Positions 1 to 64,000 of a stretch of 64,000 nucleotides of DNA are shown here, piece after piece. The notes beneath the pieces were generated by a model. It worked only from the letters and a program-made list of their open reading frames with translations, had not been told where the DNA came from and made no database searches. Positions within the stretch are counted from its first letter, which is position 1. Every line of letters begins with the position of its first letter. Source of the stretch: a virus (Duplodnaviria; Caudoviricetes); the IMG/VR virus record IMGVR_UViG_3300011335_000709, positions 5,506 through 69,505 of that record, one strand, 5' to 3'. Made by a program: the position numbers and the translations under genes.

Positions 1-638
1 TGACTGGGGTACGTGAAGTATTTGAGGGACTGAAGTCCCGAGAGGTCAGCCGTTACGTCAACTACTGGGACAAGATTAAGCCCAAGTCTCGTAGTGACGA
101 ATGGCGATTCTGGATCTTCTCGATTCTCGCGGCCAACTTCGGTTGGAAGCAGAACGTGAAGGCATTCAATGCGATCAAAGATCGCGACTCGTGGAAGTCT
201 GATCTTGGCAAGCTACAGTTCGAGCTGTATCAAACTAAGACTGGACTGTGGCGGACCAAGGCTGTCAGCATCTGGAAGTTTGATCAGATGTTCCAGGCCA
301 AGCCCCACATCTTCGAGCGTTATCCCAACGAGCCGTTGACGCAATACCGTGACAGGATTGCGGACAACGTCCCGGGATTGGCGATTGCAAAGTCTAGCTT
401 CTATGTGGAGATGAAACATCACGAAGAGTCAAACGTTGTTTGCCTCGATCGCAGGGTGTTGAAGTCCATCCACAAGAGGGATAGGAACGTGAACAGATCT
501 GACTACCTCGCGCTTGAGAACGAGTGGCAGGACTGTTCAAAGGAATATGGTATCCCAGCGGCTACTGCCAGATTCATCTGGTGGGACAAGTTGCAGGGGT
601 ATAAAAATAGTCGGTACTGGAGTGAGGTATTAGAATGA
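1..638 (+). CDS. HhH-GPD superfamily DNA glycosylase-like protein (Ogg/N-glycosylase-like); 5' end at window edge
   Basis: Frame is open from position 3 (TGVREVFEGL...), upstream of the track start at 156. Motifs FSILAAN, RDRIADNVPGLAIAKSSF (HhH) and VVCLDRRVL resemble archaeal/bacterial Ogg (FCILTAN, GIGYKEASHF, AILDRHIL). Confidence 0.65.
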   Translation, partial: TGVREVFEGLKSREVSRYVNYWDKIKPKSRSDEWRFWIFSILAANFGWKQNVKAFNAIKDRDSWKSDLGKLQFELYQTKTGLWRTKAVSIWKFDQMFQAKPHIFERYPNEPLTQYRDRIADNVPGLAIAKSSFYVEMKHHEESNVVCLDRRVLKSIHKRDRNVNRSDYLALENEWQDCSKEYGIPAATARFIWWDKLQGYKNSRYWSEVLE

Positions 639-832
639 CAAAGAAAGTAAATGGCGAACTATTATGGGGAGCGGGAGACTCGATTCACAAACTCGAGTTC
701 AACGCCCTTGTAAACACAGAAACAAAAGCGGTTGAATCGTTGAAGTTTGAAATGGAGAACAACTTCCTTGACGACATCCTGCAAGATGTATTTCAAGCAG
801 GGAGTCGGGAGGCTCTCCGTTTAGCCCAGTGA
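635..832 (+). CDS. hypothetical protein (65 aa)
   Basis: ATGA overlap with the upstream gene; on the ORF track. Confidence 0.65.
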   Translation: MTKKVNGELLWGAGDSIHKLEFNALVNTETKAVESLKFEMENNFLDDILQDVFQAGSREALRLAQ

Positions 833-987
833 TTGAACCACTTAAATTGCCTAAGAAGAAAGTAGAGGCGTTGTTTGGTCTATTCTATTATACTGGAATG
901 TTGGTATGGTTCTTTATCGGATACCTAACTTGCGTCCAGATAGCGTGTAGATGTTGCTACGCTCTCGAACATATCATACGAAAGTAA
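829..987 (+). CDS. small membrane protein (52 aa, VIEPLKLP...EHIIRK)
   Basis: Read manually; GTGA overlap with the upstream stop, one hydrophobic segment, followed by a terminator. Confidence 0.5.
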   Translation: MIEPLKLPKKKVEALFGLFYYTGMLVWFFIGYLTCVQIACRCCYALEHIIRK

Positions 988-1020
988 CCACAGTCTGAAT
1001 CAATAGATTCAGAAAGACTA

Positions 1021-1065
1021 ACCCCGGGTCCCTTCAGAAATGGAGGGCCCGGGGTTTTTCTTTTT
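1021..1065 (+). terminator. intrinsic terminator
   Basis: GC-rich stem accccgggtccct...agggcccggggt followed by a T tract. Confidence 0.8.
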
Positions 1066-1195
1066 CCGCCACAATTTTTCCACACGTCGCCAGCAAAGTT
1101 TCACTATCATCAAAAAGATTGAGCTGATCACAAGCCACGTCAGCCAAATTAAATCGCGTTTTGTGTTTCTCATTCCCCATTTTGTCCTAGCTATA

Positions 1196-1223
1196 TTGAC
1201 TTGGCAACCCCGCCGGTCAGCAT
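1196..1223 (+). promoter_or_regulatory. sigma70-like promoter TTGACT-N16-CAGCAT, 6 nt upstream of GTG at 1230
   Basis: Read from the sequence; same architecture as other promoters in the window. Confidence 0.45.
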
Positions 1224-1229
1224 TGAATT

Positions 1230-1490
1230 GTGCCCAAGAAGCTTGCAGAAGCAAAGTTCGGTGAACTATCCGAACAGTTCCTCCGTGTATTACTCGCCGC
1301 GGCTGCGGTCGATGGTAAATCGGAAGAGCTGGTTATTACTCGCAAGGCTTTCCATGATCTCCACCAGAAATTAAAGGATGGCTACAATCCAGAGATAGAT
1401 GTTTGGTTTGAAGACAATGAGCTCCACATTGCTTTAGCCTGGAGCGAAGTTCCGATTATCGGTTTTAGAAAAATCCGTGGCCAAAAATAA
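1230..1490 (+). CDS. hypothetical protein (86 aa)
   Basis: On the ORF track; preceded by a promoter-like element. Confidence 0.6.
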   Translation: MPKKLAEAKFGELSEQFLRVLLAAAAVDGKSEELVITRKAFHDLHQKLKDGYNPEIDVWFEDNELHIALAWSEVPIIGFRKIRGQK

Positions 1491-1583
1491 AAAGAAAAAA
1501 GTTAAGAGCTTGATCGATCACTCGCATCGACCACGACAGGGCTTGCTCGATAAGGTCGCCAAGCTGGCGTTATACCACAAGAA

Positions 1584-2936
1584 CTAGCGGCTTATCTCTT
1601 CCCAGTCTAACGACCCCAATACCTTTGCGTTATCCGCACTTGCTGAAACTTCCAATACAAGTTCATAAGTAGCACCCGTAAGTCCATCGCGCTCAAGCTG
1701 AGATCTAAATAAGGCTTCTTTTAGAATATTGACCGACGATATAGATTGATTCGCCGTAGCAACATATCCGCTAGCCAATACTCTTCCAGCTGAAGCCGAA
1801 GTAGCTGTCAGATTGGATTCTACGGCGGAATCAGTTCCAGCACTTACCCAGGTTCCGCCTGTTGTTATCGCGCTTTGAACTAATCTCCAATTAAGATTTG
1901 GATTTCCAGGCGAAGTAGCTGGCATAATACAAGCAGCAGTTAAAATAACAATAGCGTCGAGTCGATCAACGGATGAAGCTGGAGTATTTTGCAAAGACTT
2001 AAGTCTTAGTGATACGATCGGGTAATACGTTCCAGCTGTCGCCAAAGTTCTTGGGGTTTGGATTGGAGTTCCAACAGCTTGTTGCGCCCCGCTTAATTGA
2101 TATCCACCCTCCGATATAACAGTCGAACAAATTTGCTTCAACATGCTAGAAGTAGCTGGATTTGGAGTTCCATCATTTTTAATTTCGTATCTCAATGGTA
2201 AACTTGCAGTAGTGATATACGTCGAAGTAATCAAATTAGCATGATGAAACGAGTGGCAAAGAATAAGCTGACCATCGATCACGAAGCCCATGCGCACGGT
2301 ACCAAGACCCAACCACTCAATGTCCATCCAGAGAATCTGAGCTTTAGTTATGTCAAGAGTAATTCCAGACGGACCGGTTCCATCAAGTTTATCCCCGTTC
2401 CAATTGGCTTGAGCAACCTGACTTTCGGTAGGGGAACCAGTTACAAGGGACCGTTCAACAAATTTTAGTGTACTCCCGGATAGCTCCAGGTACATCCCAT
2501 TATCTTCTCCATAGTATCCAACTTTTTGAACAAGATGCTCTTTAGCCGGATTCATTACAAACGTACTCATAACCAGCAATGATTTTCCTGGCTGATAAGC
2601 AAATACTTTTGTTGTCTCCCGAATTACTTCAGAGCCATCCACGGCATTAATGGTGAGATCCATGAGCCCCTGGCTTGCGTTAAAAGTGGCGGAAGCTCCA
2701 GTTGCTGAAAGATGTGTCGACCATAGCCCATTGTCCCGATATCGATGGCTGGAATCAAATAAGGTAAAAGGCTCAGAAATCTTCAAGCGACCGAATGCAT
2801 CCGTCGGGAAAGATCCAATAATCCCACTGGATCCACCACTTGTCAGGCCCTCAATAGCACTGACAATTTTCTGAAGACTACGGACTTCCGTGTCTGACCA
2901 GAGAGGAGTATTATTTTCTGGAAAATATTCAGGCAT
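1584..2936 (-). CDS. putative virion structural protein (450 aa, beta-rich)
   Basis: TDAFGRLKISEPFTLFDS motif recalled from aquatic phage structural proteins; last gene of the late region. Confidence 0.55.
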   Translation of the reverse strand: MPEYFPENNTPLWSDTEVRSLQKIVSAIEGLTSGGSSGIIGSFPTDAFGRLKISEPFTLFDSSHRYRDNGLWSTHLSATGASATFNASQGLMDLTINAVDGSEVIRETTKVFAYQPGKSLLVMSTFVMNPAKEHLVQKVGYYGEDNGMYLELSGSTLKFVERSLVTGSPTESQVAQANWNGDKLDGTGPSGITLDITKAQILWMDIEWLGLGTVRMGFVIDGQLILCHSFHHANLITSTYITTASLPLRYEIKNDGTPNPATSSMLKQICSTVISEGGYQLSGAQQAVGTPIQTPRTLATAGTYYPIVSLRLKSLQNTPASSVDRLDAIVILTAACIMPATSPGNPNLNWRLVQSAITTGGTWVSAGTDSAVESNLTATSASAGRVLASGYVATANQSISSVNILKEALFRSQLERDGLTGATYELVLEVSASADNAKVLGSLDWEEISR

Positions 2937-2953
2937 AAACTATGCCTGGGGTA

Positions 2954-3094
2954 TCAATACTTACCCAATCCCCGACCTTTATTGGAAGGCTGGGGCATGA
3001 CGTAAGGCTTTTTCTTGTCAACCTTAAGGGATGGCGACTTGTTAGTCGGCATCTTTGCGTTCTTTTGATTCAAGTTAATTGATAAATTTTTCAT
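2954..3094 (-). CDS. small basic protein (46 aa, MKNLSINL...KGRGLGKY)
   Basis: Read manually; starts immediately after the upstream stop; Lys-rich; C-terminal GLGK. Confidence 0.6.
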   Translation of the reverse strand: MKNLSINLNQKNAKMPTNKSPSLKVDKKKPYVMPQPSNKGRGLGKY

Positions 3095-3325
3095 TTATTT
3101 TCTTCCTCTGTTGATCGATATTGCTTCGATCCTCAGATTTGAGCTCCCGTTATTATGCGGGTTTCCATCTTTGTGGTCAACATCTTTCCCGCGGAGTGCG
3201 GACTTGCCATGCTTGCGGGCCATCATACGGCGGGCGGCATTTCGCTTGGCCCTATTCTTCTTTTGGTCGGGCTTGCTGTGGTACTCGCGGTACTCCGCTG
3301 CGTAATCGCGCTTCCCGAGTGGCAT
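3095..3325 (-). CDS. small HNH-motif protein with N-terminal MPLGK
   Basis: KDVDHKDGNPHNNGSSNL is an HNH-type motif; basic N-terminal helix. Confidence 0.7.
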   Translation of the reverse strand: MPLGKRDYAAEYREYHSKPDQKKNRAKRNAARRMMARKHGKSALRGKDVDHKDGNPHNNGSSNLRIEAISINRGRK

Positions 3326-3329
3326 TGGA

Positions 3330-3713
3330 TTATTTGCCTAAACCAATTTTTTCTAAAGTATCTTTAACCTTTAAGCCTCTCGCTTGGGCTCTTTGGTCAT
3401 ATTCGTCCATTCTACGCTTTCTCTCTAAATCCATACGTTTTTGAATTAAAGCCTGTTTTTCAGATTCCAGTTCTTCTACAACTTCTGGAGCCACACTTAA
3501 GCCTGACTCTTTTTTCATGGAAGGATTCTCGCTGTATTTAGCATTTTGATAATCCCGCCGTGCGCCACTTACGAGCTGACTATCTTTTGAGGAAGGGGGC
3601 ACGTTTTCTTTTGTGTAAACGTTCTTTAATTCCTCTTTTAATTGTTCCCCGAGAACGGCGGGAGGTGTTGCGCCTATGTATCTCAAAGTCGCCAGCAAAT
3701 CTTTGTAGTCCAT
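3330..3713 (-). CDS. hypothetical charged protein (127 aa) ending in GLGK
   Basis: On the ORF track; tightly packed in the operon. Confidence 0.7.
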   Translation of the reverse strand: MDYKDLLATLRYIGATPPAVLGEQLKEELKNVYTKENVPPSSKDSQLVSGARRDYQNAKYSENPSMKKESGLSVAPEVVEELESEKQALIQKRMDLERKRRMDEYDQRAQARGLKVKDTLEKIGLGK

Positions 3714-3714
3714 A

Positions 3715-3870
3715 TTATTTACCTTTTGATTTACCGGCTGCGCTTAACGAAATGGCAATAATTTGAGCCTTAGAACGGGGCTTTCCACCGGCTCCACGCT
3801 CTTTTCCTTTTTTCTTATTATCAGCGTAAAGTTCGCTGATATTGGCAGATACATTTTTTCCTAGAGGCAT
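3715..3870 (-). CDS. small basic protein (51 aa, MPLGKNVSANISELY...GKSKGK)
   Basis: Read manually; own promoter upstream; stop 1 nt before the next ATG. Confidence 0.7.
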   Translation of the reverse strand: MPLGKNVSANISELYADNKKKGKERGAGGKPRSKAQIIAISLSAAGKSKGK

Positions 3871-3878
3871 GGGACTAT

Positions 3879-3905
3879 ATTATAGGGTGTAGGGTTGGGG
3901 GTCAA
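3879..3905 (-). promoter_or_regulatory. promoter TTGACC-N15-TATAAT, 8 nt upstream of ATG at 3870
   Basis: Perfect -10 and near-perfect -35; short spacer. Confidence 0.55.
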
Positions 3906-4102
3906 GAGCCCTTTTCAAGTTCATCCTCAACTCCATCTGAATCCTTATCCTTGAAGCTCGACGGGTCGCGGGAGAATATCTTATTGGCTAATAAGTACTT
4001 CTCTTCGGCAGACATCTCTGTCCAGGATTCAGTCCTACCCCTTGGTCTCCAAAGAATTAGGGCCACCACAATCCCGACAAAAAATATGATGGGCCAAAAC
4101 AT
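3902..4102 (-). CDS. small membrane protein (66 aa, MFWPIIFF...)
   Basis: Start reassigned to the ATG at 4102 (TAATG overlap); N-terminal hydrophobic helix. Confidence 0.55.
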   Translation of the reverse strand: MFWPIIFFVGIVVALILWRPRGRTESWTEMSAEEKYLLANKIFSRDPSSFKDKDSDGVEDELEKGS

Positions 4103-4335
4103 TAGGATTTCCCAAGTCCCGTTTTCTTTTTCCAGCTTATTGGCTTTGAGCTTGTCTTTTTCTTGGCCGACGAGTTGCACATTGACTTGGTGGGCCTACA
4201 GGCCGGATAGCTACCGCCTTCAGATGCACTCTTTCTCCCACACGGACCCCCAGTCTTGCAGTTAATCCACCCCTTGCCTTTATTGCGAGAGAACCAACCG
4301 TGCAAGCCCTTTTTCTTTTCGAGCTCAAAGCCCAT
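4102..4335 (-). CDS. small basic Cys-containing protein (77 aa) ending in GLGKS
   Basis: GLHGWF...GGPCGRK...YPACRP resembles small basic modules recalled from aquatic phages. Confidence 0.7.
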   Translation of the reverse strand: MGFELEKKKGLHGWFSRNKGKGWINCKTGGPCGRKSASEGGSYPACRPTKSMCNSSAKKKTSSKPISWKKKTGLGKS

Positions 4336-4487
4336 TATTTTTTCCCCTTGTTACCCCAGTTAGCTGCTCCTACCTTTCGACATTTGACGAGCGCACCGCT
4401 GGCATAAGCCGAAGGCCAGACGGCGTAGCGAGATTTCACCTTACGTGTGCAGGCGTCTCCCGCTTTCTTTTTACCTATTCCGCCCAT
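4335..4487 (-). CDS. small basic protein (50 aa, MGGIGKKKAGDACTRKVKSRYAVWPSAYASGALVKCRKVGAANWGNK)
   Basis: Read manually; WPSAYASGALVKCRK module recalled from cyanophage/pelagiphage proteins; TAATG overlap. Confidence 0.75.
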   Translation of the reverse strand: MGGIGKKKAGDACTRKVKSRYAVWPSAYASGALVKCRKVGAANWGNKGKK

Positions 4488-4771
4488 ACAGACTTTCCAG
4501 CGGCCATCCGTTGTTTCGCAAAGTCGGCCGCTTTCTTTATCATTTCTGGGGTAGCTTGTTCATTACGTTTTAATTTTTCAATTTCTAAAAGATTAAGAGT
4601 CGGGACGATCAACGGGATTAAAGTTTCTTTTCCGTCAAAATTAACTCCTATGGACTTTTCTGTCATAACACTACCATCTGTTGTTTTGATTGGACCCATC
4701 CATCCGCGACCTTTTGCTGTGCCATCTTCTCGCAATCCATAGTTATTGGTGGGTTGTTTACCGAGAGGCAT
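4475..4771 (-). CDS. small protein (98 aa, MPLGKQPTNNYGLREDGTAKGRGWMG...)
   Basis: Start reassigned to the ATG at 4771, directly after the upstream stop; YGxRxDGTxKG motif seen in podovirus late proteins. Confidence 0.7.
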   Translation of the reverse strand: MPLGKQPTNNYGLREDGTAKGRGWMGPIKTTDGSVMTEKSIGVNFDGKETLIPLIVPTLNLLEIEKLKRNEQATPEMIKKAADFAKQRMAAGKSVWAE

Positions 4772-4772
4772 C

Positions 4773-5066
4773 TTAGTATTTTCCCTTCCGATTAGATGGA
4801 CTAGACTGAGTAGATCCTCCTGGGCCAGCCCATAAATTTTTACAAGCCCAGTACTTGGCACTTAATTTAGTTCCAGGGTTATCGCAGTTATGGCGGGCCC
4901 GGAAGGATTTGCGTGCGGCGGCCGAGTAGTTATGGCCGTATCCTTTGGCCCCAAAATGTACAAGCCTTTCTTTCCCGCCCTCACAAGCTTTAACCATCCG
5001 TTTCTTCCCCGGACGTGTGCTTGGCCGAGGCTTGTTGCAAGGCATGCTAGATTTTCCGAGTGGCAT
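4773..5066 (-). CDS. small basic protein (97 aa, MPLGK...RKSFRARHNCD...YWACK)
   Basis: RKSFRARHxCD/YWxC module common in aquatic phages. Confidence 0.75.
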   Translation of the reverse strand: MPLGKSSMPCNKPRPSTRPGKKRMVKACEGGKERLVHFGAKGYGHNYSAAARKSFRARHNCDNPGTKLSAKYWACKNLWAGPGGSTQSSPSNRKGKY

Positions 5067-5078
5067 TTCTTTAATCTA

Positions 5079-8000
5079 TCAGGGGATCATTACCTTCTCA
5101 AGCCCCTCCTTGCGAAGGACGTATTGAAGAGCTGCCCGCTTGATAGCGTTGACTTTTGTCTTGGAAAGAATGTAGTCAAATTCCGCATTATCTTGGGCCT
5201 GCTCGAAGGCTGGGATGAATTTCTCAAGCTCTGCCTGGATTGCGGGGCCGGCGGTCTTGACCCAATCATACTTTTCGTCAAAGGTCAGGTCACGGCTAAG
5301 AGCAAGAATCTCATAAGGAGACTTGTCGATCGGCATACCGCGAGCGGCTTGAATCAGCAGTTCTTGTTGGGCAATTGCTTTCAGGTCTCCAGCGTTCCAA
5401 GTGATCACCCTTCCGTGCTTGGCGAAGATTGTGATGAGCTTATCGTGGACAGCCTGGCTGGTCGGATCATCCGATGTGTCGTAAGCATCCGTGCTTACCC
5501 CGGTGGATACGAAACGTCGAACGATAGGCATGTTGTTGACGATCTGGCTGGATACTTGTCCGCCGAGATGGTCGAGATCCGGTTCGCCAAACTTGGCCAC
5601 AATAGGGAAGGACGAGGCAAGGCTTGAGAGAAAGCCGTCTTTTCGCATACGACTTCTCGGCGTTCCAGTAAGACCATCGAACAATGATTCTACGTCTCTA
5701 AAAGTGGGGTAGTATGGGATGACAAATCCGGCCGCGATACCACTGAGAGTCGATCCAAATTCTTTAAGGAGACTATCTGCGCCAGCTCCGGGGGCCGGCG
5801 AGATCAGGCGCATAATCCCTCGCATACCCTGCAAGGCGGTTAGGTCTACAAACCCGATGGTCGTAGCTAGACTCGCCGTTGCCAGCGAGAGACCGATGGC
5901 ATCCACCGACGATTTGTCACCATAACGAACGGCTTCTGAAAAAGTAGCCGTCGGCAACAAGACTCCGGTGAGTCCCGGAGGAAGAGCTTCCCATCCGATA
6001 TAGATTGGGCCGTCCCAAAGCTTGACTCCGAACGGGGCGAAAGGCTCACCGATCTTACCAATCTGGATAGAGCGTGTCTTGCCCCCGGCCTGGAACCAAG
6101 CCTTACGAGCTTGAGGGTCTTTCGGACCTTTGTAATGTACAAAGAACCAAGGATTCTCTTCATCATCATGGAGTGCTTGAGCAACCAAAGAACCAAGGAT
6201 TCCGGTCAAATACCACCCAGTAAGCATCTTACCTTTTAGGAGATCGTATTCGTAAGTATTCGGCAAAGGTGGTGGGCGGTAGTAACGTGGGGCGGATTGT
6301 GCTAACAGACGACCAACTCCGTAATGCATCCGCAGATTCGAGGTGATCGGAATATAATTCAGGGCTTCATTTACGAGATTTGAGGATGTACGAAGGAACT
6401 TGAACACTGCCTTTGGCGCCCAGTTTGTATTTGCAAAAGCATCAATTGATCCCGCAACAAGTCCAATCACGCCGTAAAAGTCATCTTGATAGGTTGCACG
6501 TAAAGACCTTGTCTTAGCGGCTTGTTCAATCTGTTTAGTAATCTCATTAACTGGCCTATTCTGGTCGAGGATTTCATCGATTCTTAGAAGCCTCTGTTCT
6601 GGGGTCAATCCAAAAGTGGCCGTATCAATATCGGCCAAGCGAGTCGCACGTTCGATGGAGTCCTTGGTACGGTTGAGGATATTATTGATCTCTGCGTCAA
6701 ACTCTGCCTCGGGCATCAAGGGATTACGTTTCGCCAGGATGTAGCCAGCCTCGATAACTTCGGCCATTTTCTTAACGCCGAACTTATTGAACGCGTCACC
6801 CGTTGCCATCAAGCGGGAAGAAAGAATGTACGGTCCAAGGAAGGAGTTGTAAGGCCAGGCGGGGATATCGCCGATTTTACCAAGTTTTCCGAAATACTTT
6901 CCAATGAAAGGAATTTCTTTCAGGAGAAGTGGCTGGGCGATATACTGAGTCGGGACAATCTTAGCCAAGGCTTTTCCAGTTGCAGTCGTCGGTTCCCATC
7001 CAGCCTGAAGGTTGATTTTAATCTCATTCTCGTTTGTGGTGACGAACTCTCCGACTGGTTTAGCAATGAAGCTGGGGATAAGGCCGGAGAGGAAGTCTGT
7101 AATGGGTTGGGCGAAAGCTGGAACTTTTGGCTTGGTGACAATTAGGGTTGCGGGATTGACGCCACGTTTGCCAGCCCGTCCAGCCTCGGCTTCACGGAGC
7201 ATAGCTTCGAACACATTGACTCCACCCATTTCTTTGAGAACAACGGAGTCAGTTGGGAACTTTCCGTACTTCCAAATTTCCATTGCGTACTTTCTGGCCA
7301 TGCCCTTGTTTTCGATATCCTTGCCCCACCAAGAATCCCTCAAAGCTTGACGCCCCAGCTTAATGGCGCGAGCTTGAAGTTTCTGTTCCGGCCCCCCAAA
7401 TCTCGACTTCAAGCTGGCATTGATACCGGAGATCCATCCGTCAAGTAGAACTCCTTCAGTAGATGAAATTGCATTTACGGCCAACGTGCCAAGACCTTGT
7501 AGATAATTTGCGGTCTGGTAGGAAACGGCTAGTTCACCAAAAGAGATCGGGGCAATGAGCTTGATGTACTCGTAGATTTCCTCGACCTTCTCGTTGAGCA
7601 AGTGACCCTTGGGATACTTGGATAGATCATTGACCATCTGTTCGATCTTGGCTCGCTCTTCCGGTCCGATTTCAGGAAGCCCAAGCTTTTCGTGAATCTG
7701 CGAATAGATTTCCTGGTCGCGGAGGATTCCAAGGTTTACGGCTTCGACAAGCTTGTCGATAGCCGAGCGGATCTTCTTGGTCTTCTTCTCTCCCTTTTGG
7801 GCTAGACGAACTCTGAGTTTCTCCAAAGCATCCCGGCGCTTTTCGGCGATCATATCCGCCAATCCTTCGCTTAAGTACTTGCTGACTTCCGCTTGATTTG
7901 CTGGAGAAAGATCGGTGCCTTCGAGTAAGGAAGTTTTCAGGGATTGTTCGAAAGCTGCAACGTCACCTTTGCTTTCGCGGATAAGCCGATGAATGCTCTT

Positions 8001-11000
8001 GTTCGGGCCGCCGATAGTTTCGAGGGTACGGATAACTCGGGCGATGTTGGAGATTGTGAAAGGACGGCCGAGGGCTTCTTCAATCAACGGCTCTAATCCT
8101 TCGAGCTCTTCTGGTGTGTAATCATTAGACAGGGTTGCGCGAACGTCATTGGTATCTTTGACAAACTGAGGATATTCAGCCAAAAGATCTTTGAGGCTCT
8201 GTGCGGCTGAAGGTCTCACCGGAGCTTGCGTTCCTTCGGGCGGCTGCAAACCACCCTTTTCCTGTGTTCTTTGAATCAGCAAACGCCTGAGTCTGTTTGC
8301 GTATTCCTTAAGGGCATCCTTCTGCTTGGGGTTCCTTACTCGTTCGGCAAACTTGACGAGAGCCTTCGCAGTGGCGTCAGCCAACGCAACTTCAGCTTTC
8401 TCTTCGCCGTCGACTTCAACGGGCGATTCGGAATCAAGTTCTTTCTCAAGCTTCTTAGCGCGACGCTTGGCCTCCCCGCGAGTCTTGGGTGGGGTTGCTA
8501 CCGGAGGAGTTGCTCCTCTGGGGCGTGTGACCTTGCGGGGCTGTAATCCGGACCACTCTGCTTCCAGCTCTGCTTGCTTTTGGTCGGCAGTCAAACGAAG
8601 CTCTTCAAGCTTGGCTTTCTGTTCATCGCGGAAGGCGGTTGCGGCAACTACGTAAGCGGCATCATAATGATGATTGAATACACGAAGCACTTCCTCACGA
8701 TTCTTGGCTTGAGAAAAGAATGGGCTGAGAAGAACAATGGTGCGGAGCTTTTCTTTCTGTACAATTTCGGGCGATTTATCAAACCCAACTCGGATAACCT
8801 TGAGGAGCATTTGGCTGAGTTTGTTAGCCATTTCCGGATCAAGACCGAGGCTGTCGCCTTCTCCTTCAGCGGACGTGGGGAGCGAAGCAATATTAGTTAT
8901 ATCTCCGAAAATGTCGTTTAGATCGTTGGCCGATTCTGCGTTGATATACTCTGCGATTTGTGAATCCAAATCAGCGATACGAAGTTTCTCGGCAACAGTC
9001 TGTTTGCGAATAGCCTCGATCTGGCTGAGAACATCTTGAGTTTCTGGCGTAGAAGCGAAAGCATTTGCGGCTACTTCGTCGGCTTCAGAGAGGGCATCAA
9101 ATGTATCCTGGATGTCCTCTTTATACGGAGTAATCCTTGCCTTCGTGGCTTCTTCTAGCTGACCTTGCAACATCTTACCAAATACTTGAGGGCTTTCCGC
9201 CGCGATATCTGGGCCCATCTTCCACAAAGCAACAGCTCGTCCGGGATCGGTTCCGTAAGTTACGGAGAGTTTCTGAACGACTTCGTTGAGCGTCTCTTGA
9301 GCGTAGACATTTCCATCTGCTGCGATTCGGGTGTAGTGAGGAACGAGTAAGAATCCAACGGCGGCTCGGCCAGGAAGATCAAGCGGAATTTTATCCGACA
9401 AGAAGTTTCTTGTGGCGGCAAGAACACCAACACCCTTCGGCCCGTAAATATAAGCTTCACCAACTGCCCTCTGCTCGTCATTAGAAACTTGCCTATAGGT
9501 GAAGCTTTCCAACAACTTATCACGGATAGCCTGGCTTGGGATAAAGTTTACGATCGAGGCGAGGAGATTTACTCCTCCAGCCCTTACCCGATATTTCTCT
9601 TCCTCTTCCGTAGCGCCGGCTTCTGGATACCCGGCGAAGTCGGGAACTCTTGTAGCGAACTTGTTGAAAGTAGGATCTTCGTCTCCAAGCACATTAATAA
9701 GTCTGCGGGCATCTATTTCAGAACCCTTCTTGTAAGTAACTCCTTTGTAAGAAATGCTTCGGTTTGCGATCGTCCTGAAAACAACCATTGAGGTAGCATG
9801 TTTGGGGGATGCTCCGGTCGTATTGGCGGGGGTCAACGTGCCAATGGCAACGGTGTAAGCACCGCGAAGTTGTGGCGGAGTTTTGGGATCAGGCTGGGTT
9901 GGATCGGCGTCTTCGGGAAGAGGTTCCCCAATCGGAACAATCGCGGTTGACGGAACTGCATCATCTCCACTGGTCGATGCAAATCCTTCGGCCAACTCCA
10001 TGACCTTTGCTTTCAGCTCATCGAGATAAATGATAACGTCATTCTCGCCCTGGGCTTCGGCTCCACCCTCTGTGAGCAGGGTGATTTCAAAAGGAGTTAG
10101 TGTCTTGCTGATCTCAGCGATCTTAACGGCAGCATATAATTCCCCAGCACCAATGAACGTCCCGTACATATCTGATTGTACCGGGCGACCGAGGAATTGA
10201 GTGTCTTTGCCGTCGAGAACATTATCTAGCTTGCGAACAATCTTAAGATCATTGTAGTCAAAAATATTGCTGGGCCGGTTGAAGTTCGGAGCTTCTCCAC
10301 CTTCAGGGAAGGACGAGTATTTGGAGTTAGTTTGATATTTTGCAATCTGATCAATCAATGCCTGCTTATTCTCTAGCTCGCCCTTCTTTGTTTCAGAAGG
10401 ATTAACGCGAACCCCTGCTTCCCCAAGCATTCTGTCTACGGTGCGGAAATCCATGGCGCCGATCTCTTCCGAAAGCTCCATGTGGGACATCTTGAGGAAA
10501 GGGCCAAAGCTCTTGGGGATCTGTATTTTCTTAATCTTTTTAGGGGCTTCAATCTTCTTGCTCTCCTGGAGACGCTTGTCATCGATCATTTTGCGAAGTT
10601 CTTTTTGTCTCTTAAGAAGAACTTTGCGATCCGGGCTTTCTTCTGCAAGCGCGCCCTCGTCCATGTCAGCAAGCAATTCCACGTTACGTTCAAACTCTGC
10701 TTCCATATCACCAGAAGGAGATTCTTGTGTTGTGGTCGGCTTCGAAGATTTGATCTGAGTTGCGATGAGTTCGTCAACCTTAATCTGGTTAAATCTCCGT
10801 ATAACTTCTTCAGCATCTTTTATGTAGGAGGCGGGAAGCATTGCGCTCTTCGGCCACATGCTGAAAGCTGACTCAGCTTGATCCATCCAGGCTGCAATTT
10901 TATTCTTTGGGGTTATACCCAAAGTCCTAAGAATCTTGCTAAGTTTCTTATCTAAGATTTTGCGTTGTGCCGGGCTAATGTTCAAAGCCTGTTCAGTGAT

Positions 11001-14000
11001 CGTTCCTCGATATTGGAGCTGTAGCAGCATCCTAGTGAGTTCAGCGCCGAGTAGAACGGGATTGGACTTGAAGGCGGCCATGGCCAGCCTCTTTTCTTTT
11101 GTAGATAGATTGTTAAAAATAGTATAAATATCTGTCACGTCTCCCTCTAAATCCATCGAGATGACGGCATTGCCTACATAATCGTAAAATAAATTTGGAT
11201 CCCCAACGGCAAGACGAGTGATTGTTGTGTGCTCTCGCTCATGGGCAATAATTTCTTTTAAACCCTCTTCGTACTCCTTCGGGCTGAATTTCTTTTTATA
11301 GTTTTGGAGGATCCACGATGGATCTAGAATGATCTCATCGTATACGCTGGTCGCCCCAATGTTGTGGGCTGGGGCTCGGTTTGTGAAAGCATACTTGATG
11401 AAGTATTCTAATTTATCTCCTTTGTTTGTCTTAAAGGTGAATACTCCCTTGTCGTAAGCTTTTCCAAAAACACGTTTAAAATCTTTGTCTACCTCGTCGA
11501 GTACGGCTTTCTGCTCGGGGGTAATGTTGCTTGGTATATAGACGTCTTCTGGAGCGTCGGACTTTGCTTTGGCCTTCGGATCAATTACTGGCTCAAGAGC
11601 AACCGTTTTAATCGGGAACAATGGTTCTGCTGGGCGAGCCTGAGCCTTTCTGATCTTCTCAGTCTTTTGCTTGGCAGTCTGTGGAACTTTACGTGTCGGC
11701 TTGACGGCGGGAGCTTTGGCCTGCGCCACCACCTCTTCAACGGCTTTAACAGCTCCGAAGTCAACAAACGCCTCCTGCGTCTTTAAACTGGAGAGCAAGC
11801 TGTTCTCGGCATAACGATCGGCTCCGTGATTGGTCAAGAGGAACAGAACATCTAATTCGCTGGCCGTATTCAAACGATACCCACGCATTACAGTTTGCAA
11901 GAAGTCGCTAGCCTTTAGAGGCAGAGACAAGAAAATAAAAGTACGAGGTTTGTTACCAATCTTGTCATCCAATTCGCCACCGGTTCCAGCGCTTTCACGA
12001 GTTGCAATAACAACATCGGCCGCACCATTTTGGAAGTTTGAAGCAGCAGCAGCTTTTGCATCAATATCGTCACCAAAAATCTTTGCAATCTTGATTCCTG
12101 GTTTGTCGGCAAGAAGTGCCGCTTCGATCATAGAGGCTGTTGCCTCTGCGTAAGATCCGGTAAACGCTTTGGTCTTCTTTACGTAGTCAACCCAGATAAC
12201 AGGCTTGCGCCCTTTCTTAATTTCTTTAAGAGCGGCTTTGGCGGCATCTGCCACTTTAAATCTTTCAAGAACAAACTTTTGCGATCCGAGAAGAGCTTCC
12301 CCCTTGTCTGCATCGTCGATAGTTGTATTCCCATAAGTCCCGGAGACAACCTTTAATTCTTCTCTCAACTCGTCCGTCATCTTGATCGGGGTTGCTCGGA
12401 AGTTTACATGCTTGAGCAAGAAGGCATCGGAGGCGTAGCTACCGCGTTGCGCCCATGTATTGATAACTGCCCCAAGACGACGTTTCGCTTCAATTTCGTC
12501 AACGCCAATCTGGTCATCAATAGTCTTTAGCGTGTCCCATTTCTTTTTGTTATAGGCATCAACTTGTTTTTTCTTTAGATCTGCAATTTGCTCATCGCTA
12601 AAAGTAGCCTGGGTCTTCGAAGCAATGGGTCTATATTCCTCGGCCCTTCCACCACGAACTTTCTTGAGTTCATAACCATTACGCGCAAGAAACTCGTCCA
12701 GGTTAACTTCTTCCTTACCTTCAAACAATTCACGGGCGTAGGCTCCAAGTTGCAAGACGGAATCGAGAGGAGTTCCAGTGAGCTTGACGACTCGTCCAGT
12801 CTTGATACGAGAGTTAATACGATCAGCAATTGGTCCCCATGTGGCCCCCTCTTCAAGATTCCTTACACGCTGGAATTCGTCCCAGATAATAGTCGTGTTC
12901 TCATCGGCAAGCTTTTCAATCTCTTTAAGATTCTTTGTATCGTATGTGGTGACAATGACGTTGTTGAAGTTCGCATCAATAAACGGACGATAAACTCCGC
13001 CACGAAGTTCGAGCGGGATTCCCATTTTGCCAGCATCGGCCGACAATACGTGTCGTATCTGATCTGTGATCTTAGGCGATCTAGTACTCCAGTTTGGGCG
13101 TATAACATCAGACGGAGCTACCCAGATAACTTTATTTTTTGGGGTCTTTGGTGTTGGTAGATAAAGTTTACCAATAGCCAACCCGATTCGGGTCTTTCCT
13201 CTTCCCGGTCCGACAGCCAATACTTTGGACTGCTCTGGCGTATTTTCTAAAGCCCACTGAGTGTGGACGACGTGATCTTTCTGATCATCTGTCAACAACT
13301 TTTTTTCCGTAATCTCATTCCCTAGTCTTTGCAGAACCTTTTGCGCCCGCTTCGAACCATAATCAAAACCGGCCTGTTGGGCGGTTATGTACTTCTCTTT
13401 GACTAGCTCTCGTATTGGCTTGCCAGGAATCGGTTCATCTGTTCCTTGCGCGAGCTCTCTGCCATTAGGTTTAACTTTTCCTGTAAGCTTGGTAGGGTCG
13501 CTCTCGCTTGGCTTGAGGTCTTCTCCTCGGGTAATTCTCCCAACACGTTTGCTTGTGGCTTTGTCAAGAGCAAGCTTCGCAAGTTGGCGTTTGCCAGCCT
13601 CGGTTCGAAGTTCTGCGACGGGGATTGACTTTCTTCGTTCTGATTTTCCAATGTTTGCACGGTTTACTACTCCTCTTATTTGTTGATCCAGGGAGAGGAG
13701 ATTGGCCCGGTACTTATAAGCACCGTCAATTATAGCCTGTGTGTCCTTACCCTGAAGCGCGTTTATGTAATCTGCTTTTGCTTCATCTATTTTCTTTATA
13801 TAAAAATCAAAAGATTCCTTGTCCATGACAGGATCTTTTTTACCGGCCGGTGTAATGGCACTGTTAAGATTGAGAAGAAGCTGATCGAGCAAAATCTGGA
13901 GAGGATCGCCGTACTTCTCATCCCCCGACAAACCAAGCTTAATTGCTTCGAGGCGATCTAGAACTGCGGAGAGCGTGTCAAGATCGGCTTTGTTGCGGGT

Positions 14001-17000
14001 ATTCTGAAGCTTGTCGATCATCCCGCCAACTTTGGAATACTCTTCCGGTAGGAATAGCCCAGCCTGATTCATCTTCGAGAACTTGGCGAATACGGGTTTA
14101 ATCTCAGCGGGCGTTAAAACAGATTTGGATTCTTTGGCGACTTCTTCGGCTGCCGGAACTTGTTCCGCTTGAGCGTACTGAGCGTTAATGATATCAAGCT
14201 TGTCCTGAACCATTTCACCGAAAGCCGACATCATCCTAGTCAATTCGGATTTAAACTTCTGTGGTGTAAGTTTCAATGACTTTGCATCCTGTCCGAGCAT
14301 TCCATTAGCCGGACCCTCCGGATTAGTCTTGATATACTCAAACAAATCTTTCTCGGCCTTTGTCTTTAAAGTCTTTTCAAAGTCGGCCATGGCTGACGTG
14401 ACGGCCTGCAATCCAATGTTCTGAGTAACTTCGGGAACATCTTCTTGCAGCTTCTGCACTTCAGCGATCTTCTCGGAGGGCGTGAGATCGGATTCGATAA
14501 CTCCGGCTACAGCCTGAACCGGATTACCCGGCAAATCTAACGATGTCTCAGCAACAGACCCGGCTTTATATCGAGCCCGGGACATTGCCTTCTTACGAAG
14601 ATCCTTTAAGTGCGAGAAGAAAATATCATCTAGATCAACCTCGGGTCCGCTTCTGCCTTCACGCAGGAACAGCAGGAACTTATCTTCCGAGGCTGCAATT
14701 GCCTTCTCAAATCCGTCGGACTTCTCTACAATCTCCCACGCCTTGTTTCCCCGAGAGTTTCTGGCGAGTTGGTTAAACCTAGTCTGGGCTGCTTTGAGCG
14801 CACCCATAACCGGAACATTGTTTTCATCAATCGCACCGATACCCTTCAAGAAATCAAGTTCCGTGGAACTCAGTTCACCTCCAATACCAAAAACAAGCGG
14901 CAAAGCATTCGGATCTTCTTCAAGGAACTTGTTCTGCTTGTCTTGGACAGACTTCCAACGTTTGTTTACAGCGCTTCCCTCAATAGCAATGGGGAGATTA
15001 AAGAACTCTTCCTTCTCGAGAGTCTTGGGGAGAACTTTGCGGGCCTGTCTTTTCGGCAAGCCCTCATCAGAAATCTCAGTCTCAACCTCAGAATCAATTT
15101 CACTAAGTTTTCTTTGAGCTCCTTTTTTGGCGATTTCATCTTGGAGCGCAATAAGGTTGGCTTGTTTAACCTTCGCCGCAGCCAAAGCCATTTCTGCTTC
15201 GGGAAGTTGAACTGTAGGAACTTCGAGTACCTTACGTTCTCCTTCAGCAATTTCTTTGTTAACTCGTTTTTCAGAAGCTTGAGCCGCGGCCATGGCGGCT
15301 GGACTAAACAATTTTTCTTGCTCAAGATTTTTCTGTGTGCGTTCTGTATCTTGAGTTACGCCAATCTTCGCCTGGATTTCTTTCAATCCCTTTTTAGTTA
15401 AACCTTTGTTCCCGTAAATTTGATCTCGGATTTGTTCTTTGGCTTCTAGTGAGAAATCGCTGTCCTCAAGATCAGCTTCCAATGCTTCGCGTTGAGAGTC
15501 GAGAGGATCATATTTTGCAAATTCACCGAAACCTTGACCCATGTCATCGCGCACACCGGTCAGAACATAAACACTTTTGTTCTTCGATTCTCTACCAGAG
15601 ATGCGTCCGGCCTCCTCCAAATAATCCAACGCCTTTTTGTTTTCTGGGTTTAGGGGAATATTTACCTCTTCGAGTCCTTGAGCCTTTCCAAGTTCGAGGC
15701 CGGGAATCAATGCTCCCTGAACAAAATCTTCTACCTGAGTTCTAAACTCTGGGGTTTCAACTTCTGCGACAACGGCTGGTTGAGTTCCGGTAATCTCGCC
15801 GAGCGGCTCGGATGGAAGGATGGGTGCGGTTGCTTGCTTGCTTCTTTCGACTTGAGCCTTAAGACCGGCTGCTAACGCAGGACCGGCCGCTTTGTCAACT
15901 TCCTCTTGGGCAACCTTTGCCGTTTGGGGAAGCATGGTCTTATCAGTCGAGGCTTCAATGTTTACGGCATCGAAAAGGGCTTTGGCTTCTTCGGTATCCA
16001 GGCTATTGCGGAACACTCGGAGTTGATTGTCCCGCTGACGGAAAGTATATCGGCTGTCATTCCTAGTGTTTTTAATGCTTTCGCGAAACATTTCTGCAAG
16101 ATCTTTCTTGCCGGACTCCATCACCTCATCTATTTGCGCTTGGGAGGCACGACGACCTCCGATGGCTGACACACCCAACATGCCGAGCGAAACGCCCAAG
16201 GACGAGGCCACATCTTCACCAAATCCTTCCTGCGGATTCTGCCCGGCCATGATACGATCGATCTGATTGGAAATCGTTTCACCGATGGTAGAGCCGGCTA
16301 CGAAAGCCGCGTTCTTGTAAACTGGTGCGAGTTTGGGTACAGATCCAGAAAGAGCCGTCGCCGCTAGCTTCGATCCCATAGCTTTCGTAACAAAGGTTGC
16401 TTCTACCATTTCACCAGCGCCCTCAGAAAGACCAAGGCCGGCGATCTTCTCAAACGAGTTTAAAAGGTTTTGCTCCCAGCTCAGAGGTCTTACTTCTTCT
16501 GCCGCTTCGCCACCACCGTAAATCGAATAAGTCCCAATGCGTGACAGACGATTGGGGACCATGAACATCTTGCCACCAACATTCATTGGGGTTCCGAGTA
16601 CTCTTGTCGTTCCCGCTCCGATTCCGGCAAATCCCGCTACGCTTCCCGCTAAAGTTCCGGTCAAGGAGGGGAGGTAGTAATCCTCCATGACTGTGTTGTT
16701 AATCTGTTGGATCAACGCGCTTCGGCGCCCGACTTGATCGGGATCTTTATCGTCTTCTATAAAGATATTCTCGGTCGTTACTAATGGGAGAGCGTCTACA
16801 CCTTTAGCAAAGAATACGCGCAAGGAAGACTCGGTTACTGGTTTGTCCTTATCGCTCTTTAACTGTTTTAAGTATTTTTCGGCTTCAGCCAAATTCATCC
16901 CAGTGTTGTACTGGGTAACATAGCCCTCACGTCCTTCTGACTTCACAATCATCTCTGGCTTTTGTCCAACCGGCGCAATGGACTCCCCGGCGTCTAGCTT

Positions 17001-17612
17001 TTGGGAATATAAATCTCCAAGCTCCAAAGCCTCGGATGCTTTGACTGGGTCTTTGATCGCGCCAATTAGGTTAGTGGAAGCGGCGGACAGGGCGGCTGCG
17101 TCGGCTTCTTCTTTATTGCGACCTACAATAAGATTAAAATAATTTGTAAGAACAGATCCCGTTCCACTTAAAAATGCTTTGGTAGCCCCGAGGACATCCC
17201 CTTCATCTACTGCTTTAGTGAGATCCTTGGCCGCCGTCATCGGGCCCGGTTCGGACAGGAAATAATCGTAAGCTTTTCCGTAACGATTCTTCAAGTCTCC
17301 GGAACGAACTGTGTTAAGGATCGAACCAAGAGCACTTACTCCGACTGGATCGTCCCGTAATTTAACAAGATTTTCTGCAAAGGGTTGATATCCAGAAGGC
17401 TCTTGGTTTAGAGCCAAAGCCTGATTCAATAAGTCATTGCTTGAAAACTCTTGAGTGGGAGCTATTTCGGGAGTCTGAGCCGGCTCTGGCTCGGCCATGA
17501 TTGAATTGGCCTGGTTAAATAAATCGGAGGATGAGAAGGAATCAACTGGTGCTTGGGCGGGTGTAATAGGCTCTTCTGGGGCCGTGTCTAAGGGAATTAA
17601 TTCGTCCGCCAT
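5079..17612 (-). CDS. giant internal virion/ejection protein (4177 aa) with SF2 helicase-like and zincin HExxH domains (DarB-like polyvalent protein)
   Basis: Uninterrupted 12.5 kb ORF after two other putative ejection genes. Motifs GPGRGKT, WDEFQ, LTGTP, IATRESAGTG, QTVMRGYR and HEREH; Gly/Ala-rich hydrophobic stretches near the N-terminus. Confidence 0.75.
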   Translation of the reverse strand: MADELIPLDTAPEEPITPAQAPVDSFSSSDLFNQANSIMAEPEPAQTPEIAPTQEFSSNDLLNQALALNQEPSGYQPFAENLVKLRDDPVGVSALGSILNTVRSGDLKNRYGKAYDYFLSEPGPMTAAKDLTKAVDEGDVLGATKAFLSGTGSVLTNYFNLIVGRNKEEADAAALSAASTNLIGAIKDPVKASEALELGDLYSQKLDAGESIAPVGQKPEMIVKSEGREGYVTQYNTGMNLAEAEKYLKQLKSDKDKPVTESSLRVFFAKGVDALPLVTTENIFIEDDKDPDQVGRRSALIQQINNTVMEDYYLPSLTGTLAGSVAGFAGIGAGTTRVLGTPMNVGGKMFMVPNRLSRIGTYSIYGGGEAAEEVRPLSWEQNLLNSFEKIAGLGLSEGAGEMVEATFVTKAMGSKLAATALSGSVPKLAPVYKNAAFVAGSTIGETISNQIDRIMAGQNPQEGFGEDVASSLGVSLGMLGVSAIGGRRASQAQIDEVMESGKKDLAEMFRESIKNTRNDSRYTFRQRDNQLRVFRNSLDTEEAKALFDAVNIEASTDKTMLPQTAKVAQEEVDKAAGPALAAGLKAQVERSKQATAPILPSEPLGEITGTQPAVVAEVETPEFRTQVEDFVQGALIPGLELGKAQGLEEVNIPLNPENKKALDYLEEAGRISGRESKNKSVYVLTGVRDDMGQGFGEFAKYDPLDSQREALEADLEDSDFSLEAKEQIRDQIYGNKGLTKKGLKEIQAKIGVTQDTERTQKNLEQEKLFSPAAMAAAQASEKRVNKEIAEGERKVLEVPTVQLPEAEMALAAAKVKQANLIALQDEIAKKGAQRKLSEIDSEVETEISDEGLPKRQARKVLPKTLEKEEFFNLPIAIEGSAVNKRWKSVQDKQNKFLEEDPNALPLVFGIGGELSSTELDFLKGIGAIDENNVPVMGALKAAQTRFNQLARNSRGNKAWEIVEKSDGFEKAIAASEDKFLLFLREGRSGPEVDLDDIFFSHLKDLRKKAMSRARYKAGSVAETSLDLPGNPVQAVAGVIESDLTPSEKIAEVQKLQEDVPEVTQNIGLQAVTSAMADFEKTLKTKAEKDLFEYIKTNPEGPANGMLGQDAKSLKLTPQKFKSELTRMMSAFGEMVQDKLDIINAQYAQAEQVPAAEEVAKESKSVLTPAEIKPVFAKFSKMNQAGLFLPEEYSKVGGMIDKLQNTRNKADLDTLSAVLDRLEAIKLGLSGDEKYGDPLQILLDQLLLNLNSAITPAGKKDPVMDKESFDFYIKKIDEAKADYINALQGKDTQAIIDGAYKYRANLLSLDQQIRGVVNRANIGKSERRKSIPVAELRTEAGKRQLAKLALDKATSKRVGRITRGEDLKPSESDPTKLTGKVKPNGRELAQGTDEPIPGKPIRELVKEKYITAQQAGFDYGSKRAQKVLQRLGNEITEKKLLTDDQKDHVVHTQWALENTPEQSKVLAVGPGRGKTRIGLAIGKLYLPTPKTPKNKVIWVAPSDVIRPNWSTRSPKITDQIRHVLSADAGKMGIPLELRGGVYRPFIDANFNNVIVTTYDTKNLKEIEKLADENTTIIWDEFQRVRNLEEGATWGPIADRINSRIKTGRVVKLTGTPLDSVLQLGAYARELFEGKEEVNLDEFLARNGYELKKVRGGRAEEYRPIASKTQATFSDEQIADLKKKQVDAYNKKKWDTLKTIDDQIGVDEIEAKRRLGAVINTWAQRGSYASDAFLLKHVNFRATPIKMTDELREELKVVSGTYGNTTIDDADKGEALLGSQKFVLERFKVADAAKAALKEIKKGRKPVIWVDYVKKTKAFTGSYAEATASMIEAALLADKPGIKIAKIFGDDIDAKAAAASNFQNGAADVVIATRESAGTGGELDDKIGNKPRTFIFLSLPLKASDFLQTVMRGYRLNTASELDVLFLLTNHGADRYAENSLLSSLKTQEAFVDFGAVKAVEEVVAQAKAPAVKPTRKVPQTAKQKTEKIRKAQARPAEPLFPIKTVALEPVIDPKAKAKSDAPEDVYIPSNITPEQKAVLDEVDKDFKRVFGKAYDKGVFTFKTNKGDKLEYFIKYAFTNRAPAHNIGATSVYDEIILDPSWILQNYKKKFSPKEYEEGLKEIIAHEREHTTITRLAVGDPNLFYDYVGNAVISMDLEGDVTDIYTIFNNLSTKEKRLAMAAFKSNPVLLGAELTRMLLQLQYRGTITEQALNISPAQRKILDKKLSKILRTLGITPKNKIAAWMDQAESAFSMWPKSAMLPASYIKDAEEVIRRFNQIKVDELIATQIKSSKPTTTQESPSGDMEAEFERNVELLADMDEGALAEESPDRKVLLKRQKELRKMIDDKRLQESKKIEAPKKIKKIQIPKSFGPFLKMSHMELSEEIGAMDFRTVDRMLGEAGVRVNPSETKKGELENKQALIDQIAKYQTNSKYSSFPEGGEAPNFNRPSNIFDYNDLKIVRKLDNVLDGKDTQFLGRPVQSDMYGTFIGAGELYAAVKIAEISKTLTPFEITLLTEGGAEAQGENDVIIYLDELKAKVMELAEGFASTSGDDAVPSTAIVPIGEPLPEDADPTQPDPKTPPQLRGAYTVAIGTLTPANTTGASPKHATSMVVFRTIANRSISYKGVTYKKGSEIDARRLINVLGDEDPTFNKFATRVPDFAGYPEAGATEEEEKYRVRAGGVNLLASIVNFIPSQAIRDKLLESFTYRQVSNDEQRAVGEAYIYGPKGVGVLAATRNFLSDKIPLDLPGRAAVGFLLVPHYTRIAADGNVYAQETLNEVVQKLSVTYGTDPGRAVALWKMGPDIAAESPQVFGKMLQGQLEEATKARITPYKEDIQDTFDALSEADEVAANAFASTPETQDVLSQIEAIRKQTVAEKLRIADLDSQIAEYINAESANDLNDIFGDITNIASLPTSAEGEGDSLGLDPEMANKLSQMLLKVIRVGFDKSPEIVQKEKLRTIVLLSPFFSQAKNREEVLRVFNHHYDAAYVVAATAFRDEQKAKLEELRLTADQKQAELEAEWSGLQPRKVTRPRGATPPVATPPKTRGEAKRRAKKLEKELDSESPVEVDGEEKAEVALADATAKALVKFAERVRNPKQKDALKEYANRLRRLLIQRTQEKGGLQPPEGTQAPVRPSAAQSLKDLLAEYPQFVKDTNDVRATLSNDYTPEELEGLEPLIEEALGRPFTISNIARVIRTLETIGGPNKSIHRLIRESKGDVAAFEQSLKTSLLEGTDLSPANQAEVSKYLSEGLADMIAEKRRDALEKLRVRLAQKGEKKTKKIRSAIDKLVEAVNLGILRDQEIYSQIHEKLGLPEIGPEERAKIEQMVNDLSKYPKGHLLNEKVEEIYEYIKLIAPISFGELAVSYQTANYLQGLGTLAVNAISSTEGVLLDGWISGINASLKSRFGGPEQKLQARAIKLGRQALRDSWWGKDIENKGMARKYAMEIWKYGKFPTDSVVLKEMGGVNVFEAMLREAEAGRAGKRGVNPATLIVTKPKVPAFAQPITDFLSGLIPSFIAKPVGEFVTTNENEIKINLQAGWEPTTATGKALAKIVPTQYIAQPLLLKEIPFIGKYFGKLGKIGDIPAWPYNSFLGPYILSSRLMATGDAFNKFGVKKMAEVIEAGYILAKRNPLMPEAEFDAEINNILNRTKDSIERATRLADIDTATFGLTPEQRLLRIDEILDQNRPVNEITKQIEQAAKTRSLRATYQDDFYGVIGLVAGSIDAFANTNWAPKAVFKFLRTSSNLVNEALNYIPITSNLRMHYGVGRLLAQSAPRYYRPPPLPNTYEYDLLKGKMLTGWYLTGILGSLVAQALHDDEENPWFFVHYKGPKDPQARKAWFQAGGKTRSIQIGKIGEPFAPFGVKLWDGPIYIGWEALPPGLTGVLLPTATFSEAVRYGDKSSVDAIGLSLATASLATTIGFVDLTALQGMRGIMRLISPAPGAGADSLLKEFGSTLSGIAAGFVIPYYPTFRDVESLFDGLTGTPRSRMRKDGFLSSLASSFPIVAKFGEPDLDHLGGQVSSQIVNNMPIVRRFVSTGVSTDAYDTSDDPTSQAVHDKLITIFAKHGRVITWNAGDLKAIAQQELLIQAARGMPIDKSPYEILALSRDLTFDEKYDWVKTAGPAIQAELEKFIPAFEQAQDNAEFDYILSKTKVNAIKRAALQYVLRKEGLEKVMIP

Positions 17613-17622
17613 AACCCTGTCT

Positions 17623-17651
17623 ATTTAAGCGGAACGCGAGTGGAAGGTCAA
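17623..17651 (-). promoter_or_regulatory. promoter TTGACC-N17-TTAAAT upstream of the giant gene
   Basis: Read from the 41-nt intergenic gap. Confidence 0.4.
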
Positions 17652-17653
17652 TG

Positions 17654-19357
17654 TTATTCCGCAACTTCTCCGGTTGGCTCTTCGGTGCCAAGAGGAGGCG
17701 TTAGGAGGTCACCTACCATGCCAGCGGGAGGAGGATTGAAGGTTCCGACAATCCTCTGACCCATACGGCTTTGAATCCTATTTCTGAGGGTATTTAGATT
17801 AATGTTGGTGGGCTTACCATTCTCGACGTATGTGGTATTTCCAGCTTTGATTTGACGATCAACCTCATTCAAGAGGGCATAGTTTTTGCGATAATCGGTG
17901 GTATCGGCCTTCGGTTGTTCGGCCGGAGTCATTGCTGAAGCCGGGGACTTTTCCGGGGTAAATTCCCGGTTGGTTTGAGTCGGAGGTGAGAATGCCCACG
18001 TATTGCCCAGCGCCATCTTCCTATTCGCCACGGGCGCAGTTGGCTCAACTTGAGGAACAACTGGCTTTCCACCCTTTTTATTTTCTCCACTAAATGCGGG
18101 AAAGGCGGCTAATGCGGCCAAAGGATCTTCCTGTTGTCTGACAACACCCACCTGTTGAAGTTTGTTTTTGTAGGCCACTATTTCTTTCTCAATCCGAGGG
18201 GAGATCAAGTTATTCCTATCTAAAACTCCGGCTGAGTAGGAGGGCGCTAAATTCGGGGCAGGCCATTTGGGTCGGACTGTTCCGTCTGCATCCGTAATTG
18301 TAAATTCAGGGTTTGAAAGCTGTGCCTCTTCAAGACTCCGCAATGCATTTGCTTCTCTGGCCAAAGTCGACGTACTTAAAATCTTATTCCTATCAAGGAA
18401 AAGGCGTCGTTTTTGAGTTGCAAAAGCCTCGGTGTCTCTTTCTGTTTCCGGTGTTCTGGCGAGCATGTCATCAAATTGATTTTGAAGAGCGGGAGATATT
18501 TCCGCTAATTTTCCATCTTTGCCATCCAAATAAAACTCATCCAGTTGCTGGGTTGCAGCGTTTTCTTCAACAACTTTTCTTGCATTGTCCAATCCAGTCA
18601 AAAGGGTGGTTACTCCATCCCTAACTCCCACGTCGGGTAGCGACATAAGGGGAAGACTCTTCTGCCTCAAAGAGGCTATAGCCTGGTCTCTTTCGTCAGG
18701 AGACATAAGGCTCAATCGGCTTTGTAACTGACTGCCCTCCTCGAAAACTTTATTCAACTCCGGAAGAGCAACTTGAACTCTCTGTGCCTGCGCTGATTTC
18801 TGCATGGCATCTGTGATATTTGCAGCCTGAGTCATGACCTGACTAAAATTGGCTATGTTGCCTGAGTTTATTGCTTGTTTATTGTACCAATTTTTCATTG
18901 CCTCTTGATCGTTATTCGCTGCATACCTTGCGAATTCAGCAAGGCTCGCGCCAGCAACTTGATCCTGCATGTATTTGTTGGCTTCTAAGTCGGCTTCTCT
19001 CTTTTCTTTCTGTTTGTCAAATTCAAACTTTCTCTCGTCTAGATCTTGTTTCGCAGCATCTTTATTGAGAGTGTAATTAGCTCTGGCCTGTTCTACCTCG
19101 GCATTGGTCTGCATCTGATTAAGTTTTGCAAAGTCGGAGGCAGCCGATTGTTGCATGGCTGCCATTTTAAGATCCGCGTCAAGAGCTTGATTTTCTCTTT
19201 GAGCAGCAAGTTGAGCATAACCGAGCCCTATTCTCGCTTGGGCTTGCTCGTTATCTTGGAAAAGCTGTTGTCTCTTTAGATAATCATTTCGTGAATCAGA
19301 AAGAATTTCACGAACCTGACTGATTAGCGACGGATCGGAATTGGGGGAGAGTGGCAT
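17654..19357 (-). CDS. putative internal virion (ejection) protein, ~567 aa
   Basis: Start reassigned to MPLSPNSD at 19357, directly after the upstream TAA; Gln/Ala-rich helical composition; position before the giant gene. Confidence 0.6.
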   Translation of the reverse strand: MPLSPNSDPSLISQVREILSDSRNDYLKRQQLFQDNEQAQARIGLGYAQLAAQRENQALDADLKMAAMQQSAASDFAKLNQMQTNAEVEQARANYTLNKDAAKQDLDERKFEFDKQKEKREADLEANKYMQDQVAGASLAEFARYAANNDQEAMKNWYNKQAINSGNIANFSQVMTQAANITDAMQKSAQAQRVQVALPELNKVFEEGSQLQSRLSLMSPDERDQAIASLRQKSLPLMSLPDVGVRDGVTTLLTGLDNARKVVEENAATQQLDEFYLDGKDGKLAEISPALQNQFDDMLARTPETERDTEAFATQKRRLFLDRNKILSTSTLAREANALRSLEEAQLSNPEFTITDADGTVRPKWPAPNLAPSYSAGVLDRNNLISPRIEKEIVAYKNKLQQVGVVRQQEDPLAALAAFPAFSGENKKGGKPVVPQVEPTAPVANRKMALGNTWAFSPPTQTNREFTPEKSPASAMTPAEQPKADTTDYRKNYALLNEVDRQIKAGNTTYVENGKPTNINLNTLRNRIQSRMGQRIVGTFNPPPAGMVGDLLTPPLGTEEPTGEVAE

Positions 19358-19358
19358 A

Positions 19359-20477
19359 TTAACCGTTATACTTTTGCCCGGTATATTTATCAAATATGTC
19401 GGTTCCTCGTACAGAGAACCTGTTCTGCCCCGACCCAAACCTCGAGTTAAGATTTTCTGCTTTATCTTGAAGATCTTTAGTTCGTTGAGCTTCCGGGGTC
19501 AGAGGTGTGTATTGAGTCCGCTGTCCGGGTTGGTAACCAACATATTTTCCTGTAGTAATATCAAACTGTCCGGGTCTGGCTTGACTCTGCCAAGCGTTCA
19601 TCAGATTAGCATTTGCAATGTTTTGGTTGCTTTGTGCTTGAGTGAGCAATGTATCATATATGGCGGAAGGATTCACCATCAGATTTGCCATCGATATCGG
19701 GGCGGCCATTGCCTGCTTCTGCTGGGCAAGTCCTACGCTCCTACTGAACAAGTCGGCTCCCTGACTCACTGCGTCCATGCTTGAACGTCCGAAGTCGCGA
19801 AGTGTTAGATTCCGGCCAAGTCCGCCTCCACCTAATCCTGATCCTAAGTTCGCCCCAGCGGAGGAACGAGCTATTGATTGGGCAGTAGATTTAGATACTC
19901 TTCCAGAAAGAGCGTCCAGAGCCTGGCCACCAAGAGCCGCCATGCTGGCATCAAAAAATGGAAGATTTGACTGAAATGCTTTTTGAGTCGGTGCGTTATA
20001 CCTTTCTGTTAAAGCCGCGAGCTCCTCGGGATTATTTACCTTCCCGAGCATTTTGGTATAATCTTCTAGTGGAATATCTAATTTCTTCATTTCGGGAGCT
20101 GCTCCCAAAAAGAAATCTAACGGGGCTGCTTGTTGTTGTGGCATAACGTATGCCCCTCCCCCACCCCCGCCACCGCTGGCTTTGCCGGGAGTAGAAAAAC
20201 CGCTGACTTTTTCTCCTGATTCATTTACGTATCCTCCTCCTTCTAATTTTCTATATGTATGCCCACCGGTCCCTTGTATTGTTGGACCATAAGCTGCTTG
20301 AGCTGGTTTGCTAGATTGCCATCCAAATTGGTTCGTAGTAGTTGATCCAGGAATTCCAGATTGAAGACTTCCCCTTGCTGGATTCGCAGTGGGTTGGGTA
20401 TAAGTTGTTCCTTCTTTAGCCTTAAAAAGTCCGGCTGTACTGCTTGGTGCTTTTGAAGCTGAAAATTTTGCTGCCAT
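19359..20477 (-). CDS. putative internal virion (ejection) protein (372 aa)
   Basis: Gly/Ala/Gln-rich; position after the tail tubular genes, as in P22/T7-like podoviruses. Confidence 0.6.
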   Translation of the reverse strand: MAAKFSASKAPSSTAGLFKAKEGTTYTQPTANPARGSLQSGIPGSTTTNQFGWQSSKPAQAAYGPTIQGTGGHTYRKLEGGGYVNESGEKVSGFSTPGKASGGGGGGGAYVMPQQQAAPLDFFLGAAPEMKKLDIPLEDYTKMLGKVNNPEELAALTERYNAPTQKAFQSNLPFFDASMAALGGQALDALSGRVSKSTAQSIARSSAGANLGSGLGGGGLGRNLTLRDFGRSSMDAVSQGADLFSRSVGLAQQKQAMAAPISMANLMVNPSAIYDTLLTQAQSNQNIANANLMNAWQSQARPGQFDITTGKYVGYQPGQRTQYTPLTPEAQRTKDLQDKAENLNSRFGSGQNRFSVRGTDIFDKYTGQKYNG

Positions 20478-20479
20478 AA

Positions 20480-21745
20480 TTATGCCATGTTTGCGATTTC
20501 ACCCATCGCAAACGCCTCCATTTGAACCTGGGGTCTGCCAATGTTAGTCCCTTCGACTTCCTTAAGTTCTTCACGCAGGAGTTCGACGGCTTTTTCCTCA
20601 TACTTCATGGCTTCGTCCAGGTTATTGTTTTCTTCTTTTTCGATAGCTATCGCCATCATCTTTAAAGCTCCTAGGTTGGTCACGATCAAATCGTCATCAT
20701 CAGTGACCACGGGAATAAATTTGCGTTTGGCAAGTACGGTCACGGCTACACCTTCTTCTCTTTCATGACCAGGAATTGCATAGCGTCTATACTGGGGCAA
20801 AGTCTCGTCGGGCGCAAGTATGGCGATGCAATATTCAGCACCCGTGGTCGGATCGACTGCATAGACGCGAACCCAACCTTTCGTGGGGCTTTTGTTTATG
20901 GCATCGATGGATCGGAAAGCATTGACTGTGGTTCGGGGAAGTTCGGTTAAAATTATTGCGATATTCCATGTTGCAGTCCACGGGTAAGAAGTAACAGTAC
21001 CAGTAGCAACTACCGTTGGGGACAGAGCAAAAGCGCCTGGCCATGTCGGATCCCCGTATGGCATCTGAGTCAAAGCCAATTTCCAGGAACCACCGATACC
21101 TGAGTCGGAATAAATATAATACAAGCTACCCGTTTTGCCGTATGCTGGCTTAGAATTTACAGTGCCAATCCATGAATAAACCCCATTGGCCACGCTGTGT
21201 GTGCCGGTAATCCCAGAAACCAAAACGCTAGAATTACCAGACCCAGCACTTAAATTCAAACGCTCGCCGTCGATGTAGACTCCGTTCTCAATTGTCTGGA
21301 CTCGGTTGTTGTAGGAATCAGATCCGCGAAACAAGATGGTAGAGGTAGCGTCTTCCGCGAGATCGGTGTAGACACGGATATATCTCTGGGAGTCTAGCGG
21401 ACGGAAAGAAGGAACAAATCCACGATCTTGCAATTGTCTCCAAGCCCCGGCGGGAGAAGTTCCTGGGCCGTTGGCCATGAACTCATACCACTGATTATAA
21501 ACTTGAGCGGGGGCGCCACCATAATTGTACCCTAAAATGGATTCAAACTCGCGAGGCAATGTGATGCATCCACCATAAACGCAAACGGAATAACGTCCGT
21601 AAGTTCCGGCGTATAATCCTTTATTGAGCAAACGTTCCTGGGCTTCGTTGGTGCGGGCAAGCAACTGAGGACTGTCCGGGCACATCCCATTCTGGGTTAC
21701 GCGGGCCAGTTGTTCTTTAACCGATCCGTAGGTGCGACGGATCAT
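20480..21745 (-). CDS. tail tubular protein A / head-tail adaptor-like protein with an inserted beta domain
   Basis: Helical N-terminus (NEAQERLLNKG) and C-terminus (ALKMMAIAIEKEE...LREELKE) typical of adaptors; synteny. Confidence 0.55.
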   Translation of the reverse strand: MIRRTYGSVKEQLARVTQNGMCPDSPQLLARTNEAQERLLNKGLYAGTYGRYSVCVYGGCITLPREFESILGYNYGGAPAQVYNQWYEFMANGPGTSPAGAWRQLQDRGFVPSFRPLDSQRYIRVYTDLAEDATSTILFRGSDSYNNRVQTIENGVYIDGERLNLSAGSGNSSVLVSGITGTHSVANGVYSWIGTVNSKPAYGKTGSLYYIYSDSGIGGSWKLALTQMPYGDPTWPGAFALSPTVVATGTVTSYPWTATWNIAIILTELPRTTVNAFRSIDAINKSPTKGWVRVYAVDPTTGAEYCIAILAPDETLPQYRRYAIPGHEREEGVAVTVLAKRKFIPVVTDDDDLIVTNLGALKMMAIAIEKEENNNLDEAMKYEEKAVELLREELKEVEGTNIGRPQVQMEAFAMGEIANMA

Positions 21746-22191
21746 GAGTAGTGTCCTACATAAACTTTATATTTAAATCCAACAGGAGCTGTTGGGGCTG
21801 TAGGCGTCAGAAAAGAAATTTGGGTAACAGTAACTCCCGAGAAAACATTGACTTGATACGAGGTGTTAGGCTCACCCCAAGGCGATTCCGGAATAACTGT
21901 GTCCGCAATTAAAACCAAATCGCCCTGATTAAACGGAACAAACTCCAACCAATTACCGTTATTATAAAGTCGAATTGCTTTGGGGTTACCCGTGGAGGAC
22001 AGCTCAAACCATATTTTGTCTTGATTACCAGATGTAGGAGCTGGCTGAGTATTACTTACTATAAATGTTTTAAACTCAAGGTTTTCCACTACGGTCATAT
22101 AATTCTTGATGAGCTCCATCAAGTCTTGTATGTTTCCGGGGTAACCTATGGTTGGAGGAACAATTCCTGGTGTTAAGGTATATTGCGCCAT
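21742..22191 (-). CDS. tail-associated protein, paralog 1 (149 aa)
   Basis: Shares DKIWF, W.EFVPF..GDL.LI, SPWG.P and GFKYK.YVG with the adjacent gene. Confidence 0.65.
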   Translation of the reverse strand: MAQYTLTPGIVPPTIGYPGNIQDLMELIKNYMTVVENLEFKTFIVSNTQPAPTSGNQDKIWFELSSTGNPKAIRLYNNGNWLEFVPFNQGDLVLIADTVIPESPWGEPNTSYQVNVFSGVTVTQISFLTPTAPTAPVGFKYKVYVGHYS

Positions 22192-22200
22192 TGCAAGATG

Positions 22201-22229
22201 ATACTACGAATCCAGGGGTAAAGTGTCAA
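22201..22229 (-). promoter_or_regulatory. promoter TTGACA-N17-TAGTAT, 9 nt upstream of ATG at 22191
   Basis: Read from the sequence. Confidence 0.6.
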
Positions 22230-22232
22230 GTC

Positions 22233-22679
22233 TTAGTACTGACCTACGTAAGCCTTATACTTGAACCCCGCGGGAGGGGGAGGGGCGGAGGCCGCGACTA
22301 CCGATGTTGTGGTGGATCCTGAGGCTGTGTATGTTATAACTGAATACGTTTGTCCCGGGTTGCCCCAAGGAGAAGCCACCGCAAAAGTGTTTGGTATAAG
22401 AATCAAATCTCCAACCTTAAAAGGCACAAACTCTTTCCAGTTCATGCCGGTGTACCTATAAATAGCTCTCGGACCACCAAGATTTGTCTCTTGAAACCAA
22501 ATTTTATCCGAATTTAAGGAAGCCGGTATCGGATTGGTTACGCCCCTTACATAAGTTTTAAAGTTTATATTATCGTCGAAATATAAATATGTTGATAGAA
22601 AATCTATGAACCCCTGTACTGTGGCGGGATAGCTTGGGGTGGCTGGAACAGCTGTGGACTTTAGGTTAAACTCGGCCAT
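22233..22679 (-). CDS. tail-associated protein, paralog 2 (~148 aa)
   Basis: Tandem paralog of 21742..22191; start at MAEFNL, 6 nt after TTGACC-N16-TATTCT (22686-22713). Confidence 0.65.
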   Translation of the reverse strand: MAEFNLKSTAVPATPSYPATVQGFIDFLSTYLYFDDNINFKTYVRGVTNPIPASLNSDKIWFQETNLGGPRAIYRYTGMNWKEFVPFKVGDLILIPNTFAVASPWGNPGQTYSVITYTASGSTTTSVVAASAPPPPAGFKYKAYVGQY

Positions 22680-22709
22680 AAACAAAGAATATAGATTTAA
22701 TTCAGGGGG

Positions 22710-23336
22710 TCAAGGCAGCGAACCCCATAGATTTATGGGGCAAGTGGATGATGTAAGCCATTGCTTTGCTCCTGTGCATCCGCATTTTAAACACTTCCCC
22801 ATACCCATTCTTGCTTTCCCATCCCAAAACTCGCAAGCATTACAAATGAGCATTCTCTCTGCATGTTGTTCGGGTGTAACTTTTTTGAACCCAGTTTTCG
22901 CTGAATCAAGCATGGCAGTTCCAAAATTCTTGGCCATTTGGAATAAAGATGGATCGAAATCGTTTATTACTTTTGGTATAATATTTTCTTCTGGTATAGG
23001 GTTTTCTTCTAGCGTAGAATTTTCTTTTTTCTTTTTATCTGGCCAAAAAGTTTCGGGGTGAGCTTCTTTAAAATATCGAGCAGATAAAACTCCCTCAATA
23101 AAAAAAAGAAATTCCTTATTTTCCATAGCACGTCTAAAAATTTCAAGTACAATTTCCTGTCTTTTTGGATAAATTTTAATGCTGTTTTCTTTTGTAAATT
23201 CGGAGTTTAAACTTGGTATAAGTTTAGGGAATAATGACTGAAAATATTCGTAATCAGTTGGTCTCAACTCTTTAAGTTCTGGTAATAGAATTAAAATATA
23301 TAAGTCTAATTCGGCTAGTAGAGTTTTTGTGTTCAC
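22710..23336 (-). CDS. protein with C-terminal CxxC...CxxCGC...CP metal-binding motif (208 aa)
   Basis: ERMLICNACEFW...KCLKCGCTGAKQWLTSSTCPINLW; visibly AT-rich. Confidence 0.65.
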   Translation of the reverse strand: MNTKTLLAELDLYILILLPELKELRPTDYEYFQSLFPKLIPSLNSEFTKENSIKIYPKRQEIVLEIFRRAMENKEFLFFIEGVLSARYFKEAHPETFWPDKKKKENSTLEENPIPEENIIPKVINDFDPSLFQMAKNFGTAMLDSAKTGFKKVTPEQHAERMLICNACEFWDGKARMGMGKCLKCGCTGAKQWLTSSTCPINLWGSLP

Positions 23337-23343
23337 GTCAATA

Positions 23344-23371
23344 TGTATACGTAAGTTTTATCTTTGGTCAA
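23344..23371 (-). promoter_or_regulatory. promoter TTGACC-N16-TATACA, 7 nt upstream of GTG at 23336
   Basis: Read from the sequence. Confidence 0.5.
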
Positions 23372-23390
23372 CGTTAAATACAATCTGTAA

Positions 23391-24062
23391 TTAGGCCGAC
23401 GGTACGCATATGCAGCTTCCTTGAGCGTCAATTATTGGTGCTTCTCCCTGACCGCAGCAACACGAACCGCAGCAATCACCAGTTCCAGTCTCTGACGGAC
23501 AACATGCGCAAGGTGGATCTTCAAAATCGCATACTCCACAATCTACCCCCGTACACTGACAACAGTCAAATGGACACTCGCTACCCGGAAAAGGTGGAAC
23601 TGGAGTACTTTTTTTAGAGTCGCATAATTTTTCTGTTTGACCGCAGTCAACATAGTCATGTTCGGAGCATGGAAGGCAATAACAATGAGTACAACTTTCA
23701 GGAGGGCAACCACTGCATGTAACTGTTGCCGGTTCTGAACCGTCGAATCCTAATGCCGCGCAATCTGTTCCAAGAGCATATTCTCCACCTGATTCACATG
23801 AACATGTAGATATGCACTGATAGCATCCGTGAGAATCATTTGGATTTGGACATGCGAAGGCAAAAGTACATTCCTCACAACCTCGTAAACAATCTCCCTT
23901 ACAAGTTGGGATATTGTACGCTCCATACTCATTGCAATTGCAAGGTTCCCCTGGTTCAGGAGGTTCATCAGGCCCCTTTTTACAATCCCCGCAATGTGGA
24001 ACATCCGAACATAAACAACAAGCTCCTGAGGATCCTAAAATTACATTAATATTGTTTCCCAT
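23391..24062 (-). CDS. extremely Cys-rich protein (223 aa, ~41 Cys)
   Basis: Manual Cys count; CC, CxC and CxxC arrays; tightly packed in the tail operon. Confidence 0.7.
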   Translation of the reverse strand: MGNNINVILGSSGACCLCSDVPHCGDCKKGPDEPPEPGEPCNCNEYGAYNIPTCKGDCLRGCEECTFAFACPNPNDSHGCYQCISTCSCESGGEYALGTDCAALGFDGSEPATVTCSGCPPESCTHCYCLPCSEHDYVDCGQTEKLCDSKKSTPVPPFPGSECPFDCCQCTGVDCGVCDFEDPPCACCPSETGTGDCCGSCCCGQGEAPIIDAQGSCICVPSA

Positions 24063-24064
24063 AA

Positions 24065-24373
24065 CTAGGTTACCGACGCTAGAACATATATAGTGCTTTC
24101 TATCCCATTAGCACAATAAGTTACTGGGGTTCGACAATAGGATATTCCGTTAGAAACTACGCACTCCGGATCTGCTGGGGTCGCGTCTGGATTAGGCAGA
24201 GCCAGACCTTGAGCTGGTGTTGCAAAGGCTTCTGAAAAAAAAGCTGAATCATTGGGGTTTGGACCAAGCGAAAAAGCGCCTGGTAGTTCTAGTCTCAGCA
24301 CGGCTCCGGCTCCTCCCGAACTTAAAATTACGGGGTCAAAACCTGCGGATTGGTCGATAACCTCGAGAGCCAT
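24065..24373 (-). CDS. small tail-region protein (102 aa)
   Basis: On the ORF track; 2-4 nt gaps to its neighbours. Confidence 0.6.
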   Translation of the reverse strand: MALEVIDQSAGFDPVILSSGGAGAVLRLELPGAFSLGPNPNDSAFFSEAFATPAQGLALPNPDATPADPECVVSNGISYCRTPVTYCANGIESTIYVLASVT

Positions 24374-24377
24374 ACGA

Positions 24378-26345
24378 TTAACACTCGCCTAGATCGCTAA
24401 TATCTTTCTTGGTACCATGAAGACGAAACAGACTCAACCTTGCTTGTCCCGTCCATTCAAGTTTGGGTTGAAACATGTAGCCAAATCTGGCTAATCTTCC
24501 AGACACAGTAACACAATTCTCTGGGGGTTTGATTGTTCTTACATTTAAATATGCCGGTCTTAAATTCTGAGGTATTGTAGTTTCCAACGGAACTGAATTT
24601 CCAGTAATAACTTCAGTTGATCCAGTTTGAACTTGGAAAAATGTCGGAAAATAATCTGGACGGAAGGAGAACGTCCAAGAGAAAATAGGAGATTGTTGGG
24701 TTTCTGATGGGGATACATTAGGGCCGAAAATATCGGAAAAACCAATATCAGCTCTAACTAACTCTTTAACTTGTTCTGGGCTATCGAATGACATTCTCCG
24801 AAGTTCAATGCCACTTGTAATCGGAATTTTTGTATTTGATGAATCGGTGTCGCACACATCGTCTGTCGTGACTTCATACAACGCATTGTGTCCATCCGTA
24901 CCACAGCATAAGGCGAAGCAGCGTTCCCTGGTTCGGAACGAGCCGACTATAAGTCTTGATATCTGAAGTCCGGTCCACTCCCCGTCATAAGCCGCAGGAA
25001 GCGCCTCCCCCCGAATAGATCCGGGAGCAAGGTCGGCGCTTATCAAAGATCGATGGACTACGTTAAATCCGCCGGAATAATTTGAGTTTACTGGCTGAAT
25101 AATGGGGGCGGCGCATAACAAATATCTGCTATCAAAGAATACTGCATCTGAGTTTTGAATCCATCGATCTGTATCAAAATCTAATACTCGGGCGGCTTCC
25201 GCGCTGTCTGTCAGAACAACAGCAGAACTTATTTTTTCTTGCATAGTTTTCCTGAAAGCCATTATGCCTGCCCTAGATCGGAAGTACAAATCGTTTGCGG
25301 TTCCGGCTAAACTTTCATGAGAAACTTCTCCGACCCCGTCAAAAACAAATCTTTGCATGCCGACTGTATCCTGCCATAGCTCGCGATTATAGATATAAGA
25401 CCGAACGGCGTTTACGGATTTCTTTGTGAAAACAACTAGATCTCCCTCTCCGGAAGTAGTGTCTGGACCTGGAACAATCCCGAGGGCGGTAATAGTGTCG
25501 TCAAAACCAAATGCGCCTCCTCCAGTAAGATATAATATCTCAGAAAAACGAAGCTGGGCATCTATAGAACTGTTTACCAAATCGCCGGCATATAATTCAT
25601 TATTTCTAGCAATCCACAATCTTCCGTTCCCATAGACCATTGGTCCACCGACGGGAATTCCAATATTTTGTTGTAGGGGGCCGGGAGTAAAAAAAGAAAA
25701 CTCGGCAAAAGCTGTTACTTGAGTTGGCTTACTTACGGTTATGGCGGTAGCTGAGTCTACGGATACAATTCGAGTTTGACTTAAAACTCCTCTTGGGGCT
25801 TGCACTAGCATTCCAGGGGACAAACCTGAGGTACTCTCAAGCGTAAGCCGAGAAGTATTAAGGGCCATAGAACCAACAACTTTTACTGTTGAGGGAACAT
25901 CTTCTAGAATTCCCACCGATCTGTAAGAATTTCTTCCAGTATAAACTATAGCGGGAGACTGGCCATCTTGAACTACGAGATACCCTCCGGCATTAACCAA
26001 GTAAGCGACTGGGAGAGAAGGATTGTTTCCTCCGGAAACGGGGGTCACATCCAGAGAAACGGGGGACCCCTCCATGGGATCTATTGTGTAGAGTCTGCCA
26101 GAGACGCAAAAAGCTATAGTTTCTCCGGAACGTGAAGGATAATATAAAGCTCCTTGAATTTTACCGCCCGGCAAAGAAGTTATAAATCTAAATCCAGGTC
26201 GTGATCTTGGGTAGCCACCACGAATTTGAACATTTGTTCCCCATGAAAATTGATTGTCTTCTATGATTGCCGGATCTATACTTGAATTGGCGCCACCAAT
26301 AAAAGATTCGGCTCCCTCAACTATTCTATTTTGATCACGAATCAC
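24378..26345 (-). CDS. tail tubular protein B / nozzle (P22 gp10-like stabilisation protein), 655 aa
   Basis: Beta-propeller-like composition, N-terminal NVQIRGGYPRSRPG, size and synteny. Confidence 0.6.
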   Translation of the reverse strand: MIRDQNRIVEGAESFIGGANSSIDPAIIEDNQFSWGTNVQIRGGYPRSRPGFRFITSLPGGKIQGALYYPSRSGETIAFCVSGRLYTIDPMEGSPVSLDVTPVSGGNNPSLPVAYLVNAGGYLVVQDGQSPAIVYTGRNSYRSVGILEDVPSTVKVVGSMALNTSRLTLESTSGLSPGMLVQAPRGVLSQTRIVSVDSATAITVSKPTQVTAFAEFSFFTPGPLQQNIGIPVGGPMVYGNGRLWIARNNELYAGDLVNSSIDAQLRFSEILYLTGGGAFGFDDTITALGIVPGPDTTSGEGDLVVFTKKSVNAVRSYIYNRELWQDTVGMQRFVFDGVGEVSHESLAGTANDLYFRSRAGIMAFRKTMQEKISSAVVLTDSAEAARVLDFDTDRWIQNSDAVFFDSRYLLCAAPIIQPVNSNYSGGFNVVHRSLISADLAPGSIRGEALPAAYDGEWTGLQISRLIVGSFRTRERCFALCCGTDGHNALYEVTTDDVCDTDSSNTKIPITSGIELRRMSFDSPEQVKELVRADIGFSDIFGPNVSPSETQQSPIFSWTFSFRPDYFPTFFQVQTGSTEVITGNSVPLETTIPQNLRPAYLNVRTIKPPENCVTVSGRLARFGYMFQPKLEWTGQARLSLFRLHGTKKDISDLGEC

Positions 26346-27613
26346 ACAATCGCGCTCGTGTTAAATACGACGGCCCTCAAGGTTGATCCGGAAGCAAGGG
26401 TATAAGGAGTAGCGCTAAAATTTCTGAAATATACGTTAACCGTATTGGCTGCGGTAACATATGCACTGGTAATAACGTCAGTATAAAAACCAGCGCCACT
26501 TGGAGTTGGTACGGAAACAAGTACATAATTTCCAACAACAGCACCTGTGACCGTGATGGTTCGAGAAGTCACCGATGATACGGCAATAGTGAAAGTAGAA
26601 CTAAACACAGACTCTCCATAATAAATTCCGGTGATTCCGTTGCTGACCGATCCGTCTGGTGTCACCACCAAACCTTTTGAGTTGATGATCCCATTTACAG
26701 TTAAATTTGTGCCGGATGCGGGAACGCCAACTGCGGAAGGTGAAGGAGTTCCGACGCCAACAGCTGAGTCGGTTGCACATAAGCGAGTTTCAGAACTAAC
26801 GCCTAGAACCGTAAAGACGGTTCCAGAGTCTGCGATAGGATTCACATTCAATGTTTGTATTCTTGCCGCGCCTAAAACATCAAGTAATGCACCAGGTGCA
26901 TTTGTGTTGATCCCGACCCGATTAGCTACTGGGTCAGTATACAGCAAGTTGGGAGAAGATTGTCCCTCAACTCTAAAAATTGAAGTACTACTTGCTGAAT
27001 CATTTACCGTTACAGAACCCTGTAGATCGGCATTCCCCGTAGACTTGATATCTCCTTCCACATGAAGTTTTACGGAAGGCGTATTAGTGCCTATCCCGAC
27101 GGAGTCCGCGCTTGCATCCACAAATAAAAGATCATTATCGGTTGTTCCCGATACGTGTGTATCAACATCGGCCAATGCTTCATTGATTCGGACGGCACCG
27201 TCAAGAGCGGTGGGCCCCGCCACGCTAAGAGAATTAAAATTAGCGACTGCTAGAATATTTCCGGACGGAGTCACTTTTCTTCCGGATGGAACAGTTCCAC
27301 CTAAAGCAATTCCGTCTGTAATTAGCAAGTTCACCACTACCTGTGTCGATCCGGCCAGTGAGGTTACTTGATAATAACCGGCTGCTTGAATATAAATAAT
27401 CTGGCTTAAAGCTATCCATGCATTATTGGCTACTGTTAGAGTGGCCGTATACGGGCTTGTCGGGTAAGCCGCGGCTGGCTGAACAAAACTGGCTGTGAGG
27501 GTAGTGAAAGCGTTGATGCCATTAGTCCCGTTCGTTCCATTAATGCCGGCAAGACCCTGAGGTCCTTGAGGCCCAGCTTCCCCAACAACAAGTGTATTAC
27601 AATCGCAGCTCAT
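26342..27613 (-). CDS. tail fibre protein (423 aa) with a short collagen-like N-terminus
   Basis: GEAGPQGPQGLAGINGTNGTNG; repeated VGIGTxxP...LxVxG fibre motifs. Confidence 0.7.
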   Translation of the reverse strand: MSCDCNTLVVGEAGPQGPQGLAGINGTNGTNGINAFTTLTASFVQPAAAYPTSPYTATLTVANNAWIALSQIIYIQAAGYYQVTSLAGSTQVVVNLLITDGIALGGTVPSGRKVTPSGNILAVANFNSLSVAGPTALDGAVRINEALADVDTHVSGTTDNDLLFVDASADSVGIGTNTPSVKLHVEGDIKSTGNADLQGSVTVNDSASSTSIFRVEGQSSPNLLYTDPVANRVGINTNAPGALLDVLGAARIQTLNVNPIADSGTVFTVLGVSSETRLCATDSAVGVGTPSPSAVGVPASGTNLTVNGIINSKGLVVTPDGSVSNGITGIYYGESVFSSTFTIAVSSVTSRTITVTGAVVGNYVLVSVPTPSGAGFYTDVITSAYVTAANTVNVYFRNFSATPYTLASGSTLRAVVFNTSAIV

Positions 27614-27624
27614 TTAGTTCTCCT

Positions 27625-29583
27625 TTATTCGTTGTAGTACGGAATTTGATAGTTGGTCGTGCCAATACGAATTCTAATATAGCCCACCGGATTAGCAGTT
27701 AATGCGGTGGCGGCTCCGTTTGCACCAGTAAGAGTTGTTTTAGTGGCAAGAGTGGAGGCAAAGGCAATTTGCCCATCGACTGTTGCGATAGCTCCAGATC
27801 CAATCGCAATAGAATTAGCCCTCGTTCCTGCGTCGACGTCGGCTCCAGACCCAATACATATATTACTTGAACCCGTGGTAATTGAATCCCCAGCTTGATA
27901 TCCTAAAGCAACATTGCTGGCTCCAGTTGTGTTTAAGTCGAGGGCTTCAAATCCAATAGCTGTGTTGTTGCCTCCAGTTGTGTTTGCTGTGAGGGCGTTG
28001 ACTCCAATACCTGTGTTGTTGGTTCCAGTTGTTAACCCACGAAGAGAGAAATATCCGACGCCAGTATTATCTGACCCATTTCCGCCAATAGATTGGTACC
28101 CAATAGCGGTATTTCTACTTCCGGTAGTGTTTGAGGTACCGGTTCCAAATCCGAGGGCGGTATTAGAATCTCCTGTCGAGTTATTTAGAAATGCGCCAGC
28201 CCCGACAACAGTATTTTGAAAACCTGTTGTATTAGCTCTCAGCACGTTTTCTCCAACAGCAGTATTTTGAAAACCTGTATTAAGGCGAAGAGCCCAATAT
28301 CCAACAGCAGTATTGCTGTTTGCGGTTGTATTTGAGTAAAGTGTTTGATAACCAATAGCTGTGTTGAAGCCCCCACTTGTGTTAGTTCGAAGGGCCTCAG
28401 ACCCAATAGCTGTATTCGAAATTCCAGATGTGTTACTTCTAAGCGCACTCGCCCCTAACGCCGAATTACCTGACGGCGTAATATTGGATTGAAGCGCATT
28501 TGCCCCCACCGCCGTGTTGTTGGCTCCCTCAGTGTTTGCGTTGAGGGCGTCTCGTCCGGTGGCTGTGTTATCGCTTCCAGTTGTGTTTGCGTTGAGGGCT
28601 TGGTAACCAGTGGCTGTATTATTGCTTGCAGTTGTGTTTGAAGAGAGGGCGCTCCTCCCGACCGCCGTATTGCTACTCCCCGTGGTGTTATTTCGAAGGG
28701 CAAAATAACCACTAGCTGTGTTGTTGCCTCCGGTTGTATTTAAGTATAGCGCAGAACTACCACTAGCGGTATTGCCGTCTCCAGTTGTGTTTGCTTGGAG
28801 GGCGCTTGCTCCGGTGGCTGTATTATTGCTTGCAGTTGTGTTTGCGTTGAGGGCGCTTGCTCCGGCAGCTGTGTTTTGAATTCCAGTTGTGTTTGCTTGG
28901 AGGGCGTTTATTCCGCTAGCTGTGTTGTTGTTTCCAGTTGTGTTTAGTTGAAGGGAGTTATACCCAGAAGCTGTGTTGTTGAACCCAGTTGTGTTAAGCG
29001 AAAGGGACTGATACCCATGAGCTGAATTAGCGCCCCCTGTTGTATTGCCTCGAAGGGCGAAATATCCAGTAGCTGTGTTGTTGCTTCCAGTTGTGTTTAA
29101 GGAAAGGGCGTATGAACCGGAAGCGGTGTTGTTGTTTGCGGTTGTGTTTGAACCAAGAGCGGCTACTCCCAAAGCGGTGTTTGCGGTTCCGGTTGAGTTG
29201 AATAAGAGGGCGCCTGCACCGGTGGCCGTGTTGCCTCCTCCGGTTGTGTTGTTACGAAGGGCTTCGTGACCAGTAGCGGTGTTGTTGTTTCCAGTTAGAT
29301 TGTCGCGAAGGGCTATATACCCACTAGCTGTGTTGTTGCCTCCAGTTGTATTTGCTTGAAGGGCGCCCGCACCGGTGGCTGTGTTGAAGGCCCCAGTTGT
29401 GTTTGCTGCGAGAGCGCCCGACCCAGCAGCTACATTTCCTAAAGCAGCACTTGTTGCGGGAGAAGGTCTCAGGAGACGATCATCAATTGCCGTTACAAGC
29501 TGTGCCGGTGGGGGAGTAGTATTAGCCCCGGCTGTTCCGCAATCGCAATCTCGGGCGTAGTTATCGGGATTAGGAAAACTCAT
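27625..29583 (-). CDS. tail fibre/adhesin with ~31 copies of a 17-aa repeat (NTTGxxNTAxGxxALxx), 652 aa
   Basis: Repeats counted manually; C-terminal GYIRIRIGTTNYQIPYY fibre-tip motif. Confidence 0.75.
   Translation of the reverse strand: MSFPNPDNYARDCDCGTAGANTTPPPAQLVTAIDDRLLRPSPATSAALGNVAAGSGALAANTTGAFNTATGAGALQANTTGGNNTASGYIALRDNLTGNNNTATGHEALRNNTTGGGNTATGAGALLFNSTGTANTALGVAALGSNTTANNNTASGSYALSLNTTGSNNTATGYFALRGNTTGGANSAHGYQSLSLNTTGFNNTASGYNSLQLNTTGNNNTASGINALQANTTGIQNTAAGASALNANTTASNNTATGASALQANTTGDGNTASGSSALYLNTTGGNNTASGYFALRNNTTGSSNTAVGRSALSSNTTASNNTATGYQALNANTTGSDNTATGRDALNANTEGANNTAVGANALQSNITPSGNSALGASALRSNTSGISNTAIGSEALRTNTSGGFNTAIGYQTLYSNTTANSNTAVGYWALRLNTGFQNTAVGENVLRANTTGFQNTVVGAGAFLNNSTGDSNTALGFGTGTSNTTGSRNTAIGYQSIGGNGSDNTGVGYFSLRGLTTGTNNTGIGVNALTANTTGGNNTAIGFEALDLNTTGASNVALGYQAGDSITTGSSNICIGSGADVDAGTRANSIAIGSGAIATVDGQIAFASTLATKTTLTGANGAATALTANPVGYIRIRIGTTNYQIPYYNE
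27850..29450 (-). repeat. in-frame ~51-bp tandem coding repeats
   Basis: For example, the exact 31-mer gtggctgtattattgcttgcagttgtgtttg at 28610 and 28814 (204 nt apart = 4 x 51). Confidence 0.8.
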
Positions 29584-29590
29584 CGCAGTG

Positions 29591-29618
29591 ATTATGCCTG
29601 TCTATAATTATGAGTCAA
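29591..29618 (-). promoter_or_regulatory. promoter TTGACT-N16-CATAAT, 7 nt upstream of ATG at 29583
   Basis: Read from the sequence. Confidence 0.6.
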
Positions 29619-29625
29619 GCAATCC

Positions 29626-30018
29626 CTACTTGAGAGCTGACCAGTTATCGCGCCATTTGCAGTTGGGCTCCATATAAATGGATTTTGTGCGGGGAAGTTT
29701 TTCCCTTGGTATAATAAACATAGCGTCCAGAGTTGTATGTAAAAAGATAAAGGCGTCGCAATCTCCCTTGGTGTATAGCCTTTTCTCCATATGGCCAAAA
29801 CCGGGTCCCCGGATGGCAAAAAACTTTAATTTTCTCCTCTGGCAGTCATCGCTTCCACCCGTGGTTTTAACTTGGACGCGTACCAGCTTGCCTTTCCAAT
29901 CTGTAACCAAGTCATACCCATCGTCATAGATGGGTAGGCTTACAAGAAAGCCTTGTTCCATCAACTTGGTGGAAACCTTCTGTACACCTATTGCTCCTAG
30001 TCTAATATTATTACTCAT
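29626..30018 (-). CDS. PD-(D/E)XK endonuclease (130 aa)
   Basis: GYDLVTDWKGKLVRVQVKTT is a (P)D...QxK nuclease motif. Confidence 0.7.
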   Translation of the reverse strand: MSNNIRLGAIGVQKVSTKLMEQGFLVSLPIYDDGYDLVTDWKGKLVRVQVKTTGGSDDCQRRKLKFFAIRGPGFGHMEKRLYTKGDCDAFIFLHTTLDAMFIIPREKLPRTKSIYMEPNCKWRDNWSALK

Positions 30019-30557
30019 AACCAGCTCCTTGCGAGTATTGTACCAAGGGGTCGACGCTTGCGATAGACCCCATCCCCGTCTCGGCTACCATCGTCGTTTG
30101 TATTACCCTCTATCGTTACAGCCCATTTTCCTTCTACTTTTTCGATGATACCCGTATGAGCCACGCGCTTAAGACTTTGAAAATAAATCCCAAAGGCATC
30201 GGCTCGATCTGGCTTCTTTCCGCGACCTCTGTCCCATGTAGGACTTTTAACGAAATCTGGGCTCCAAGCAGATCTCGGGAACGGGTTCTCTTTCTTGCCG
30301 AACGCTTCATCACCTATGTATACCACCCAAGCCGCGCACCAGGGAGCCCTTGTTCCTTCTAGTCCTACTGAGGCTAGGATCTTGTCCACCAAGGGCCCGG
30401 AGTTTCTGCCGACCTCTCGCCATCCAATGGTTCCCCGAGCCACTTCAATAAGTCGCGATAGTCTTTCTCCTCGCGTCGGTACGATTCCTTCAGCAACTGC
30501 TTCTCGGGTACCCAGCAAAGATATAAACGCCAGAGCCAACGCATAGATTATCCGCAT
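30015..30557 (-). CDS. CHAP/NlpC-type endolysin with an N-terminal signal peptide
   Basis: PWCAAWV (catalytic Cys), HTGII (His), TIEGNT; signal-like MRIIYALALAFISLLGTREAVA. Confidence 0.8.
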   Translation of the reverse strand: MRIIYALALAFISLLGTREAVAEGIVPTRGERLSRLIEVARGTIGWREVGRNSGPLVDKILASVGLEGTRAPWCAAWVVYIGDEAFGKKENPFPRSAWSPDFVKSPTWDRGRGKKPDRADAFGIYFQSLKRVAHTGIIEKVEGKWAVTIEGNTNDDGSRDGDGVYRKRRPLGTILARSWL

Positions 30558-30889
30558 AACAGGGCAAAAGCTATGACGAGGCCAATGAACACAGCGATTA
30601 ATATAGTCGCTCGTGTCTGCCCATCTAACTCCTGCCAGTCGTCCTCCAAAGCATTGTTATCCATGTACCTATCCAAAAATTTAAACTCAATATTGATTAT
30701 TAGCCAGGCTAATGTCACTGCAAAGAGTAGCTTAACACCCGCGAACAGAACGACATGAAGGGCTCCGAGGTCAACAACCCCGGCTCCAGGGTCAAGAACT
30801 CGGAGGATCGGGCCTAGGGCCAAGAATAGAGTAAGTCCGCACAGCAAAGCGCCCAGTCCCTGGACGTTATCCTTTAGCCACTTTTTCAC
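30548..30889 (-). CDS. holin-like membrane protein (113 aa, ~3 TM)
   Basis: Three hydrophobic segments; between the endolysin and spanin-like genes. Confidence 0.5.
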   Translation of the reverse strand: MKKWLKDNVQGLGALLCGLTLFLALGPILRVLDPGAGVVDLGALHVVLFAGVKLLFAVTLAWLIINIEFKFLDRYMDNNALEDDWQELDGQTRATILIAVFIGLVIAFALLCG

Positions 30890-31273
30890 TTAAAAGAGTT
30901 TAAGAATAGGAAACAGATTACGCAAGGCCAAAAATGCGGGTAGTAAGAGCATCCCGCCAATTCCAATCAAACGCCATTTCCACAACATACCAACGGCTTT
31001 GCTATACTTGGCCTCAAGATATTCAAGCCTCTCGGCCATTTCCGAACGTTCTTTGAAGTTCTTATCGACCTGAGACTGAAGCTTTAAAATCTGATCCTTG
31101 GTGTTGTCCAGCTCATCCGCTACTGGTTTACAGGCAGGGATAGAACGAGCTATGGCTTGAGCTTTTAAGACTGAATCAGTCGTGGCCTGAAGGGTCAAAG
31201 AGCCGGACGAACTATACTTCGTCGAAGCGCAGGACGTTAAAGTTAAGAGAACAAGAAGCAAAAGGAAAGGCAT
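30890..31273 (-). CDS. putative unimolecular spanin (lipoprotein with C-terminal TM)
   Basis: Lipobox LTSC at residues 12-15, heptad-rich middle, C-terminal hydrophobic helix (LIGIGGMLLLPAFLAL); in the lysis cassette. Confidence 0.6.
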   Translation of the reverse strand: MPFLLLLVLLTLTSCASTKYSSSGSLTLQATTDSVLKAQAIARSIPACKPVADELDNTKDQILKLQSQVDKNFKERSEMAERLEYLEAKYSKAVGMLWKWRLIGIGGMLLLPAFLALRNLFPILKLF

Positions 31274-32079
31274 TAGGGTAAAATGCTCGCAAGTGTGGTC
31301 ATCAAGGTGGTTACTCTGGAATCAAGCGAAGAAAGGGTAAGGCTTTTTCCGATTGAGTAGAAAGACATTCTGGCGCTAGTAAATGCCGCTCCAACACCAG
31401 TTGCAAAAACGCCCATTAATTCATTGGATACTGCTCCAGAAGATACCGCAACTGTGGCATCTGAAATGCCACTAGCGGTAGTAAATCTTCTGCTAAAATT
31501 AGCCGAGTTATTTCTTGTGTTTCCTTGAAATCCAATCGGTGCAATCGTAAGTGTGGAAGAAGTTGAATTTCTGTTTTGCGTGGAAATTTGTGTAGCTGTT
31601 CCGTGACGAAGTGTAAGCCTGCTACCAATACCACTATTTGTTCCAACAAGAATTCCAATACTATCTGTCTGACTTGCTGAAACATAACAAGAAATATGCG
31701 AGTCGTTTTGAGGAAAATTTGTTGTATCGTTATTATTGTAGCCAGTAGCAAGGTATTTGTCTGTATCGTTACCAAGTAATCCAAGCTTTCTGCTGTAATC
31801 TCCACTTACAAAGTTATTGTTTGTTGGAGCATTCCCTTTCAATGGAACAATAGCACCGGCCACGGTTCTAGCCCCAGCCATAATGCAAGAAGTGACGATA
31901 GAGTTCCAAAGTCCGTCGGACTTAAGGCCTGCAACAAATGTATTGATTGCTGTCTTTACGCCGGATTCCAAAGCTTGGCCGTCAGCAGCTTCTACCGCGG
32001 CTATATAAGCACGAGCGTCTGAATCAAAGCCTGTTATTTTAGTCTGCGGTAACGATAAGCCTAGGCCGAGTTTCGGCAT
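31273..32079 (-). CDS. putative virion decoration/lectin-like protein (268 aa)
   Basis: DSDARAYIAAVEAADG...GLKSDGLW N-terminal module recalled from freshwater phage structural proteins. Confidence 0.5.
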   Translation of the reverse strand: MPKLGLGLSLPQTKITGFDSDARAYIAAVEAADGQALESGVKTAINTFVAGLKSDGLWNSIVTSCIMAGARTVAGAIVPLKGNAPTNNNFVSGDYSRKLGLLGNDTDKYLATGYNNNDTTNFPQNDSHISCYVSASQTDSIGILVGTNSGIGSRLTLRHGTATQISTQNRNSTSSTLTIAPIGFQGNTRNNSANFSRRFTTASGISDATVAVSSGAVSNELMGVFATGVGAAFTSARMSFYSIGKSLTLSSLDSRVTTLMTTLASILP

Positions 32080-32085
32080 GGCAGT

Positions 32086-32379
32086 TTATCCTGCCTTGTA
32101 GGCGATTACTTTTCCAGAGGTTAAGTCGTAGCTAGTAAACGGTCCGTAAATAATTGTGCCGGCAGTAAGGGTCACACCTACTAGACCTCCGACTGTAGAA
32201 TTTAGAGCAGTCAAGGCTGAGAAAATAGTATCCGCAATAATTTGAATAGCTGCAAAATTACCCTCAACTAAAGTCGTGTCATCTGTGTAAATAAATCCAC
32301 GCTGGCCAAGCGATACAAGCGCGGCGTCAGTTTCTTGAGTTACGCTGGGAGCTAAATTTTCGCTAAGAAAGTCTGGCAT
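32086..32379 (-). CDS. small virion structural protein (97 aa)
   Basis: GTIIYGPFTSYDLTSGKVIAY motif; AGGAGA RBS. Confidence 0.55.
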   Translation of the reverse strand: MPDFLSENLAPSVTQETDAALVSLGQRGFIYTDDTTLVEGNFAAIQIIADTIFSALTALNSTVGGLVGVTLTAGTIIYGPFTSYDLTSGKVIAYKAG

Positions 32380-32392
32380 AAAGTTCTCCTAT

Positions 32393-33007
32393 TTAAAGGC
32401 TATAAGTAGTTTGCAACCTACTCAGTTTCATTTGGAAAGTTTCACCACCCGTATCTTTTTGGAGATAGACAGAGATATAAAAAGTCTGACTAGTGTCAAT
32501 CGCTAGTTCTTCAAACGCAAACCCAGAAAAAGTACTTCCTGTGCCACCAGAGGCAGAAGGTTGAATAATTTGAGAATTTTCTGCGCCTCGATTAAACATC
32601 AAGAAACCTCTCATTCCGACAACAGCGGTTGCGGATTGCGCCCCAATGTTAAAGTTAACAAAACGGGTACCAGATGTTCCGTTGTTAGTGTTAGAAATAT
32701 AAGCTCTAATTCTTTTGGGATTTGCAGAAGCGGTACAATTTGCCCAAAAATTACCCTCAAGCGCCCCCTGCGGGCCTAAAGCCCCGCCGGGGATAGTATA
32801 TACAATTTGAAGAACATCAGCAGTCGTATTACCAGTTGCTGGAAAGGTAAAATCTTGAAAAATCAAAGGTTTTTGAGCAGCATTAATATCTGCTGGTTTT
32901 AAATTATTTAAAATCTGAGTGCTAAAAATAGAAGTAACTTGAGCGGCTAAAACGCGGTCAGTAGTTGCTACGGCAGAGGCAAAAAAAGGGTTGCGAATTG
33001 AATCCAT
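32393..33007 (-). CDS. putative structural protein (204 aa)
   Basis: Beta-rich; N-terminal DRVLAAQV shared with 33794..34096. Confidence 0.55.
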   Translation of the reverse strand: MDSIRNPFFASAVATTDRVLAAQVTSIFSTQILNNLKPADINAAQKPLIFQDFTFPATGNTTADVLQIVYTIPGGALGPQGALEGNFWANCTASANPKRIRAYISNTNNGTSGTRFVNFNIGAQSATAVVGMRGFLMFNRGAENSQIIQPSASGGTGSTFSGFAFEELAIDTSQTFYISVYLQKDTGGETFQMKLSRLQTTYSL

Positions 33008-33018
33008 AAAGTTCTCTT

Positions 33019-33046
33019 ATTGTGTAGTCTTATTTTTAATTGTCAA
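33019..33046 (-). promoter_or_regulatory. promoter TTGACA-N16-CACAAT
   Basis: 11 nt upstream of ATG at 33007. Confidence 0.6.
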
Positions 33047-33258
33047 CTATGTTTGCCAAAAATCTTTGACCAAAAGAATTCGGCAAATGTGGAAATCATG
33101 AATGTCGTGACTGCCACGACTCCATACCCCATGTGAATATGCTTCTCTACCTTACCAATTCGCTGATCGTGTTTATCGCGGTCTTCGAGCAAGGAATCGA
33201 GCTTCTCGTCCATGCGGGCGGTACGCTCAAGAAGGGTAATTAGATGGTCATTTTCCAT
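33043..33258 (-). CDS. XhlA/holin-like small protein (coiled coil plus C-terminal TM)
   Basis: LERTARMDEKLD...RIGKVEK followed by a hydrophobic helix. Confidence 0.5.
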   Translation of the reverse strand: MENDHLITLLERTARMDEKLDSLLEDRDKHDQRIGKVEKHIHMGYGVVAVTTFMISTFAEFFWSKIFGKHS

Positions 33259-33511
33259 GACTAAATATCCTATCGAGGGTGGGGTATAACCGTGATTTCA
33301 TCTTATTGGCAGTATAGCTCTCAACACCTAGCAAAGGCAAGAATAGTTCAAAACACATCTCGAACGACTCCCGCTCATAACAGGCTTTTGGCCTGGCAGG
33401 TTTCTTACCGGCGTCAAGATCCTGGAGATCGTTCCAGGCTTGCTTGACAACCGCCAAGATGAGCTTGTCCACGGCTTTACGCCATTTCGTTCGACGACAT
33501 TCCTTTTTCAA
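33248..33511 (-). CDS. hypothetical protein (87 aa)
   Basis: On the ORF track; overlaps its neighbours. Confidence 0.5.
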   Translation of the reverse strand: MKKECRRTKWRKAVDKLILAVVKQAWNDLQDLDAGKKPARPKACYERESFEMCFELFLPLLGVESYTANKMKSRLYPTLDRIFSHGK

Positions 33512-33728
33512 CGGCTTGAACCATACCCATTTCCTCTTCGGGCATTTCGGTTTCAGTTTCCTCTTCCTCGACTTCTTTGCCGGGAGAAACTGCTACACCT
33601 TCAACTGAAGAGAGATACATGGTTGGTCCTTTGAAATAGCCGCTGGCCATGAAGTCGAATGCGTCGCCTTCAGCAACACCTTCCGGAGGTGTAAAGCCTT
33701 TGGGTACGGGAAATGAGATATTGTCCAT
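33477..33728 (-). CDS. acidic hypothetical protein (83 aa)
   Basis: On the ORF track; RBS-like gaaagaaaactcttATG. Confidence 0.6.
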   Translation of the reverse strand: MDNISFPVPKGFTPPEGVAEGDAFDFMASGYFKGPTMYLSSVEGVAVSPGKEVEEEETETEMPEEEMGMVQAVEKGMSSNEMA

Positions 33729-33755
33729 AAGAGTTTTCTTTCTTGAAAGGGTATG

Positions 33756-33782
33756 ATCCCCCGGGGGATAAACCCCGGGGGA
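33756..33782. other. GC hairpin with self-palindromic arms (possible terminator/attenuator after the head decoration gene)
   Basis: tcccccgggggataaaccccggggga; no clear U tract. Confidence 0.4.
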
Positions 33783-33793
33783 CCAATTGATTG

Positions 33794-34096
33794 TTAAGCG
33801 TTCAGATTTTGCAGCAGGGTCAAAATAGTGTTCAGCTTTGTTGCCAAAGTCTGAAAATTATTATTGATCGTTGTCTGCGTTGGAGTAGCGGTAACATCAA
33901 CAAGTGTCGATGTTCCGCTAGCCGTTCCGGAAGCAGCCGTCAGTTTGCTGAGCGTGGGGGCATCTCCACCCGAACCAGCCACAACGGTTGCTACGGTACT
34001 TCCTGAAGTGCCCCATTCGGGTCCGTTATTCAACACACCACGAACTTGGGCCGCCAAGACATTGTCTTGGGAACGCGTTTGAAGGGGAAAGCTCAT
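33794..34096 (-). CDS. head decoration/head fibre protein (100 aa)
   Basis: Immediately after the MCP; C-terminal TINNNFQTLATKLNTIL trimerisation-like helix. Confidence 0.6.
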   Translation of the reverse strand: MSFPLQTRSQDNVLAAQVRGVLNNGPEWGTSGSTVATVVAGSGGDAPTLSKLTAASGTASGTSTLVDVTATPTQTTINNNFQTLATKLNTILTLLQNLNA

Positions 34097-34117
34097 TTAG
34101 AGTTCTCCTTTCTTCAA

Positions 34118-35521
34118 TTAGCTAACATAGTCAAGGCTGATGGTAGGACGTGTGTGCATTACGACGTAGCCGTACTGCGGGAACACGGGCCGAGCACCAC
34201 TCGCACAAACTCCGCGAAAATATCCGACATTACCGTCCGGATTATTTTGGCGATCCAAGATGTTAACCCATTTGAACTCACCACGGTAGTTCTGAGGATT
34301 GAATGCCATCTTGTTGTTAGTGCTGATGGGAGACGGAACCACAGAGCGGAATACATCTTGATGGAAGATGTAGCTGATCTCGTAGGACGCGGTCTCGTAG
34401 GCAGGGTTGATGTTGTACGCCGTACCCTTGGTCGTGGTTTCCTTACGGAAAGGATACACACGGAACAAGTAGGCAGGGCTCGTACCAGCCACGGCAAAGC
34501 GCGGAGGATACGGATCGATGGAGTGGTAGAAACCACCGTAAGAACGCTCAATACCGAGAGGCGTGAGCAATTCATTCGGCTTGGCATACCGGTAATCCTG
34601 GCGAATGTCGGCATTCAACCGGATCAGGTTTTCGCTGGTTTCGGCACCGCAGATCAACATGAACACCGGAGCGCCGTTTTCACGGCCCATGGCGTTAGTT
34701 CCCGCGCCGTCGCGGATAAGTTTCATGTAGAGCCGCTTGAGGATGCCCTGGGTCAACTGACTCTGAGGGAGCGCAGTGGATGTGAGGGTACCGCCACCTA
34801 CTGCCGACACTGAGCCATTCACAACAGCGTTATAAACGGCTTTAGCGTCACCAGTGGTTGTAGTGCTAGCGGTTGGGTTATTGATGGCACCAACGCCGGG
34901 ATAAACGAGGTTATTTCCCTCGATGACCACCGAGCGGGTGTATAGATTCCGGTAGCGATCTTGCCAAACCAAGGAGGTCGACTCAGTGAGGACATCCATG
35001 ATGTTGGAGAGCTGCTCTTTACGTTTAACGGCAAAGCGCAAATCTTCCAAGGAGATATCGGGGGAATCAACCGAGGCCCATTCCAGCGAATACTGACGGA
35101 GCTTTTGTCCGAAAGTAACGCCAGTAAGAGCTACGGGCAACGCATTACCAGAGGAAGAAGCCGAATCAACCGGATCTCCAAATGATGCGAGAGTGCTGGT
35201 AACCTGGGTATAAGGATTGAAGCCCTGATAGTCCTGGGTAACCTGATTTGAACCGAGTGTTCGCCATCCCTGTCCTGCATCTTGTCTGATATCGTTTACT
35301 GAATAGCCAATTGCGGTATCACCAGCAGTGGCCAAAGCACGGGAGGGGTAGAAACGTTCGAAAGTGACCGAGCTGATCACATCGCCCATTTCCTCGGGGA
35401 ACTGTTCCTGCTTGGTCAGTTTGAGCCAAGCAGAGGTATCGATCGTCCGGCGATAAATCTCCGGTCCGATACGACCCGCTTCTTTAACCAGCAACTGCTG
35501 GATATTGTAAGTCGTAGACAT
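34118..35521 (-). CDS. major capsid protein (467 aa)
   Basis: Follows portal and scaffold; strongly biased codon usage; size typical of HK97-fold podovirus coats. Confidence 0.8.
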   Translation of the reverse strand: MSTTYNIQQLLVKEAGRIGPEIYRRTIDTSAWLKLTKQEQFPEEMGDVISSVTFERFYPSRALATAGDTAIGYSVNDIRQDAGQGWRTLGSNQVTQDYQGFNPYTQVTSTLASFGDPVDSASSSGNALPVALTGVTFGQKLRQYSLEWASVDSPDISLEDLRFAVKRKEQLSNIMDVLTESTSLVWQDRYRNLYTRSVVIEGNNLVYPGVGAINNPTASTTTTGDAKAVYNAVVNGSVSAVGGGTLTSTALPQSQLTQGILKRLYMKLIRDGAGTNAMGRENGAPVFMLICGAETSENLIRLNADIRQDYRYAKPNELLTPLGIERSYGGFYHSIDPYPPRFAVAGTSPAYLFRVYPFRKETTTKGTAYNINPAYETASYEISYIFHQDVFRSVVPSPISTNNKMAFNPQNYRGEFKWVNILDRQNNPDGNVGYFRGVCASGARPVFPQYGYVVMHTRPTISLDYVS

Positions 35522-35529
35522 AGTAGTTA

Positions 35530-35741
35530 TTTTCCTTTCAACCTTCCCCTTACTCGCGCAAAGGGTAGGTTATGATTTGTGATAAGTATGCCAGCCCCTA
35601 TCGAGGCTATCCATTCTCATCACGACTCAAAACTTTTCCCTGGCGGCATCCCAGAGCTTTTAATGCCCGAATTCTGCTAGACCGTCTCAATCTTTATAGG
35701 TCTTGTTCGGCAAGGATCTCAATCTTTATACCTGTACCGAA
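35530..35741 (-). ncRNA. structured 5' leader of the major capsid gene (candidate cis-regulatory RNA)
   Basis: Two tandem hairpins with loops UAUAAAGAUUGAGAU/C, plus further stems including aacct-a-ccctt...aaggg-a-aggtt next to the RBS. Confidence 0.55.
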
Positions 35742-35748
35742 CTAGTTA

Positions 35749-35776
35749 AAAGTATCAACCGGGTGGAACGTGTCAA
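35749..35776 (-). promoter_or_regulatory. promoter TTGACA-N16-TACTTT for the capsid transcript
   Basis: Directly after the scaffold stop and upstream of the structured leader. Confidence 0.55.
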
Positions 35777-35790
35777 TACCTTTTGCAATT

Positions 35791-36996
35791 TTATTTCAGT
35801 CCTCGCTCTAAAGCGTCTAGAAAGCCCAAGTCAGCGGGAATTTCTACCCCTCCGCCTTTAGCTCCACCAGAAGAAGGAACTGAAGATCTGAGCTCTTTTG
35901 TAAGTTTTTCCAGCTCAGAAATGCGTTCTTGGGCTTTGGATACGTAGTCCTGAAATACGTTCATAACCATAGGCATTGCGGCGGCATTAAATGTCAGCCT
36001 TGCTTTAGACCTGGCATCAAGTTCAGTATTTTCAATACTCATGGCTTGCTGCTGAATATTCTGTAAAGTACTATTCCAAGCTTCATTTCCTTCGATCGGC
36101 CTCAGTAGCGGGTTCTCTTTCTGTATATTATTCCACTCAGATTCATAAGCCGTTTTAATTTCGGACTCCATTCGCTGCGTATAGGCTTCCTGTTCTTTCT
36201 GCTCTTCAGCTTGAATCATCTGCAATACGGTGTTTACGTCCTTCGTAAGGACATCACGACGCTCAAATACCTTTTGGAGTTCTTCCGCTCGATTGCGGAT
36301 AGCAAGCGAATCAACAGGGTCAAGGGCGCTGGTAGCTTCTTTCAACAAAGCCCTGCGTTTGGCGGTATCTGGTTCCACCATTGCCGCGTAGATATTCCGG
36401 GGATCAACTCCTTCGTAAAGTTTGCTGATCTCAGAAACTTCTTTCTGGATATTATTTAGGGGCTCAGTGACAGCTAATTTATATTCTTTGGTAGACTCTA
36501 GTCTGGAGAATTTCAACTCATTCTCATACTCATCGCGCTCTTGCTTGAGCGCATTCAACTGGTTCTGCAAATCAATCTGCTCTACTGAATTCGTGGGGGC
36601 TTCAGAAGCTTTGCTTTCCAATTCCTTCAGCTTCACACGAGCCTCGCGTAAATCTTTAGTTAGGCGTGCCCAAGCTGTTTGAGCTTCGGGCTTAAGATTC
36701 TCTGGGGCTTTAACATCTAAATCCTCGGAAGCGGATTCAGTCTTAGTTATTTCCTCCTTGCCAGTCAACCGCTTGGTCAGAATATCCAGGGGATTGGTGG
36801 TGGCTGAAGCATCGGTTTTAGAGGGCTCAACAGCTTTTGTTGTTTCTACTGGAGCTGTTACGGCGGTTGCAACAGGAGCTTCGGTTGCTGGATTTTGATT
36901 TAGGGCTTCAAATCCGGCATCCATTGCGTCTGCAAAACTAATATTTTCAGACGCTGTTGCTGTGGGTGTAGGTTCTGCGGTTGCTGTTTCACTCAT
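35791..36996 (-). CDS. capsid scaffolding protein (401 aa)
   Basis: Acidic, low-complexity N-terminus plus long coiled coil; between portal and MCP. Confidence 0.7.
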   Translation of the reverse strand: MSETATAEPTPTATASENISFADAMDAGFEALNQNPATEAPVATAVTAPVETTKAVEPSKTDASATTNPLDILTKRLTGKEEITKTESASEDLDVKAPENLKPEAQTAWARLTKDLREARVKLKELESKASEAPTNSVEQIDLQNQLNALKQERDEYENELKFSRLESTKEYKLAVTEPLNNIQKEVSEISKLYEGVDPRNIYAAMVEPDTAKRRALLKEATSALDPVDSLAIRNRAEELQKVFERRDVLTKDVNTVLQMIQAEEQKEQEAYTQRMESEIKTAYESEWNNIQKENPLLRPIEGNEAWNSTLQNIQQQAMSIENTELDARSKARLTFNAAAMPMVMNVFQDYVSKAQERISELEKLTKELRSSVPSSGGAKGGGVEIPADLGFLDALERGLK

Positions 36997-37008
36997 ATTT
37001 TATTTTCC

Positions 37009-37302
37009 TTATTCCTGATTTGTTTCGTTTATTCTGGTTTCCCAAGGTTCTGGCAAGTTTGATGGCTCGCCTGCTTCTTCTGACAGAGTAGAAAGTATTC
37101 GTATCGCCTCAAAATACCCTTCTCTTCGGGTATTAAGGGTTGCATTCCAATCAATAAAATCAACATTCGGTGGGGGGAGAGTTGCGGCCGGAAGTCCTAA
37201 ATTTAATAAAACCCGAATTAGGGCTTCGCCGGCTTCGGATTTACGAAAAGCTTTCCAGGCGTTCTTGTAGTCGTTTCGTCTATTCCAATCGTTTAACGTC
37301 AT
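37009..37302 (-). CDS. hypothetical protein (97 aa)
   Basis: ATGA-type overlap with the portal stop. Confidence 0.65.
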   Translation of the reverse strand: MTLNDWNRRNDYKNAWKAFRKSEAGEALIRVLLNLGLPAATLPPPNVDFIDWNATLNTRREGYFEAIRILSTLSEEAGEPSNLPEPWETRINETNQE

Positions 37303-39569
37303 GCTTTTAGTGCGTTGGGGGTATTCATCGCAGCACGAAGGTTAGCTGCGGCTTGCGCGTCTTGTAAAGCTAATTTTTGCTTTAATTCCGCTTCTTTAAA
37401 CCTCGCATCAAGCTGTGCTCTCTCTTGTTTGAGCTGCATGTCCAGTTGATGTTCCTGCATTTTCATCTGCATTTGAGGTGAAATACCCTGTACTTGACCC
37501 TGCTCTAAGGCGGCTTGCTGTTGTTGTTCGTTGGCCGCTCGAATATCCTGTTCGACGTCCCTCTGTAAATTCACAACAGCCTCGCGTAAAAGATTCATGG
37601 CGAGTTTGGCCTGGCCTATTTCCTGTTGTTTTGTCTTATCGTCTACGATTCTAACGAGGTGCTCATTGGAATGTTCATACACCATCGTTAAAAACATCAT
37701 AGTTGCCTGTTTGTCTTGAATTTCGCCGTTCTGAACGGCCTCGACAATTGGCTGTGTTTCTCTCAGGTGAACAGCTAAATGAATTCCGTGATTCTCATTG
37801 GGCATAACGGTAACACGTCTTCCAGCTTGCATTGCTCCGTTCTCCAATTCTGCAATTTTAGCGTCGGCTGGAATACGATTTTTAACGTTAGGGTTAGGAA
37901 GATAACGATCAACCTGATCATATCCAACGCGCGCTGCCACTCTGTCTCTAATTGCATTTATCTGTCCAAGCTCGTCAAACCTTGGGAGCATCTGCATAAA
38001 CTCGTTAAAAGCGGACAACCGGGCGGCGGGGGAGCCGAGTCCAACTGCCCTTACGGGATCAACGTCATAAACAGCTTTAACAGCTGCCCATGGAACTCCA
38101 CGTTCTTCAAGGCGGCTACGGAATTTTTTGGCTTCAGCCGCTCCTTCTTCTCCGGGAACCCATGTGTCGCGTTGAAGTCTCCTGAACTGCTCCCGTAGCA
38201 AACGTCCCCAAGGAACGTAGAACAAATTCATTGAGTTTGTAGTAAGAATTGCTTCGTTAGCTACCTGGGCCTCTACTTCTGTTGCGGTACGAGGATTTCC
38301 CGAAAAGTCGTTCATTTGAGTTCTGTAAGAGCCGGTATTGCTCTGACGAACCATCGCCATTTCGTTTACAATGGGCTGAACGTTTGCCGCAAGATTTGGG
38401 TATTGTGTTTGAACAACGTTTAATCCGGGAGGTAGGAAAGAGAGGGGTCCAGAGTAAGCCATCGTCATCTTGGATACATCTTCAGCACTCTGCGGTTGTA
38501 GTAGGACTGAAGTCTGCAACATTGCTCCGTCGGCCATTGCGCAACGAAGACGATTGGTCATCTGGATGTGCGGGAAAATCTTAAAACCTAAACCACGAAT
38601 AGAATGATAAAGACCGTTACCAACTCCATATGTGAAAATATGAAAGGCTTCTGAGGCAGATTTAAACCTATGGAGTTTTTTAAATAAGAAATCGCCAGAG
38701 CCGTCTCGTAATCCAATGGCGTGAGAATAGGTTCCGTCAAATTCCCTCACATAATAGTGAATGACGTGAACTTCTTTTGCTCGAACGTGCGCAAAATAAA
38801 GATCGTTAGACTTCAGCTGTCTTTGAAGTTCTTCCCAGTTAAGTCCGTTATTGGGGTAGGTTGTGGTGGCATTACGGATCGCATCCCTGACCGCATCCAC
38901 ATTCCAACCAGCTTGTTCTGCAATTTTCGGATTCTCAATGTATTGGTAAAGTTCGTGAACTAAATAGATTCTTCGAATGGCAGCAAACTCTACTTTATCT
39001 TCCGTAGCGGGGGTTCCGCGGGGAATAAAGAAATCCCCAATAGGGCAAACAGTCCACTGCCAGTTACGCTCATCTTCAAAATAAGCGATACCGAGACCTT
39101 GAGATACAAAGTAATAGGAAAGTAACTGCTGTTTAAAGTAAAAGCTTGGCCAATCTTTGGTAACCAAACGAGTAAATTCTTCGGCAATTATAGCGGCGTA
39201 TTCTTCTCGCTGACTCTCGTCTCCAAATCGGGTCTTGACGTTTACGAGTCTATCAACTGAAGTTACAAGATCGTTGTAGGAAGTAAGAGCTTTTTCGAGA
39301 TCTGCGCCAGCTTCACCAAAATTGAGATTGGCTCTATAACTTTGGCCGAGTCTGCGTAGAACAACTGGATCATAGGGAGCGGCCCCATCAAACATATCCA
39401 TAATGCGAGCGCGGTCACGGGCTGCTTGTTCGTCCGCCAAGTATAACGATTGATAAATAGAAAAAAGTCCACTTTGATCACTAATTCTAGTTTTTGGTGG
39501 TTTTCCGTTTTCTGATATCGTTAAAAGGTCCTCATCAGGAACGGAATTCGAAGTGTATTTGGGTTCCAC
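37299..39569 (-). CDS. portal protein (~756 aa)
   Basis: Follows TerL; size and Gln-rich helical C-terminus fit P22-like portals. Start reassigned to GTG 39569 because the track start (TTG 39608) is the -35 box of a promoter. Confidence 0.75.
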   Translation of the reverse strand: MEPKYTSNSVPDEDLLTISENGKPPKTRISDQSGLFSIYQSLYLADEQAARDRARIMDMFDGAAPYDPVVLRRLGQSYRANLNFGEAGADLEKALTSYNDLVTSVDRLVNVKTRFGDESQREEYAAIIAEEFTRLVTKDWPSFYFKQQLLSYYFVSQGLGIAYFEDERNWQWTVCPIGDFFIPRGTPATEDKVEFAAIRRIYLVHELYQYIENPKIAEQAGWNVDAVRDAIRNATTTYPNNGLNWEELQRQLKSNDLYFAHVRAKEVHVIHYYVREFDGTYSHAIGLRDGSGDFLFKKLHRFKSASEAFHIFTYGVGNGLYHSIRGLGFKIFPHIQMTNRLRCAMADGAMLQTSVLLQPQSAEDVSKMTMAYSGPLSFLPPGLNVVQTQYPNLAANVQPIVNEMAMVRQSNTGSYRTQMNDFSGNPRTATEVEAQVANEAILTTNSMNLFYVPWGRLLREQFRRLQRDTWVPGEEGAAEAKKFRSRLEERGVPWAAVKAVYDVDPVRAVGLGSPAARLSAFNEFMQMLPRFDELGQINAIRDRVAARVGYDQVDRYLPNPNVKNRIPADAKIAELENGAMQAGRRVTVMPNENHGIHLAVHLRETQPIVEAVQNGEIQDKQATMMFLTMVYEHSNEHLVRIVDDKTKQQEIGQAKLAMNLLREAVVNLQRDVEQDIRAANEQQQQAALEQGQVQGISPQMQMKMQEHQLDMQLKQERAQLDARFKEAELKQKLALQDAQAAANLRAAMNTPNALKA

Positions 39570-39579
39570 AAGTCCGATT

Positions 39580-39608
39580 AGTATGGGGGAAGGCAATATT
39601 CCTGTCAA
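39580..39608 (-). promoter_or_regulatory. promoter TTGACA-N17-CATACT
   Basis: 10 nt upstream of GTG at 39569. Confidence 0.5.
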
Positions 39609-39617
39609 TCATCCTTT

Positions 39618-41357
39618 TTAAGAAGTGAGGAATGACGAGTCGGATACGGCCTGATCCAACTTTATAGCTTGTGTCTGCCAAGACGACCTAAGTTTACCCC
39701 CAACAAGAGAACCTGCTGTTATGCCAAGCTTTTGCCTGGCTAAGTCAAGACCCAAAAAGAATGCGTCGGCTAAGTCGGGAGACTTCCCAAGCCGTAACTT
39801 GTAGTCCCTTTTAGGCTCAACCGTGACTTTTCCTCCTGCGGTGGTATTGTATTTCCGGCCGGTCATTTCTTTAGCTAAATCCGGCACAATACCCCTTAAC
39901 TGGCCCGACCTCATGTACTCCACGCCGGAAAACCAGAGTTCCGTGACTCGATTGGTATACTTATCCAGCCCGCGAATGGGGTTAGTTATGCTAACTGGAA
40001 GAGTTGAGGCTTTCTCCCCGAATTTAATTCGTAGGATTCGATTGGACCATATTTCGGATAAGATATCGCAAAAAGGATCTCCTGCTCCGGTGGCGTCGAT
40101 GGCTAATCTTTCGGGCGGAACTCCGGACTCTTGGCATATCCGCATGACCTCCTTGGCAATTTGAAAGTTGCGGGGCTCTGGTTTGGTTACATCTTCTCGT
40201 AGGTTGTGGAATTTATGAAGAGCCACAGCTGGTCCAGATTCTTCGCTTTGTCCATACTTGAGAATGGCGAGTACAGATCTATCTCCACCATTTGTGAACG
40301 CGGGGTCAAATCCGGCCAAGTAAAGAGGCGGTTGAGACCATCTTGGCTCTTTAGTAACATCATACTTTCTGAAGTCGGCTTCTGAATAGATACCTTCCTC
40401 TGCCCCAACTGGAGCGGGAAAACTACGTATAAAGCGCCAAAATGAAAGAGAATTCTCCCCTTCGTTATCGATTGCATACTTAACTTGCTTAGAGGTAAGT
40501 AAAAAGGGCCATTTGTCGTCGTGCTCGATATTTGGTGTCTTTAATCCGTCAAGGTGAATACACTTTCCTGTCTTTGTCTCCCACTCCTCTGCGTCGACTG
40601 TGATGGAATTCCATCCGTCTTTAGGTGTGGAAAATACCCCGAAAGGGTCATATTGAGAGTTAAAGTTACCCAGAGCAACGCATTGGAATTGGGGATTGGC
40701 ATTGAGATTGGAGATGGCTTCAAATACTGAATTGGTTACGTCTGTCGCTTCGTCAATAATCAAAAACACTCTCTTGTTCTTCAGTCCGATAAGTTTTGCC
40801 GTGGCCTCCTTTTCCTTGTCTGGGCTTGATGGAACCAGGGTAATCGAGGAGCGGTCTGAGGCTTCGCCCGATTCGGATACGTCTAAAACAATCTTACCCA
40901 TCGAGTCAACTAGTTTTCCCGGCAACCCTGGAACTTGCATGTATCGCTCACGAATAGAACCCCATAAACGTTTACGAGCTTCTCGAACGCTGGTCGTAGT
41001 GACAAGCACCAATGTTTCGTGGGGAGCGCAAAGCCAATTTACCAAGCCCCACATTGCCATAGTAGAAGTCTTGGCCGAGGACTTCGGACCGGAAATAGCT
41101 AAATAGTTTTCTTCACAGGCTCGCTCAATCATCCAGTCGGCCCAAGGATGCCAATGAAAACCATTCTTGTTTTTTGTCTTGTGATAAGGCCAGAGAAGAT
41201 TCACTACATTCTTAAAGTGCTGGGCTTTGCCCAAACCTCCGTCTTCAGGCTTCAACCCCATTTTGAAGGCCAATAATTCAATGTCGAGGTCTCCGGCTCC
41301 ATCTGGCCAGGACTTTCCATATTTTTCTATAGGCAAGGAACTACTCTGCATAATCAC
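39618..41357 (-). CDS. terL: terminase large subunit
   Basis: Walker A-like SGPKSSAKT, Walker B LIIDEATD, nuclease AGFDPA...GDRS and KSPDLADAF. Confidence 0.9.
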   Translation of the reverse strand: MIMQSSSLPIEKYGKSWPDGAGDLDIELLAFKMGLKPEDGGLGKAQHFKNVVNLLWPYHKTKNKNGFHWHPWADWMIERACEENYLAISGPKSSAKTSTMAMWGLVNWLCAPHETLVLVTTTSVREARKRLWGSIRERYMQVPGLPGKLVDSMGKIVLDVSESGEASDRSSITLVPSSPDKEKEATAKLIGLKNKRVFLIIDEATDVTNSVFEAISNLNANPQFQCVALGNFNSQYDPFGVFSTPKDGWNSITVDAEEWETKTGKCIHLDGLKTPNIEHDDKWPFLLTSKQVKYAIDNEGENSLSFWRFIRSFPAPVGAEEGIYSEADFRKYDVTKEPRWSQPPLYLAGFDPAFTNGGDRSVLAILKYGQSEESGPAVALHKFHNLREDVTKPEPRNFQIAKEVMRICQESGVPPERLAIDATGAGDPFCDILSEIWSNRILRIKFGEKASTLPVSITNPIRGLDKYTNRVTELWFSGVEYMRSGQLRGIVPDLAKEMTGRKYNTTAGGKVTVEPKRDYKLRLGKSPDLADAFFLGLDLARQKLGITAGSLVGGKLRSSWQTQAIKLDQAVSDSSFLTS

Positions 41358-41385
41358 TTGACAGTTGTCAATTTGAGTTCACTCT
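41358..41385. promoter_or_regulatory. divergent promoter region built on the palindrome TTGACA-GT-TGTCAA
   Basis: Back-to-back -35 hexamers at the late/replication switch; + strand reads TTGACA-N16-CACTCT. Confidence 0.55.
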
Positions 41386-41414
41386 ACCCAGCACGATGAA
41401 CACACCCTTAAAAA

Positions 41415-41816
41415 ATGAACAGTTGTACAAAAGGCAAAGTCGGAGAGCGTGAGTGGCGCGACGTCCTCAAAGCGAAGGGCTTCGAAGCGCGCCGTGGTCG
41501 GCAGTTCTCGGGGAGTCCGGAATCGCCCGATGTTGTCAGCAACCTCCCATTTCACTTTGAAGTCAAGCGGGTTGAGGCCCTCAACATTAACAAAGCTATG
41601 GAACAGGCCAAACGAGACAGTGGCAAGAGTGTGCCAGTGGTGGCCCATAGAAAAAACAAGTGCCCGTGGCTTGTTACGATGGCTGCGGAAGATTGGCTTG
41701 AACTAGTTCGTGAAAAACATTCAGACGCTTGTTCAACTCCGCCCGTGGCAGGAGAAATCAAAAAGTATTATACTTCAGGCAATTCAGAACCACTCGATCG
41801 CGCTGGATTGCTCTGA
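41415..41816 (+). CDS. Holliday junction resolvase-like PD-(D/E)XK nuclease
   Basis: KGKVGERE...SPDVV...FEVKR. Confidence 0.75.
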   Translation: MNSCTKGKVGEREWRDVLKAKGFEARRGRQFSGSPESPDVVSNLPFHFEVKRVEALNINKAMEQAKRDSGKSVPVVAHRKNKCPWLVTMAAEDWLELVREKHSDACSTPPVAGEIKKYYTSGNSEPLDRAGLL

Positions 41817-43014
41817 TACTGGAACGGGAAAAACTGTTACGGCTTGTGCTGTAGCAAAAGAACTTGGTTTTGAGTTTGCCATCATAGCTCCCAAAATTGT
41901 ACTTCCCGCTTGGAAAAGTTGGTGTAGCACTTTTGGGCTACAGCCGAAATTTGTACTCAACTACGAAAAGCTACGGACGGGTAATACAGAATTCATAACT
42001 AAGCTGGCGAGCAAGCAATGGAACTGGAAACACAAAGGAAAAGATTTTCTTTATATATTTGACGAGGTGCATCGTTGCAAGAGTTACAAGTCTCAAAACG
42101 GAGCAATGCTCGAGGCCGCGGCTGGATCAAACGTTCTCATGCTGTCTGCTACCGCCGCGGGAAGTCCTATGGATATGCGTTTTACTGGGAGGCTTCTCGG
42201 GCTTCACAACGGGGTAGATTACTTTAGATGGCTCCACAAAAACGGTGTGGTCAAAGCTCCGTGGGGAGGGATGACATTCCGCGGGGGCAAGCGTGTGCTG
42301 ACCGACATCCATTCTAAGATATTTCCGGCTAAAGGAGTTCGTATTCGGATCAGTGAGCTTGGGGATGCGTTTCCGAGTAACCAGGTAAACGCCGAGGTGC
42401 TTGACATCTCTCCAAAGATTGGTGAGTTATACCAGAAAGTTGAAGAGGAAATTCTGGAATTAAAGGACCGGTCTCGTACTGACGCAGATCCGGAGAATCC
42501 TCTCACTAAGCGATTGCGCATGAGGCAGGAAATTGAATTGCTTCGGGTTCCTGTGATTACGGAAATGGCGGAGGAGTTTATCGAGGAAGGCAAAAGTGTT
42601 GTGTGCTTTGTAAACTTTAGGCAAACACTCGACGCCCTAGGGGAAAGAATGAAAAAACACAAACCAGTTTATATTCTTGGCGATCAAACAACTGAGCAAA
42701 GGGAGTCGGCGATTGCGTCTTTTCAAGCAAACAAGTCGCACTTAATCATCTGCCAAATTGCGGCGGGGGGTGTGGGGGTAAGTCTTCATGATCTGCACGG
42801 AAGGCCGAGAGTCTCTCTGATTAGCCCGACGTACTCTGCTGTTGACCTTAAACAAGCTCTCGGTCGTATTCACCGCACGGGAGCTAAAACTCCCGCGCTA
42901 CAATACATCCTGTTCGCCGCTAACTCGGTTGAAGAGGAGGTCAGTAAATCAGTAAAAGCAAAACTTCGGAATATTGATTTGCTGAACGACGGTGATTTGC
43001 TCACCCACAATTAG
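41710..43014 (+). CDS. SF2 (SNF2-like) DNA helicase
   Basis: DTGTGKT, FDEVHRCK, LSATA, GGVGVSLH, QALGRIHR. Confidence 0.9.
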   Translation: MKNIQTLVQLRPWQEKSKSIILQAIQNHSIALDCSDTGTGKTVTACAVAKELGFEFAIIAPKIVLPAWKSWCSTFGLQPKFVLNYEKLRTGNTEFITKLASKQWNWKHKGKDFLYIFDEVHRCKSYKSQNGAMLEAAAGSNVLMLSATAAGSPMDMRFTGRLLGLHNGVDYFRWLHKNGVVKAPWGGMTFRGGKRVLTDIHSKIFPAKGVRIRISELGDAFPSNQVNAEVLDISPKIGELYQKVEEEILELKDRSRTDADPENPLTKRLRMRQEIELLRVPVITEMAEEFIEEGKSVVCFVNFRQTLDALGERMKKHKPVYILGDQTTEQRESAIASFQANKSHLIICQIAAGGVGVSLHDLHGRPRVSLISPTYSAVDLKQALGRIHRTGAKTPALQYILFAANSVEEEVSKSVKAKLRNIDLLNDGDLLTHN

Positions 43015-43017
43015 CGC

Positions 43018-43045
43018 TTGACGATTACGTTTTGGGGGTCACAAT
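43018..43045 (+). promoter_or_regulatory. promoter TTGACG-N16-CACAAT
   Basis: 13 nt upstream of ATG at 43059. Confidence 0.55.
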
Positions 43046-43058
43046 CCACGGCACGCTG

Positions 43059-43295
43059 ATGGATACACAACACGCAAGATATAGCCCTAGCACCCTCAAA
43101 AGCCGGGAATTATGCCCAGGCTACGAACCTAAACGGGACGGGGAAGTTCACATAGTTACACAACGTGGAACTGCTATGCATTACGCCTGCGAGATGTCTG
43201 ACTTTTCAAAACTAAACGCCGACGAAACCAAGCTGGTTATGAAGTGCTTGGATTACATTGAGCGTTTGCGAGCGGAGTTATCTACCGATGCTTGA
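43059..43295 (+). CDS. N-terminal part of a Cas4-like/DUF2800 PD-(D/E)XK exonuclease
   Basis: HARYSPS...CPG...RGTAMHYACE is the usual N-terminal motif of this family. Confidence 0.65.
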   Translation: MDTQHARYSPSTLKSRELCPGYEPKRDGEVHIVTQRGTAMHYACEMSDFSKLNADETKLVMKCLDYIERLRAELSTDA

Positions 43296-44160
43296 TCTAA
43301 AAGAAATTAAGTTAGAGGTTTTTGACCAATGGGGTTTTGTCGACCGATTGATGATTCGTGGAGATAAAGCTCATCTTATTGATTACAAGTTTGGTTTTAA
43401 TCCTGTTGACGACGCCGAACACAATGCTCAAATGTGGGCGTATACTCTCGGTGTTTTTGATAAACATGACTACATCAAAGAAGTTACTGTACATATTTTA
43501 CAGCCTCGTCTAGATCTTATCTTCACTCACACATTTACCCGTGAGGGAGACTACGAAAGAATACACAAACGAATAAAAGGAATCATCGACAAATGCAAAA
43601 ACCATACAGAAGCCGATTACACACCTGGGGATCAATGCGTTTACTGCCACAAGTTAGCAGACTGCCCAGCAGTCCACGGAGCCACAATGCAGATCGTTAA
43701 AGCCTATGACATGGCGCATGACGCTCAATTGCCAGAACTATTTCAACCGAGTCAGCTATCCACTCCAGAGCGTAGGGCTCAAGCCCAACGCATTGCGATG
43801 GTCATGGAGGCTTGGTGTTCGAGTGTTCGTAAACACAATTTAGAGTTTGCTAAAGAGGGTGGTGAAATCCCAGGCTATGGATTGAAAGAAATTCAAGGTC
43901 GCAGGGAAATTAAAGACTCTCAAAAAGCTTGGGATTTGGTGAAGGATAAACTTACTCCAGAGGAGTTCAGCTCCGCTTGCGAGATTAAGTTCACAGATTT
44001 GGCCGATCTAGTTGCGGCCAAGGCGCCTCGCGGTCAGAAGACCGTGGCGAAAGAACAACTGGAGGATGACCTCATCGCTGCTGAAGCAATGACGCGTGGT
44101 GAACCATCTTATCAACTAAGAAAAAATAAAGAAATAAAAGAAATAAAACAAATAAAATGA
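43288..44160 (+). CDS. C-terminal catalytic part of a Cas4-like/DUF2800 exonuclease
   Basis: GFVD...LIDYKFG, QMWAY, PGDQCVYC...CP. Confidence 0.8.
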   Translation: MLDLKEIKLEVFDQWGFVDRLMIRGDKAHLIDYKFGFNPVDDAEHNAQMWAYTLGVFDKHDYIKEVTVHILQPRLDLIFTHTFTREGDYERIHKRIKGIIDKCKNHTEADYTPGDQCVYCHKLADCPAVHGATMQIVKAYDMAHDAQLPELFQPSQLSTPERRAQAQRIAMVMEAWCSSVRKHNLEFAKEGGEIPGYGLKEIQGRREIKDSQKAWDLVKDKLTPEEFSSACEIKFTDLADLVAAKAPRGQKTVAKEQLEDDLIAAEAMTRGEPSYQLRKNKEIKEIKQIK

Positions 44161-44873
44161 AAACATCATTCAGTAAGAAAGATAAAGAAGCCGTAGAGGC
44201 AACCGAAGATAAAGCGTTGGCTGTAGCGGAGAGCAAGTCTCCCTCCATCACCAACCGAAATGCAGGAGTGGACGGGGAGTTTAAAGCCTCCGATTTCCTT
44301 ATCCCGAGGATCAACCTTGTGGGTAAAACAGGAAATTTGAGCAACAACTTCCAGCCCGGTTCTTTTGTGTTCAACAAAGAATTGGTGGTAGGCAGTAAGG
44401 ATGCTTCAATGGAGGCAATCATTACTCATATCCAAAAGAAATACATCCAGGAAATTCCTTACGGAACGGATGTGATCCCAAAAATCTTTGCCTCGCAAGC
44501 CGAGGTTGAGGCCGCGGGTGGAACTTTGGATATCTCCGAATCGGACGATGTGGACCGGTATATCCCGTTCCTAGTCCTTACCCTTTTGGTTGCAGAGCCG
44601 AAAGAAAAGAATCCGGTCTTCTCGCTTGAGGGACCGGATAAGAAGAACTACGCGCTGGCGCAGTACAATCTCACCAAGAGTGCGTACCGCGGAGCGGGTC
44701 GTCAGTTGCTCACTGACAGTCAGACCGTCCTGCGCGGCGGGTTGACCAAGGGACGCTATCAAGTTAGTAGCAAGCTCAACACCAACACGATGGGTAGCTG
44801 GTTTACACCCACCTTCAAGTTGGCTGGAACAAATAATGACGAGTTCCAGGCTTGGGCTTCCAGCTTGATCTAA
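44157..44873 (+). CDS. putative ssDNA-binding/recombination protein (238 aa)
   Basis: Position between exonuclease and polymerase; PRINLV and WFTPTF OB-like motifs. Confidence 0.5.
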   Translation: MKTSFSKKDKEAVEATEDKALAVAESKSPSITNRNAGVDGEFKASDFLIPRINLVGKTGNLSNNFQPGSFVFNKELVVGSKDASMEAIITHIQKKYIQEIPYGTDVIPKIFASQAEVEAAGGTLDISESDDVDRYIPFLVLTLLVAEPKEKNPVFSLEGPDKKNYALAQYNLTKSAYRGAGRQLLTDSQTVLRGGLTKGRYQVSSKLNTNTMGSWFTPTFKLAGTNNDEFQAWASSLI

Positions 44874-45038
44874 GTAGATGAAGAAGGGGAGACGTTCCGG
44901 CATGGTGCGACGCGAGAAGCGTCGACAGGTTAGGTGTGTCCTGCCGCGTGAAACACCGGACGTCCTCCGCCAAGTAGTTGAGTTCTTCTCCGAACTACTA
45001 GAATCAAAATTCCAAAATGTAACGCAAGTAAAGGGTAT

Positions 45039-45341
45039 ATGGATCAAAACGAAATAGTCCCACCTTCAATTCATGAGGTGGCTTCAGAAGCCTTCACTAC
45101 TGTCACTAAAATTATGGAGAAAGGTTCTGATAAGAGTGCATTTGGTGAGTGGTTCTATAAAGACTCTCGTCGATATAATTCCGATAGAGCAGTTAGCCAT
45201 ATTTGCAGGGCTATGATGCAAATCGATGGTAACAGGCAAGATCCAGATTCAGGAAATGAGACATCTATCGACCACCTGGAGCGAGCTCTAGTACGAGTGG
45301 CCTTTCTATTGTTTAAATGCAAGAGGGGAAAAATTCAATGA
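45039..45341 (+). CDS. dATP/dGTP diphosphohydrolase-like protein (DUF5664-like)
   Basis: KIMEKGSDK...SH...DPDSG...DHLERA..R..FL resembles the GAxKY...RH...DxESGxxHLxHA pattern. Confidence 0.5.
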   Translation: MDQNEIVPPSIHEVASEAFTTVTKIMEKGSDKSAFGEWFYKDSRRYNSDRAVSHICRAMMQIDGNRQDPDSGNETSIDHLERALVRVAFLLFKCKRGKIQ

Positions 45342-45520
45342 TTGATTCAATTTTGTTATGGATATTTGTTTGGATAAGTAAACGTTGGTTTAATTCTGTC
45401 GTTTTTGGGACTGATCCTGAAACAGAACGAGCTACATCTATTTCATTCTTTGAGCATGAACAGCATGCTGAACAATATTTGGAATTAATCCAAAGAGGAA
45501 AAAAGGAGATGGACAAATGA
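45338..45520 (+). CDS. hypothetical protein (60 aa)
   Basis: ATGA overlap; start at MIDSIL. Confidence 0.5.
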   Translation: MIDSILLWIFVWISKRWFNSVVFGTDPETERATSISFFEHEQHAEQYLELIQRGKKEMDK

Positions 45521-45708
45521 TATTTCATTGGGTTTGGAAGAAGACTGGGTTTCCTTATTTGGAATCCCCTAAAACAGAAACAAAAAGTACAACCATGCCA
45601 AAAAAGAAAGGTAAGGTGTCAAGTGGAAAATCAAAGCGACTTAGAAAAAGATAGACTTGCTCAAAAAGTTGTTGCAGAATTGGATTACCTTTTAAAGGAA
45701 GGATTTTT

Positions 45709-46071
45709 ATGTCTAAAGAACACGAAGGAACCTCGCATTGTTTTAAGCCGGGAGGCGAACATATGAGCCTAGACGCAATCATTGATACGGATACAATGAG
45801 TAAACAACCGGAATACATGCAAAGAGAGCTTCATAGGGTGCATCAGTTTTACAAACGTGTAACAGATCTGGCAGAAACAAACCATAAAACCGCCTCTACT
45901 CTTGTGGAGGAGAATGGGCGGTTAGAAAATGAGAACGAAGGGCTGAGAGAGTTCTGCCAGGAACTCCTTGGCTCTATGGCAGACCTTGAAGATGAATGCT
46001 CGGGATTCAGACACAAGGTCAGGTCAGCCGTGCTCGAACTACTACCACATCAGAAAGAAGAAAATAAATGA
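45709..46071 (+). CDS. coiled-coil hypothetical protein (start possibly 45763)
   Basis: On the ORF track; heptad pattern. Confidence 0.6.
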   Translation: MSKEHEGTSHCFKPGGEHMSLDAIIDTDTMSKQPEYMQRELHRVHQFYKRVTDLAETNHKTASTLVEENGRLENENEGLREFCQELLGSMADLEDECSGFRHKVRSAVLELLPHQKEENK

Positions 46072-46412
46072 TTGACTTAACTCTTAGAATTGAGAACGAA
46101 GAGGGAACCGACAAAATTAAGGTTGAGGTTCTGCCTTATGATAATGAAGCAAACAATGTGGAGAAAGACGTTCTTACTGGACTTTTTCCTCATGTCGTGA
46201 ATCTTCTTAACGGTTTATTGGGTGGCGAGGGATTCCGTAAAAATGAAAATATTGCTCAACCTATTCCAGAACAAGAATCTTCAATTTTGGATAAAAATGG
46301 AGCACCTACCTCTATCCCCATGACTGAAGAATATCTCCGAAAGAAGGGTTTGATCGAGCCAGAAGAAGGCCCTGAAATCCGAGATAAAGACTCTACTATT
46401 ATTATAGACTAA
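46068..46412 (+). CDS. hypothetical protein (114 aa)
   Basis: ATGA overlap. Confidence 0.65.
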   Translation: MIDLTLRIENEEGTDKIKVEVLPYDNEANNVEKDVLTGLFPHVVNLLNGLLGGEGFRKNENIAQPIPEQESSILDKNGAPTSIPMTEEYLRKKGLIEPEEGPEIRDKDSTIIID

Positions 46413-46708
46413 TGTCTTCTGCCAGTGAACAGCTGGCCGAAGAATTCACCGTGATTCCCTACCCATTCGTGGGTGAGCATCGCGATGCAATCGAGGCTGA
46501 ATATGCAATGTTGCTTAATAGTGGGATAAAACCTACTGAGGTAGCTGATCTTATTCTTCACTCATTAGAAATATTATTAAACAAAAGAAAAATAGCAGAA
46601 GGAACGAACACTTACGATGAAACTACAACTCAAGTGGCGGATATGCTTGGACGCTTGTTGGTTTTTGAAGAAATGTTCTCAAATAAAAAACTTAAAAAAT
46701 CAAAATGA
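46412..46708 (+). CDS. hypothetical protein (98 aa)
   Basis: TAATG overlap. Confidence 0.65.
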   Translation: MSSASEQLAEEFTVIPYPFVGEHRDAIEAEYAMLLNSGIKPTEVADLILHSLEILLNKRKIAEGTNTYDETTTQVADMLGRLLVFEEMFSNKKLKKSK

Positions 46709-48495
46709 ATACATATGCAATTGACTTTGAAACATATTACGACAAGGAGACATCAATCACGACTCTTGGGCAGTGGCATTATTTGCGCAGCCCAGCCTCA
46801 GACATCTACATGGTTGCCATCCAGGGACCAGATGTTGACTACGTAGGTTGTCCTAAAAAAGCCCCGTGGGCCAAGATTGACGGCCATAAATGGGTGGCTC
46901 ACAACTATAGCTTCGACGGCGCGGTGATCGAGAGGTTGCGGGAACAGGGATGTGTTCAATCCAAGCCTGTAGCTTGGGACTGTACTGCAAACCTCTCAGT
47001 TGCCGTAGGTGCTCCACGCAATCTTTTGGGTGCCTCCAGGGAATTGCTAGATCGTCATATCGACAAAGATCCCCGGGACAAAATGCATTCCAAGAAGTGG
47101 AGCGACGTAGAGAACACCGAATTCGGTAAAGAGGTGCTGGAATATGCTCGCCAAGATGCCAAAGCATGTCTCGGTATCTATGAGAAGTTCTCCAACGATA
47201 TGCTTCCGGCTGAGTCAGAGCTGTCCAGGCATACAATTGAGATGGGGTGGCGCGGGATTCAGGTCGACCAAGATGCTGTTTCCGCGGGCATTAAGGCTCT
47301 TCAAAAGGTTACTTGGGAGAGTGAAAACGCTTTGCCCTGGATCGATGAGACGGATGGAGTGGTTCTTTCGACAAAGGCATTTCGCAGGGAATGTGCGAAG
47401 GCTGGCATCCCATGGCCTACTTCGTTGGCCGAGAACTCTGAGGAGTGCGCGTTGTGGGAATCCCAATACGGTGAGCAAGTTCCTTTCGTCGGGATCATGC
47501 GTGACTGGCGCAAGGCGAACTCTTTGCTGGCCAAGCTAAAAGTCATGCAGGGTCGCATCAGGCCGGACGGTACGATGGGTTACGGATTGAAGTATATGGG
47601 TGCTCATACTGGGCGTTGGTCTGGTGACTCCAAGTTTAATGTTCAGAATCTTCCGCGTAATGAAATGTTCGGAGTAGACCTCAGGGGTTGCATCATACCC
47701 CGGCCAGGTAAGAAGTTTGTCATATGCGACTTGGCTCAGATCGAGCCGCGGGTGCTTGCTTGGCTGTCCGGTAATGAAGGACTACTTCAGGCGATCAGGA
47801 ACGGTTACGGCATCTATGAAGCAGCGGCTAAGAACATGGGGTTATGGGATGGCCCGAAAGGGACATTAAAGAAGACTGATGCTCCACTGTATCAGTTGGT
47901 AAAGGCGATGGTGCTTGGCCTCGGGTACGGGGCCGGGGCGAAGAAGTTCGCGCTTATCGCCAAAATGCAATATGGAATCGATATGACGGAGACTAAGTCG
48001 AACATGATCGTCAATGATTTCCGGACTAGGAATCAACCGATCTTGGATTTGTGGAGAAAGTTGGAGGGCGACTTCCAGAGAGCAAAAGCCGACAAGCAGT
48101 TTGAGGTGGGTTTGCCGAGTGGTCGAGTTCTTACCTACCGGAATATTATGTCTCAATGGCCTGACAAGCAGAAGTATGACAAAAGTGGTAAGGCTAGGAA
48201 AGCTGCGTGGACAGCCAGGGTCGAGAGGGGAGGACCGCAGATCCCATTCTACGGGGGGAAGCTGTGCGAGAATCTTGTCCAAGCTGTAGCTCGCGACGTC
48301 ATGGGCGCGGCAGTATTGCGCTTGGAAAAAGCGGGTTGCCCTGTCGTTATGCACATTCACGACGAAGCGGTTTGCGAAGTTGACAATTCAGTTCCGGCTG
48401 GTGAGATTGAACGTCTCATGAGCGTCTGTCCTGAATGGTTGGATGGGTGTCCAATAGGTGCGGAAGCAACAGATGCAGTGAGGTACAAAAAATGA
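46705..48495 (+). CDS. polA: family A DNA polymerase with 3'-5' exonuclease
   Basis: AIDFETY, HNYSFD, TGRWSG, DLAQIEPRV (motif A), KAMVLGLGYG (motif B), HIHDEAV (motif C). Confidence 0.92.
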   Translation: MNTYAIDFETYYDKETSITTLGQWHYLRSPASDIYMVAIQGPDVDYVGCPKKAPWAKIDGHKWVAHNYSFDGAVIERLREQGCVQSKPVAWDCTANLSVAVGAPRNLLGASRELLDRHIDKDPRDKMHSKKWSDVENTEFGKEVLEYARQDAKACLGIYEKFSNDMLPAESELSRHTIEMGWRGIQVDQDAVSAGIKALQKVTWESENALPWIDETDGVVLSTKAFRRECAKAGIPWPTSLAENSEECALWESQYGEQVPFVGIMRDWRKANSLLAKLKVMQGRIRPDGTMGYGLKYMGAHTGRWSGDSKFNVQNLPRNEMFGVDLRGCIIPRPGKKFVICDLAQIEPRVLAWLSGNEGLLQAIRNGYGIYEAAAKNMGLWDGPKGTLKKTDAPLYQLVKAMVLGLGYGAGAKKFALIAKMQYGIDMTETKSNMIVNDFRTRNQPILDLWRKLEGDFQRAKADKQFEVGLPSGRVLTYRNIMSQWPDKQKYDKSGKARKAAWTARVERGGPQIPFYGGKLCENLVQAVARDVMGAAVLRLEKAGCPVVMHIHDEAVCEVDNSVPAGEIERLMSVCPEWLDGCPIGAEATDAVRYKK

Positions 48496-50627
48496 ACCTC
48501 TTTCGTATACCTAATTTGTCGTCGTCGATTGCCAGCTCATGCACACCTTGGGATGGTAATGTAAACCAGCCACCGAGTCTTGAGCCGGAAGTTGCAAAAC
48601 GCTGGGCTGTTCAGAATTCAACTGACGGAATGTTCGTCAGCGGATTCGAAGGTCGTGCCGCGGCTATGCGTGTTACGAGAGATAATCCTCCTGCCAAGAT
48701 GCACGCGTTTATTGCAGACTATGATTGCGAACTTACGTCCGAAGAGTTTATCTCCGGGATTGGGGCTCGCACCAAGGCTGGATTAAAGCCCATGTTTGCC
48801 CACCGCACTCCGAGTGGAGGTGCGCGGGTAATCTGGATGTTTGAGACTCCAATGCAGATTCCAGTTGGCCTGCTACCAGCATTCTTAAAGCGTGTGGCAA
48901 AAGAACTGGGTGCGAAGCGTTTGTTTGCCGGGCTTGATGACAATCATGTTAAGCCAGAGCAATACTATGCTTGGTACTTACCAATGACCAAGGTGGGTGA
49001 TGTCCCTTTAAGGACAGAGACATTATACAGCTGGTTTGCCTCGACGATCGACGCTGACCATAAGTACCGCGGGGAAGGCCCTGTTGAGATCCCGATGGAT
49101 CGTGTACGTAATCGCGTACAGGAAATGTATCCAGACAAGTTGCTTGGGAATCTGGAGGTCAACGGCAGAACCAATGCGTTCTGGACTGCGACTTCAGATA
49201 ATCCTACGGCCTGTGTGGTTACTCCTACCGGTATCGTCAGCTTCTCGCAGGATAAGAGCTTTTATAGCTGGGCTGAAATCCTTGGTGCTGGCTGGGTCAA
49301 AGAGTTTGAGGAGGATCGTCTAGGCGCACCTCTCTCCAACTATTACTTCGACGGCAAGCGGTACTGGAGGCAAGACGGTCGTGGCATCTGGCGCGATACA
49401 GACTCCGAAACTACCCGCAAGGATATTGCGGGTATCTACGGACTGTCTCTTGCCCCAATGCAACGGGGTGGAATGTGTGAAGTCGATCAGACGGTTTTGC
49501 GTGTGCGTGAAACACGACGGGTTGACGATGCCGGTCCAATCCTGTTCAGCAAAGAGGAAGTTGTTTATATGGGCGGGCGTACTGTTCTCAATATCTCGCG
49601 AGTCAAAGTTCTAGAACCTAGGACTGAAGTCTGTGAGAAGTGGGGCGATGGATTCCCTTGGATCGCAAAGTTCCTTGACGGATTCTTTAACCCACACGAT
49701 TCCCTCCAGTACTTCCTAGCATGGCTTCACCACTTCTACGTATCTGCCAAATCAGGAAAGCAGTCACAAGGTCAGGCGATCTTCATTGCCGGTCCGGTGG
49801 GAGTAGGTAAGACGCTTATGGGAACTCAGATTGTATCCAGGCTAATGGGTGGTGGTTGCGACGCCTCGGGGCATATCTCCGGGGAGAGTGAGTTCAACTC
49901 GGAGATGTTTGAGGTGGGTGTGCTCAACGTCGATGATACTATCGCCTCAACTAGCCACGAGAAGCACTTGCTCTTCTCCAACACGGTGAAGAAGTTTGTT
50001 GCCAATCGTCGCCATCGTTACCGCGCCATGTGGAAGAATCCTGCCACCATCGAGTGGTCGGGTAGGGTATTCGTTACATTGAATGACGATCCCGACTCTA
50101 TGCGGGCAGTTCCATACACCGATGCGAGTATTCTGGATAAGCTGATGCTATTCAAAGCCTCGTCCAAGGGTATGGACTTTCCTCATTCTCAGGAACTACA
50201 GCGTATCCTAGATGGGGAACTTCCTGCATTTGCAAGATGGTTGACTGACTTTGAAATTCCAGAAGAACTTAAATGCTCCAATCGGTTTCAAGTTAAGTGC
50301 TACCACCATGCTGACATTCTGGAAGATACCCGGACTACCCATCCTAACCACGCTTTCTCGGAGTTGCTGGACGAATTCCTTATTGGATTCAACCAGGCCA
50401 ACCCAAAAGAGAAAACATGGAAGGGTTCAGCTACCCAGCTACTTAACCAGATGTTGAATGACCAGAGTCTGACCAATCTTACTCGTCATTATGCCTCCAC
50501 ACCGGAGAAGATGGGGCAGCGTTTGGCAAAGTTGATGACAACGAAAGGCATTGAGCGAGTGACCATCCAGGGTAAGGTGCTCTGGAAAATCCCGGTTGAC
50601 TCGCAAGCAGAGCCTGTGGCAGTCTAG
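48492..50627 (+). CDS. primase-helicase (AEP-type primase plus SF3/DUF5906-like ATPase)
   Basis: FIADYD...HRTPSGG.R.IW and IAGPVGVGKT; start reassigned to the ATGA overlap at 48492. Confidence 0.8.
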   Translation: MNLFRIPNLSSSIASSCTPWDGNVNQPPSLEPEVAKRWAVQNSTDGMFVSGFEGRAAAMRVTRDNPPAKMHAFIADYDCELTSEEFISGIGARTKAGLKPMFAHRTPSGGARVIWMFETPMQIPVGLLPAFLKRVAKELGAKRLFAGLDDNHVKPEQYYAWYLPMTKVGDVPLRTETLYSWFASTIDADHKYRGEGPVEIPMDRVRNRVQEMYPDKLLGNLEVNGRTNAFWTATSDNPTACVVTPTGIVSFSQDKSFYSWAEILGAGWVKEFEEDRLGAPLSNYYFDGKRYWRQDGRGIWRDTDSETTRKDIAGIYGLSLAPMQRGGMCEVDQTVLRVRETRRVDDAGPILFSKEEVVYMGGRTVLNISRVKVLEPRTEVCEKWGDGFPWIAKFLDGFFNPHDSLQYFLAWLHHFYVSAKSGKQSQGQAIFIAGPVGVGKTLMGTQIVSRLMGGGCDASGHISGESEFNSEMFEVGVLNVDDTIASTSHEKHLLFSNTVKKFVANRRHRYRAMWKNPATIEWSGRVFVTLNDDPDSMRAVPYTDASILDKLMLFKASSKGMDFPHSQELQRILDGELPAFARWLTDFEIPEELKCSNRFQVKCYHHADILEDTRTTHPNHAFSELLDEFLIGFNQANPKEKTWKGSATQLLNQMLNDQSLTNLTRHYASTPEKMGQRLAKLMTTKGIERVTIQGKVLWKIPVDSQAEPVAV

Positions 50628-50652
50628 AAGGCCACGCAAGAAAGGACAAGTT

Positions 50653-51156
50653 ATGGAAGAATCCAAAGAAATAGCCAATACATTGGCCGAAGCTTATCAA
50701 TTAAATTTAAGTTCCGGTCTATGTAACAACAACATCACTGTTAAGGAATCGTCGATTCCGGGGGCCGGTTTGGGTGTTTTCGCCAAAACCGATTTCGCGG
50801 TCAATGACATCATTGAGTTTTGTCACTCTGTAGTTTTAGACTGGAGGTCAAGGTACGTACAGATTCCAAAAATAAAGCAGTACTCTTACAACCATACATG
50901 CCCCTGTGAAGATTGTAAGAAGCACGGAGGATATATTGTTATACCTTCTGGGTATGGGATGATATATAATTCTGCCAATTCAGACGAAGAGAAAAATGCA
51001 AGATACGTCGTTTTGTCTGGTTTAAAGTTGGTGGCGTTCGGGGCCGTAAAAGAAATTAAGGCTGGTGAAGAAATTCTTACTTGGTGGGGACAACCTTATT
51101 TTGATACTTGGTGTAAGAAAAAACAGGAGGAAGAGAAAAAATGCGAGCTGTCCTAA
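50653..51156 (+). CDS. SET-domain protein (non-canonical active-site motifs)
   Basis: VKESSIPGAGLGVFA, GYGMIYNSAN, AVKEIKAGEEILTWWG. Confidence 0.8.
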   Translation: MEESKEIANTLAEAYQLNLSSGLCNNNITVKESSIPGAGLGVFAKTDFAVNDIIEFCHSVVLDWRSRYVQIPKIKQYSYNHTCPCEDCKKHGGYIVIPSGYGMIYNSANSDEEKNARYVVLSGLKLVAFGAVKEIKAGEEILTWWGQPYFDTWCKKKQEEEKKCELS

Positions 51157-51560
51157 GACTTGTTGTTCTGGCGCTTTGCGTCGGAGTCTTTTTGCCGAGC
51201 CAAGCGGCTAATGTGCAGATAGAGGAACAACCGCCCAAGAAGCCGGCGAAGAAGTTAAAAGTAAGACTTACGGCGTACTGGTGCGGGCAAGATCCGGATA
51301 CCTCCAGGTTTAGATCCTCCACGGGATATACTTTGAAATCAGGAAGATCCTGCGCAGTTGATCCGAAGATTATTCCCTACGGTAGTACTGTCGTGGTTGA
51401 CGGGAAAGAATTTAAAGCCATCGACACTGGAACTGCGGTTGTCGCAAAGAAAGCATCGCGCGGGAGACTTCCAGTTGTGGATCTTTTTTTTAAAACAGAA
51501 CGGCAGGCTATGATTGCGTTAAACAACATGCCTACGCATCCATGGGTGGAAATAAGATGA
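51141..51560 (+). CDS. secreted 3D-domain (MltA-like) cell-wall protein
   Basis: Signal peptide; TAY, AVDPKIIPYGS, AIDTG, VDLFF. Confidence 0.85.
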   Translation: MRAVLRLVVLALCVGVFLPSQAANVQIEEQPPKKPAKKLKVRLTAYWCGQDPDTSRFRSSTGYTLKSGRSCAVDPKIIPYGSTVVVDGKEFKAIDTGTAVVAKKASRGRLPVVDLFFKTERQAMIALNNMPTHPWVEIR

Positions 51561-51823
51561 GTAAAAAAATTTTATCCGCAAAGCGGGTTCCATTGTCCCC
51601 AAAGATTGGGAAACTCCCCGCTATTAAGATCGTGGCGGAACGCAAGGTTGACTATGTAGAATTAGACCTTGACGTGGATGACGCAGCGGTGGCAGTATTG
51701 GCGAAAGCTGGATTGGAAACAATCCGGAATGATAAGGAGGCTTTGGTGAATTACGCGATCGTCAAAGCCCTAAAAGACCTTATCAAAAACGAGAAAGAAA
51801 AGAATGCAAGACACATTGCTTAA
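51557..51823 (+). CDS. hypothetical protein (88 aa)
   Basis: ATGA overlap. Confidence 0.6.
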   Translation: MSKKILSAKRVPLSPKIGKLPAIKIVAERKVDYVELDLDVDDAAVAVLAKAGLETIRNDKEALVNYAIVKALKDLIKNEKEKNARHIA

Positions 51824-51968
51824 GACGTTTCTCGGAGCGGTAGCCGCGTTGCTTGGGGGTGCCATATGTATATTTATAGCCGTGGTTTGGTTTCGGTGTT
51901 GGGAATATTTGCGGTCATTCTTTCGTCGCTTGCGAGCGCAGAAGAAAGGCAAATACTTCCTTCTGTAG
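51804..51968 (+). CDS. small membrane protein (54 aa, MQDTLLKTFLGAVAALLGG...)
   Basis: Read manually; TM helix followed by a basic tail; overlaps the protease 5' end by ~100 nt. Confidence 0.4.
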   Translation: MQDTLLKTFLGAVAALLGGAICIFIAVVWFRCWEYLRSFFRRLRAQKKGKYFLL

Positions 51969-52816
51969 TTAGAATTCAGGTAATCACCCCGAACGGTACC
52001 ATGCGGGGAACGGGGTTTGCGGTTGAAGGTGGTATCGTCACAGCCGCCCACGTAGTCGAGAAATCAAACGAGGTCGATATCCTGTGCGGAGACGGCGACG
52101 ATACGTTGGCTTTTAGTGGCGACGTAATCCGGAAAGATACCTTGCTGGACCTGGCGTTTATCCGCGTTAAGAACGACTTTGACAAAGTGATTGATTTGCC
52201 ACCGGTCAAGTTTGACACGTCATTCCCAGTGAACCCCGGTATCCCTGTTTACGCCATCGGCAATTCTTTGGGATTTACCCGTTCTATTTCCGCGGGCATC
52301 GTATCTGCCTCCGGTAAGAAGTCGGGAGAACGTTTCCTGTATTCCGATGTACTAACCAGGAAAGGCAACTCGGGCGGGCCGCTGGTCAACTCAAAGGGCG
52401 AGGTTATCGCCATTACTCTGGGGACAATCGACTTCAATGTAATAGGAGAAGCTAAGATAAAGGATGCCAATCCTGAGTTTACTTACTGCGTACCGGCTGC
52501 CGATATTGTTGAGTTCCTAGAATCCCATAAGACCAATAGAAAGAACAATGCTTTCGTAGGCGTCCTTGGTAAATCGGTCACCACGGGTTTAGACCACCCT
52601 GGACTTGAGCAAGCCCTCCAGATAACGCGTACAGTGCGTCCCTGTGGCCTCCAGGCAGGCGATGTGGTCTACATGCTGGCAGACCAGCCAATCACCTCAC
52701 AACGCGATATAGTGAGGGTTATACGCACATTACAGCCTGGTACGCTGGTTAAGGCTGATATCCTAAGGAACGGTAAGTTTGAGTCTGTGAACGTTTCTGT
52801 CGCTGAAACTCCTTGA
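51866..52816 (+). CDS. htrA: HtrA/DegP-like trypsin serine protease with PDZ domain and signal peptide
   Basis: Triad TAAHVV / DLAFI / GNSGGPL; PDZ-like GLQAGDVV...LRNGK. Confidence 0.9.
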   Translation: MYIYSRGLVSVLGIFAVILSSLASAEERQILPSVVRIQVITPNGTMRGTGFAVEGGIVTAAHVVEKSNEVDILCGDGDDTLAFSGDVIRKDTLLDLAFIRVKNDFDKVIDLPPVKFDTSFPVNPGIPVYAIGNSLGFTRSISAGIVSASGKKSGERFLYSDVLTRKGNSGGPLVNSKGEVIAITLGTIDFNVIGEAKIKDANPEFTYCVPAADIVEFLESHKTNRKNNAFVGVLGKSVTTGLDHPGLEQALQITRTVRPCGLQAGDVVYMLADQPITSQRDIVRVIRTLQPGTLVKADILRNGKFESVNVSVAETP

Positions 52817-53255
52817 TATAGAGGTGGAAGCACTTCTGCTTTCAGCAAAGAGACTTACGTAGGGTACATGTACGTTTTATAAGTCCTTGATACAGCGATA
52901 GGGTGGGGGGTCGAATGGATGGTGCAATTGATCTATGTGCTTGAGTATTAGGAATCTAGGAATCGAAGGGTGGTAGGGTGGGGGGTGTGGGGGTGGTTTT
53001 GAACTCGTTGTTCCTACAGCTTTGTGTGTGCGGCGTGTGTGTGCAAACACCCGGAACGAGTTGGGATACCCCCACCACCCCCCACCACCCCCACCCTCTC
53101 TTTCTTTATATTTATATATATTAATAATAAACATATACTTACACAAGGACCCAAGGTTAAAAAATTGGGTGGGGGTACCCATTTTTGACCCCCCACCCTG
53201 GGCAACACCCCCACCCTAAATTGTAGCCCTTTAGGGATAAATTAGCCCTTTGAGG
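52817..53255. other. non-coding G/C-tract region with inverted repeat and AT-rich tract (putative replication origin)
   Basis: Multiple GGGTGGGGG copies in both orientations, ~130-nt imperfect inverted repeat (52968-53096), AT-rich 53097-53140. Confidence 0.5.
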
Positions 53256-53414
53256 CTAGTCTACCTTTTTCCAGATCCGACAGTCCTTGTCCAGATCGAG
53301 GGATTTGTTCATGCAGAACTGGTAGAACTTCCAGGACCAAGGATCCCATCCGAACCAAGGAAGCCTAGATGCAATGTCTCCTAACCAATAGAACAAGTAA
53401 CAAAGGGCTCTCAT
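53256..53414 (-). CDS. small Trp-rich protein (52 aa, MRALCYLFYWLGDIASR...IWKKVD)
   Basis: Read manually; promoter 7 nt upstream. Confidence 0.65.
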   Translation of the reverse strand: MRALCYLFYWLGDIASRLPWFGWDPWSWKFYQFCMNKSLDLDKDCRIWKKVD

Positions 53415-53421
53415 GCCCGCG

Positions 53422-53449
53422 ATTGTATTTAACCCTTTACAGAAGTCAA
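53422..53449 (-). promoter_or_regulatory. promoter TTGACT-N16-TACAAT (copy 1 of the duplicated promoter)
   Basis: Shares the exact 17-mer ccctttacagaagtcaa with 54402-54418. Confidence 0.7.
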
Positions 53450-53453
53450 AAGG

Positions 53454-54383
53454 CTATTTGCCCATTCGACGATTAAACTCTGCCTGTGAAATCAAGCCAC
53501 GCTCGTACTGATAAACAGGGTCATCAGGATCCGACGGACCAGCAGAGGGAGGATTGAGGAACTCGTACTTGGGCGCTTCTGCCAAACCACTAGCTAAACC
53601 GGCACCCAACCCCTTCGCCACATTTCCTATTTTTTGGGGTATCCCCGATTTAATTGCTTTTGCAGTTAATTTTGCCGGTTGCTCAAGCATCCCTATTCCT
53701 TTATATAAAGTCTTTTCAACGGGGTTAAGTGTGTCTCCGACGTAATCCTTGGCCTCCATTGCCATACTCAACAGAGCTTTAGGTGTACTTTTATTCTGGA
53801 CAGCCCTCGCCTGAATTTCGCTTGCTATATTTCCTATAGCCGATTTTACCCCAGGTTCGCCCTTACTTTCCAGCCAAGTTAATCTTTCCCAGTTTGAACT
53901 TATGGGTTCTTTTAGTTGTTTACCAACCCGCTGAAAATCATGCGCTTTTTCGTGTCGCAATACACTAGCCTTGTCTTGAGGAGAAAGAGCCTCAGCTATT
54001 TTTATATTTCTTGTTTCCGGGTAATAAGACCCTGAAAAAACGGATTTTGAATCTCTAGATCGTAGTTCTGGTGTTGGAACTTGTTCCACTCCACCCGACT
54101 CCAATTGTGATTTTACAACTTGTCGAAGTTTAGAGTATTTTCCAAGTCCCTTATTTTTATTGTTGGCTAACTCCTCGATAGACTGATTTGCTTTCTCTTT
54201 AGCTTCATTTTGCATCTTGCGGTTAACTCCACCAAGAAATTGCTTGAGAACCGTTGTTGCAGCCTGGTCCTTATCCTGCCCCATAGCCTCCCAAAACTCA
54301 GGAGTATATCTGGCTTTTTCAAAAAATTCCGAAAAAGATGTATTAGAACTGTCAAATAGTGCCGGTGAAGTTGGTTCAGCCAT
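53454..54383 (-). CDS. HExxH (zincin-like) protein, 309 aa, antisense to the replication module
   Basis: GSYYPETRNIKI...LRHEKAH; contains NKNKGLGKY; ends in RRMGK. Confidence 0.65.
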   Translation of the reverse strand: MAEPTSPALFDSSNTSFSEFFEKARYTPEFWEAMGQDKDQAATTVLKQFLGGVNRKMQNEAKEKANQSIEELANNKNKGLGKYSKLRQVVKSQLESGGVEQVPTPELRSRDSKSVFSGSYYPETRNIKIAEALSPQDKASVLRHEKAHDFQRVGKQLKEPISSNWERLTWLESKGEPGVKSAIGNIASEIQARAVQNKSTPKALLSMAMEAKDYVGDTLNPVEKTLYKGIGMLEQPAKLTAKAIKSGIPQKIGNVAKGLGAGLASGLAEAPKYEFLNPPSAGPSDPDDPVYQYERGLISQAEFNRRMGK

Positions 54384-54390
54384 TTGACCA

Positions 54391-54418
54391 AGTGTATTTT
54401 CCCCTTTACAGAAGTCAA
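54391..54418 (-). promoter_or_regulatory. promoter TTGACT-N16-TACACT (copy 2)
   Basis: 7 nt upstream of ATG at 54383. Confidence 0.7.
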
Positions 54419-54525
54419 TCCGGTTGAGACACTATTCGAATGCTATGGGGATTCTTTCTTGGGTTGTTTGTTTATTGGATCTACCACCAAAGCCGTAGAC
54501 GGTGCGGTTGGTGCAGGAGGAAACT

Positions 54526-54708
54526 ATGAAATCAGTAGGACTTACTTTCAGACTGTTTGGCTACATCTTCAACCTCCAGGTCAATCTTTATCGATCTGCG
54601 AACCAAGCCCCCGTATTTCATTACGGTTCGGTATCAAACTTTGGTAAGTGGAAGGTTCCACCCGCGGGGATTAGCAACGAGTACAAGCCAAAAAGAAAAC
54701 GTAAGTAA
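54526..54708 (+). CDS. hypothetical protein (60 aa)
   Basis: AGGAGG RBS before ATG at 54526. Confidence 0.55.
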   Translation: MKSVGLTFRLFGYIFNLQVNLYRSANQAPVFHYGSVSNFGKWKVPPAGISNEYKPKRKRK

Positions 54709-55340
54709 TGTCCACCCTTAACGAAAATATCCCGAGCTTCAAGGCGATGGTTCGGAAGTCCTTCTTCACAAAAGATGAGACAGATAGAAACGAGTTCTAC
54801 AATGTTTATGTATTCGCCCTACAATCCTACCCCGGGACGATCCTAACCTTCCACGTTATGACCGATTCAGGGATGCTTCGAAGCCGAGTCCCCATGTCTG
54901 AGATCTATACCCACGAGCCCACTAATGACATCCCGTTTAACTACAAACAGCTTTGGGATTGTTTCTCAGAGAACGTGACCGTCTCGGAATACAAGTTCCT
55001 TGGATACCACAGAGCCCAGATTGTTTTGAGAGATGGAACCAAGGTGTGGGGCACTTACATGTTTACCGTGGACTGGTTCAACAACCCGTACAGCGACGAG
55101 CCTTCCGATTATAAATGCGGCCATGTGTTTGCCGCGGATGACGGATACTTGCTTTGCATGCCGAACAATCGAATCTTCTGGAGAGACTCCAACTGGGTAA
55201 CCAAGAAGCTTCCTGAGAACCTCAAGCAATTTAAGGTGGACACCGAGCTGCCTTCTGTGGAGAATCAGTCCGACAGATGGGTGACGGAGGATACGGACTC
55301 CTTCTACTACGACATCCATAAAAGAGAAGAGTCAACATAA
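54708..55340 (+). CDS. conserved aquatic-phage hypothetical protein (210 aa)
   Basis: WDCFS, YMFTVDW, YKCGH and PNNRI motifs recalled from marine/freshwater phages. Confidence 0.7.
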   Translation: MSTLNENIPSFKAMVRKSFFTKDETDRNEFYNVYVFALQSYPGTILTFHVMTDSGMLRSRVPMSEIYTHEPTNDIPFNYKQLWDCFSENVTVSEYKFLGYHRAQIVLRDGTKVWGTYMFTVDWFNNPYSDEPSDYKCGHVFAADDGYLLCMPNNRIFWRDSNWVTKKLPENLKQFKVDTELPSVENQSDRWVTEDTDSFYYDIHKREEST

Positions 55341-55351
55341 AGGAGACACAT

Positions 55352-56152
55352 ATGAGTAAGAAGCTTAAGGTTCGAGAGACGAAAGGTATTGTTGTAGCTA
55401 CCCCAGCTTATGGCGGCCAGCTCACTGTAAGCTATGTAAACTCTCTTCTTCGATCCCAAGTTCTATTTCAACAGTATGGGATTCAGTTTAACGTTATGTT
55501 TCTGTGTAACCACTCCCTCATCACGATGGCTCGCAATAGGATCGTTGCCCAGATATTTAGAAATGACAAACATGACTGGGATAGCGTCGTTTGGATCGAT
55601 GCCGACATTTCCTGGGAGCCCGAAGATCTCCTTAAGTTGTGCTTGCATGACGAAGACGTCGTTTGCGGAACTTATCGAAAGAAAATACATGAAGCCTGCC
55701 ATTTCACAATGAAGCTTGTGTCCGGAAAAGAAGAGCCAGATGAACGCGGACTTATCGAGGTTGAAGCCACGGGCACGGGATTCCTTCGGGTATCTCGCAA
55801 GGCTTTGGAGGATCTTTTGTCCAGTGAAAAAGTTGCCTACACCGAGAAGGTTACCCAGGTTGAATTCGCAAACTCTACCATGGAGATTAAAAATCTATTT
55901 GAGTCTGGGATTAAGAATGGCGAAATGCTTTCCGAAGACTTCTTCTTTTGTGCCAAGCTTCGCGAGCGCGGGTACAAAATAATGCTTGATACCAAAATTG
56001 ATCTAGGCCACGACGGGAGCTTTACTTATCGTGGGAGCATGTCCCATTACCTGAACTTCCTCAAAGAGGAAAAAGCCAAAACAGAGTCTTCTTACCTGGA
56101 CTTCCTTAAAGAGCAAAAAGACAAAGCCGATGGTAAAGACAAAGTGGATTGA
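55352..56152 (+). CDS. GT-A fold (GT2-like) glycosyltransferase
   Basis: VATPAYGG, ARNRIV, WIDADISW (DxD), GTGFLRV, SEDFFFC. Confidence 0.85.
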   Translation: MSKKLKVRETKGIVVATPAYGGQLTVSYVNSLLRSQVLFQQYGIQFNVMFLCNHSLITMARNRIVAQIFRNDKHDWDSVVWIDADISWEPEDLLKLCLHDEDVVCGTYRKKIHEACHFTMKLVSGKEEPDERGLIEVEATGTGFLRVSRKALEDLLSSEKVAYTEKVTQVEFANSTMEIKNLFESGIKNGEMLSEDFFFCAKLRERGYKIMLDTKIDLGHDGSFTYRGSMSHYLNFLKEEKAKTESSYLDFLKEQKDKADGKDKVD

Positions 56153-56543
56153 CCTCGCCATGCGGCTGGCCGACGCCGCGGCAAAGACAAGTCAGGATCA
56201 GTTCGTTCGAGTCGGTGCAGCAGTGCTTCGGCAGGACGGCTCCGTTTGCGGGATTGGATACAACGGATACCCTCCGGGCTTTGAATTAACCACGCAGGAA
56301 TCTTTGGACCGCGATTACCGGCGGGACTTTATGGTCCATGCCGAGACCAATGCCCTTGCTTACAGTCGCCCTGGCGAGCCCCACCTTTTGGCCGTGACTT
56401 ATCCGCCCTGTAAGGCTTGCGTCCTGGAAGCGGCTCGATACGGCGTCAAATACATTGCTTACCGCGAGAGCAAGGATCGCGACATCTTTCCGTCTGACTA
56501 CTTGGCGGCTCGGCTCGGTGTTACTTTGATCGCAGAAAAATAA
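56130..56543 (+). CDS. dCMP deaminase
   Basis: VGAAV...GYNG, HAETNA, PCKAC zinc motifs. Confidence 0.88.
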   Translation: MVKTKWIDLAMRLADAAAKTSQDQFVRVGAAVLRQDGSVCGIGYNGYPPGFELTTQESLDRDYRRDFMVHAETNALAYSRPGEPHLLAVTYPPCKACVLEAARYGVKYIAYRESKDRDIFPSDYLAARLGVTLIAEK

Positions 56544-56595
56544 AAAATAAAATAAATTTTTAAAGTAGGGGAACGGTGTTTTGCGTTTTTTCCGA

Positions 56596-56660
56596 GGGGG
56601 GTGGGGGTGGGGGTGCGTATCTCCTATGGGTAGATGATCCGATAGGATCGCCAACCCATA
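56596..56660 (+). promoter_or_regulatory. G-tract plus extended hairpin upstream of the first early gene
   Basis: ggggggtgggggtgggggtg followed by tatgggt-...-gatcc(gata)ggatc-...-acccata. Confidence 0.45.
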
Positions 56661-56683
56661 ACATCAAATAAGGAAAACATAAA

Positions 56684-57181
56684 ATGAAATCGAAACAAGT
56701 AGCAATCAGCACAGCGAAAGGGGCTCTCGCTCTAGTCGCATCAACCGCAGAAAAGATCATCGTTCGGAAAGGTAATTCCGAGCGTGCAATCAAACCCAAA
56801 TACGCATCATTCCACGATGGTGTGGCGTTGGGAATGTCGGGACGCATCCTCTCCCAAAAAGCCTACGATGAGGCATACGGCAAGAGAATGACCCCCGAAG
56901 CCTTGGCTCTCTCCTATCAGGCAATTCAGGAGAAGATGAACACGCTAGGTGTGGATGCCTTGAATCGCCAAGCGAAGGCGGTAGGTGACGGCAAGCGAAA
57001 GGTGACCCGCATCTTCGCCAATCTCTCCAACGGGAGAACGATTGTCGAGACGATCACCACAAACAAGATGATCGACATCGAAGCCGTGGTGGAGGAAACG
57101 CAACTCAACGGCAAGGCGTGCGTATCCACAGAAGTGGCACAGGCAATCGCTCGCAACTTGGCGAGGCACAAACTCGCCTAA
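56684..57181 (+). CDS. hypothetical early protein (165 aa)
   Basis: AAGGA RBS; own terminator. Confidence 0.75.
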   Translation: MKSKQVAISTAKGALALVASTAEKIIVRKGNSERAIKPKYASFHDGVALGMSGRILSQKAYDEAYGKRMTPEALALSYQAIQEKMNTLGVDALNRQAKAVGDGKRKVTRIFANLSNGRTIVETITTNKMIDIEAVVEETQLNGKACVSTEVAQAIARNLARHKLA

Positions 57182-57195
57182 AGAATCGAGGAATC

Positions 57196-57233
57196 GAGGG
57201 GGGCGGGGTAAATCCCCGCCCCTCTCTTTTTTT
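57196..57233 (+). terminator. intrinsic terminator
   Basis: gagggggg cgggg-taaat-ccccgcccctctc followed by T7. Confidence 0.85.
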
Positions 57234-57293
57234 AAGTGAAATTGAAAATTTCACTATCATAAGTTTAACTAACTGAGCTTTACTTCAATGAAT

Positions 57294-57749
57294 CTAAGAA
57301 TCAATGACCTGTCCCGCTACGCTATCGTTTCGAAGAACCGCGAGGTTCACGATGGTCTTGCCATTGCTTCCTTGATTCGAAGAAGCCAAGCCCAATGTGG
57401 GGCGGGCAATGCGGTCAACCTTTTCGAGGACTTCAATATGGTCTTTCAATTCTTTTCTAGTTCCAGGCATCTCGGATTCGAGGACATCCAAACTATGGTC
57501 AACTTGATTGGCGATGCGGTTCAGATATCGGGACTGTTTATCAGTAGCATTCTGCACAACCTGCTTATCTATCTGCGTGCTAAGCTTCACAAGATTCGCC
57601 TCTTTCCTTTCACCCCACTTGCATCTCCTTGCCTTGCTATCCAAGGTGTTGAGGTTCAAGCCATACTGCGATGCAATGAAGCTACGACTCTTACCACTTA
57701 CGAAGTCCTTTTCGACAGCCTTCCAGTCAACATTCAAAGCTTTGGGCAT
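57294..57749 (-). CDS. terS: terminase small subunit-like HTH protein
   Basis: VDWKAVEKDFVSG...IASQYGL...TL...RRCKW is the N-terminal HTH pattern typical of TerS. Confidence 0.6.
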   Translation of the reverse strand: MPKALNVDWKAVEKDFVSGKSRSFIASQYGLNLNTLDSKARRCKWGERKEANLVKLSTQIDKQVVQNATDKQSRYLNRIANQVDHSLDVLESEMPGTRKELKDHIEVLEKVDRIARPTLGLASSNQGSNGKTIVNLAVLRNDSVAGQVIDS

Positions 57750-57757
57750 AAGCTGAG

Positions 57758-57784
57758 TTTATAGCCCATCGTGCATTAGGTCAA
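57758..57784 (-). promoter_or_regulatory. promoter TTGACC-N15-TATAAA, 8 nt upstream of ATG at 57749
   Basis: Same geometry as the 3879-3905 promoter. Confidence 0.55.
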
Positions 57785-57833
57785 TGCATCTTTGAATCAA
57801 TGAAACACCAACCAAGAAAGACACTGAACTACA

Positions 57834-58661
57834 ATGAGTAACCCAGCGTATCTACAGAACTTCGGCAAGCTCCGTAAGGACATGCGGAAGCGTGAAGTGA
57901 GCGACACTATGTCTGCATCGGGCAGATGGGACGACCTGTTCCTTCGGGCAAGCAAGCCCCACCTACGCAAGAAGACTCGCCGTGAGTCTATGCGTAGGGA
58001 GACCAAGGTCTATGTGGCCAAAGGTTGCAAGCCTATCCCATTCATTCCTAACGGAGAGGTCACAACCCTCTTGGGCTTTACCTCTGACCCCTCCAAGGTC
58101 AAGTATCGTCTCGACTCCCCGAGCTATCCATCACGGGCAAGGGAGCTATCCCAAGAAGACCGCAAGCCTCAGACCTTTACCAAGCTTGTGCCAACCGAGT
58201 GGAAGGATGTCTATTCCTCCCTGCGCTCAATGGTGCACAAGATTAGGATGCGTGACCGCAAGCTGACTAGGCAACTGGTCAAGGACTTCGCCCTGCTCTG
58301 GCCTATCCGCCATTCGCTGGCCAAGTCTGTGGGCAAGCGGGTCGAGGCTGATATGCCCGTTGGCTTTACGGATGCCATGCTGGTATCCCGCACGCCGTCG
58401 GTGCCCAAGGTTGAGGTGGTCGTCAAGGCCAAGCCTCGCAAGGTCGCCAAGTCTATCTATGCCGAGTTCGAGAAGAACAGGGAGATGCTGGCCAGCATTG
58501 ACCACGCTCACTGGCACGCCAAGTCTAGCTGGCACGAGCGGTTGACCAAGCGACTCGCCAAGGTCAAGCAGGACGATTGGGAGAGTCGCCTTGACGGCAT
58601 GAGGCAGGACTTAGCCAGACGACAGAAGGTGCTACTCGGCATCATCGAGGCTGGCAAATGA
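57834..58661 (+). CDS. basic hypothetical early protein (275 aa)
   Basis: Long ORF with biased codon usage. Confidence 0.75.
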   Translation: MSNPAYLQNFGKLRKDMRKREVSDTMSASGRWDDLFLRASKPHLRKKTRRESMRRETKVYVAKGCKPIPFIPNGEVTTLLGFTSDPSKVKYRLDSPSYPSRARELSQEDRKPQTFTKLVPTEWKDVYSSLRSMVHKIRMRDRKLTRQLVKDFALLWPIRHSLAKSVGKRVEADMPVGFTDAMLVSRTPSVPKVEVVVKAKPRKVAKSIYAEFEKNREMLASIDHAHWHAKSSWHERLTKRLAKVKQDDWESRLDGMRQDLARRQKVLLGIIEAGK

Positions 58662-58909
58662 ACTGCGTAATCTGTGACGATCTGATTGAACCAGCACGCT
58701 TGAACCTGGGCTTTTCAAAGTGCAAGGGCTGTGCCTTTCTGCACCCTGAAGTCAAGGTCAAGGGAGCTATGGTCTATTCGGATAAGACGGCGGGGGCAAT
58801 CAATGTGATGAGTCCCCAAAGCTTTAGTGATTACAAAAGAATTTCGCGCAGGGTCGGTCAGCGTTCTGCACTACGGAATGTGCTTGATGCTGGCGGTCGC
58901 TCGCAATAA
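58658..58909 (+). CDS. DksA/TraR-type C4 zinc-finger protein
   Basis: CVICDDLIEPARL...CKGC. Confidence 0.6.
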   Translation: MNCVICDDLIEPARLNLGFSKCKGCAFLHPEVKVKGAMVYSDKTAGAINVMSPQSFSDYKRISRRVGQRSALRNVLDAGGRSQ

Positions 58910-58930
58910 CCAAAAGGAGACACAAACCAA

Positions 58931-59188
58931 ATGAAAGTAATGGAACTGTACTTCTACGACAATGAGTTCGTAGTGGTGTTTAATAAATACACGGCCGGCA
59001 CTGAGGACATCAAAGTCCTTATGCGGTGGATGATTCATAACCTCGACATCAAGCTTGGCGATGCGAGGGCATTGACTGACATAGCGATTGCCGACATCGG
59101 TAATCCTGTGGTCATTGCGGAGTTCGAAGACCTGGATGCGGGGGTTGCCCTGCTTCGTAAGCTCGAACCCAAGAAGGAGGTTGTATGA
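58931..59188 (+). CDS. hypothetical protein (85 aa)
   Basis: AAGGAG RBS. Confidence 0.65.
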   Translation: MKVMELYFYDNEFVVVFNKYTAGTEDIKVLMRWMIHNLDIKLGDARALTDIAIADIGNPVVIAEFEDLDAGVALLRKLEPKKEVV

Positions 59189-59388
59189 GCCGCGAGATTA
59201 ACGGACAGACCCGCTGGAGCCCCGAGCAGTTCGGAGCTTTCGCCGCGGGCACAGCGGAAGGTGCAGACCCTACCAAGACTGCCTGTCCTGTTTGCAAGGG
59301 CACAGGCTTGGACTGGAACAATGTATGGCCTAACGGCATGGCCTCGCACTGCGAGGAATGCGATGGCTACGGGGAGGTGAACAAATGA
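59185..59388 (+). CDS. small protein with a DnaJ-type zinc finger
   Basis: CPVCKGTG and CEECDGYG. Confidence 0.65.
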   Translation: MSREINGQTRWSPEQFGAFAAGTAEGADPTKTACPVCKGTGLDWNNVWPNGMASHCEECDGYGEVNK

Positions 59389-59750
59389 GTGTGATACTAC
59401 CAATTGATGCTTACATTCAACTCAACGGCATTGAGTATTACGGGAAGGTGGTCAAGGACGGAACCCGAAACCATCACCCACAATCGGAGTATGTCGGCAA
59501 GCGGAAGTTTGATGTGGCTAAGATTCAGTCAGACGATAGCTGGACTCACTTCTATCTCTTCGAATCCGAGATGCCATTGCCCAACTTCTATGACTCTACG
59601 TTCGTTCACTCGCTGGAATATGCGAGCTGGATTGATGTGGACAGGGACGACTGCGAAGCTCCGGGACAGATGTTCCGTCGCAGAGCTAACATCTGGAGGA
59701 TGGGTATGTGGAAGATGCTCATCACCCAAAGCGGAGGGCGTGACATATGA
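59385..59750 (+). CDS. hypothetical protein (~121 aa)
   Basis: ATGA overlaps on both sides. Confidence 0.6.
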   Translation: MSVILPIDAYIQLNGIEYYGKVVKDGTRNHHPQSEYVGKRKFDVAKIQSDDSWTHFYLFESEMPLPNFYDSTFVHSLEYASWIDVDRDDCEAPGQMFRRRANIWRMGMWKMLITQSGGRDI

Positions 59751-59935
59751 TTACCATAGAGAAGTTAATCGAGATTCTCAAAGAAGATATAACTCGCGTG
59801 CGGAAGTATGTAAATAAAGATGTGTACGACGGAGATGGAGTTCGCGACATCTTCCAAGAGGGTTACAACTATGGTCACGAAGTGACTGTGGAACAAATAC
59901 TAGAACTAATTGAAAGAGGAGGGCGAATCAAATGA
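59747..59935 (+). CDS. hypothetical protein (62 aa)
   Basis: ATGA overlap. Confidence 0.6.
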   Translation: MITIEKLIEILKEDITRVRKYVNKDVYDGDGVRDIFQEGYNYGHEVTVEQILELIERGGRIK

Positions 59936-60057
59936 AAGACAACAACGAACTAGCCATAGCAATAGCTCAACTCCAACAGATTGAACTTGAGATTGCATAT
60001 CAAGACAATCCCGAGGAACTCAACGCGTTGTATCGGCAACAAGATTAAGGAGGACAT

Positions 60058-60342
60058 ATGAGAGGTAGATCTATCGACCCCAAGTATGTCATGACCAATG
60101 CAGTCCAAGCTCACTATGGGCGAAGGCTGACTAGGAAAGACTGGGAAAGGAACGTCAAGATGGCCAGACGCACGAGCCGAGCTACTGTCGCGATCAAGCG
60201 GAGCCAAGGCTTGGAGTATAAGTACGCGTTGACCGACATCCATCGGGCAATCATCAAGAAAGCTATGATGACCCCCGACCAAGCTTACCAACGTAACAAG
60301 GTAACCAAGCAGCACGGGCTTGCTTGGGTTCTCTGCGGATGA
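60058..60342 (+). CDS. basic hypothetical protein (94 aa)
   Basis: AAGGAGG RBS. Confidence 0.65.
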   Translation: MRGRSIDPKYVMTNAVQAHYGRRLTRKDWERNVKMARRTSRATVAIKRSQGLEYKYALTDIHRAIIKKAMMTPDQAYQRNKVTKQHGLAWVLCG

Positions 60343-60513
60343 GTGCCGAGACAATTAAGTTGTGGATTTGGTTAGCTTACCAAACCCCATCACCAACGCT
60401 CTGGCACGGAAAGAACTAGGCGGATAGACAGAGTGCCCCCCTAGCACGGGGGCACAAGTCTGGCCGATAGGCTGGAAACAAAAGTAACACTAACCAAGAA
60501 AGGAACATTTAAT

Positions 60514-60753
60514 ATGTTCTTCAAAGTAAAAGATAACAACAAGGTAGTAATCGAAGTGAAGCAAGGCGTATCGTCGGACGGGAGTCTGACTGGCCGCTTC
60601 TACACAGCCAGCCTCAACGGCTGGACAGGTGAAGGTCTGACAGAGCAGGACGCTGTGCGCGATCTTGACCAGACTCGGGCGGAAGCTTTAACCAAGCTTC
60701 ACCACAACAACCGCGTGTTCGGAACCCGCTTGAACTTCGAGGTGGTCTCGTGA
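60514..60753 (+). CDS. hypothetical protein (79 aa)
   Basis: AAGGA RBS; preceded by hairpins at 60433-60472. Confidence 0.65.
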   Translation: MFFKVKDNNKVVIEVKQGVSSDGSLTGRFYTASLNGWTGEGLTEQDAVRDLDQTRAEALTKLHHNNRVFGTRLNFEVVS

Positions 60754-60886
60754 GTTGGGCGGAGTGTGCGGAGGTAGCAACTATCATCGCCCAGCTTGTG
60801 CTGGCTTTTATGGTTATTCCCGCCTGTATCGTGGCGAGTGCAATCATCGTAAGCCGACTCATTAAGTTGGCTGTGGAGGAACTCTC

Positions 60887-61240
60887 TTGAAACCTGGCGA
60901 TAAAATCTGGGTCGATGCTCAAATGATTGAGATCCTGAAGGGTCACAATCTTGGGCGGAAGTTCCGCTTGAACACTGGCGTGGTCGAGGTAGCTGGCGAC
61001 ATCTACACCGATGACACGATGGTTCCGAAGGAACTGAATGTGAAAGTCGGTGATGCCCGCTGGGTCAGCCTGCCTTTGGGTGAGCTGGAACGTCCGTGGC
61101 GTTTCCCAACCTTCCGCCGTCTGCTTGCGGTTATCCGCTCGTGGACTGGTGACTGGTTGTTCCGTGCTCGTAAGAAGGAGCAGGGAATCGACATCGAAGA
61201 AACAATCAACAATGAGGAGAACGACAATGATCAAAGTTAA
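60887..61240 (+). CDS. hypothetical protein (117 aa)
   Basis: On the ORF track. Confidence 0.55.
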   Translation: MKPGDKIWVDAQMIEILKGHNLGRKFRLNTGVVEVAGDIYTDDTMVPKELNVKVGDARWVSLPLGELERPWRFPTFRRLLAVIRSWTGDWLFRARKKEQGIDIEETINNEENDNDQS

Positions 61241-61412
61241 GCTTGGTTGGGAGTGGATGCGTTTCCACTTCTTCAAAAACAAAATGAACAGGTTGTTGGT
61301 GGCTAATGTGGAGTTTAGCAAACTTGGGTGTGAACTCTACGGCGGGTCGACATCGGTAATCATTTACTTGGAGCTTGTCATCGGCACGCTGATGATCAAG
61401 TTGAGCAAATGA
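61227..61412 (+). CDS. hypothetical protein (61 aa)
   Basis: Start MIKVKLG after GAGGAG. Confidence 0.5.
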   Translation: MIKVKLGWEWMRFHFFKNKMNRLLVANVEFSKLGCELYGGSTSVIIYLELVIGTLMIKLSK

Positions 61413-61576
61413 AGGCTGACAAATACTTAGATACTTGCACGGAAGCAGAGTGCGAGTTTGTATATGAGAGGTTTTACGGCCAATCGACGCATGAATTGGT
61501 TGAAGATCTCCTAAGTTACATTGACCACAAACCTATCAAACAATTAGTCGAAAACTATAGAAAGGAAACCAAATGA
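61409..61576 (+). CDS. hypothetical protein (55 aa, MKADKYLDTC...)
   Basis: Read manually; ATGA overlaps on both sides. Confidence 0.55.
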   Translation: MKADKYLDTCTEAECEFVYERFYGQSTHELVEDLLSYIDHKPIKQLVENYRKETK

Positions 61577-61959
61577 GTTACCCAATCGAAGTCGTGGCCG
61601 AGAAGGGAACGCTCCAGCGCAGGCTGGGGCTGACCCCTATCGACCGAACCTCAACAGCAGACTTCCCGAAAGGGAAGGTGACCATCAGAACAAACAGAGT
61701 TCCTACCTTGTCAGAGGGCGGAGCTTATGCGTTCTACTACTCCAACCCCAAAGGTTATAGAGCAGTGTGTCACGTCGGCCCTGTCTTTGAATACACAAGC
61801 CAAGGAAGGGTTGCCAGTGATGAAATGTATTATCACTTCAATTCTGGAGTCTTAAAGAAGAGTGAACTCGACGCGTTTGTCGGAACCATCAAGGCCATCG
61901 AAGCCAAAGTCGATGCTCTTATGAGAAAGGAATCCAATGGCTACCAAGACGAAATCTAG
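61573..61959 (+). CDS. hypothetical protein (128 aa)
   Basis: ATGA overlap, RBS. Confidence 0.65.
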   Translation: MSYPIEVVAEKGTLQRRLGLTPIDRTSTADFPKGKVTIRTNRVPTLSEGGAYAFYYSNPKGYRAVCHVGPVFEYTSQGRVASDEMYYHFNSGVLKKSELDAFVGTIKAIEAKVDALMRKESNGYQDEI

Positions 61960-62323
61960 TAAGAAGAAGCTGACCAAAGACGAGTTCAAGCGTATTCTTA
62001 ATACGCCCCGTCGGGAGAAGCTGCCCAAAAACCAAGCTGGAAGGCTCAAGATACTCGACTTCATCGACATCTACGCCGATGACGACCACAAGGAAAACAT
62101 CATCCTACTCGATGGCTTGGACAAAGCTTTCCTTGGGCTTTCCTATCGAGATGGACAACACGGAACACAAGTGGCGGTGTATGGAATCTTTTCCTGCATC
62201 CATACACTTCAACTCGACAACAAGTGGAGTTGGGATGAAGCTGAAGAATACTTCTACTTCAATACCCGCTATGCTTATGTTGGCGAGTATACCCCGATGT
62301 TCATCGAGGAGATGGTGCGATGA
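61937..62323 (+). CDS. conserved aquatic-phage hypothetical protein (128 aa)
   Basis: DGLDKAFLG...EAEEYFYFN...AYVGEYTPMF motif. Confidence 0.7.
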   Translation: MATKTKSSKKKLTKDEFKRILNTPRREKLPKNQAGRLKILDFIDIYADDDHKENIILLDGLDKAFLGLSYRDGQHGTQVAVYGIFSCIHTLQLDNKWSWDEAEEYFYFNTRYAYVGEYTPMFIEEMVR

Positions 62324-62568
62324 CTGCCAAGCTGACACCTCAAGAGATTAGGCAAGGCGACACCGTGTGGTGGCGCGGAAGCTTTGGCAACGATGGCTGG
62401 GAGAAGGCGAAGGTTCATCGGATTGAACTCGTCCGTCCAGGCCAGAAAGAGAATGGTCTCCTTGTGCCTTGGGTGCCCACAACCATTATCGAGAACTGTG
62501 TTTTCGATCTGGACAATGGGCATTGGGCATATGGATATCAAATCAAACCAGTGGAGGAAGCTATATGA
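62320..62568 (+). CDS. hypothetical protein (82 aa)
   Basis: GDTVWWRGSFG...DLDNGHWAYGYQI. Confidence 0.7.
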   Translation: MTAKLTPQEIRQGDTVWWRGSFGNDGWEKAKVHRIELVRPGQKENGLLVPWVPTTIIENCVFDLDNGHWAYGYQIKPVEEAI

Positions 62569-62942
62569 TCATACCAGACTTTGACAACAAGAGTGATCGC
62601 TTCGAGATCACTGAACAGGAGAGGTCGGAAAGTTGGACTCATTGGCTAGCAGTAGACAAAGAGAACAGGGTAATCCAGCAAGCGATGGACAAGGCTGAAG
62701 GATTAATAGTCCTTCAGAGAACCCATACGCTTGATGGAAGACGTGTTCACAAAGTTGTGGACACTGGTTCCCTCGAGATTGACGGTGTTGACGGCAGAGA
62801 CGCTCCAGACTTCTCCGACGCCTACTTCAGTGCTGGTCAGTTTAAAGACGGCACTGAGATGAGCGACGAGGAACTCAACGAGCTAGCTGCCGAGCATCCC
62901 GATCTTTTATACGAGAAGATCTACCACTACGCATCGGACTAG
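62565..62942 (+). CDS. hypothetical protein (~125 aa)
   Basis: IDGVDGRDAPDFSDAY motif; ATGA overlap. Confidence 0.65.
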   Translation: MIIPDFDNKSDRFEITEQERSESWTHWLAVDKENRVIQQAMDKAEGLIVLQRTHTLDGRRVHKVVDTGSLEIDGVDGRDAPDFSDAYFSAGQFKDGTEMSDEELNELAAEHPDLLYEKIYHYASD

Positions 62943-62944
62943 TC

Positions 62945-63157
62945 ATGAGATTCTTCTACCACTTCAACAAACCTTTGACGCAACGACGCAAAGATATCTG
63001 GTGGACAATCCACTACCAGAACCAGTGCGTCCCCATCAAAGGCTTTGACTGTCGTGTGGCTACACACGATCGAAAACGCAAGAAGCAACCACTCGCAGTT
63101 GTATGGGGCGATGCCCGTAGCATCGTCATTCAGAACAACCGCGCAATCATTACATAA
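62945..63157 (+). CDS. hypothetical protein (70 aa)
   Basis: FFYHFNKP...WTIHY...QPLAVV motif. Confidence 0.65.
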   Translation: MRFFYHFNKPLTQRRKDIWWTIHYQNQCVPIKGFDCRVATHDRKRKKQPLAVVWGDARSIVIQNNRAIIT

Positions 63158-63167
63158 GGAGTAACCA

Positions 63168-63470
63168 ATGAAAAAGAAAAAAGCAAAGGTAACAGAGAGA
63201 GTTATGACGATCGACAGGAAAGACGGAAACCTCAACGGAGTTCCATACATTCAGTTCCTTGTAGCGATGCAAGGGCTGGAAGCTTTGAATCGTGGGATGA
63301 TGTTGACTCGAGTCGCAACTTCGGGTCGTTGTATGGAGATTATATCCCAGATCACTGGTCGGAAATACAAACGCACCGACAGGAACAAAGCATTGTATGA
63401 TGCGGAAGTAATCATGCATGCGCTTCGTGAAGAGAAGAGACAGCTAGCCGAGGACGCGGCACTCGCATGA
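63168..63470 (+). CDS. hypothetical protein (100 aa)
   Basis: AAGGAG RBS. Confidence 0.65.
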   Translation: MKKKKAKVTERVMTIDRKDGNLNGVPYIQFLVAMQGLEALNRGMMLTRVATSGRCMEIISQITGRKYKRTDRNKALYDAEVIMHALREEKRQLAEDAALA

Positions 63471-63793
63471 GAATCGAAGTCGAGAAGGATGATGTTAAGT
63501 TCGAATACGACGGCAAGAAGTATTCGGTAACTGGCACAGCCATCCACAATACCGAGAAGGAAGACATCGGTATTGGTTCTTATGAGTTCTGGGGTTCGCG
63601 CGGTTATGACAGCCAGATTGTCAACCAAAGCGAGTTCTCAGAATGTGAGTTCGATAGCTTGGCAATCTATCCAGACGAGGGAATGGAAGAAGTTCCAGAA
63701 CCTTCTAAAGAACTTGTCGAGGCTGCGCAGGAAGCTCTGTATTCCGCGACCTACGAAATCGCGGAAGAACGGGCGGCTGAGATGGCTGACTAA
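63467..63793 (+). CDS. acidic hypothetical protein (108 aa)
   Basis: ATGA overlap; DIGIGSYEFWG motif. Confidence 0.65.
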   Translation: MRIEVEKDDVKFEYDGKKYSVTGTAIHNTEKEDIGIGSYEFWGSRGYDSQIVNQSEFSECEFDSLAIYPDEGMEEVPEPSKELVEAAQEALYSATYEIAEERAAEMAD

Positions 63794-63801
63794 GAAAGGA
63801 G

Positions 63802-63999
63802 GTGTGTATGGCAAAGTTTGAATTAGAAATCGAAAGCAATAACGCGGCGTTCGAGTTTCCAGATCATGAGATATCAAGGATTCTCAAAGACCTGTCTGAA
63901 CAGGTCGCTGAAACTCCTTTGCATGTTTGGAGGAGACACGAATTCCTTATTCGGGATACGAATGGGAACAGAGTAGGCACTGCAAATTGGTCTAGATGA
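63802..63999 (+). CDS. hypothetical protein (65 aa)
   Basis: AGGAGG RBS; ends in ATGA. Confidence 0.65.
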   Translation: MCMAKFELEIESNNAAFEFPDHEISRILKDLSEQVAETPLHVWRRHEFLIRDTNGNRVGTANWSR

Positions 64000-64000
64000 C

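What the first reader, a model, noticed from the sequence alone, without database searches (positions are those of the whole stretch)
2954..5066. Cluster of small basic late proteins sharing a terminal (P/G)LGK tag: candidate capsid-targeting system
Seen: of nine consecutive small genes at the end of the late region, four begin with exactly MPLGK (5066, 4771, 3870, 3325) and three end in GLGK/GLGKS/GLGKY (3330, 4102, 2954). One begins MGGIGKK (4487); only the membrane protein at 3902-4102 lacks the motif. The tagged bodies are otherwise unrelated (HNH, WPSAY module, RARHNC module, GPCGR module, DGTAKG module). The MPLGK codons differ synonymously (atg cca ctc ggg aag / atg cct cta gga aaa / atg cct ctc ggt aaa / atg cca ctc gga aaa), which points to selection on the peptide rather than recent DNA duplication. 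The separate 309-aa HExxH protein also carries NKNKGLGKY and ends in RMGK. Established: T4 internal proteins IPI-III are loaded into proheads by a shared short N-terminal capsid-targeting sequence. Inference: LGK is a portable N- or C-terminal tag that loads a cargo of basic DNA-binding or effector mini-proteins into a podovirus head, or a shared protease/docking site. I know of no description of such a tag.
Basis: partly seen in the sequence, partly recalled or inferred. Interest (0 to 1): 0.85.

Follow-up and report, generated by a model that had tools for sequence, protein, structure and literature searches.

The report
Shared LGK end-tags on phage mini-proteins
In an abundant clade of ~70-kb marine phages, a variable set of unrelated small basic proteins all begin with MPLGK or end in GLGK. 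This peptide resembles the tail of the phage's own scaffolding protein, so it is probably an address label that loads cargo into the head, but this is not proven.

Summary
Four genes start MPLGK, one starts MGGIGK, and three end in GLGK(S/Y). In the whole 69.5-kb genome, terminal [LIVM]GK occurs only on these eight genes, the 309-aa HExxH protein and one probably spurious ORF.

The DNA pattern for MPLGK starts hits 28 times in nine genomes of the clade; a tenth, more distant genome has none. Of these, 27 lie in this late cluster and one is an accessory zincin. A reversed-pattern control gives 0 hits.

Synonymous codons vary, including CTN/TTR switches for Leu, so selection acts on the peptide. 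Homologues of two of the bodies (g1, g8) outside the clade lack the tag, so unrelated families acquired it within this clade.

Three further results:
- A wider family of accessory proteins carries MPLGK starts plus TGLGK(Y) and a conserved C-terminal module.
- The bodies occur as domains of larger proteins elsewhere, for example fused in cyanomyovirus gp114. Fusion junctions there never read LGK.
- The clade's scaffolding protein ends in ALERG[LM]K, ALERGMGKK or ALEKS[MI]GR, which resembles the tags.

Best reading (about 0.45): a scaffold-hook-like docking tag for head incorporation of ejected cargo, analogous to the T4 capsid-targeting sequence (CTS), encapsulin targeting peptides and the 80alpha/CpmB hook. 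A protease site, a post-injection motif and RNA-level signals remain possible. No experiment supports any of these readings.

The parts
4773..5066 (-). g1, 97 aa. N-terminal MPLGK tag on a DUF5754-like 'RARHNC' body. The C-terminal end is ..NRKGKY.
   Evidence: phrog_220 positions 522-606; DUF5754 weak. 2145 representative homologues; none of the 150 best inspected has LGK before the module. AF2 pLDDT 74, with lower confidence over residues 1-10 and 80-97.
4475..4771 (-). g2, 98 aa. N-terminal MPLGK tag on the 'DGTAKG' body. Found in no relative examined, and flanked by a 6-bp GGTAAA direct repeat inside the tag codons.
   Evidence: Absent from the relatives; in most of them MPLGKKKA.DAC follows g1 directly.
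4335..4487 (-). g3, 50 aa. Starts MGGIGKK in the window and MPLGKKK in the seven relatives that have it. The body is the WPSAY module.
   Evidence: (phrog_727, 2e-18). The same module lies inside the 591-aa cyanomyovirus gp114.
4102..4335 (-). g4, 77 aa. 'GPCGR' body with the C-terminal tag ..KKKTGLGKS*.
   Evidence: The relatives that have it end ..KKKTGLGK* or ..KKKGGLGKNA*.
3902..4102 (-). g5, 66 aa. Single-pass membrane protein. The only untagged member of the cluster.
3715..3870 (-). g6, 51 aa. N-terminal MPLGK tag on a DUF6496-like basic body. It is preceded by TTGACC-N17-TATAAT, which ends 8 nt before the ATG.
   Evidence: The tag is invariant and the promoter-like sequence is conserved in most relatives.
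3330..3713 (-). g7, 127 aa. Helical, charged protein ending ..DTLEKIGLGK*. This tail varies in relatives (GLAK, GLNK, GLDKQ, GLIP).
   Evidence: The tail resembles the scaffold tail DALERGMGKK. BLASTP against the scaffold is not significant.
3095..3325 (-). g8, 76 aa. N-terminal MPLGK tag on a small HNH-like body.
   Evidence: HNH_3, 5e-6; phrog_4590, 3e-20. Present with the tag in G005. Homologues outside the clade start MSKSGRVY, MARDYRKEY or MADHVGKRDY.
2954..3094 (-). g9, 46 aa. C-terminal tag ..NKGRGLGKY*.
   Evidence: The tail is conserved in seven of the eight relatives, whichever gene follows it.
53454..54383 (-). 309-aa HExxH (DUF6782-like) accessory protein with an internal NKNKGLGKY, a conserved C-terminal module and the end ..RRMGK*.
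   Evidence: Absent from 5 complete relatives. The family alignment shows MPLGK starts, TGLGK(Y/A) and the shared C-terminal module.
35791..36996 (-). Putative scaffolding protein, 401 aa, ending ..GFLDALERGLK*. This is the candidate model for the tags.
   Evidence: Gene order is portal-like, 97 aa, this gene, MCP. Acidic, helical sequence. ESM-atlas lead to Phage-scaffold at 0.90.
34118..35521 (-). Major capsid protein, 467 aa. The presumed binding partner.
   Evidence: ESM-atlas features score 0.96-0.97 to the Phage_capsid_3 and N4-gp56 MCP clusters. No Pfam, PHROG or PDB sequence hit.
5079..17612 (-). 4177-aa giant late protein directly upstream of the cluster. It is of the polyvalent or ejection type and carries no [PG]LGK.
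Evidence: No Pfam hit. The concept comes from PMC5512222.
1584..2936 (-). 450-aa virion structural protein (phrog_1645) that closes the cluster.
   Evidence: 1.6e-135. Homologues in cyanomyoviruses and in HMO-2011 are annotated as virion structural protein.

Best explanation
The LGK motif takes three forms: N-terminal (M)P-L-G-K, C-terminal [T/R]-G-L-G-K-(Y/S), and looser M-G-K/I-G-K forms. I read it as a short, portable docking peptide that recruits a variable set of small basic proteins and accessory enzymes into the assembling procapsid, from which they would be ejected with the DNA.

The proposed mechanism is imitation of the C-terminal 'hook' of the phage's own scaffolding protein (..ALE-R-G-[L/M]-K, ..RGMGKK, ..KS[M/I]GR). 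The tag would occupy the same site on the inner face of the capsid protein or on the scaffold core.

**Shown here.**
- The motif is real and terminal.
- It is confined almost entirely to this late cluster.
- It is conserved at the peptide level across a deep clade.
- It was acquired by unrelated protein families inside the clade only.
- The gene set that carries it is cassette-like and variable.
- The bodies occur as domains of larger proteins in other phages, some annotated as virion proteins.

**Inferred.**
- These proteins are present in the virion.
- The capsid or scaffold is the binding partner.
- The N-terminal and C-terminal forms use the same site.
For: **Specificity.**
- Terminal [LIVM]GK occurs only on the cluster genes, the HExxH protein and one probably spurious ORF among 264 ORFs.
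- In G005 the other hits are the scaffold and two unrelated ORFs, one of them a trivial M-G-K start.
- MPLGK-start DNA pattern: 4 hits in the window genome, 15 in five complete relatives and 9 in three further relatives. All lie in the cluster except one accessory zincin. Reversed control: 0.

**Selection on the peptide.**
- The Pro wobble position is close to free (10/9/7/1).
- Leu uses CTA, CTC, CTT, TTA and TTG and never changes to another residue.
- After a rearrangement, g3 kept an IGK start.

**Clade-specific acquisition.**
- DUF5754-like homologues outside the clade start MADKS.MKCN or MAIDKSKMKCN.
- HNH-like homologues outside the clade start MSKSGRVY, MARDYRKEY or MADHVGKRDY.

**Link to virions.**
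- The cluster sits between the giant late protein and a phrog_1645 virion structural protein.
- g1 matches phrog_220, 'minor head protein and DNA pilot'.
- GPCGR-like, WPSAY and RARHNC-like modules are fused in the 591-aa gp114 of cyanomyovirus S-RIM8, next to the homologous structural gene.

**Portability.**
- Accessory proteins elsewhere in clade genomes carry the tags. One is a 300-aa zincin, MPLGKTSP...RKTGLGSYS*.
- Of the 32 family members that share only the C-terminal module, 16 start MPLGK or a close variant. All but five of the 41 family proteins have [TKGNA]GLGK[YA].

**Scaffold resemblance.**
- Scaffold tails are ALERGMK in 84 of 120 representatives and ALERGLK in 22. G005 has RGMGKK and the distant type has KS[MI]GR.
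- G[LM]G?K in the last 6 residues hits only cluster proteins and the scaffold among 1154 ORFs of four genomes.
- No prohead protease is recognisable between the portal and MCP genes.

**Precedents.**
- T4 CTS on diverse internal proteins (PMC3012670).
- Encapsulin targeting peptides, mostly C-terminal but N-terminal on ferredoxins (PMC8346489).
- The 80alpha scaffold and SaPI1 CpmB share a helix-and-hook RIIK motif that binds the capsid protein (PMC5644958).
Against: - There are no virion proteomics data, no binding data and no structural data.
- The scaffold resemblance covers only 4-5 residues and is not exact. The common tail is R-G-[LM]-K, whereas the tags read G-L-G-K. The pattern was chosen after seeing the data, and BLASTP of g7 against the scaffold is not significant.
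- A 4-residue core that works at either end of a chain would be unusually small for a targeting signal.
- The N-terminal form lacks the R-G context of the scaffold hook.
- Some proteins carry two or three copies (MPLGK start, TGLGKY, RRMGK end). That fits cleavage sites at least as well as a single address label.
- The g7 tail is poorly conserved (GLAK, GLNK, GLIP).
- The tag codons are biased towards CTA GGA AAA beyond genome usage, so some RNA-level constraint cannot be excluded.
- The scaffold and MCP assignments rest on gene order and language-model look-alikes only.
Confidence: 0.45

Rival explanations
1. LGK is a processing site. A phage protease (the zincin of the giant protein, an accessory HExxH protein, or a host enzyme) would cut after the Lys. 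This would remove a short N-terminal leader (MPLGK, MPGLGK, MPVLGK, MPALNSNTGLGK) and separate bodies from C-terminal extensions or anchor modules. It could operate together with packaging, as in T4, where the CTS ends in the gp21 site.
For: - Leaders of variable length all end in LGK: MPGLGK, MPVLGK and MPALNSNTGLGK.
- Internal sites exist. L090 has ..KKTGLGKYATIS.. followed by about 30 further aa, whereas its L089 counterpart, with a similar tail, ends at ..TGLGRYATIK*.
- TGLGK(Y/A) sits about 10 aa before a conserved C-terminal module in most of the family.
- The HExxH protein has GLGKY at the break between predicted helices.
- Tagged accessory proteins are themselves zincins.
- Iyer et al. 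propose that zincin (MPTase) domains process polyvalent virion proteins (PMC5512222).
- In 80alpha, shared N-terminal leaders are protease sites. This point is from my own knowledge and I did not check it.
Against: - Cutting 0-2 residues off a C-terminus (GLGK*, GLGKS*, GLGKY*) achieves nothing by itself.
- The giant protein, MCP, scaffold and portal-like proteins carry no [PG]LGK.
- The HExxH accessory protein is absent from 5 complete relatives that keep the tags.
- No prohead protease was recognised.
Confidence: 0.2
2. The tag acts after injection or in the cytoplasm, not in assembly. It would be a short linear motif that takes all these proteins to one host target (DNA, ribosome, a protease, a membrane site), or that controls their stability as a degron or an anti-degron.
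For: - The bodies are very basic (14.5% Lys, 10% Gly) and resemble nucleic-acid-binding mini-proteins.
- The tags are terminal. AF2 confidence for residues 1-10 of g1 is lower than for the core (pLDDT 61 against about 85).
- Accessory proteins encoded outside the late cluster also carry the tag.
Against: - It does not explain the near-exclusive location of tagged genes at the end of the structural operon.
- It does not explain the resemblance to the scaffold tail.
- I know of no bacterial system that recognises xLGK at either terminus.
Confidence: 0.15
3. The conservation is at nucleic-acid level or is historical. ATGCCNCTAGGAAAA would be a translation-initiation or operator element, or a junction sequence that spreads by recombination when cassettes are swapped, with the peptide as a by-product.
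For: - Codons are biased to CTA (59% against 10% in the genome), GGA (78% against 38%) and AAA (89% against 50%).
- g2 is flanked by a GGTAAA direct repeat inside the tag codons, so tags do serve as recombination junctions.
- g6 has a promoter ending 8 nt before its ATG, so its mRNA is near-leaderless.
- Several C-terminal G-K codons overlap Shine-Dalgarno-like sequences of the next gene.
Against: - The Pro wobble position is close to free. Leu switches between CTN and TTR without ever changing the amino acid.
- The window's own four copies use GGA, GGT, GGA and GGG, and both AAA and AAG.
- The C-terminal and internal GLGK copies cannot be start-site signals.
- The g9 tail lies about 26 nt from the next start and is conserved whichever gene follows it.
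- MCP, scaffold and other presumably highly expressed genes lack it.
Confidence: 0.1
4. The motif is a relic of inter-domain linkers from an ancestral polyprotein that was split into separate genes.
For: - The same modules are fused in larger proteins elsewhere.
Against: - In the 150 best representatives the junction before the DUF5754-like module, where it could be located, typically reads xVDKxSM[PK]CN and never LGK.
- S-RIM8 gp114 has no [PG]LGK between its modules.
- Homologues outside the clade lack the motif.
Confidence: 0.03

Closest known systems
Phage T4 capsid targeting sequence (CTS) of internal proteins IPI-III, Alt and others
   Same: A short conserved terminal peptide is shared by otherwise unrelated, diverse proteins. 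These are encoded in a variable locus, packed in the head and injected. The tag is the only conserved part (PMC3012670).
   Different: - The T4 CTS is about 10 residues, N-terminal only, binds the scaffolding core and is removed by the gp21 protease.
- Here the core is 3-4 residues and occurs at either end or internally.
- There is no sequence similarity to the T4 CTS.
- No gp21-like protease is recognisable.
Encapsulin family-1 targeting / cargo-loading peptides
   Same: Short terminal peptides bind the inner face of an HK97-fold shell. They are mostly C-terminal but N-terminal on some cargo. They are Gly/Leu/Lys-rich, with consensus SDGSLGIGSLKRS (PMC8346489).
   Different: - That is a cellular nanocompartment, not a virion.
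- The consensus is longer and not the same.
- The binding pocket uses an N-terminal helix specific to encapsulins.
- No homology is shown.
Scaffolding-protein C-terminal helix-and-hook, copied by SaPI1 CpmB (RIIK motif) in phage 80alpha
   Same: A second protein carries the scaffold's few-residue C-terminal hook and so binds the same site on the capsid protein (PMC5644958). Here the tags resemble the scaffold tail ALERG[LM]K / RGMGKK.
   Different: - CpmB is a size-redirecting scaffold of a pirate element, not cargo.
- The hook sequence differs.
- That case is proven by cryo-EM and genetics. The resemblance here is short and unproven, and it does not cover the N-terminal form.
Polyvalent proteins of phages and conjugative elements (Iyer, Burroughs, Anand, de Souza, Aravind 2017)
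   Same: An arsenal of small effector-like domains is delivered with the DNA. It is associated with zincin (MPTase) and helicase domains and with late structural genes (PMC5512222). The bodies here occur as domains of large proteins elsewhere.
   Different: Here the domains are separate genes, each with its own terminal tag, rather than being linked in one polypeptide.

Membership tests
T4-type capsid targeting sequence system | A conserved short N-terminal leader shared by unrelated head-internal proteins | tested here: met
   MPLGK sits on at least five unrelated bodies and is conserved in nine genomes.
T4-type capsid targeting sequence system | The leader ends in a site for a prohead protease (gp21, LxE/IxE) and is removed | tested here: not met
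   No LxE or IxE follows the tag. No prohead protease was found by PHROGs, Pfam or PDB sequence search in the portal-to-MCP region. Cleavage after Lys remains untested.
T4-type capsid targeting sequence system | Demonstrated encapsidation, and sufficiency of the tag for foreign proteins | not testable with these tools
   This needs virion proteomics or a tagged reporter.
Encapsulin family-1 targeting peptide | Match to the consensus SDGSLGIGSLKRS / TVGSL | tested here: not met
   The tags are PLGK / TGLGKY. Only a loose G-L-G..K resemblance exists.
Encapsulin family-1 targeting peptide | A short peptide at either terminus of cargo encoded near an HK97-fold shell gene | tested here: inconclusive
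   The tags are terminal. The MCP is probably of the HK97/N4-gp56 type by language-model features only. The cargo genes lie about 29 kb from the MCP gene.
Scaffold helix-and-hook mimicry (80alpha SP / CpmB type) | The C-terminal hook of the second protein matches the hook of the phage's own scaffolding protein | tested here: inconclusive
   Scaffold tails are ..ALERG[LM]K..RGMGKK and ..KS[MI]GR. Tags are ..GRGLGKY..KTGLGK and ..EKIGLGK. The pattern is specific within four genomes but was defined post hoc, and the match is not exact.
Scaffold helix-and-hook mimicry (80alpha SP / CpmB type) | An amphipathic helix precedes the hook | tested here: inconclusive
   The HExxH protein has a predicted C-terminal helix at 300-308, pLDDT about 83. 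g7 was not modelled. g4 and g9 tails follow Lys/Gly-rich, probably disordered sequence.
Scaffold helix-and-hook mimicry (80alpha SP / CpmB type) | Binding to the capsid protein N-arm or inner surface | not testable with these tools
   No complex prediction or experiment was available.
Polyvalent-protein domain repertoire (solo forms) | The same domains occur inside large multidomain phage proteins | tested here: met
   g1's module lies inside proteins of up to 1393 aa. g3's module lies inside 324-928-residue PHROG family profiles and the 591-aa gp114.

The most novel reading that the evidence does not exclude
An abundant clade of marine phages would use a minimal, orientation-independent 'hook' (phi-G-K) copied from the scaffolding protein's C-terminus as a universal cargo-loading tag. 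Any protein that gains it would be packed into the head and injected. These might include mini DNA-binding proteins, an HNH-like protein or zincins encoded elsewhere in the genome. The tag codons would double as microhomology for swapping cargo cassettes. This would be a viral counterpart of encapsulin cargo loading and the smallest known encapsidation signal.
Probability: 0.3. Interest if true: 0.85.

Novelty: new variant of a known kind. Interest (0 to 1): 0.68.

Why it matters
- **Assembly biology.** If the tag is a loading signal, it would show how podovirus-type phages without a prohead protease choose which proteins travel with the DNA. This is poorly understood outside T4, P1, N4 and T7.
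- **Evolution.** It would link viral scaffolding hooks to encapsulin targeting peptides through a natural example.
- **Gene discovery.** It would flag a hypervariable arsenal of probably injected effectors in a widespread marine phage group. More than 180 scaffold cluster representatives were found.
- **Engineering.** A 4-5-residue portable tag would be useful for packing proteins into capsids.
- **If it is a cleavage site instead.** It would define the specificity of an unknown phage-associated protease.

Tried and rejected
- **No close relative in GenBank phages.** Megablast of 25 kb gave no match.
- **Single-sequence locus search.** The search with the giant protein's C-terminus failed. An alignment-based search worked.
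- **Linker-relic idea.** Rejected, because fused homologues have no LGK at module junctions.
- **The 309-aa HExxH protein as the clade's tag protease.** Rejected, because it is absent from five complete relatives.
- **A Shine-Dalgarno overlap as the explanation.** It accounts for several ..KGK/..GRK C-termini. It does not explain g9, the internal copies or the N-terminal tags.
- **A downstream start codon using GGAAAA as its RBS.** Possible only for g1 (Met8). It does not apply to the other families.
- **The terminase GGLGKAQ.** Set aside as unrelated to the tags: it is internal, and I take it to be a probable Walker-A-like site without having tested that.
- **Other phage groups sharing the 450-aa structural protein** (L003-type, HMO-2011, cyanomyoviruses). 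They have no such cluster or tag.
- **Structure of g1.** Moderate model with no PDB fold match.
- **Structure of the HExxH protein.** Low confidence and not searched further.
- **BLASTP of g7 against the scaffold.** Not significant.
- **Sequence searches of the structural proteins.** PDB searches of the MCP, scaffold and portal-like proteins, and Pfam/PHROG scans of the structural genes, were uninformative.
The contexts of the P0016-P0047 proteins were therefore inferred only from matching contig lengths and from L102/L103.

Full report
**1. What is there**

On the minus strand between 5066 and 2954 lie nine tightly packed small genes.

| Gene | Coordinates | Size | Terminus |
|---|---|---|---|
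| g1 | 5066-4773 | 97 aa | starts MPLGKSSMPCN |
| g2 | 4771-4475 | 98 aa | starts MPLGKQPT |
| g3 | 4487-4335 | 50 aa | starts MGGIGKK |
| g4 | 4335-4102 | 77 aa | ends KKKTGLGKS* |
| g5 | 4102-3902 | 66 aa | transmembrane helix, no motif |
| g6 | 3870-3715 | 51 aa | starts MPLGKNVS |
| g7 | 3713-3330 | 127 aa | ends DTLEKIGLGK* |
| g8 | 3325-3095 | 76 aa | starts MPLGKRDY |
| g9 | 3094-2954 | 46 aa | ends NKGRGLGKY* |

The cluster follows a 4177-aa gene (17612-5079). It precedes a 450-aa gene that matches phrog_1645, 'virion structural protein', at 1.6e-135.

The bodies are unrelated to one another:
- g8 matches HNH_3 and phrog_4590.
- g3 matches phrog_727 and, weakly, DUF5872.
- g1 matches phrog_220 ('minor head protein and DNA pilot', profile positions 522-606) and, weakly, DUF5754.
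- g6 matches DUF6496 weakly.
- g2, g4, g5, g7 and g9 have no family.

Together the proteins are 14.5% Lys and 10% Gly. The 309-aa HExxH protein (53454-54383) contains NKNKGLGKY and ends RRMGK*.

**2. More than chance**

- [PG]LGK occurs 14 times in all six frames of the window. Seven of these are the gene termini in this 2.1 kb.
- The record is a 69.5-kb virus contig, estimated 96% complete.
- Among its 264 ATG-ORFs of at least 40 aa, [LIVM]GK within the first 15 or last 8 residues is found only on the eight cluster genes, the HExxH protein and one probably spurious ORF.
- The DNA pattern ATGCCNYTNGGNAAR matches four times, all in the cluster. The reversed control matches zero times.

**3. Conservation**

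- The neighbouring structural protein and an alignment of the giant protein's C-terminus retrieved eight related IMG/VR contigs of 43-82 kb, six of them at least 98% complete by CheckV.
- The giant protein's C-terminus is only 32-41% identical to the window in these contigs.
- All keep MPLGK (MPGLGK on g1 in one genome) on the g1 and g6 orthologues, on g3 in the seven relatives that have it, and on g8 where it is present. The relatives that have g4 keep (T/G)GLGK on it, and seven of the eight keep GRGLGK(Y) on g9.
- Additional clade-variable cluster proteins also carry the motif:
  - MPVLGKF...TGLGRYATIK*
  - ...KKTGLGKYATIS...
  - MPALNSNTGLGKS...
  - ...RQTGLGKQ...
  - MPGLGK...
- The MPLGK-start pattern gives 15 hits in five complete relatives and 9 in three more. 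All lie in the cluster except one accessory gene. Controls give 0.
- Gene content varies like cassettes. g2 is found in no relative examined. g8 is in only two genomes. g7 varies in size or is replaced. Some relatives have a glucosaminidase or a T4-type lysozyme after the giant gene.

**4. Peptide or nucleic acid?**

Over 27 MPLGK copies the codon counts are as follows.

| Residue | Codons observed |
|---|---|
| Pro | CCA 10, CCT 9, CCC 7, CCG 1 |
| Leu | CTA 16, CTC 5, CTT 3, TTA 2, TTG 1 |
| Gly | GGA 21, GGT 4, GGG 2 |
| Lys | AAA 24, AAG 3 |

- Switching between CTN and TTR while always keeping Leu, together with the near-free Pro wobble position, argues for selection on the amino acids.
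- The excess of CTA, GGA and AAA over genome usage (0.10, 0.38, 0.50) shows an extra A-rich bias. This bias is expected near start codons and is partly due to shared ancestry, so a minor RNA-level constraint cannot be excluded.
- g2 is flanked by a GGTAAA repeat inside the tag codons: ATG CCT CTC|GGT AAA ... TA|GGT AAA AAG. Relatives read MPLGKKKA.DAC at this position. The tag codons have therefore served as a recombination junction, and the displaced g3 kept an IGK start.

**5. The tag is clade-specific**

- Homologues of g1 in Pelagibacter phage HTVC106P, roseophage SIO1 and a freshwater podovirus read MAIDKSKMKCN..LDKDKMKCN and MADKSNMKCN.
- An exhaustive profile-free search found 2145 representatives of the g1 module. 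Many lie inside proteins of 150-1393 aa. In the 150 best, the sequence before the module, where it could be located, typically reads xVDKxSM[PK]CN and never LGK, and none starts MPLGK.
- g8 homologues in T7-like roseo- and pelagiphages (where the gene sits between the scaffold and capsid genes) and in phiEco32 start MSKSGRVY, MARDYRKEY and MADHVGKRDY.
- Unrelated families therefore gained the same N-terminus inside this clade.
- This rules out an intrinsic feature of the domains. It also rules out a relic of polyprotein linkers.

**6. The bodies elsewhere**

- The WPSAY module (g3) is found in 365 phage records, nearly all of them cyanophages.
- In S-RIM8 it lies inside a 591-aa protein (gp114). 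That protein also contains GPCGR-like and RARHNC-like segments and sits two genes upstream of the homologue of the 450-aa structural protein.
- The separate mini-proteins here therefore correspond to domains of larger proteins in other phages. Some of those are encoded among structural genes or annotated as virion proteins.
- This fits the 'polyvalent protein' concept of effector domains delivered with the DNA (PMC5512222).

**7. A wider tagged family**

- Homologues of the HExxH protein fall into two groups.
- Nine full-length relatives all keep GLGKY.
- Thirty-two shorter or different proteins share only a ~50-aa C-terminal module: GLAEAPxYEFLNPPSAGPSDPxDPVYQFERGLISxxEFxRRMGK.
- All but five of the 41 proteins have [TKGNA]GLGK[YA]. 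In the second group it sits about 10 residues before the module.
- Sixteen of the 32 start MPLGK, MPIGK, MSLGK or MPLGR.
- Their middle regions differ, and some carry PF03118.
- Several lie on contigs whose lengths equal those of contigs bearing clade scaffold genes.
- In the relative G007, two such genes lie far from the late cluster. One is a 300-aa zincin reading MPLGKTSP...HEIGH...RKTGLGSYS*.
- The window's HExxH gene is absent from five complete relatives. It is therefore an accessory cassette and not a conserved tag-processing enzyme.

**8. The scaffold link**

- The gene order is a 769-aa portal-like gene, a 97-aa gene, a 401-aa acidic helical protein, and a 467-aa protein.
- The 467-aa protein has language-model features of Phage_capsid_3 / N4-gp56 capsid proteins at 0.96-0.97.
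- The 401-aa protein is nearest to a scaffolding cluster at 0.90, which is only a lead.
- No protease is recognisable in this region.
- The 401-aa protein ends ..GFLDALERGLK*.
- Among 120 clade representatives the tails are ALERGMK (84), ALERGLK (22) and close variants.
- G005 has ALERGMGKK*, and a distant branch has ALEKS[MI]GR*.
- These tails resemble g9 (GRGLGKY*), g7 (DTLEKIGLGK*) and the accessory ends (RRMGK*).
- The pattern G[LM]G?K in the last six residues hits only cluster proteins and the scaffold among 1154 ORFs of four complete genomes.
- The pattern was chosen after seeing the data. The usual scaffold tail lacks the second Gly, and BLASTP of g7 against the scaffold finds nothing. 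I treat this link as suggestive only.

**9. Mechanism**

I consider a docking tag most likely (about 0.45). The phi-G-K hook would place the cargo on the site used by the scaffold tail on the capsid's inner surface, or on the scaffold itself. The proteins would then be trapped in the procapsid and leave with the DNA. There are three precedents:
- the T4 CTS (PMC3012670);
- encapsulin targeting peptides, which can be C- or N-terminal (PMC8346489);
- the RIIK helix-and-hook shared by the 80alpha scaffold and SaPI1 CpmB (PMC5644958).

Three rivals remain:
- **Cleavage site after Lys (about 0.2).** It is favoured by variable-length leaders, internal copies and proteins with several copies. It is disfavoured by C-terminal copies that leave 0-2 residues and by the absence of sites in the major structural proteins.
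- **Post-injection or stability motif (about 0.15).**
- **RNA-level or recombination signal (about 0.1).**

Shown here: the motif's reality, specificity, conservation, clade-specific acquisition and the modular context. Inferred: virion location, the binding partner and the equivalence of the two orientations.

**10. Verdict**

- The principle is known, while this tag and its possible scaffold origin are not described. A full-text search for MPLGK found nothing relevant.
- I class it as a new variant of a known kind and score interest at about 0.68.

Noticed in passing
window 4475-4771 and 4480-4487 (minus strand): g2 is bracketed by a 6-bp direct repeat, GGTAAA, lying in the Gly-Lys codons of two tags. 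Relatives lack g2 and read MPLGKKKA.DAC there. This looks like cassette insertion by microhomology.
   Followed up: partly
L083:2205-3980 (Synechococcus phage S-RIM8 A.HR1 gp114): A 591-aa cyanomyovirus protein fuses GPCGR-like, WPSAY, CWKGY and RARHNC-like segments. It lies two genes upstream of the homologue of the window's 450-aa structural protein.
   Followed up: partly
P0016-P0047; L102:654-1289; L103:9581-10213: A family of marine phage proteins shares only a C-terminal ~50-aa module (..EAPxYEFLNPPSAGPSDPxDPVYQFERGLIS..EF.RRMGK) behind variable bodies. Some bodies carry PF03118 (RNA polymerase alpha CTD) and some are zincins. Function unknown.
   Followed up: partly
L085:4829-5386; L001:2972-3556; L091:8542-9093: Some relatives encode a peptidoglycan hydrolase directly after the giant gene. 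It is either PF01832 Glucosaminidase or PF00959 Phage_lysozyme, a non-orthologous replacement at one position. The window has none there.
   Followed up: partly
P0053-P0064, P0072-P0074, P0081 and others: Many homologues of the g1 module across metagenomes end in [KR][GC]KY* (RKCKY, RKGKY, RQGKY). This conserved C-terminal end is older than the clade's LGK tags.
   Followed up: no
L094:1501-1731; L095:1504-1719: The small HNH-like protein family of g8 sits between the scaffold and major capsid genes in T7-like roseophages and pelagiphages. That is an odd, conserved position for a nuclease-like protein.
   Followed up: no
L102:3891-4847 (minus strand): The relative G007 encodes a 318-aa trypsin-like serine protease (GNSGGPL motif) with an N-terminal hydrophobic segment, near the tagged accessory genes. 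I did not look for one in the window genome.
   Followed up: no
window 3871-3910 (minus strand): TTGACC-N17-TATAAT ends 8 nt before the g6 ATG and is conserved in most relatives. g6-g9 may therefore have their own near-leaderless transcript.
   Followed up: partly
window 3744-3854 (minus strand): A 36-aa ORF overlaps g6 in another frame and stays open in all relatives. Its sequence is not conserved beyond what the g6 frame imposes, so it is probably not a gene.
   Followed up: partly

Follow-up and report, generated by a model that had tools for sequence, protein, structure and literature searches.

The window analysed here, a stretch of 64,000 nucleotides, holds most of a single 69.5-kb genome of an uncultured aquatic phage. 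On its minus strand a gap of 269 nt runs from the stop of a 401-aa ORF (35791) to the ATG of a 467-aa capsid ORF (35521), and this is the sole noncoding gap of more than about 65 nt across the 36-kb structural module. It contains an untranslated leader of about 225-230 nt in which the features follow each other, on the minus strand, in the order promoter, hairpin 1, hairpin 2, core, long hairpin, short hairpin, ribosome-binding site and capsid gene (Table 1).

Table 1. Features of the capsid transcription unit, in the order of the minus strand (RNA motifs are written as transcribed).
Feature	Positions	Strand	Description or basis
Sigma-70-like promoter	35749-35776	-	read directly; activity and start site predicted
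Hairpin 1	35705-35742	-	11 bp with C bulge; loop UAUAAAGAUUGAGAU (35730-35716)
Hairpin 2	35679-35703	-	5 bp; loop UAUAAAGAUUGAGAC (35698-35684)
Invariant core	35638-35669	-	CGGGCA (35669-35664); linker UUAAAAG (35663-35657); 6-bp stem; loop GAUGCCG
Long hairpin	35569-35633	-	inner covarying part 35579-35623; tip AGCCUC-GAUA-GGGGCU
Short hairpin	35546-35565	-	CCCUUUGC-GCGA-GUAAGGGG, just upstream of the ribosome-binding site
Shine-Dalgarno GAAAGGA and AUG	35519-35539	-	GAAAGGA 35539-35533; AUG 35521-35519
Major capsid protein gene, 467 aa	34118-35521	-	AlphaFold fold and Foldseek
Small second gene, 100 aa, Ser/Thr/Gly-rich	33794-34096	-	ORF list
3' hairpin	33754-33785	-	13 bp, G+C-rich; dG about -29 kcal/mol

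The 467-aa protein has no match in Pfam, PHROGs or PDB sequence profiles. Its AlphaFold model reached a pLDDT of 78 when built on a 50-sequence alignment drawn from the 686 relatives found by profile search, and 41 with a 15-sequence alignment. In Foldseek, the highest-ranking matches of the model (E about 1e-11) were to capsid proteins from phages N4, Moo19, DEV and B2, and the look-alikes of the protein in the ESM Atlas belong to the Phage_capsid_3 and N4-gp56 capsid families. Since these two lines of evidence agree, the gene is, judging from its predicted fold, that of an HK97-type major capsid protein, closest to N4's, as the original prediction had supposed for the gene downstream of the leader.

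Upstream of the capsid gene lie a terminase gene (weak PHROG match) and ORFs of 769, 97 and 401 aa. Their sizes parallel the series gp59-gp58-gp57-gp56 of N4, the portal-sized, 97-aa and 401-aa ORFs standing for gp59, gp58 and gp57, and BLASTP comparisons of the portal-sized and 401-aa proteins with N4 gp59 and gp57 gave no significant match. Farther downstream, the late gene run (5079-41357, minus strand) includes a 4177-aa ORF, in a position like that of the virion RNA polymerase gene in N4. In N4 only 11 nt separate gp57 from the capsid gene, against 269 nt in the present phage, which makes the long structured leader, relative to N4, a peculiarity of the present uncultured lineage.

The promoter proposed upstream of the hairpins is correct in position and sequence: it consists of a -35 hexamer TTGACA (35776-35771), a 16-nt spacer that includes TG (35757-35756) followed by one base, and a -10 hexamer TACTTT (35754-35749). 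All close relatives (clade A, described below) keep it, spacer included. The spacer CGTTCCACCCGGTTGA (35755-35770, minus strand) is nearly invariant throughout clade A, and since this conservation exceeds the needs of a sigma-70 promoter the spacer may also be bound, as DNA, by a protein. The first base of hairpin 1 lies 6-7 nt past the -10 hexamer, where transcription is expected to start, which puts this hairpin within 0-2 nt of the predicted transcript 5' end. The leader of the sister clade B likewise opens with a paired segment. Within the leader, from promoter to ribosome-binding site, no terminator-like site is listed on the minus strand.

In both clades an ORF of 70-105 aa follows the capsid gene after about 20 nt. 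Its 100-aa product in the present phage is rich in Ser, Thr, Gly and Ala, with a heptad-like C-terminal end (...NFQTLATKLNTILTLLQNLNA), and it resembles a head fibre or decoration protein more closely than a regulator that binds RNA. Right after this small gene, in loci of both clades (L001-L022), stands a hairpin whose stem shows compensatory changes and whose 7-nt loop, UUCUAUC or UUCAAUC, is conserved; we take this loop to resemble the T-loop of tRNA. This 3' hairpin, which had been overlooked, ends the unit, and it is likely to be a terminator or a 3' stabiliser. The arrangement is best explained by a dedicated transcription unit made of promoter, leader, capsid gene, small gene and 3' hairpin, with a transcript start that is predicted. 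For LUZ7, an N4-like phage, both start sites and termination sites of transcription have been mapped in the region of the capsid and gp57-like genes (PMC9163698); the capsid fold of the present phage is nearest to that of N4.

Relatives of the capsid locus

A search with the capsid protein returned 32 viral contigs. In all 20 contigs with a capsid identity of at least 71%, the promoter, the core, the long hairpin and the ribosome-binding site are present, as are both loops, spaced about 32 nt from each other. Scanning for the exact core pattern gave matches in 45 viral contigs and in 59 metagenome stretches, four of the latter being coding false positives (about 55 true matches). The element is thus found in about 100 related metagenomic loci, in a single copy per contig; wherever a locus extends far enough downstream, the capsid start follows the element. 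Conservation of the structure in relatives had been set beforehand as a test of the original prediction, and these loci, with their compensatory changes, provide it. Among clade A sequences (the near-identical L001 left out) the leader is more conserved than its surroundings, with 80-94% identity vs 70-77% for the capsid gene and 65-75% for the gene upstream.

The sister clade B comprises 34 loci with capsid proteins about 44% identical. Promoter (GGTATTGACA plus TACGAT or TATTTT), core and UGAAAGGA are retained, a long hairpin stands at the corresponding position, and a different 5' domain (UUAGCUGUUAGGAAUUGGCAUGGGCGUAUCCGCGG...CCGCGUUAGCU) replaces the twin hairpins. The exact core has nine matches in 185,579 species genomes, all of them in protein-coding sequence and several reading the ABC-type motif GQQKLLDAAM; they include no prophage and give no clue to the host. 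Likewise, neither the capsid protein nor the leader matched any of the 50,697 deposited GenBank phage records searched.

The fold of the leader RNA

Several observations indicate that the leader is under selection as RNA. The predicted fold of the capsid leader beats 200 of 200 shuffled sequences (z = -4.0). In an alignment of 18 clade A sequences, 17 of the 62 predicted pairs show compensatory changes; in 15 sequences of clade B the count is 11 of 30, three of them in the core stem, 98.2% of cells pair, and none of 500 shuffles match the covariation. Compensatory changes affect every major helix of the leader family. Non-canonical pairs are also telling, since G-U far outnumber A-C (191 vs 8 in clade A, 81 vs 3 in clade B) and since the alignment folds better in the sense than in the antisense direction (-61.8 vs -31.3 kcal/mol): the molecule that folds is therefore the capsid-strand transcript. 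Comparison of the relatives thus shows a coding-strand RNA with five predicted helical elements that selection has kept, and the claim of a conserved RNA structure before the capsid gene holds, with shuffles never matching the compensatory changes.

We found no sign that this structure belongs to a described family. Across the whole window no model of Rfam 15 matched at gathering score; within the leader, at E up to 10, the only match was a CRISPR repeat model on the wrong strand (E 1.9); and five clade B loci had no matches either. A match to Rfam had been chosen beforehand as a check on novelty, and the leader accordingly lies outside the known Rfam families.

The starting point of this work was the claim that two tandem hairpins present a shared loop on differing stems. 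The coordinates check, and in the relatives the loops are indeed conserved on covarying stems. Hairpin 1 pairs 35741-35706 (7 bp, a C bulge, 3 bp), and a G-C pair extends it to 35742-35705. In the window, as in the entire 69.5-kb genome, the 14-mer TATAAAGATTGAGA of the loops has exactly two occurrences, and both are in the leader. Compensatory changes are present in 4 of the 11 pairs of hairpin 1 (97% of cells paired) and, among the 25 distinct clade A sequences of the A3 set, in two pairs of hairpin 2 (100% of cells paired). For the 5' domain as a whole (25 distinct sequences), 98.8% of cells are paired vs 36-47% when the partner is slid by 1-3 columns, and 0 of 500 shuffles match the observed covariation.

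The contrast between stems and loops becomes sharper in a larger set of 37 distinct 5' domains from related loci, every one of which keeps both loops at identical spacing. Hairpin 1 has 25 stem versions in this set, nearly all of them still pairing, vs four loop variants. Variation in loop 1 is limited to positions 9 and 15 (U/C), and in loop 2 to positions 7 and 13 (G/A) and 15 (U/C), apart from one sequence with C at position 2; the consensus of the 15-nt loop is UAUAAAGAYUGAGAY. Hairpin 2 occurs in six stem versions in the larger set, including AAACC/GGTTT and CGACC/GGTCG. Because all 37 domains keep loops and spacing while the 25 stem versions nearly all pair, the conservation of twin loops on changing stems is far beyond chance. 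Yet the twin hairpins are a clade-specific module, and since the sister clade is without them they are not essential to whatever function the core conserves. The converse situation, a twin-loop pattern without core, did not occur in the scan of related loci.

The core, which had been overlooked, is the oldest and most constrained part of the leader, because clade B keeps its loop and GGGCA while the twin hairpins are absent. The block reads CGGGCAUUAAAAG-CUCUGG-GAUGCCG-CCAGGG, in which the stem CUCUGG/CCAGGG (35656-35651 with 35643-35638) closes the 7-nt loop GAUGCCG (35650-35644). The 25 distinct clade A sequences that make up the A3 set show no difference in this block. Two further clade A loci carry one substitution each, both in the A-rich linker, which tolerates single changes. 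In clade B three of the six stem pairs change on both sides, with loop GAUGCCG and GGGCA fixed; the stem versions are CUCUGG/CCAGGG, CUCCGG/CCGGGG, CUUCGG/CCGAGG and CUCUGC/GCAGGG. A scan in which the core loop was left free revealed no family member with a different loop.

This bears on another stem originally proposed, GGCAU...AUGCC. Both sequences are present, but they do not form a plain stem: AUGCC lies within the 7-nt loop of the covariation-supported CUCUGG/CCAGGG hairpin, so the pairing could only be a pseudoknot. Its two sides in the core, GGCA and UGCC, never vary, even in the free-loop scan. A compact GGCA/UGCC pseudoknot is doubtful on steric grounds, because a connector of 1 nt would have to cross a 4-bp helix. 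Masking of the start codon by GGGCAU was also considered and rejected, being predicted only in the minority of sequences with UCU or CCU as second codon (AUGUCU/AUGCCU). Neither does the core read well as a leader peptide (AUG CCG CCA GGG AAA, MPPGK): it has no Shine-Dalgarno and no synonymous variation, and the position of the stop varies, for which reasons the constraint must act on the RNA. We note in passing that the core at 35635-35649 (minus strand) reads MPPGK and that four small late genes (starts 5066, 4771, 3870 and 3325, minus strand) begin with MPLGK.

Towards the capsid gene, the long hairpin has many compensatory pairs, e.g. A-U, G-C and C-G at columns 149-175 and U-A and C-G at columns 150-174, and a counterpart of it, with five compensatory pairs, occupies the corresponding position in clade B. 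The AGCCUC-GAUA-GGGGCU stem of the original prediction survives as the tip of this longer, strongly covarying hairpin. The short hairpin is predicted by single-sequence and alignment folds alike; the CCCUU...AAGGG pairing near the ribosome-binding site is kept in relatives, but its changes are one-sided only (G-C to G-U), a weaker sign of selection for pairing. Downstream of it, UGAAAGGA at the Shine-Dalgarno is conserved in clades A and B, and in clade A the predicted probability that the Shine-Dalgarno is unpaired is mostly 0.6-0.8.

Possible functions of the leader

What would a phage gain from such a leader? The reading that we favour, tentatively, is that of a 5' stabiliser combined with binding sites for a putative factor tuning the stability or the translation of the capsid mRNA. 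The 5'-terminal hairpin 1 and the 3' hairpin would protect the capsid message from exonucleolytic and 5'-end-dependent decay. The two 15-nt loops would offer a two-site docking platform to a factor acting in trans, for which an RNA-binding protein with two domains or in dimeric form is the likeliest candidate, and the invariant hairpin core would be a second recognition site. Together, loops and core would set the lifetime and the translation level of the capsid message, the ribosome-binding site itself being left open. A bivalent protein operator, as first suggested for the twin loops, fits the comparative data. Since the core is invariant across capsid proteins only 44% identical, its partner is probably highly conserved (host machinery or a metabolite); a phage protein that evolves fast fits less well.

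Phages are known to use translational operators, among them the MS2 coat-protein hairpin, the pseudoknot leader of T4 gene 32 and the T4 RegA sites. The present leader resembles these in having unpaired conserved nucleotides on a helix in a phage leader, and a possible pseudoknot upstream of an open ribosome-binding site. It differs in its position, about 110-220 nt upstream of the start codon and not over it, and it has no sequence similarity to them. The autoregulation of the P22 scaffold, which had been put forward as a parallel, offers an analogy only, the leader preceding the capsid gene and not the scaffold gene. Other partners for the loops fare poorly. An interaction between the two loops, also suggested originally, is unlikely, since they share no self-complementary stretch beyond UAUA, and kissing of the twin hairpins was rejected on this count. 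Complements of the loops elsewhere in the 69.5-kb phage genome are chance-level matches with 2-3 mismatches, and pairing with the capsid mRNA was discarded as well, the best sites being weak (-7 to -11 kcal/mol) and differing in position between phages.

The simplest alternative is that the leader is passive, its hairpins only stabilising the message and its open A/U-rich stretches only aiding the loading of ribosomes, with no factor to read it. The predicted 5'-terminal helix in both clades, the very stable hairpin that ends the unit, the predicted openness of the Shine-Dalgarno and the lack of any alternative pairing resembling an expression platform all agree with this. So do the unrelated long leaders of more distant clades (see below), as if length and structure outweighed sequence. 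The leaders of E. coli ompA and T7 gene 10 are precedents; they are short, at about 60-130 nt, and the sequence of their loops need not be fixed. The likeness extends to a stem-loop near the 5' end (here predicted), an open A/U-rich stretch, a good Shine-Dalgarno, an abundant protein product and a dedicated promoter directly before the capsid gene. Yet the present leader, of about 225 nt, carries two same 15-nt loops and an invariant core, and has no sequence or Rfam relationship to those leaders. Above all, stems drift freely and loops do not: 15 fixed loop nucleotides, twice, together with GGGCA and GAUGCCG invariant in about 100 loci, are far more than a plain stabiliser would need. We thus regard a purely passive leader as unlikely, though it deserves to be kept in mind.

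A different possibility is that the core acts as a riboswitch-like sensor or as a dock for a host machine, binding a metabolite, the ribosome or RNA polymerase and thereby gating the production of capsid. Like an aptamer, the core has invariant unpaired nucleotides around a covarying stem, it is conserved across capsid proteins only 44% identical, and its GGCA is complementary to UGCC in the loop. Small pseudoknot aptamers are of similar size and layout. Tandem hairpins, too, have a counterpart among riboswitches: in the guanidine-II riboswitch (mini-ykkC) they carry ACGR tetraloops that pair loop to loop. The twin hairpins share with it the tandem arrangement, the same loop on differing, covarying stems and the location in a 5' leader; they differ in having loops of 15 nt, with neither ACGR nor mutual complementarity, and in matching no Rfam model. 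Against a riboswitch-like role of the core stand the lack of a match to any Rfam riboswitch, of a terminator and of a sequestered Shine-Dalgarno. The sequence past the core differs between clades, with no shared switching helix visible, the pseudoknot is sterically doubtful (1 nt across a 4-bp helix), and 185,579 species genomes contain no exact copy of the core bar coding false positives. Such gating is therefore quite improbable, and we give a similarly small chance to the core being either a new aptamer or the place where a universally conserved host machine, such as the ribosome or RNA polymerase, docks. Were this so, the leader would be a phage riboregulator linking capsid production to the state of the host, and the clade-specific 5' domains, twin loops or their alternative, would be interchangeable accessory modules.

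The position of the hairpins also brings to mind processive antitermination. Put- or nut-like hairpins would in this case modify the polymerase, either themselves or by way of a loop-bound phage protein, so that it passes the hairpin behind the small gene and continues into the 28-kb late gene run. The put RNA of HK022 consists of two promoter-proximal stem-loops that render RNA polymerase resistant to terminators; the twin hairpins, immediately downstream of a strong promoter, fit this in position. A very stable hairpin does separate the unit from the late genes downstream. In lambda-type nut sites, boxA precedes a boxB hairpin with a 5-nt GNRA-like loop, and a linear conserved element followed by an invariant-loop hairpin recalls this order. 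But the loops of the leader have 15 nt and 7 nt and are no GNRA-like pentaloop, the GCUCU of the core belongs to a covarying stem and not to a fixed boxA, and clade B is without the twin hairpins. Moreover, the structure reaches the ribosome-binding site, which indicates action at the level of the mRNA. We find antitermination highly unlikely.

Lower still is the probability that the leader is an independent small RNA, or gives rise to a processed 5' fragment, with a role in trans or in assembly. A promoter of its own, a strong structure and the display of two loops speak for this, but no terminator-like site is listed on the minus strand between core and ribosome-binding site, or indeed anywhere from the promoter on, which makes the small noncoding RNA of the original prediction unlikely; nor does the phage genome hold a complementary target. 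The packaging RNA of phi29 forms intermolecular rings through two mutually complementary loops, whereas the two loops here are identical and cannot pair hand in hand. In type III antitoxin RNAs (ToxI-like), tandem repeats of about 34-45 nt precede a toxin endoribonuclease gene; in the leader only a loop segment of 15-17 nt is repeated, and the gene downstream is that of the capsid protein. Finally, a DNA operator, with direct repeats 32 bp apart at which a transcription factor would bind to block or activate the promoter, would account for exact 14-bp repeats three helical turns apart just past a promoter whose spacer is unusually conserved, but it is scarcely credible given that the repeats have no dyad symmetry and that their flanking arms covary to pair, with many G-U, as makes sense only in minus-strand RNA.

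Structured mRNA leaders are a known means of controlling gene expression, and the capsid leader is a strongly supported structured RNA, apparently an undescribed family within this known class. Its layout is unusual: the stems drift beneath two large identical loops, and the core remains the same even between phages whose capsid proteins have diverged to 44% identity. The leader also precedes the gene for the protein that the phage needs in the largest amount. Under the favoured reading, if loops and core bind a factor or a ligand, they would constitute a new control point for capsid production in widespread aquatic N4-like phages. From IMG/VR, the contig collection to which the present phage also belongs, Fremin et al. 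(2023; PMC10690425) describe thousands of RNA candidates with covariation support, 8,495 of them unnamed; five candidates typically lie upstream of a major capsid protein family, and these five precede PHA00201-type capsid genes, unlike the present leader.

Capsid clades at 32-43% identity (L120-L146) have unrelated noncoding stretches of about 170-320 nt before the capsid gene, each with its own TTGAC-type promoter. In one of them, clade C (L120, L122, L125, L126, L129 and L142), compensatory changes occur in 21 of 55 predicted pairs. These distant clades thus bear long leaders at the position of the present one that are unrelated to it, so that the whole phage group shares the trait of a long structured capsid leader, filled by different RNAs. 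This suggests a general, so far unstudied, requirement of the group. The leaders of the distant clades are themselves further candidate RNA families.
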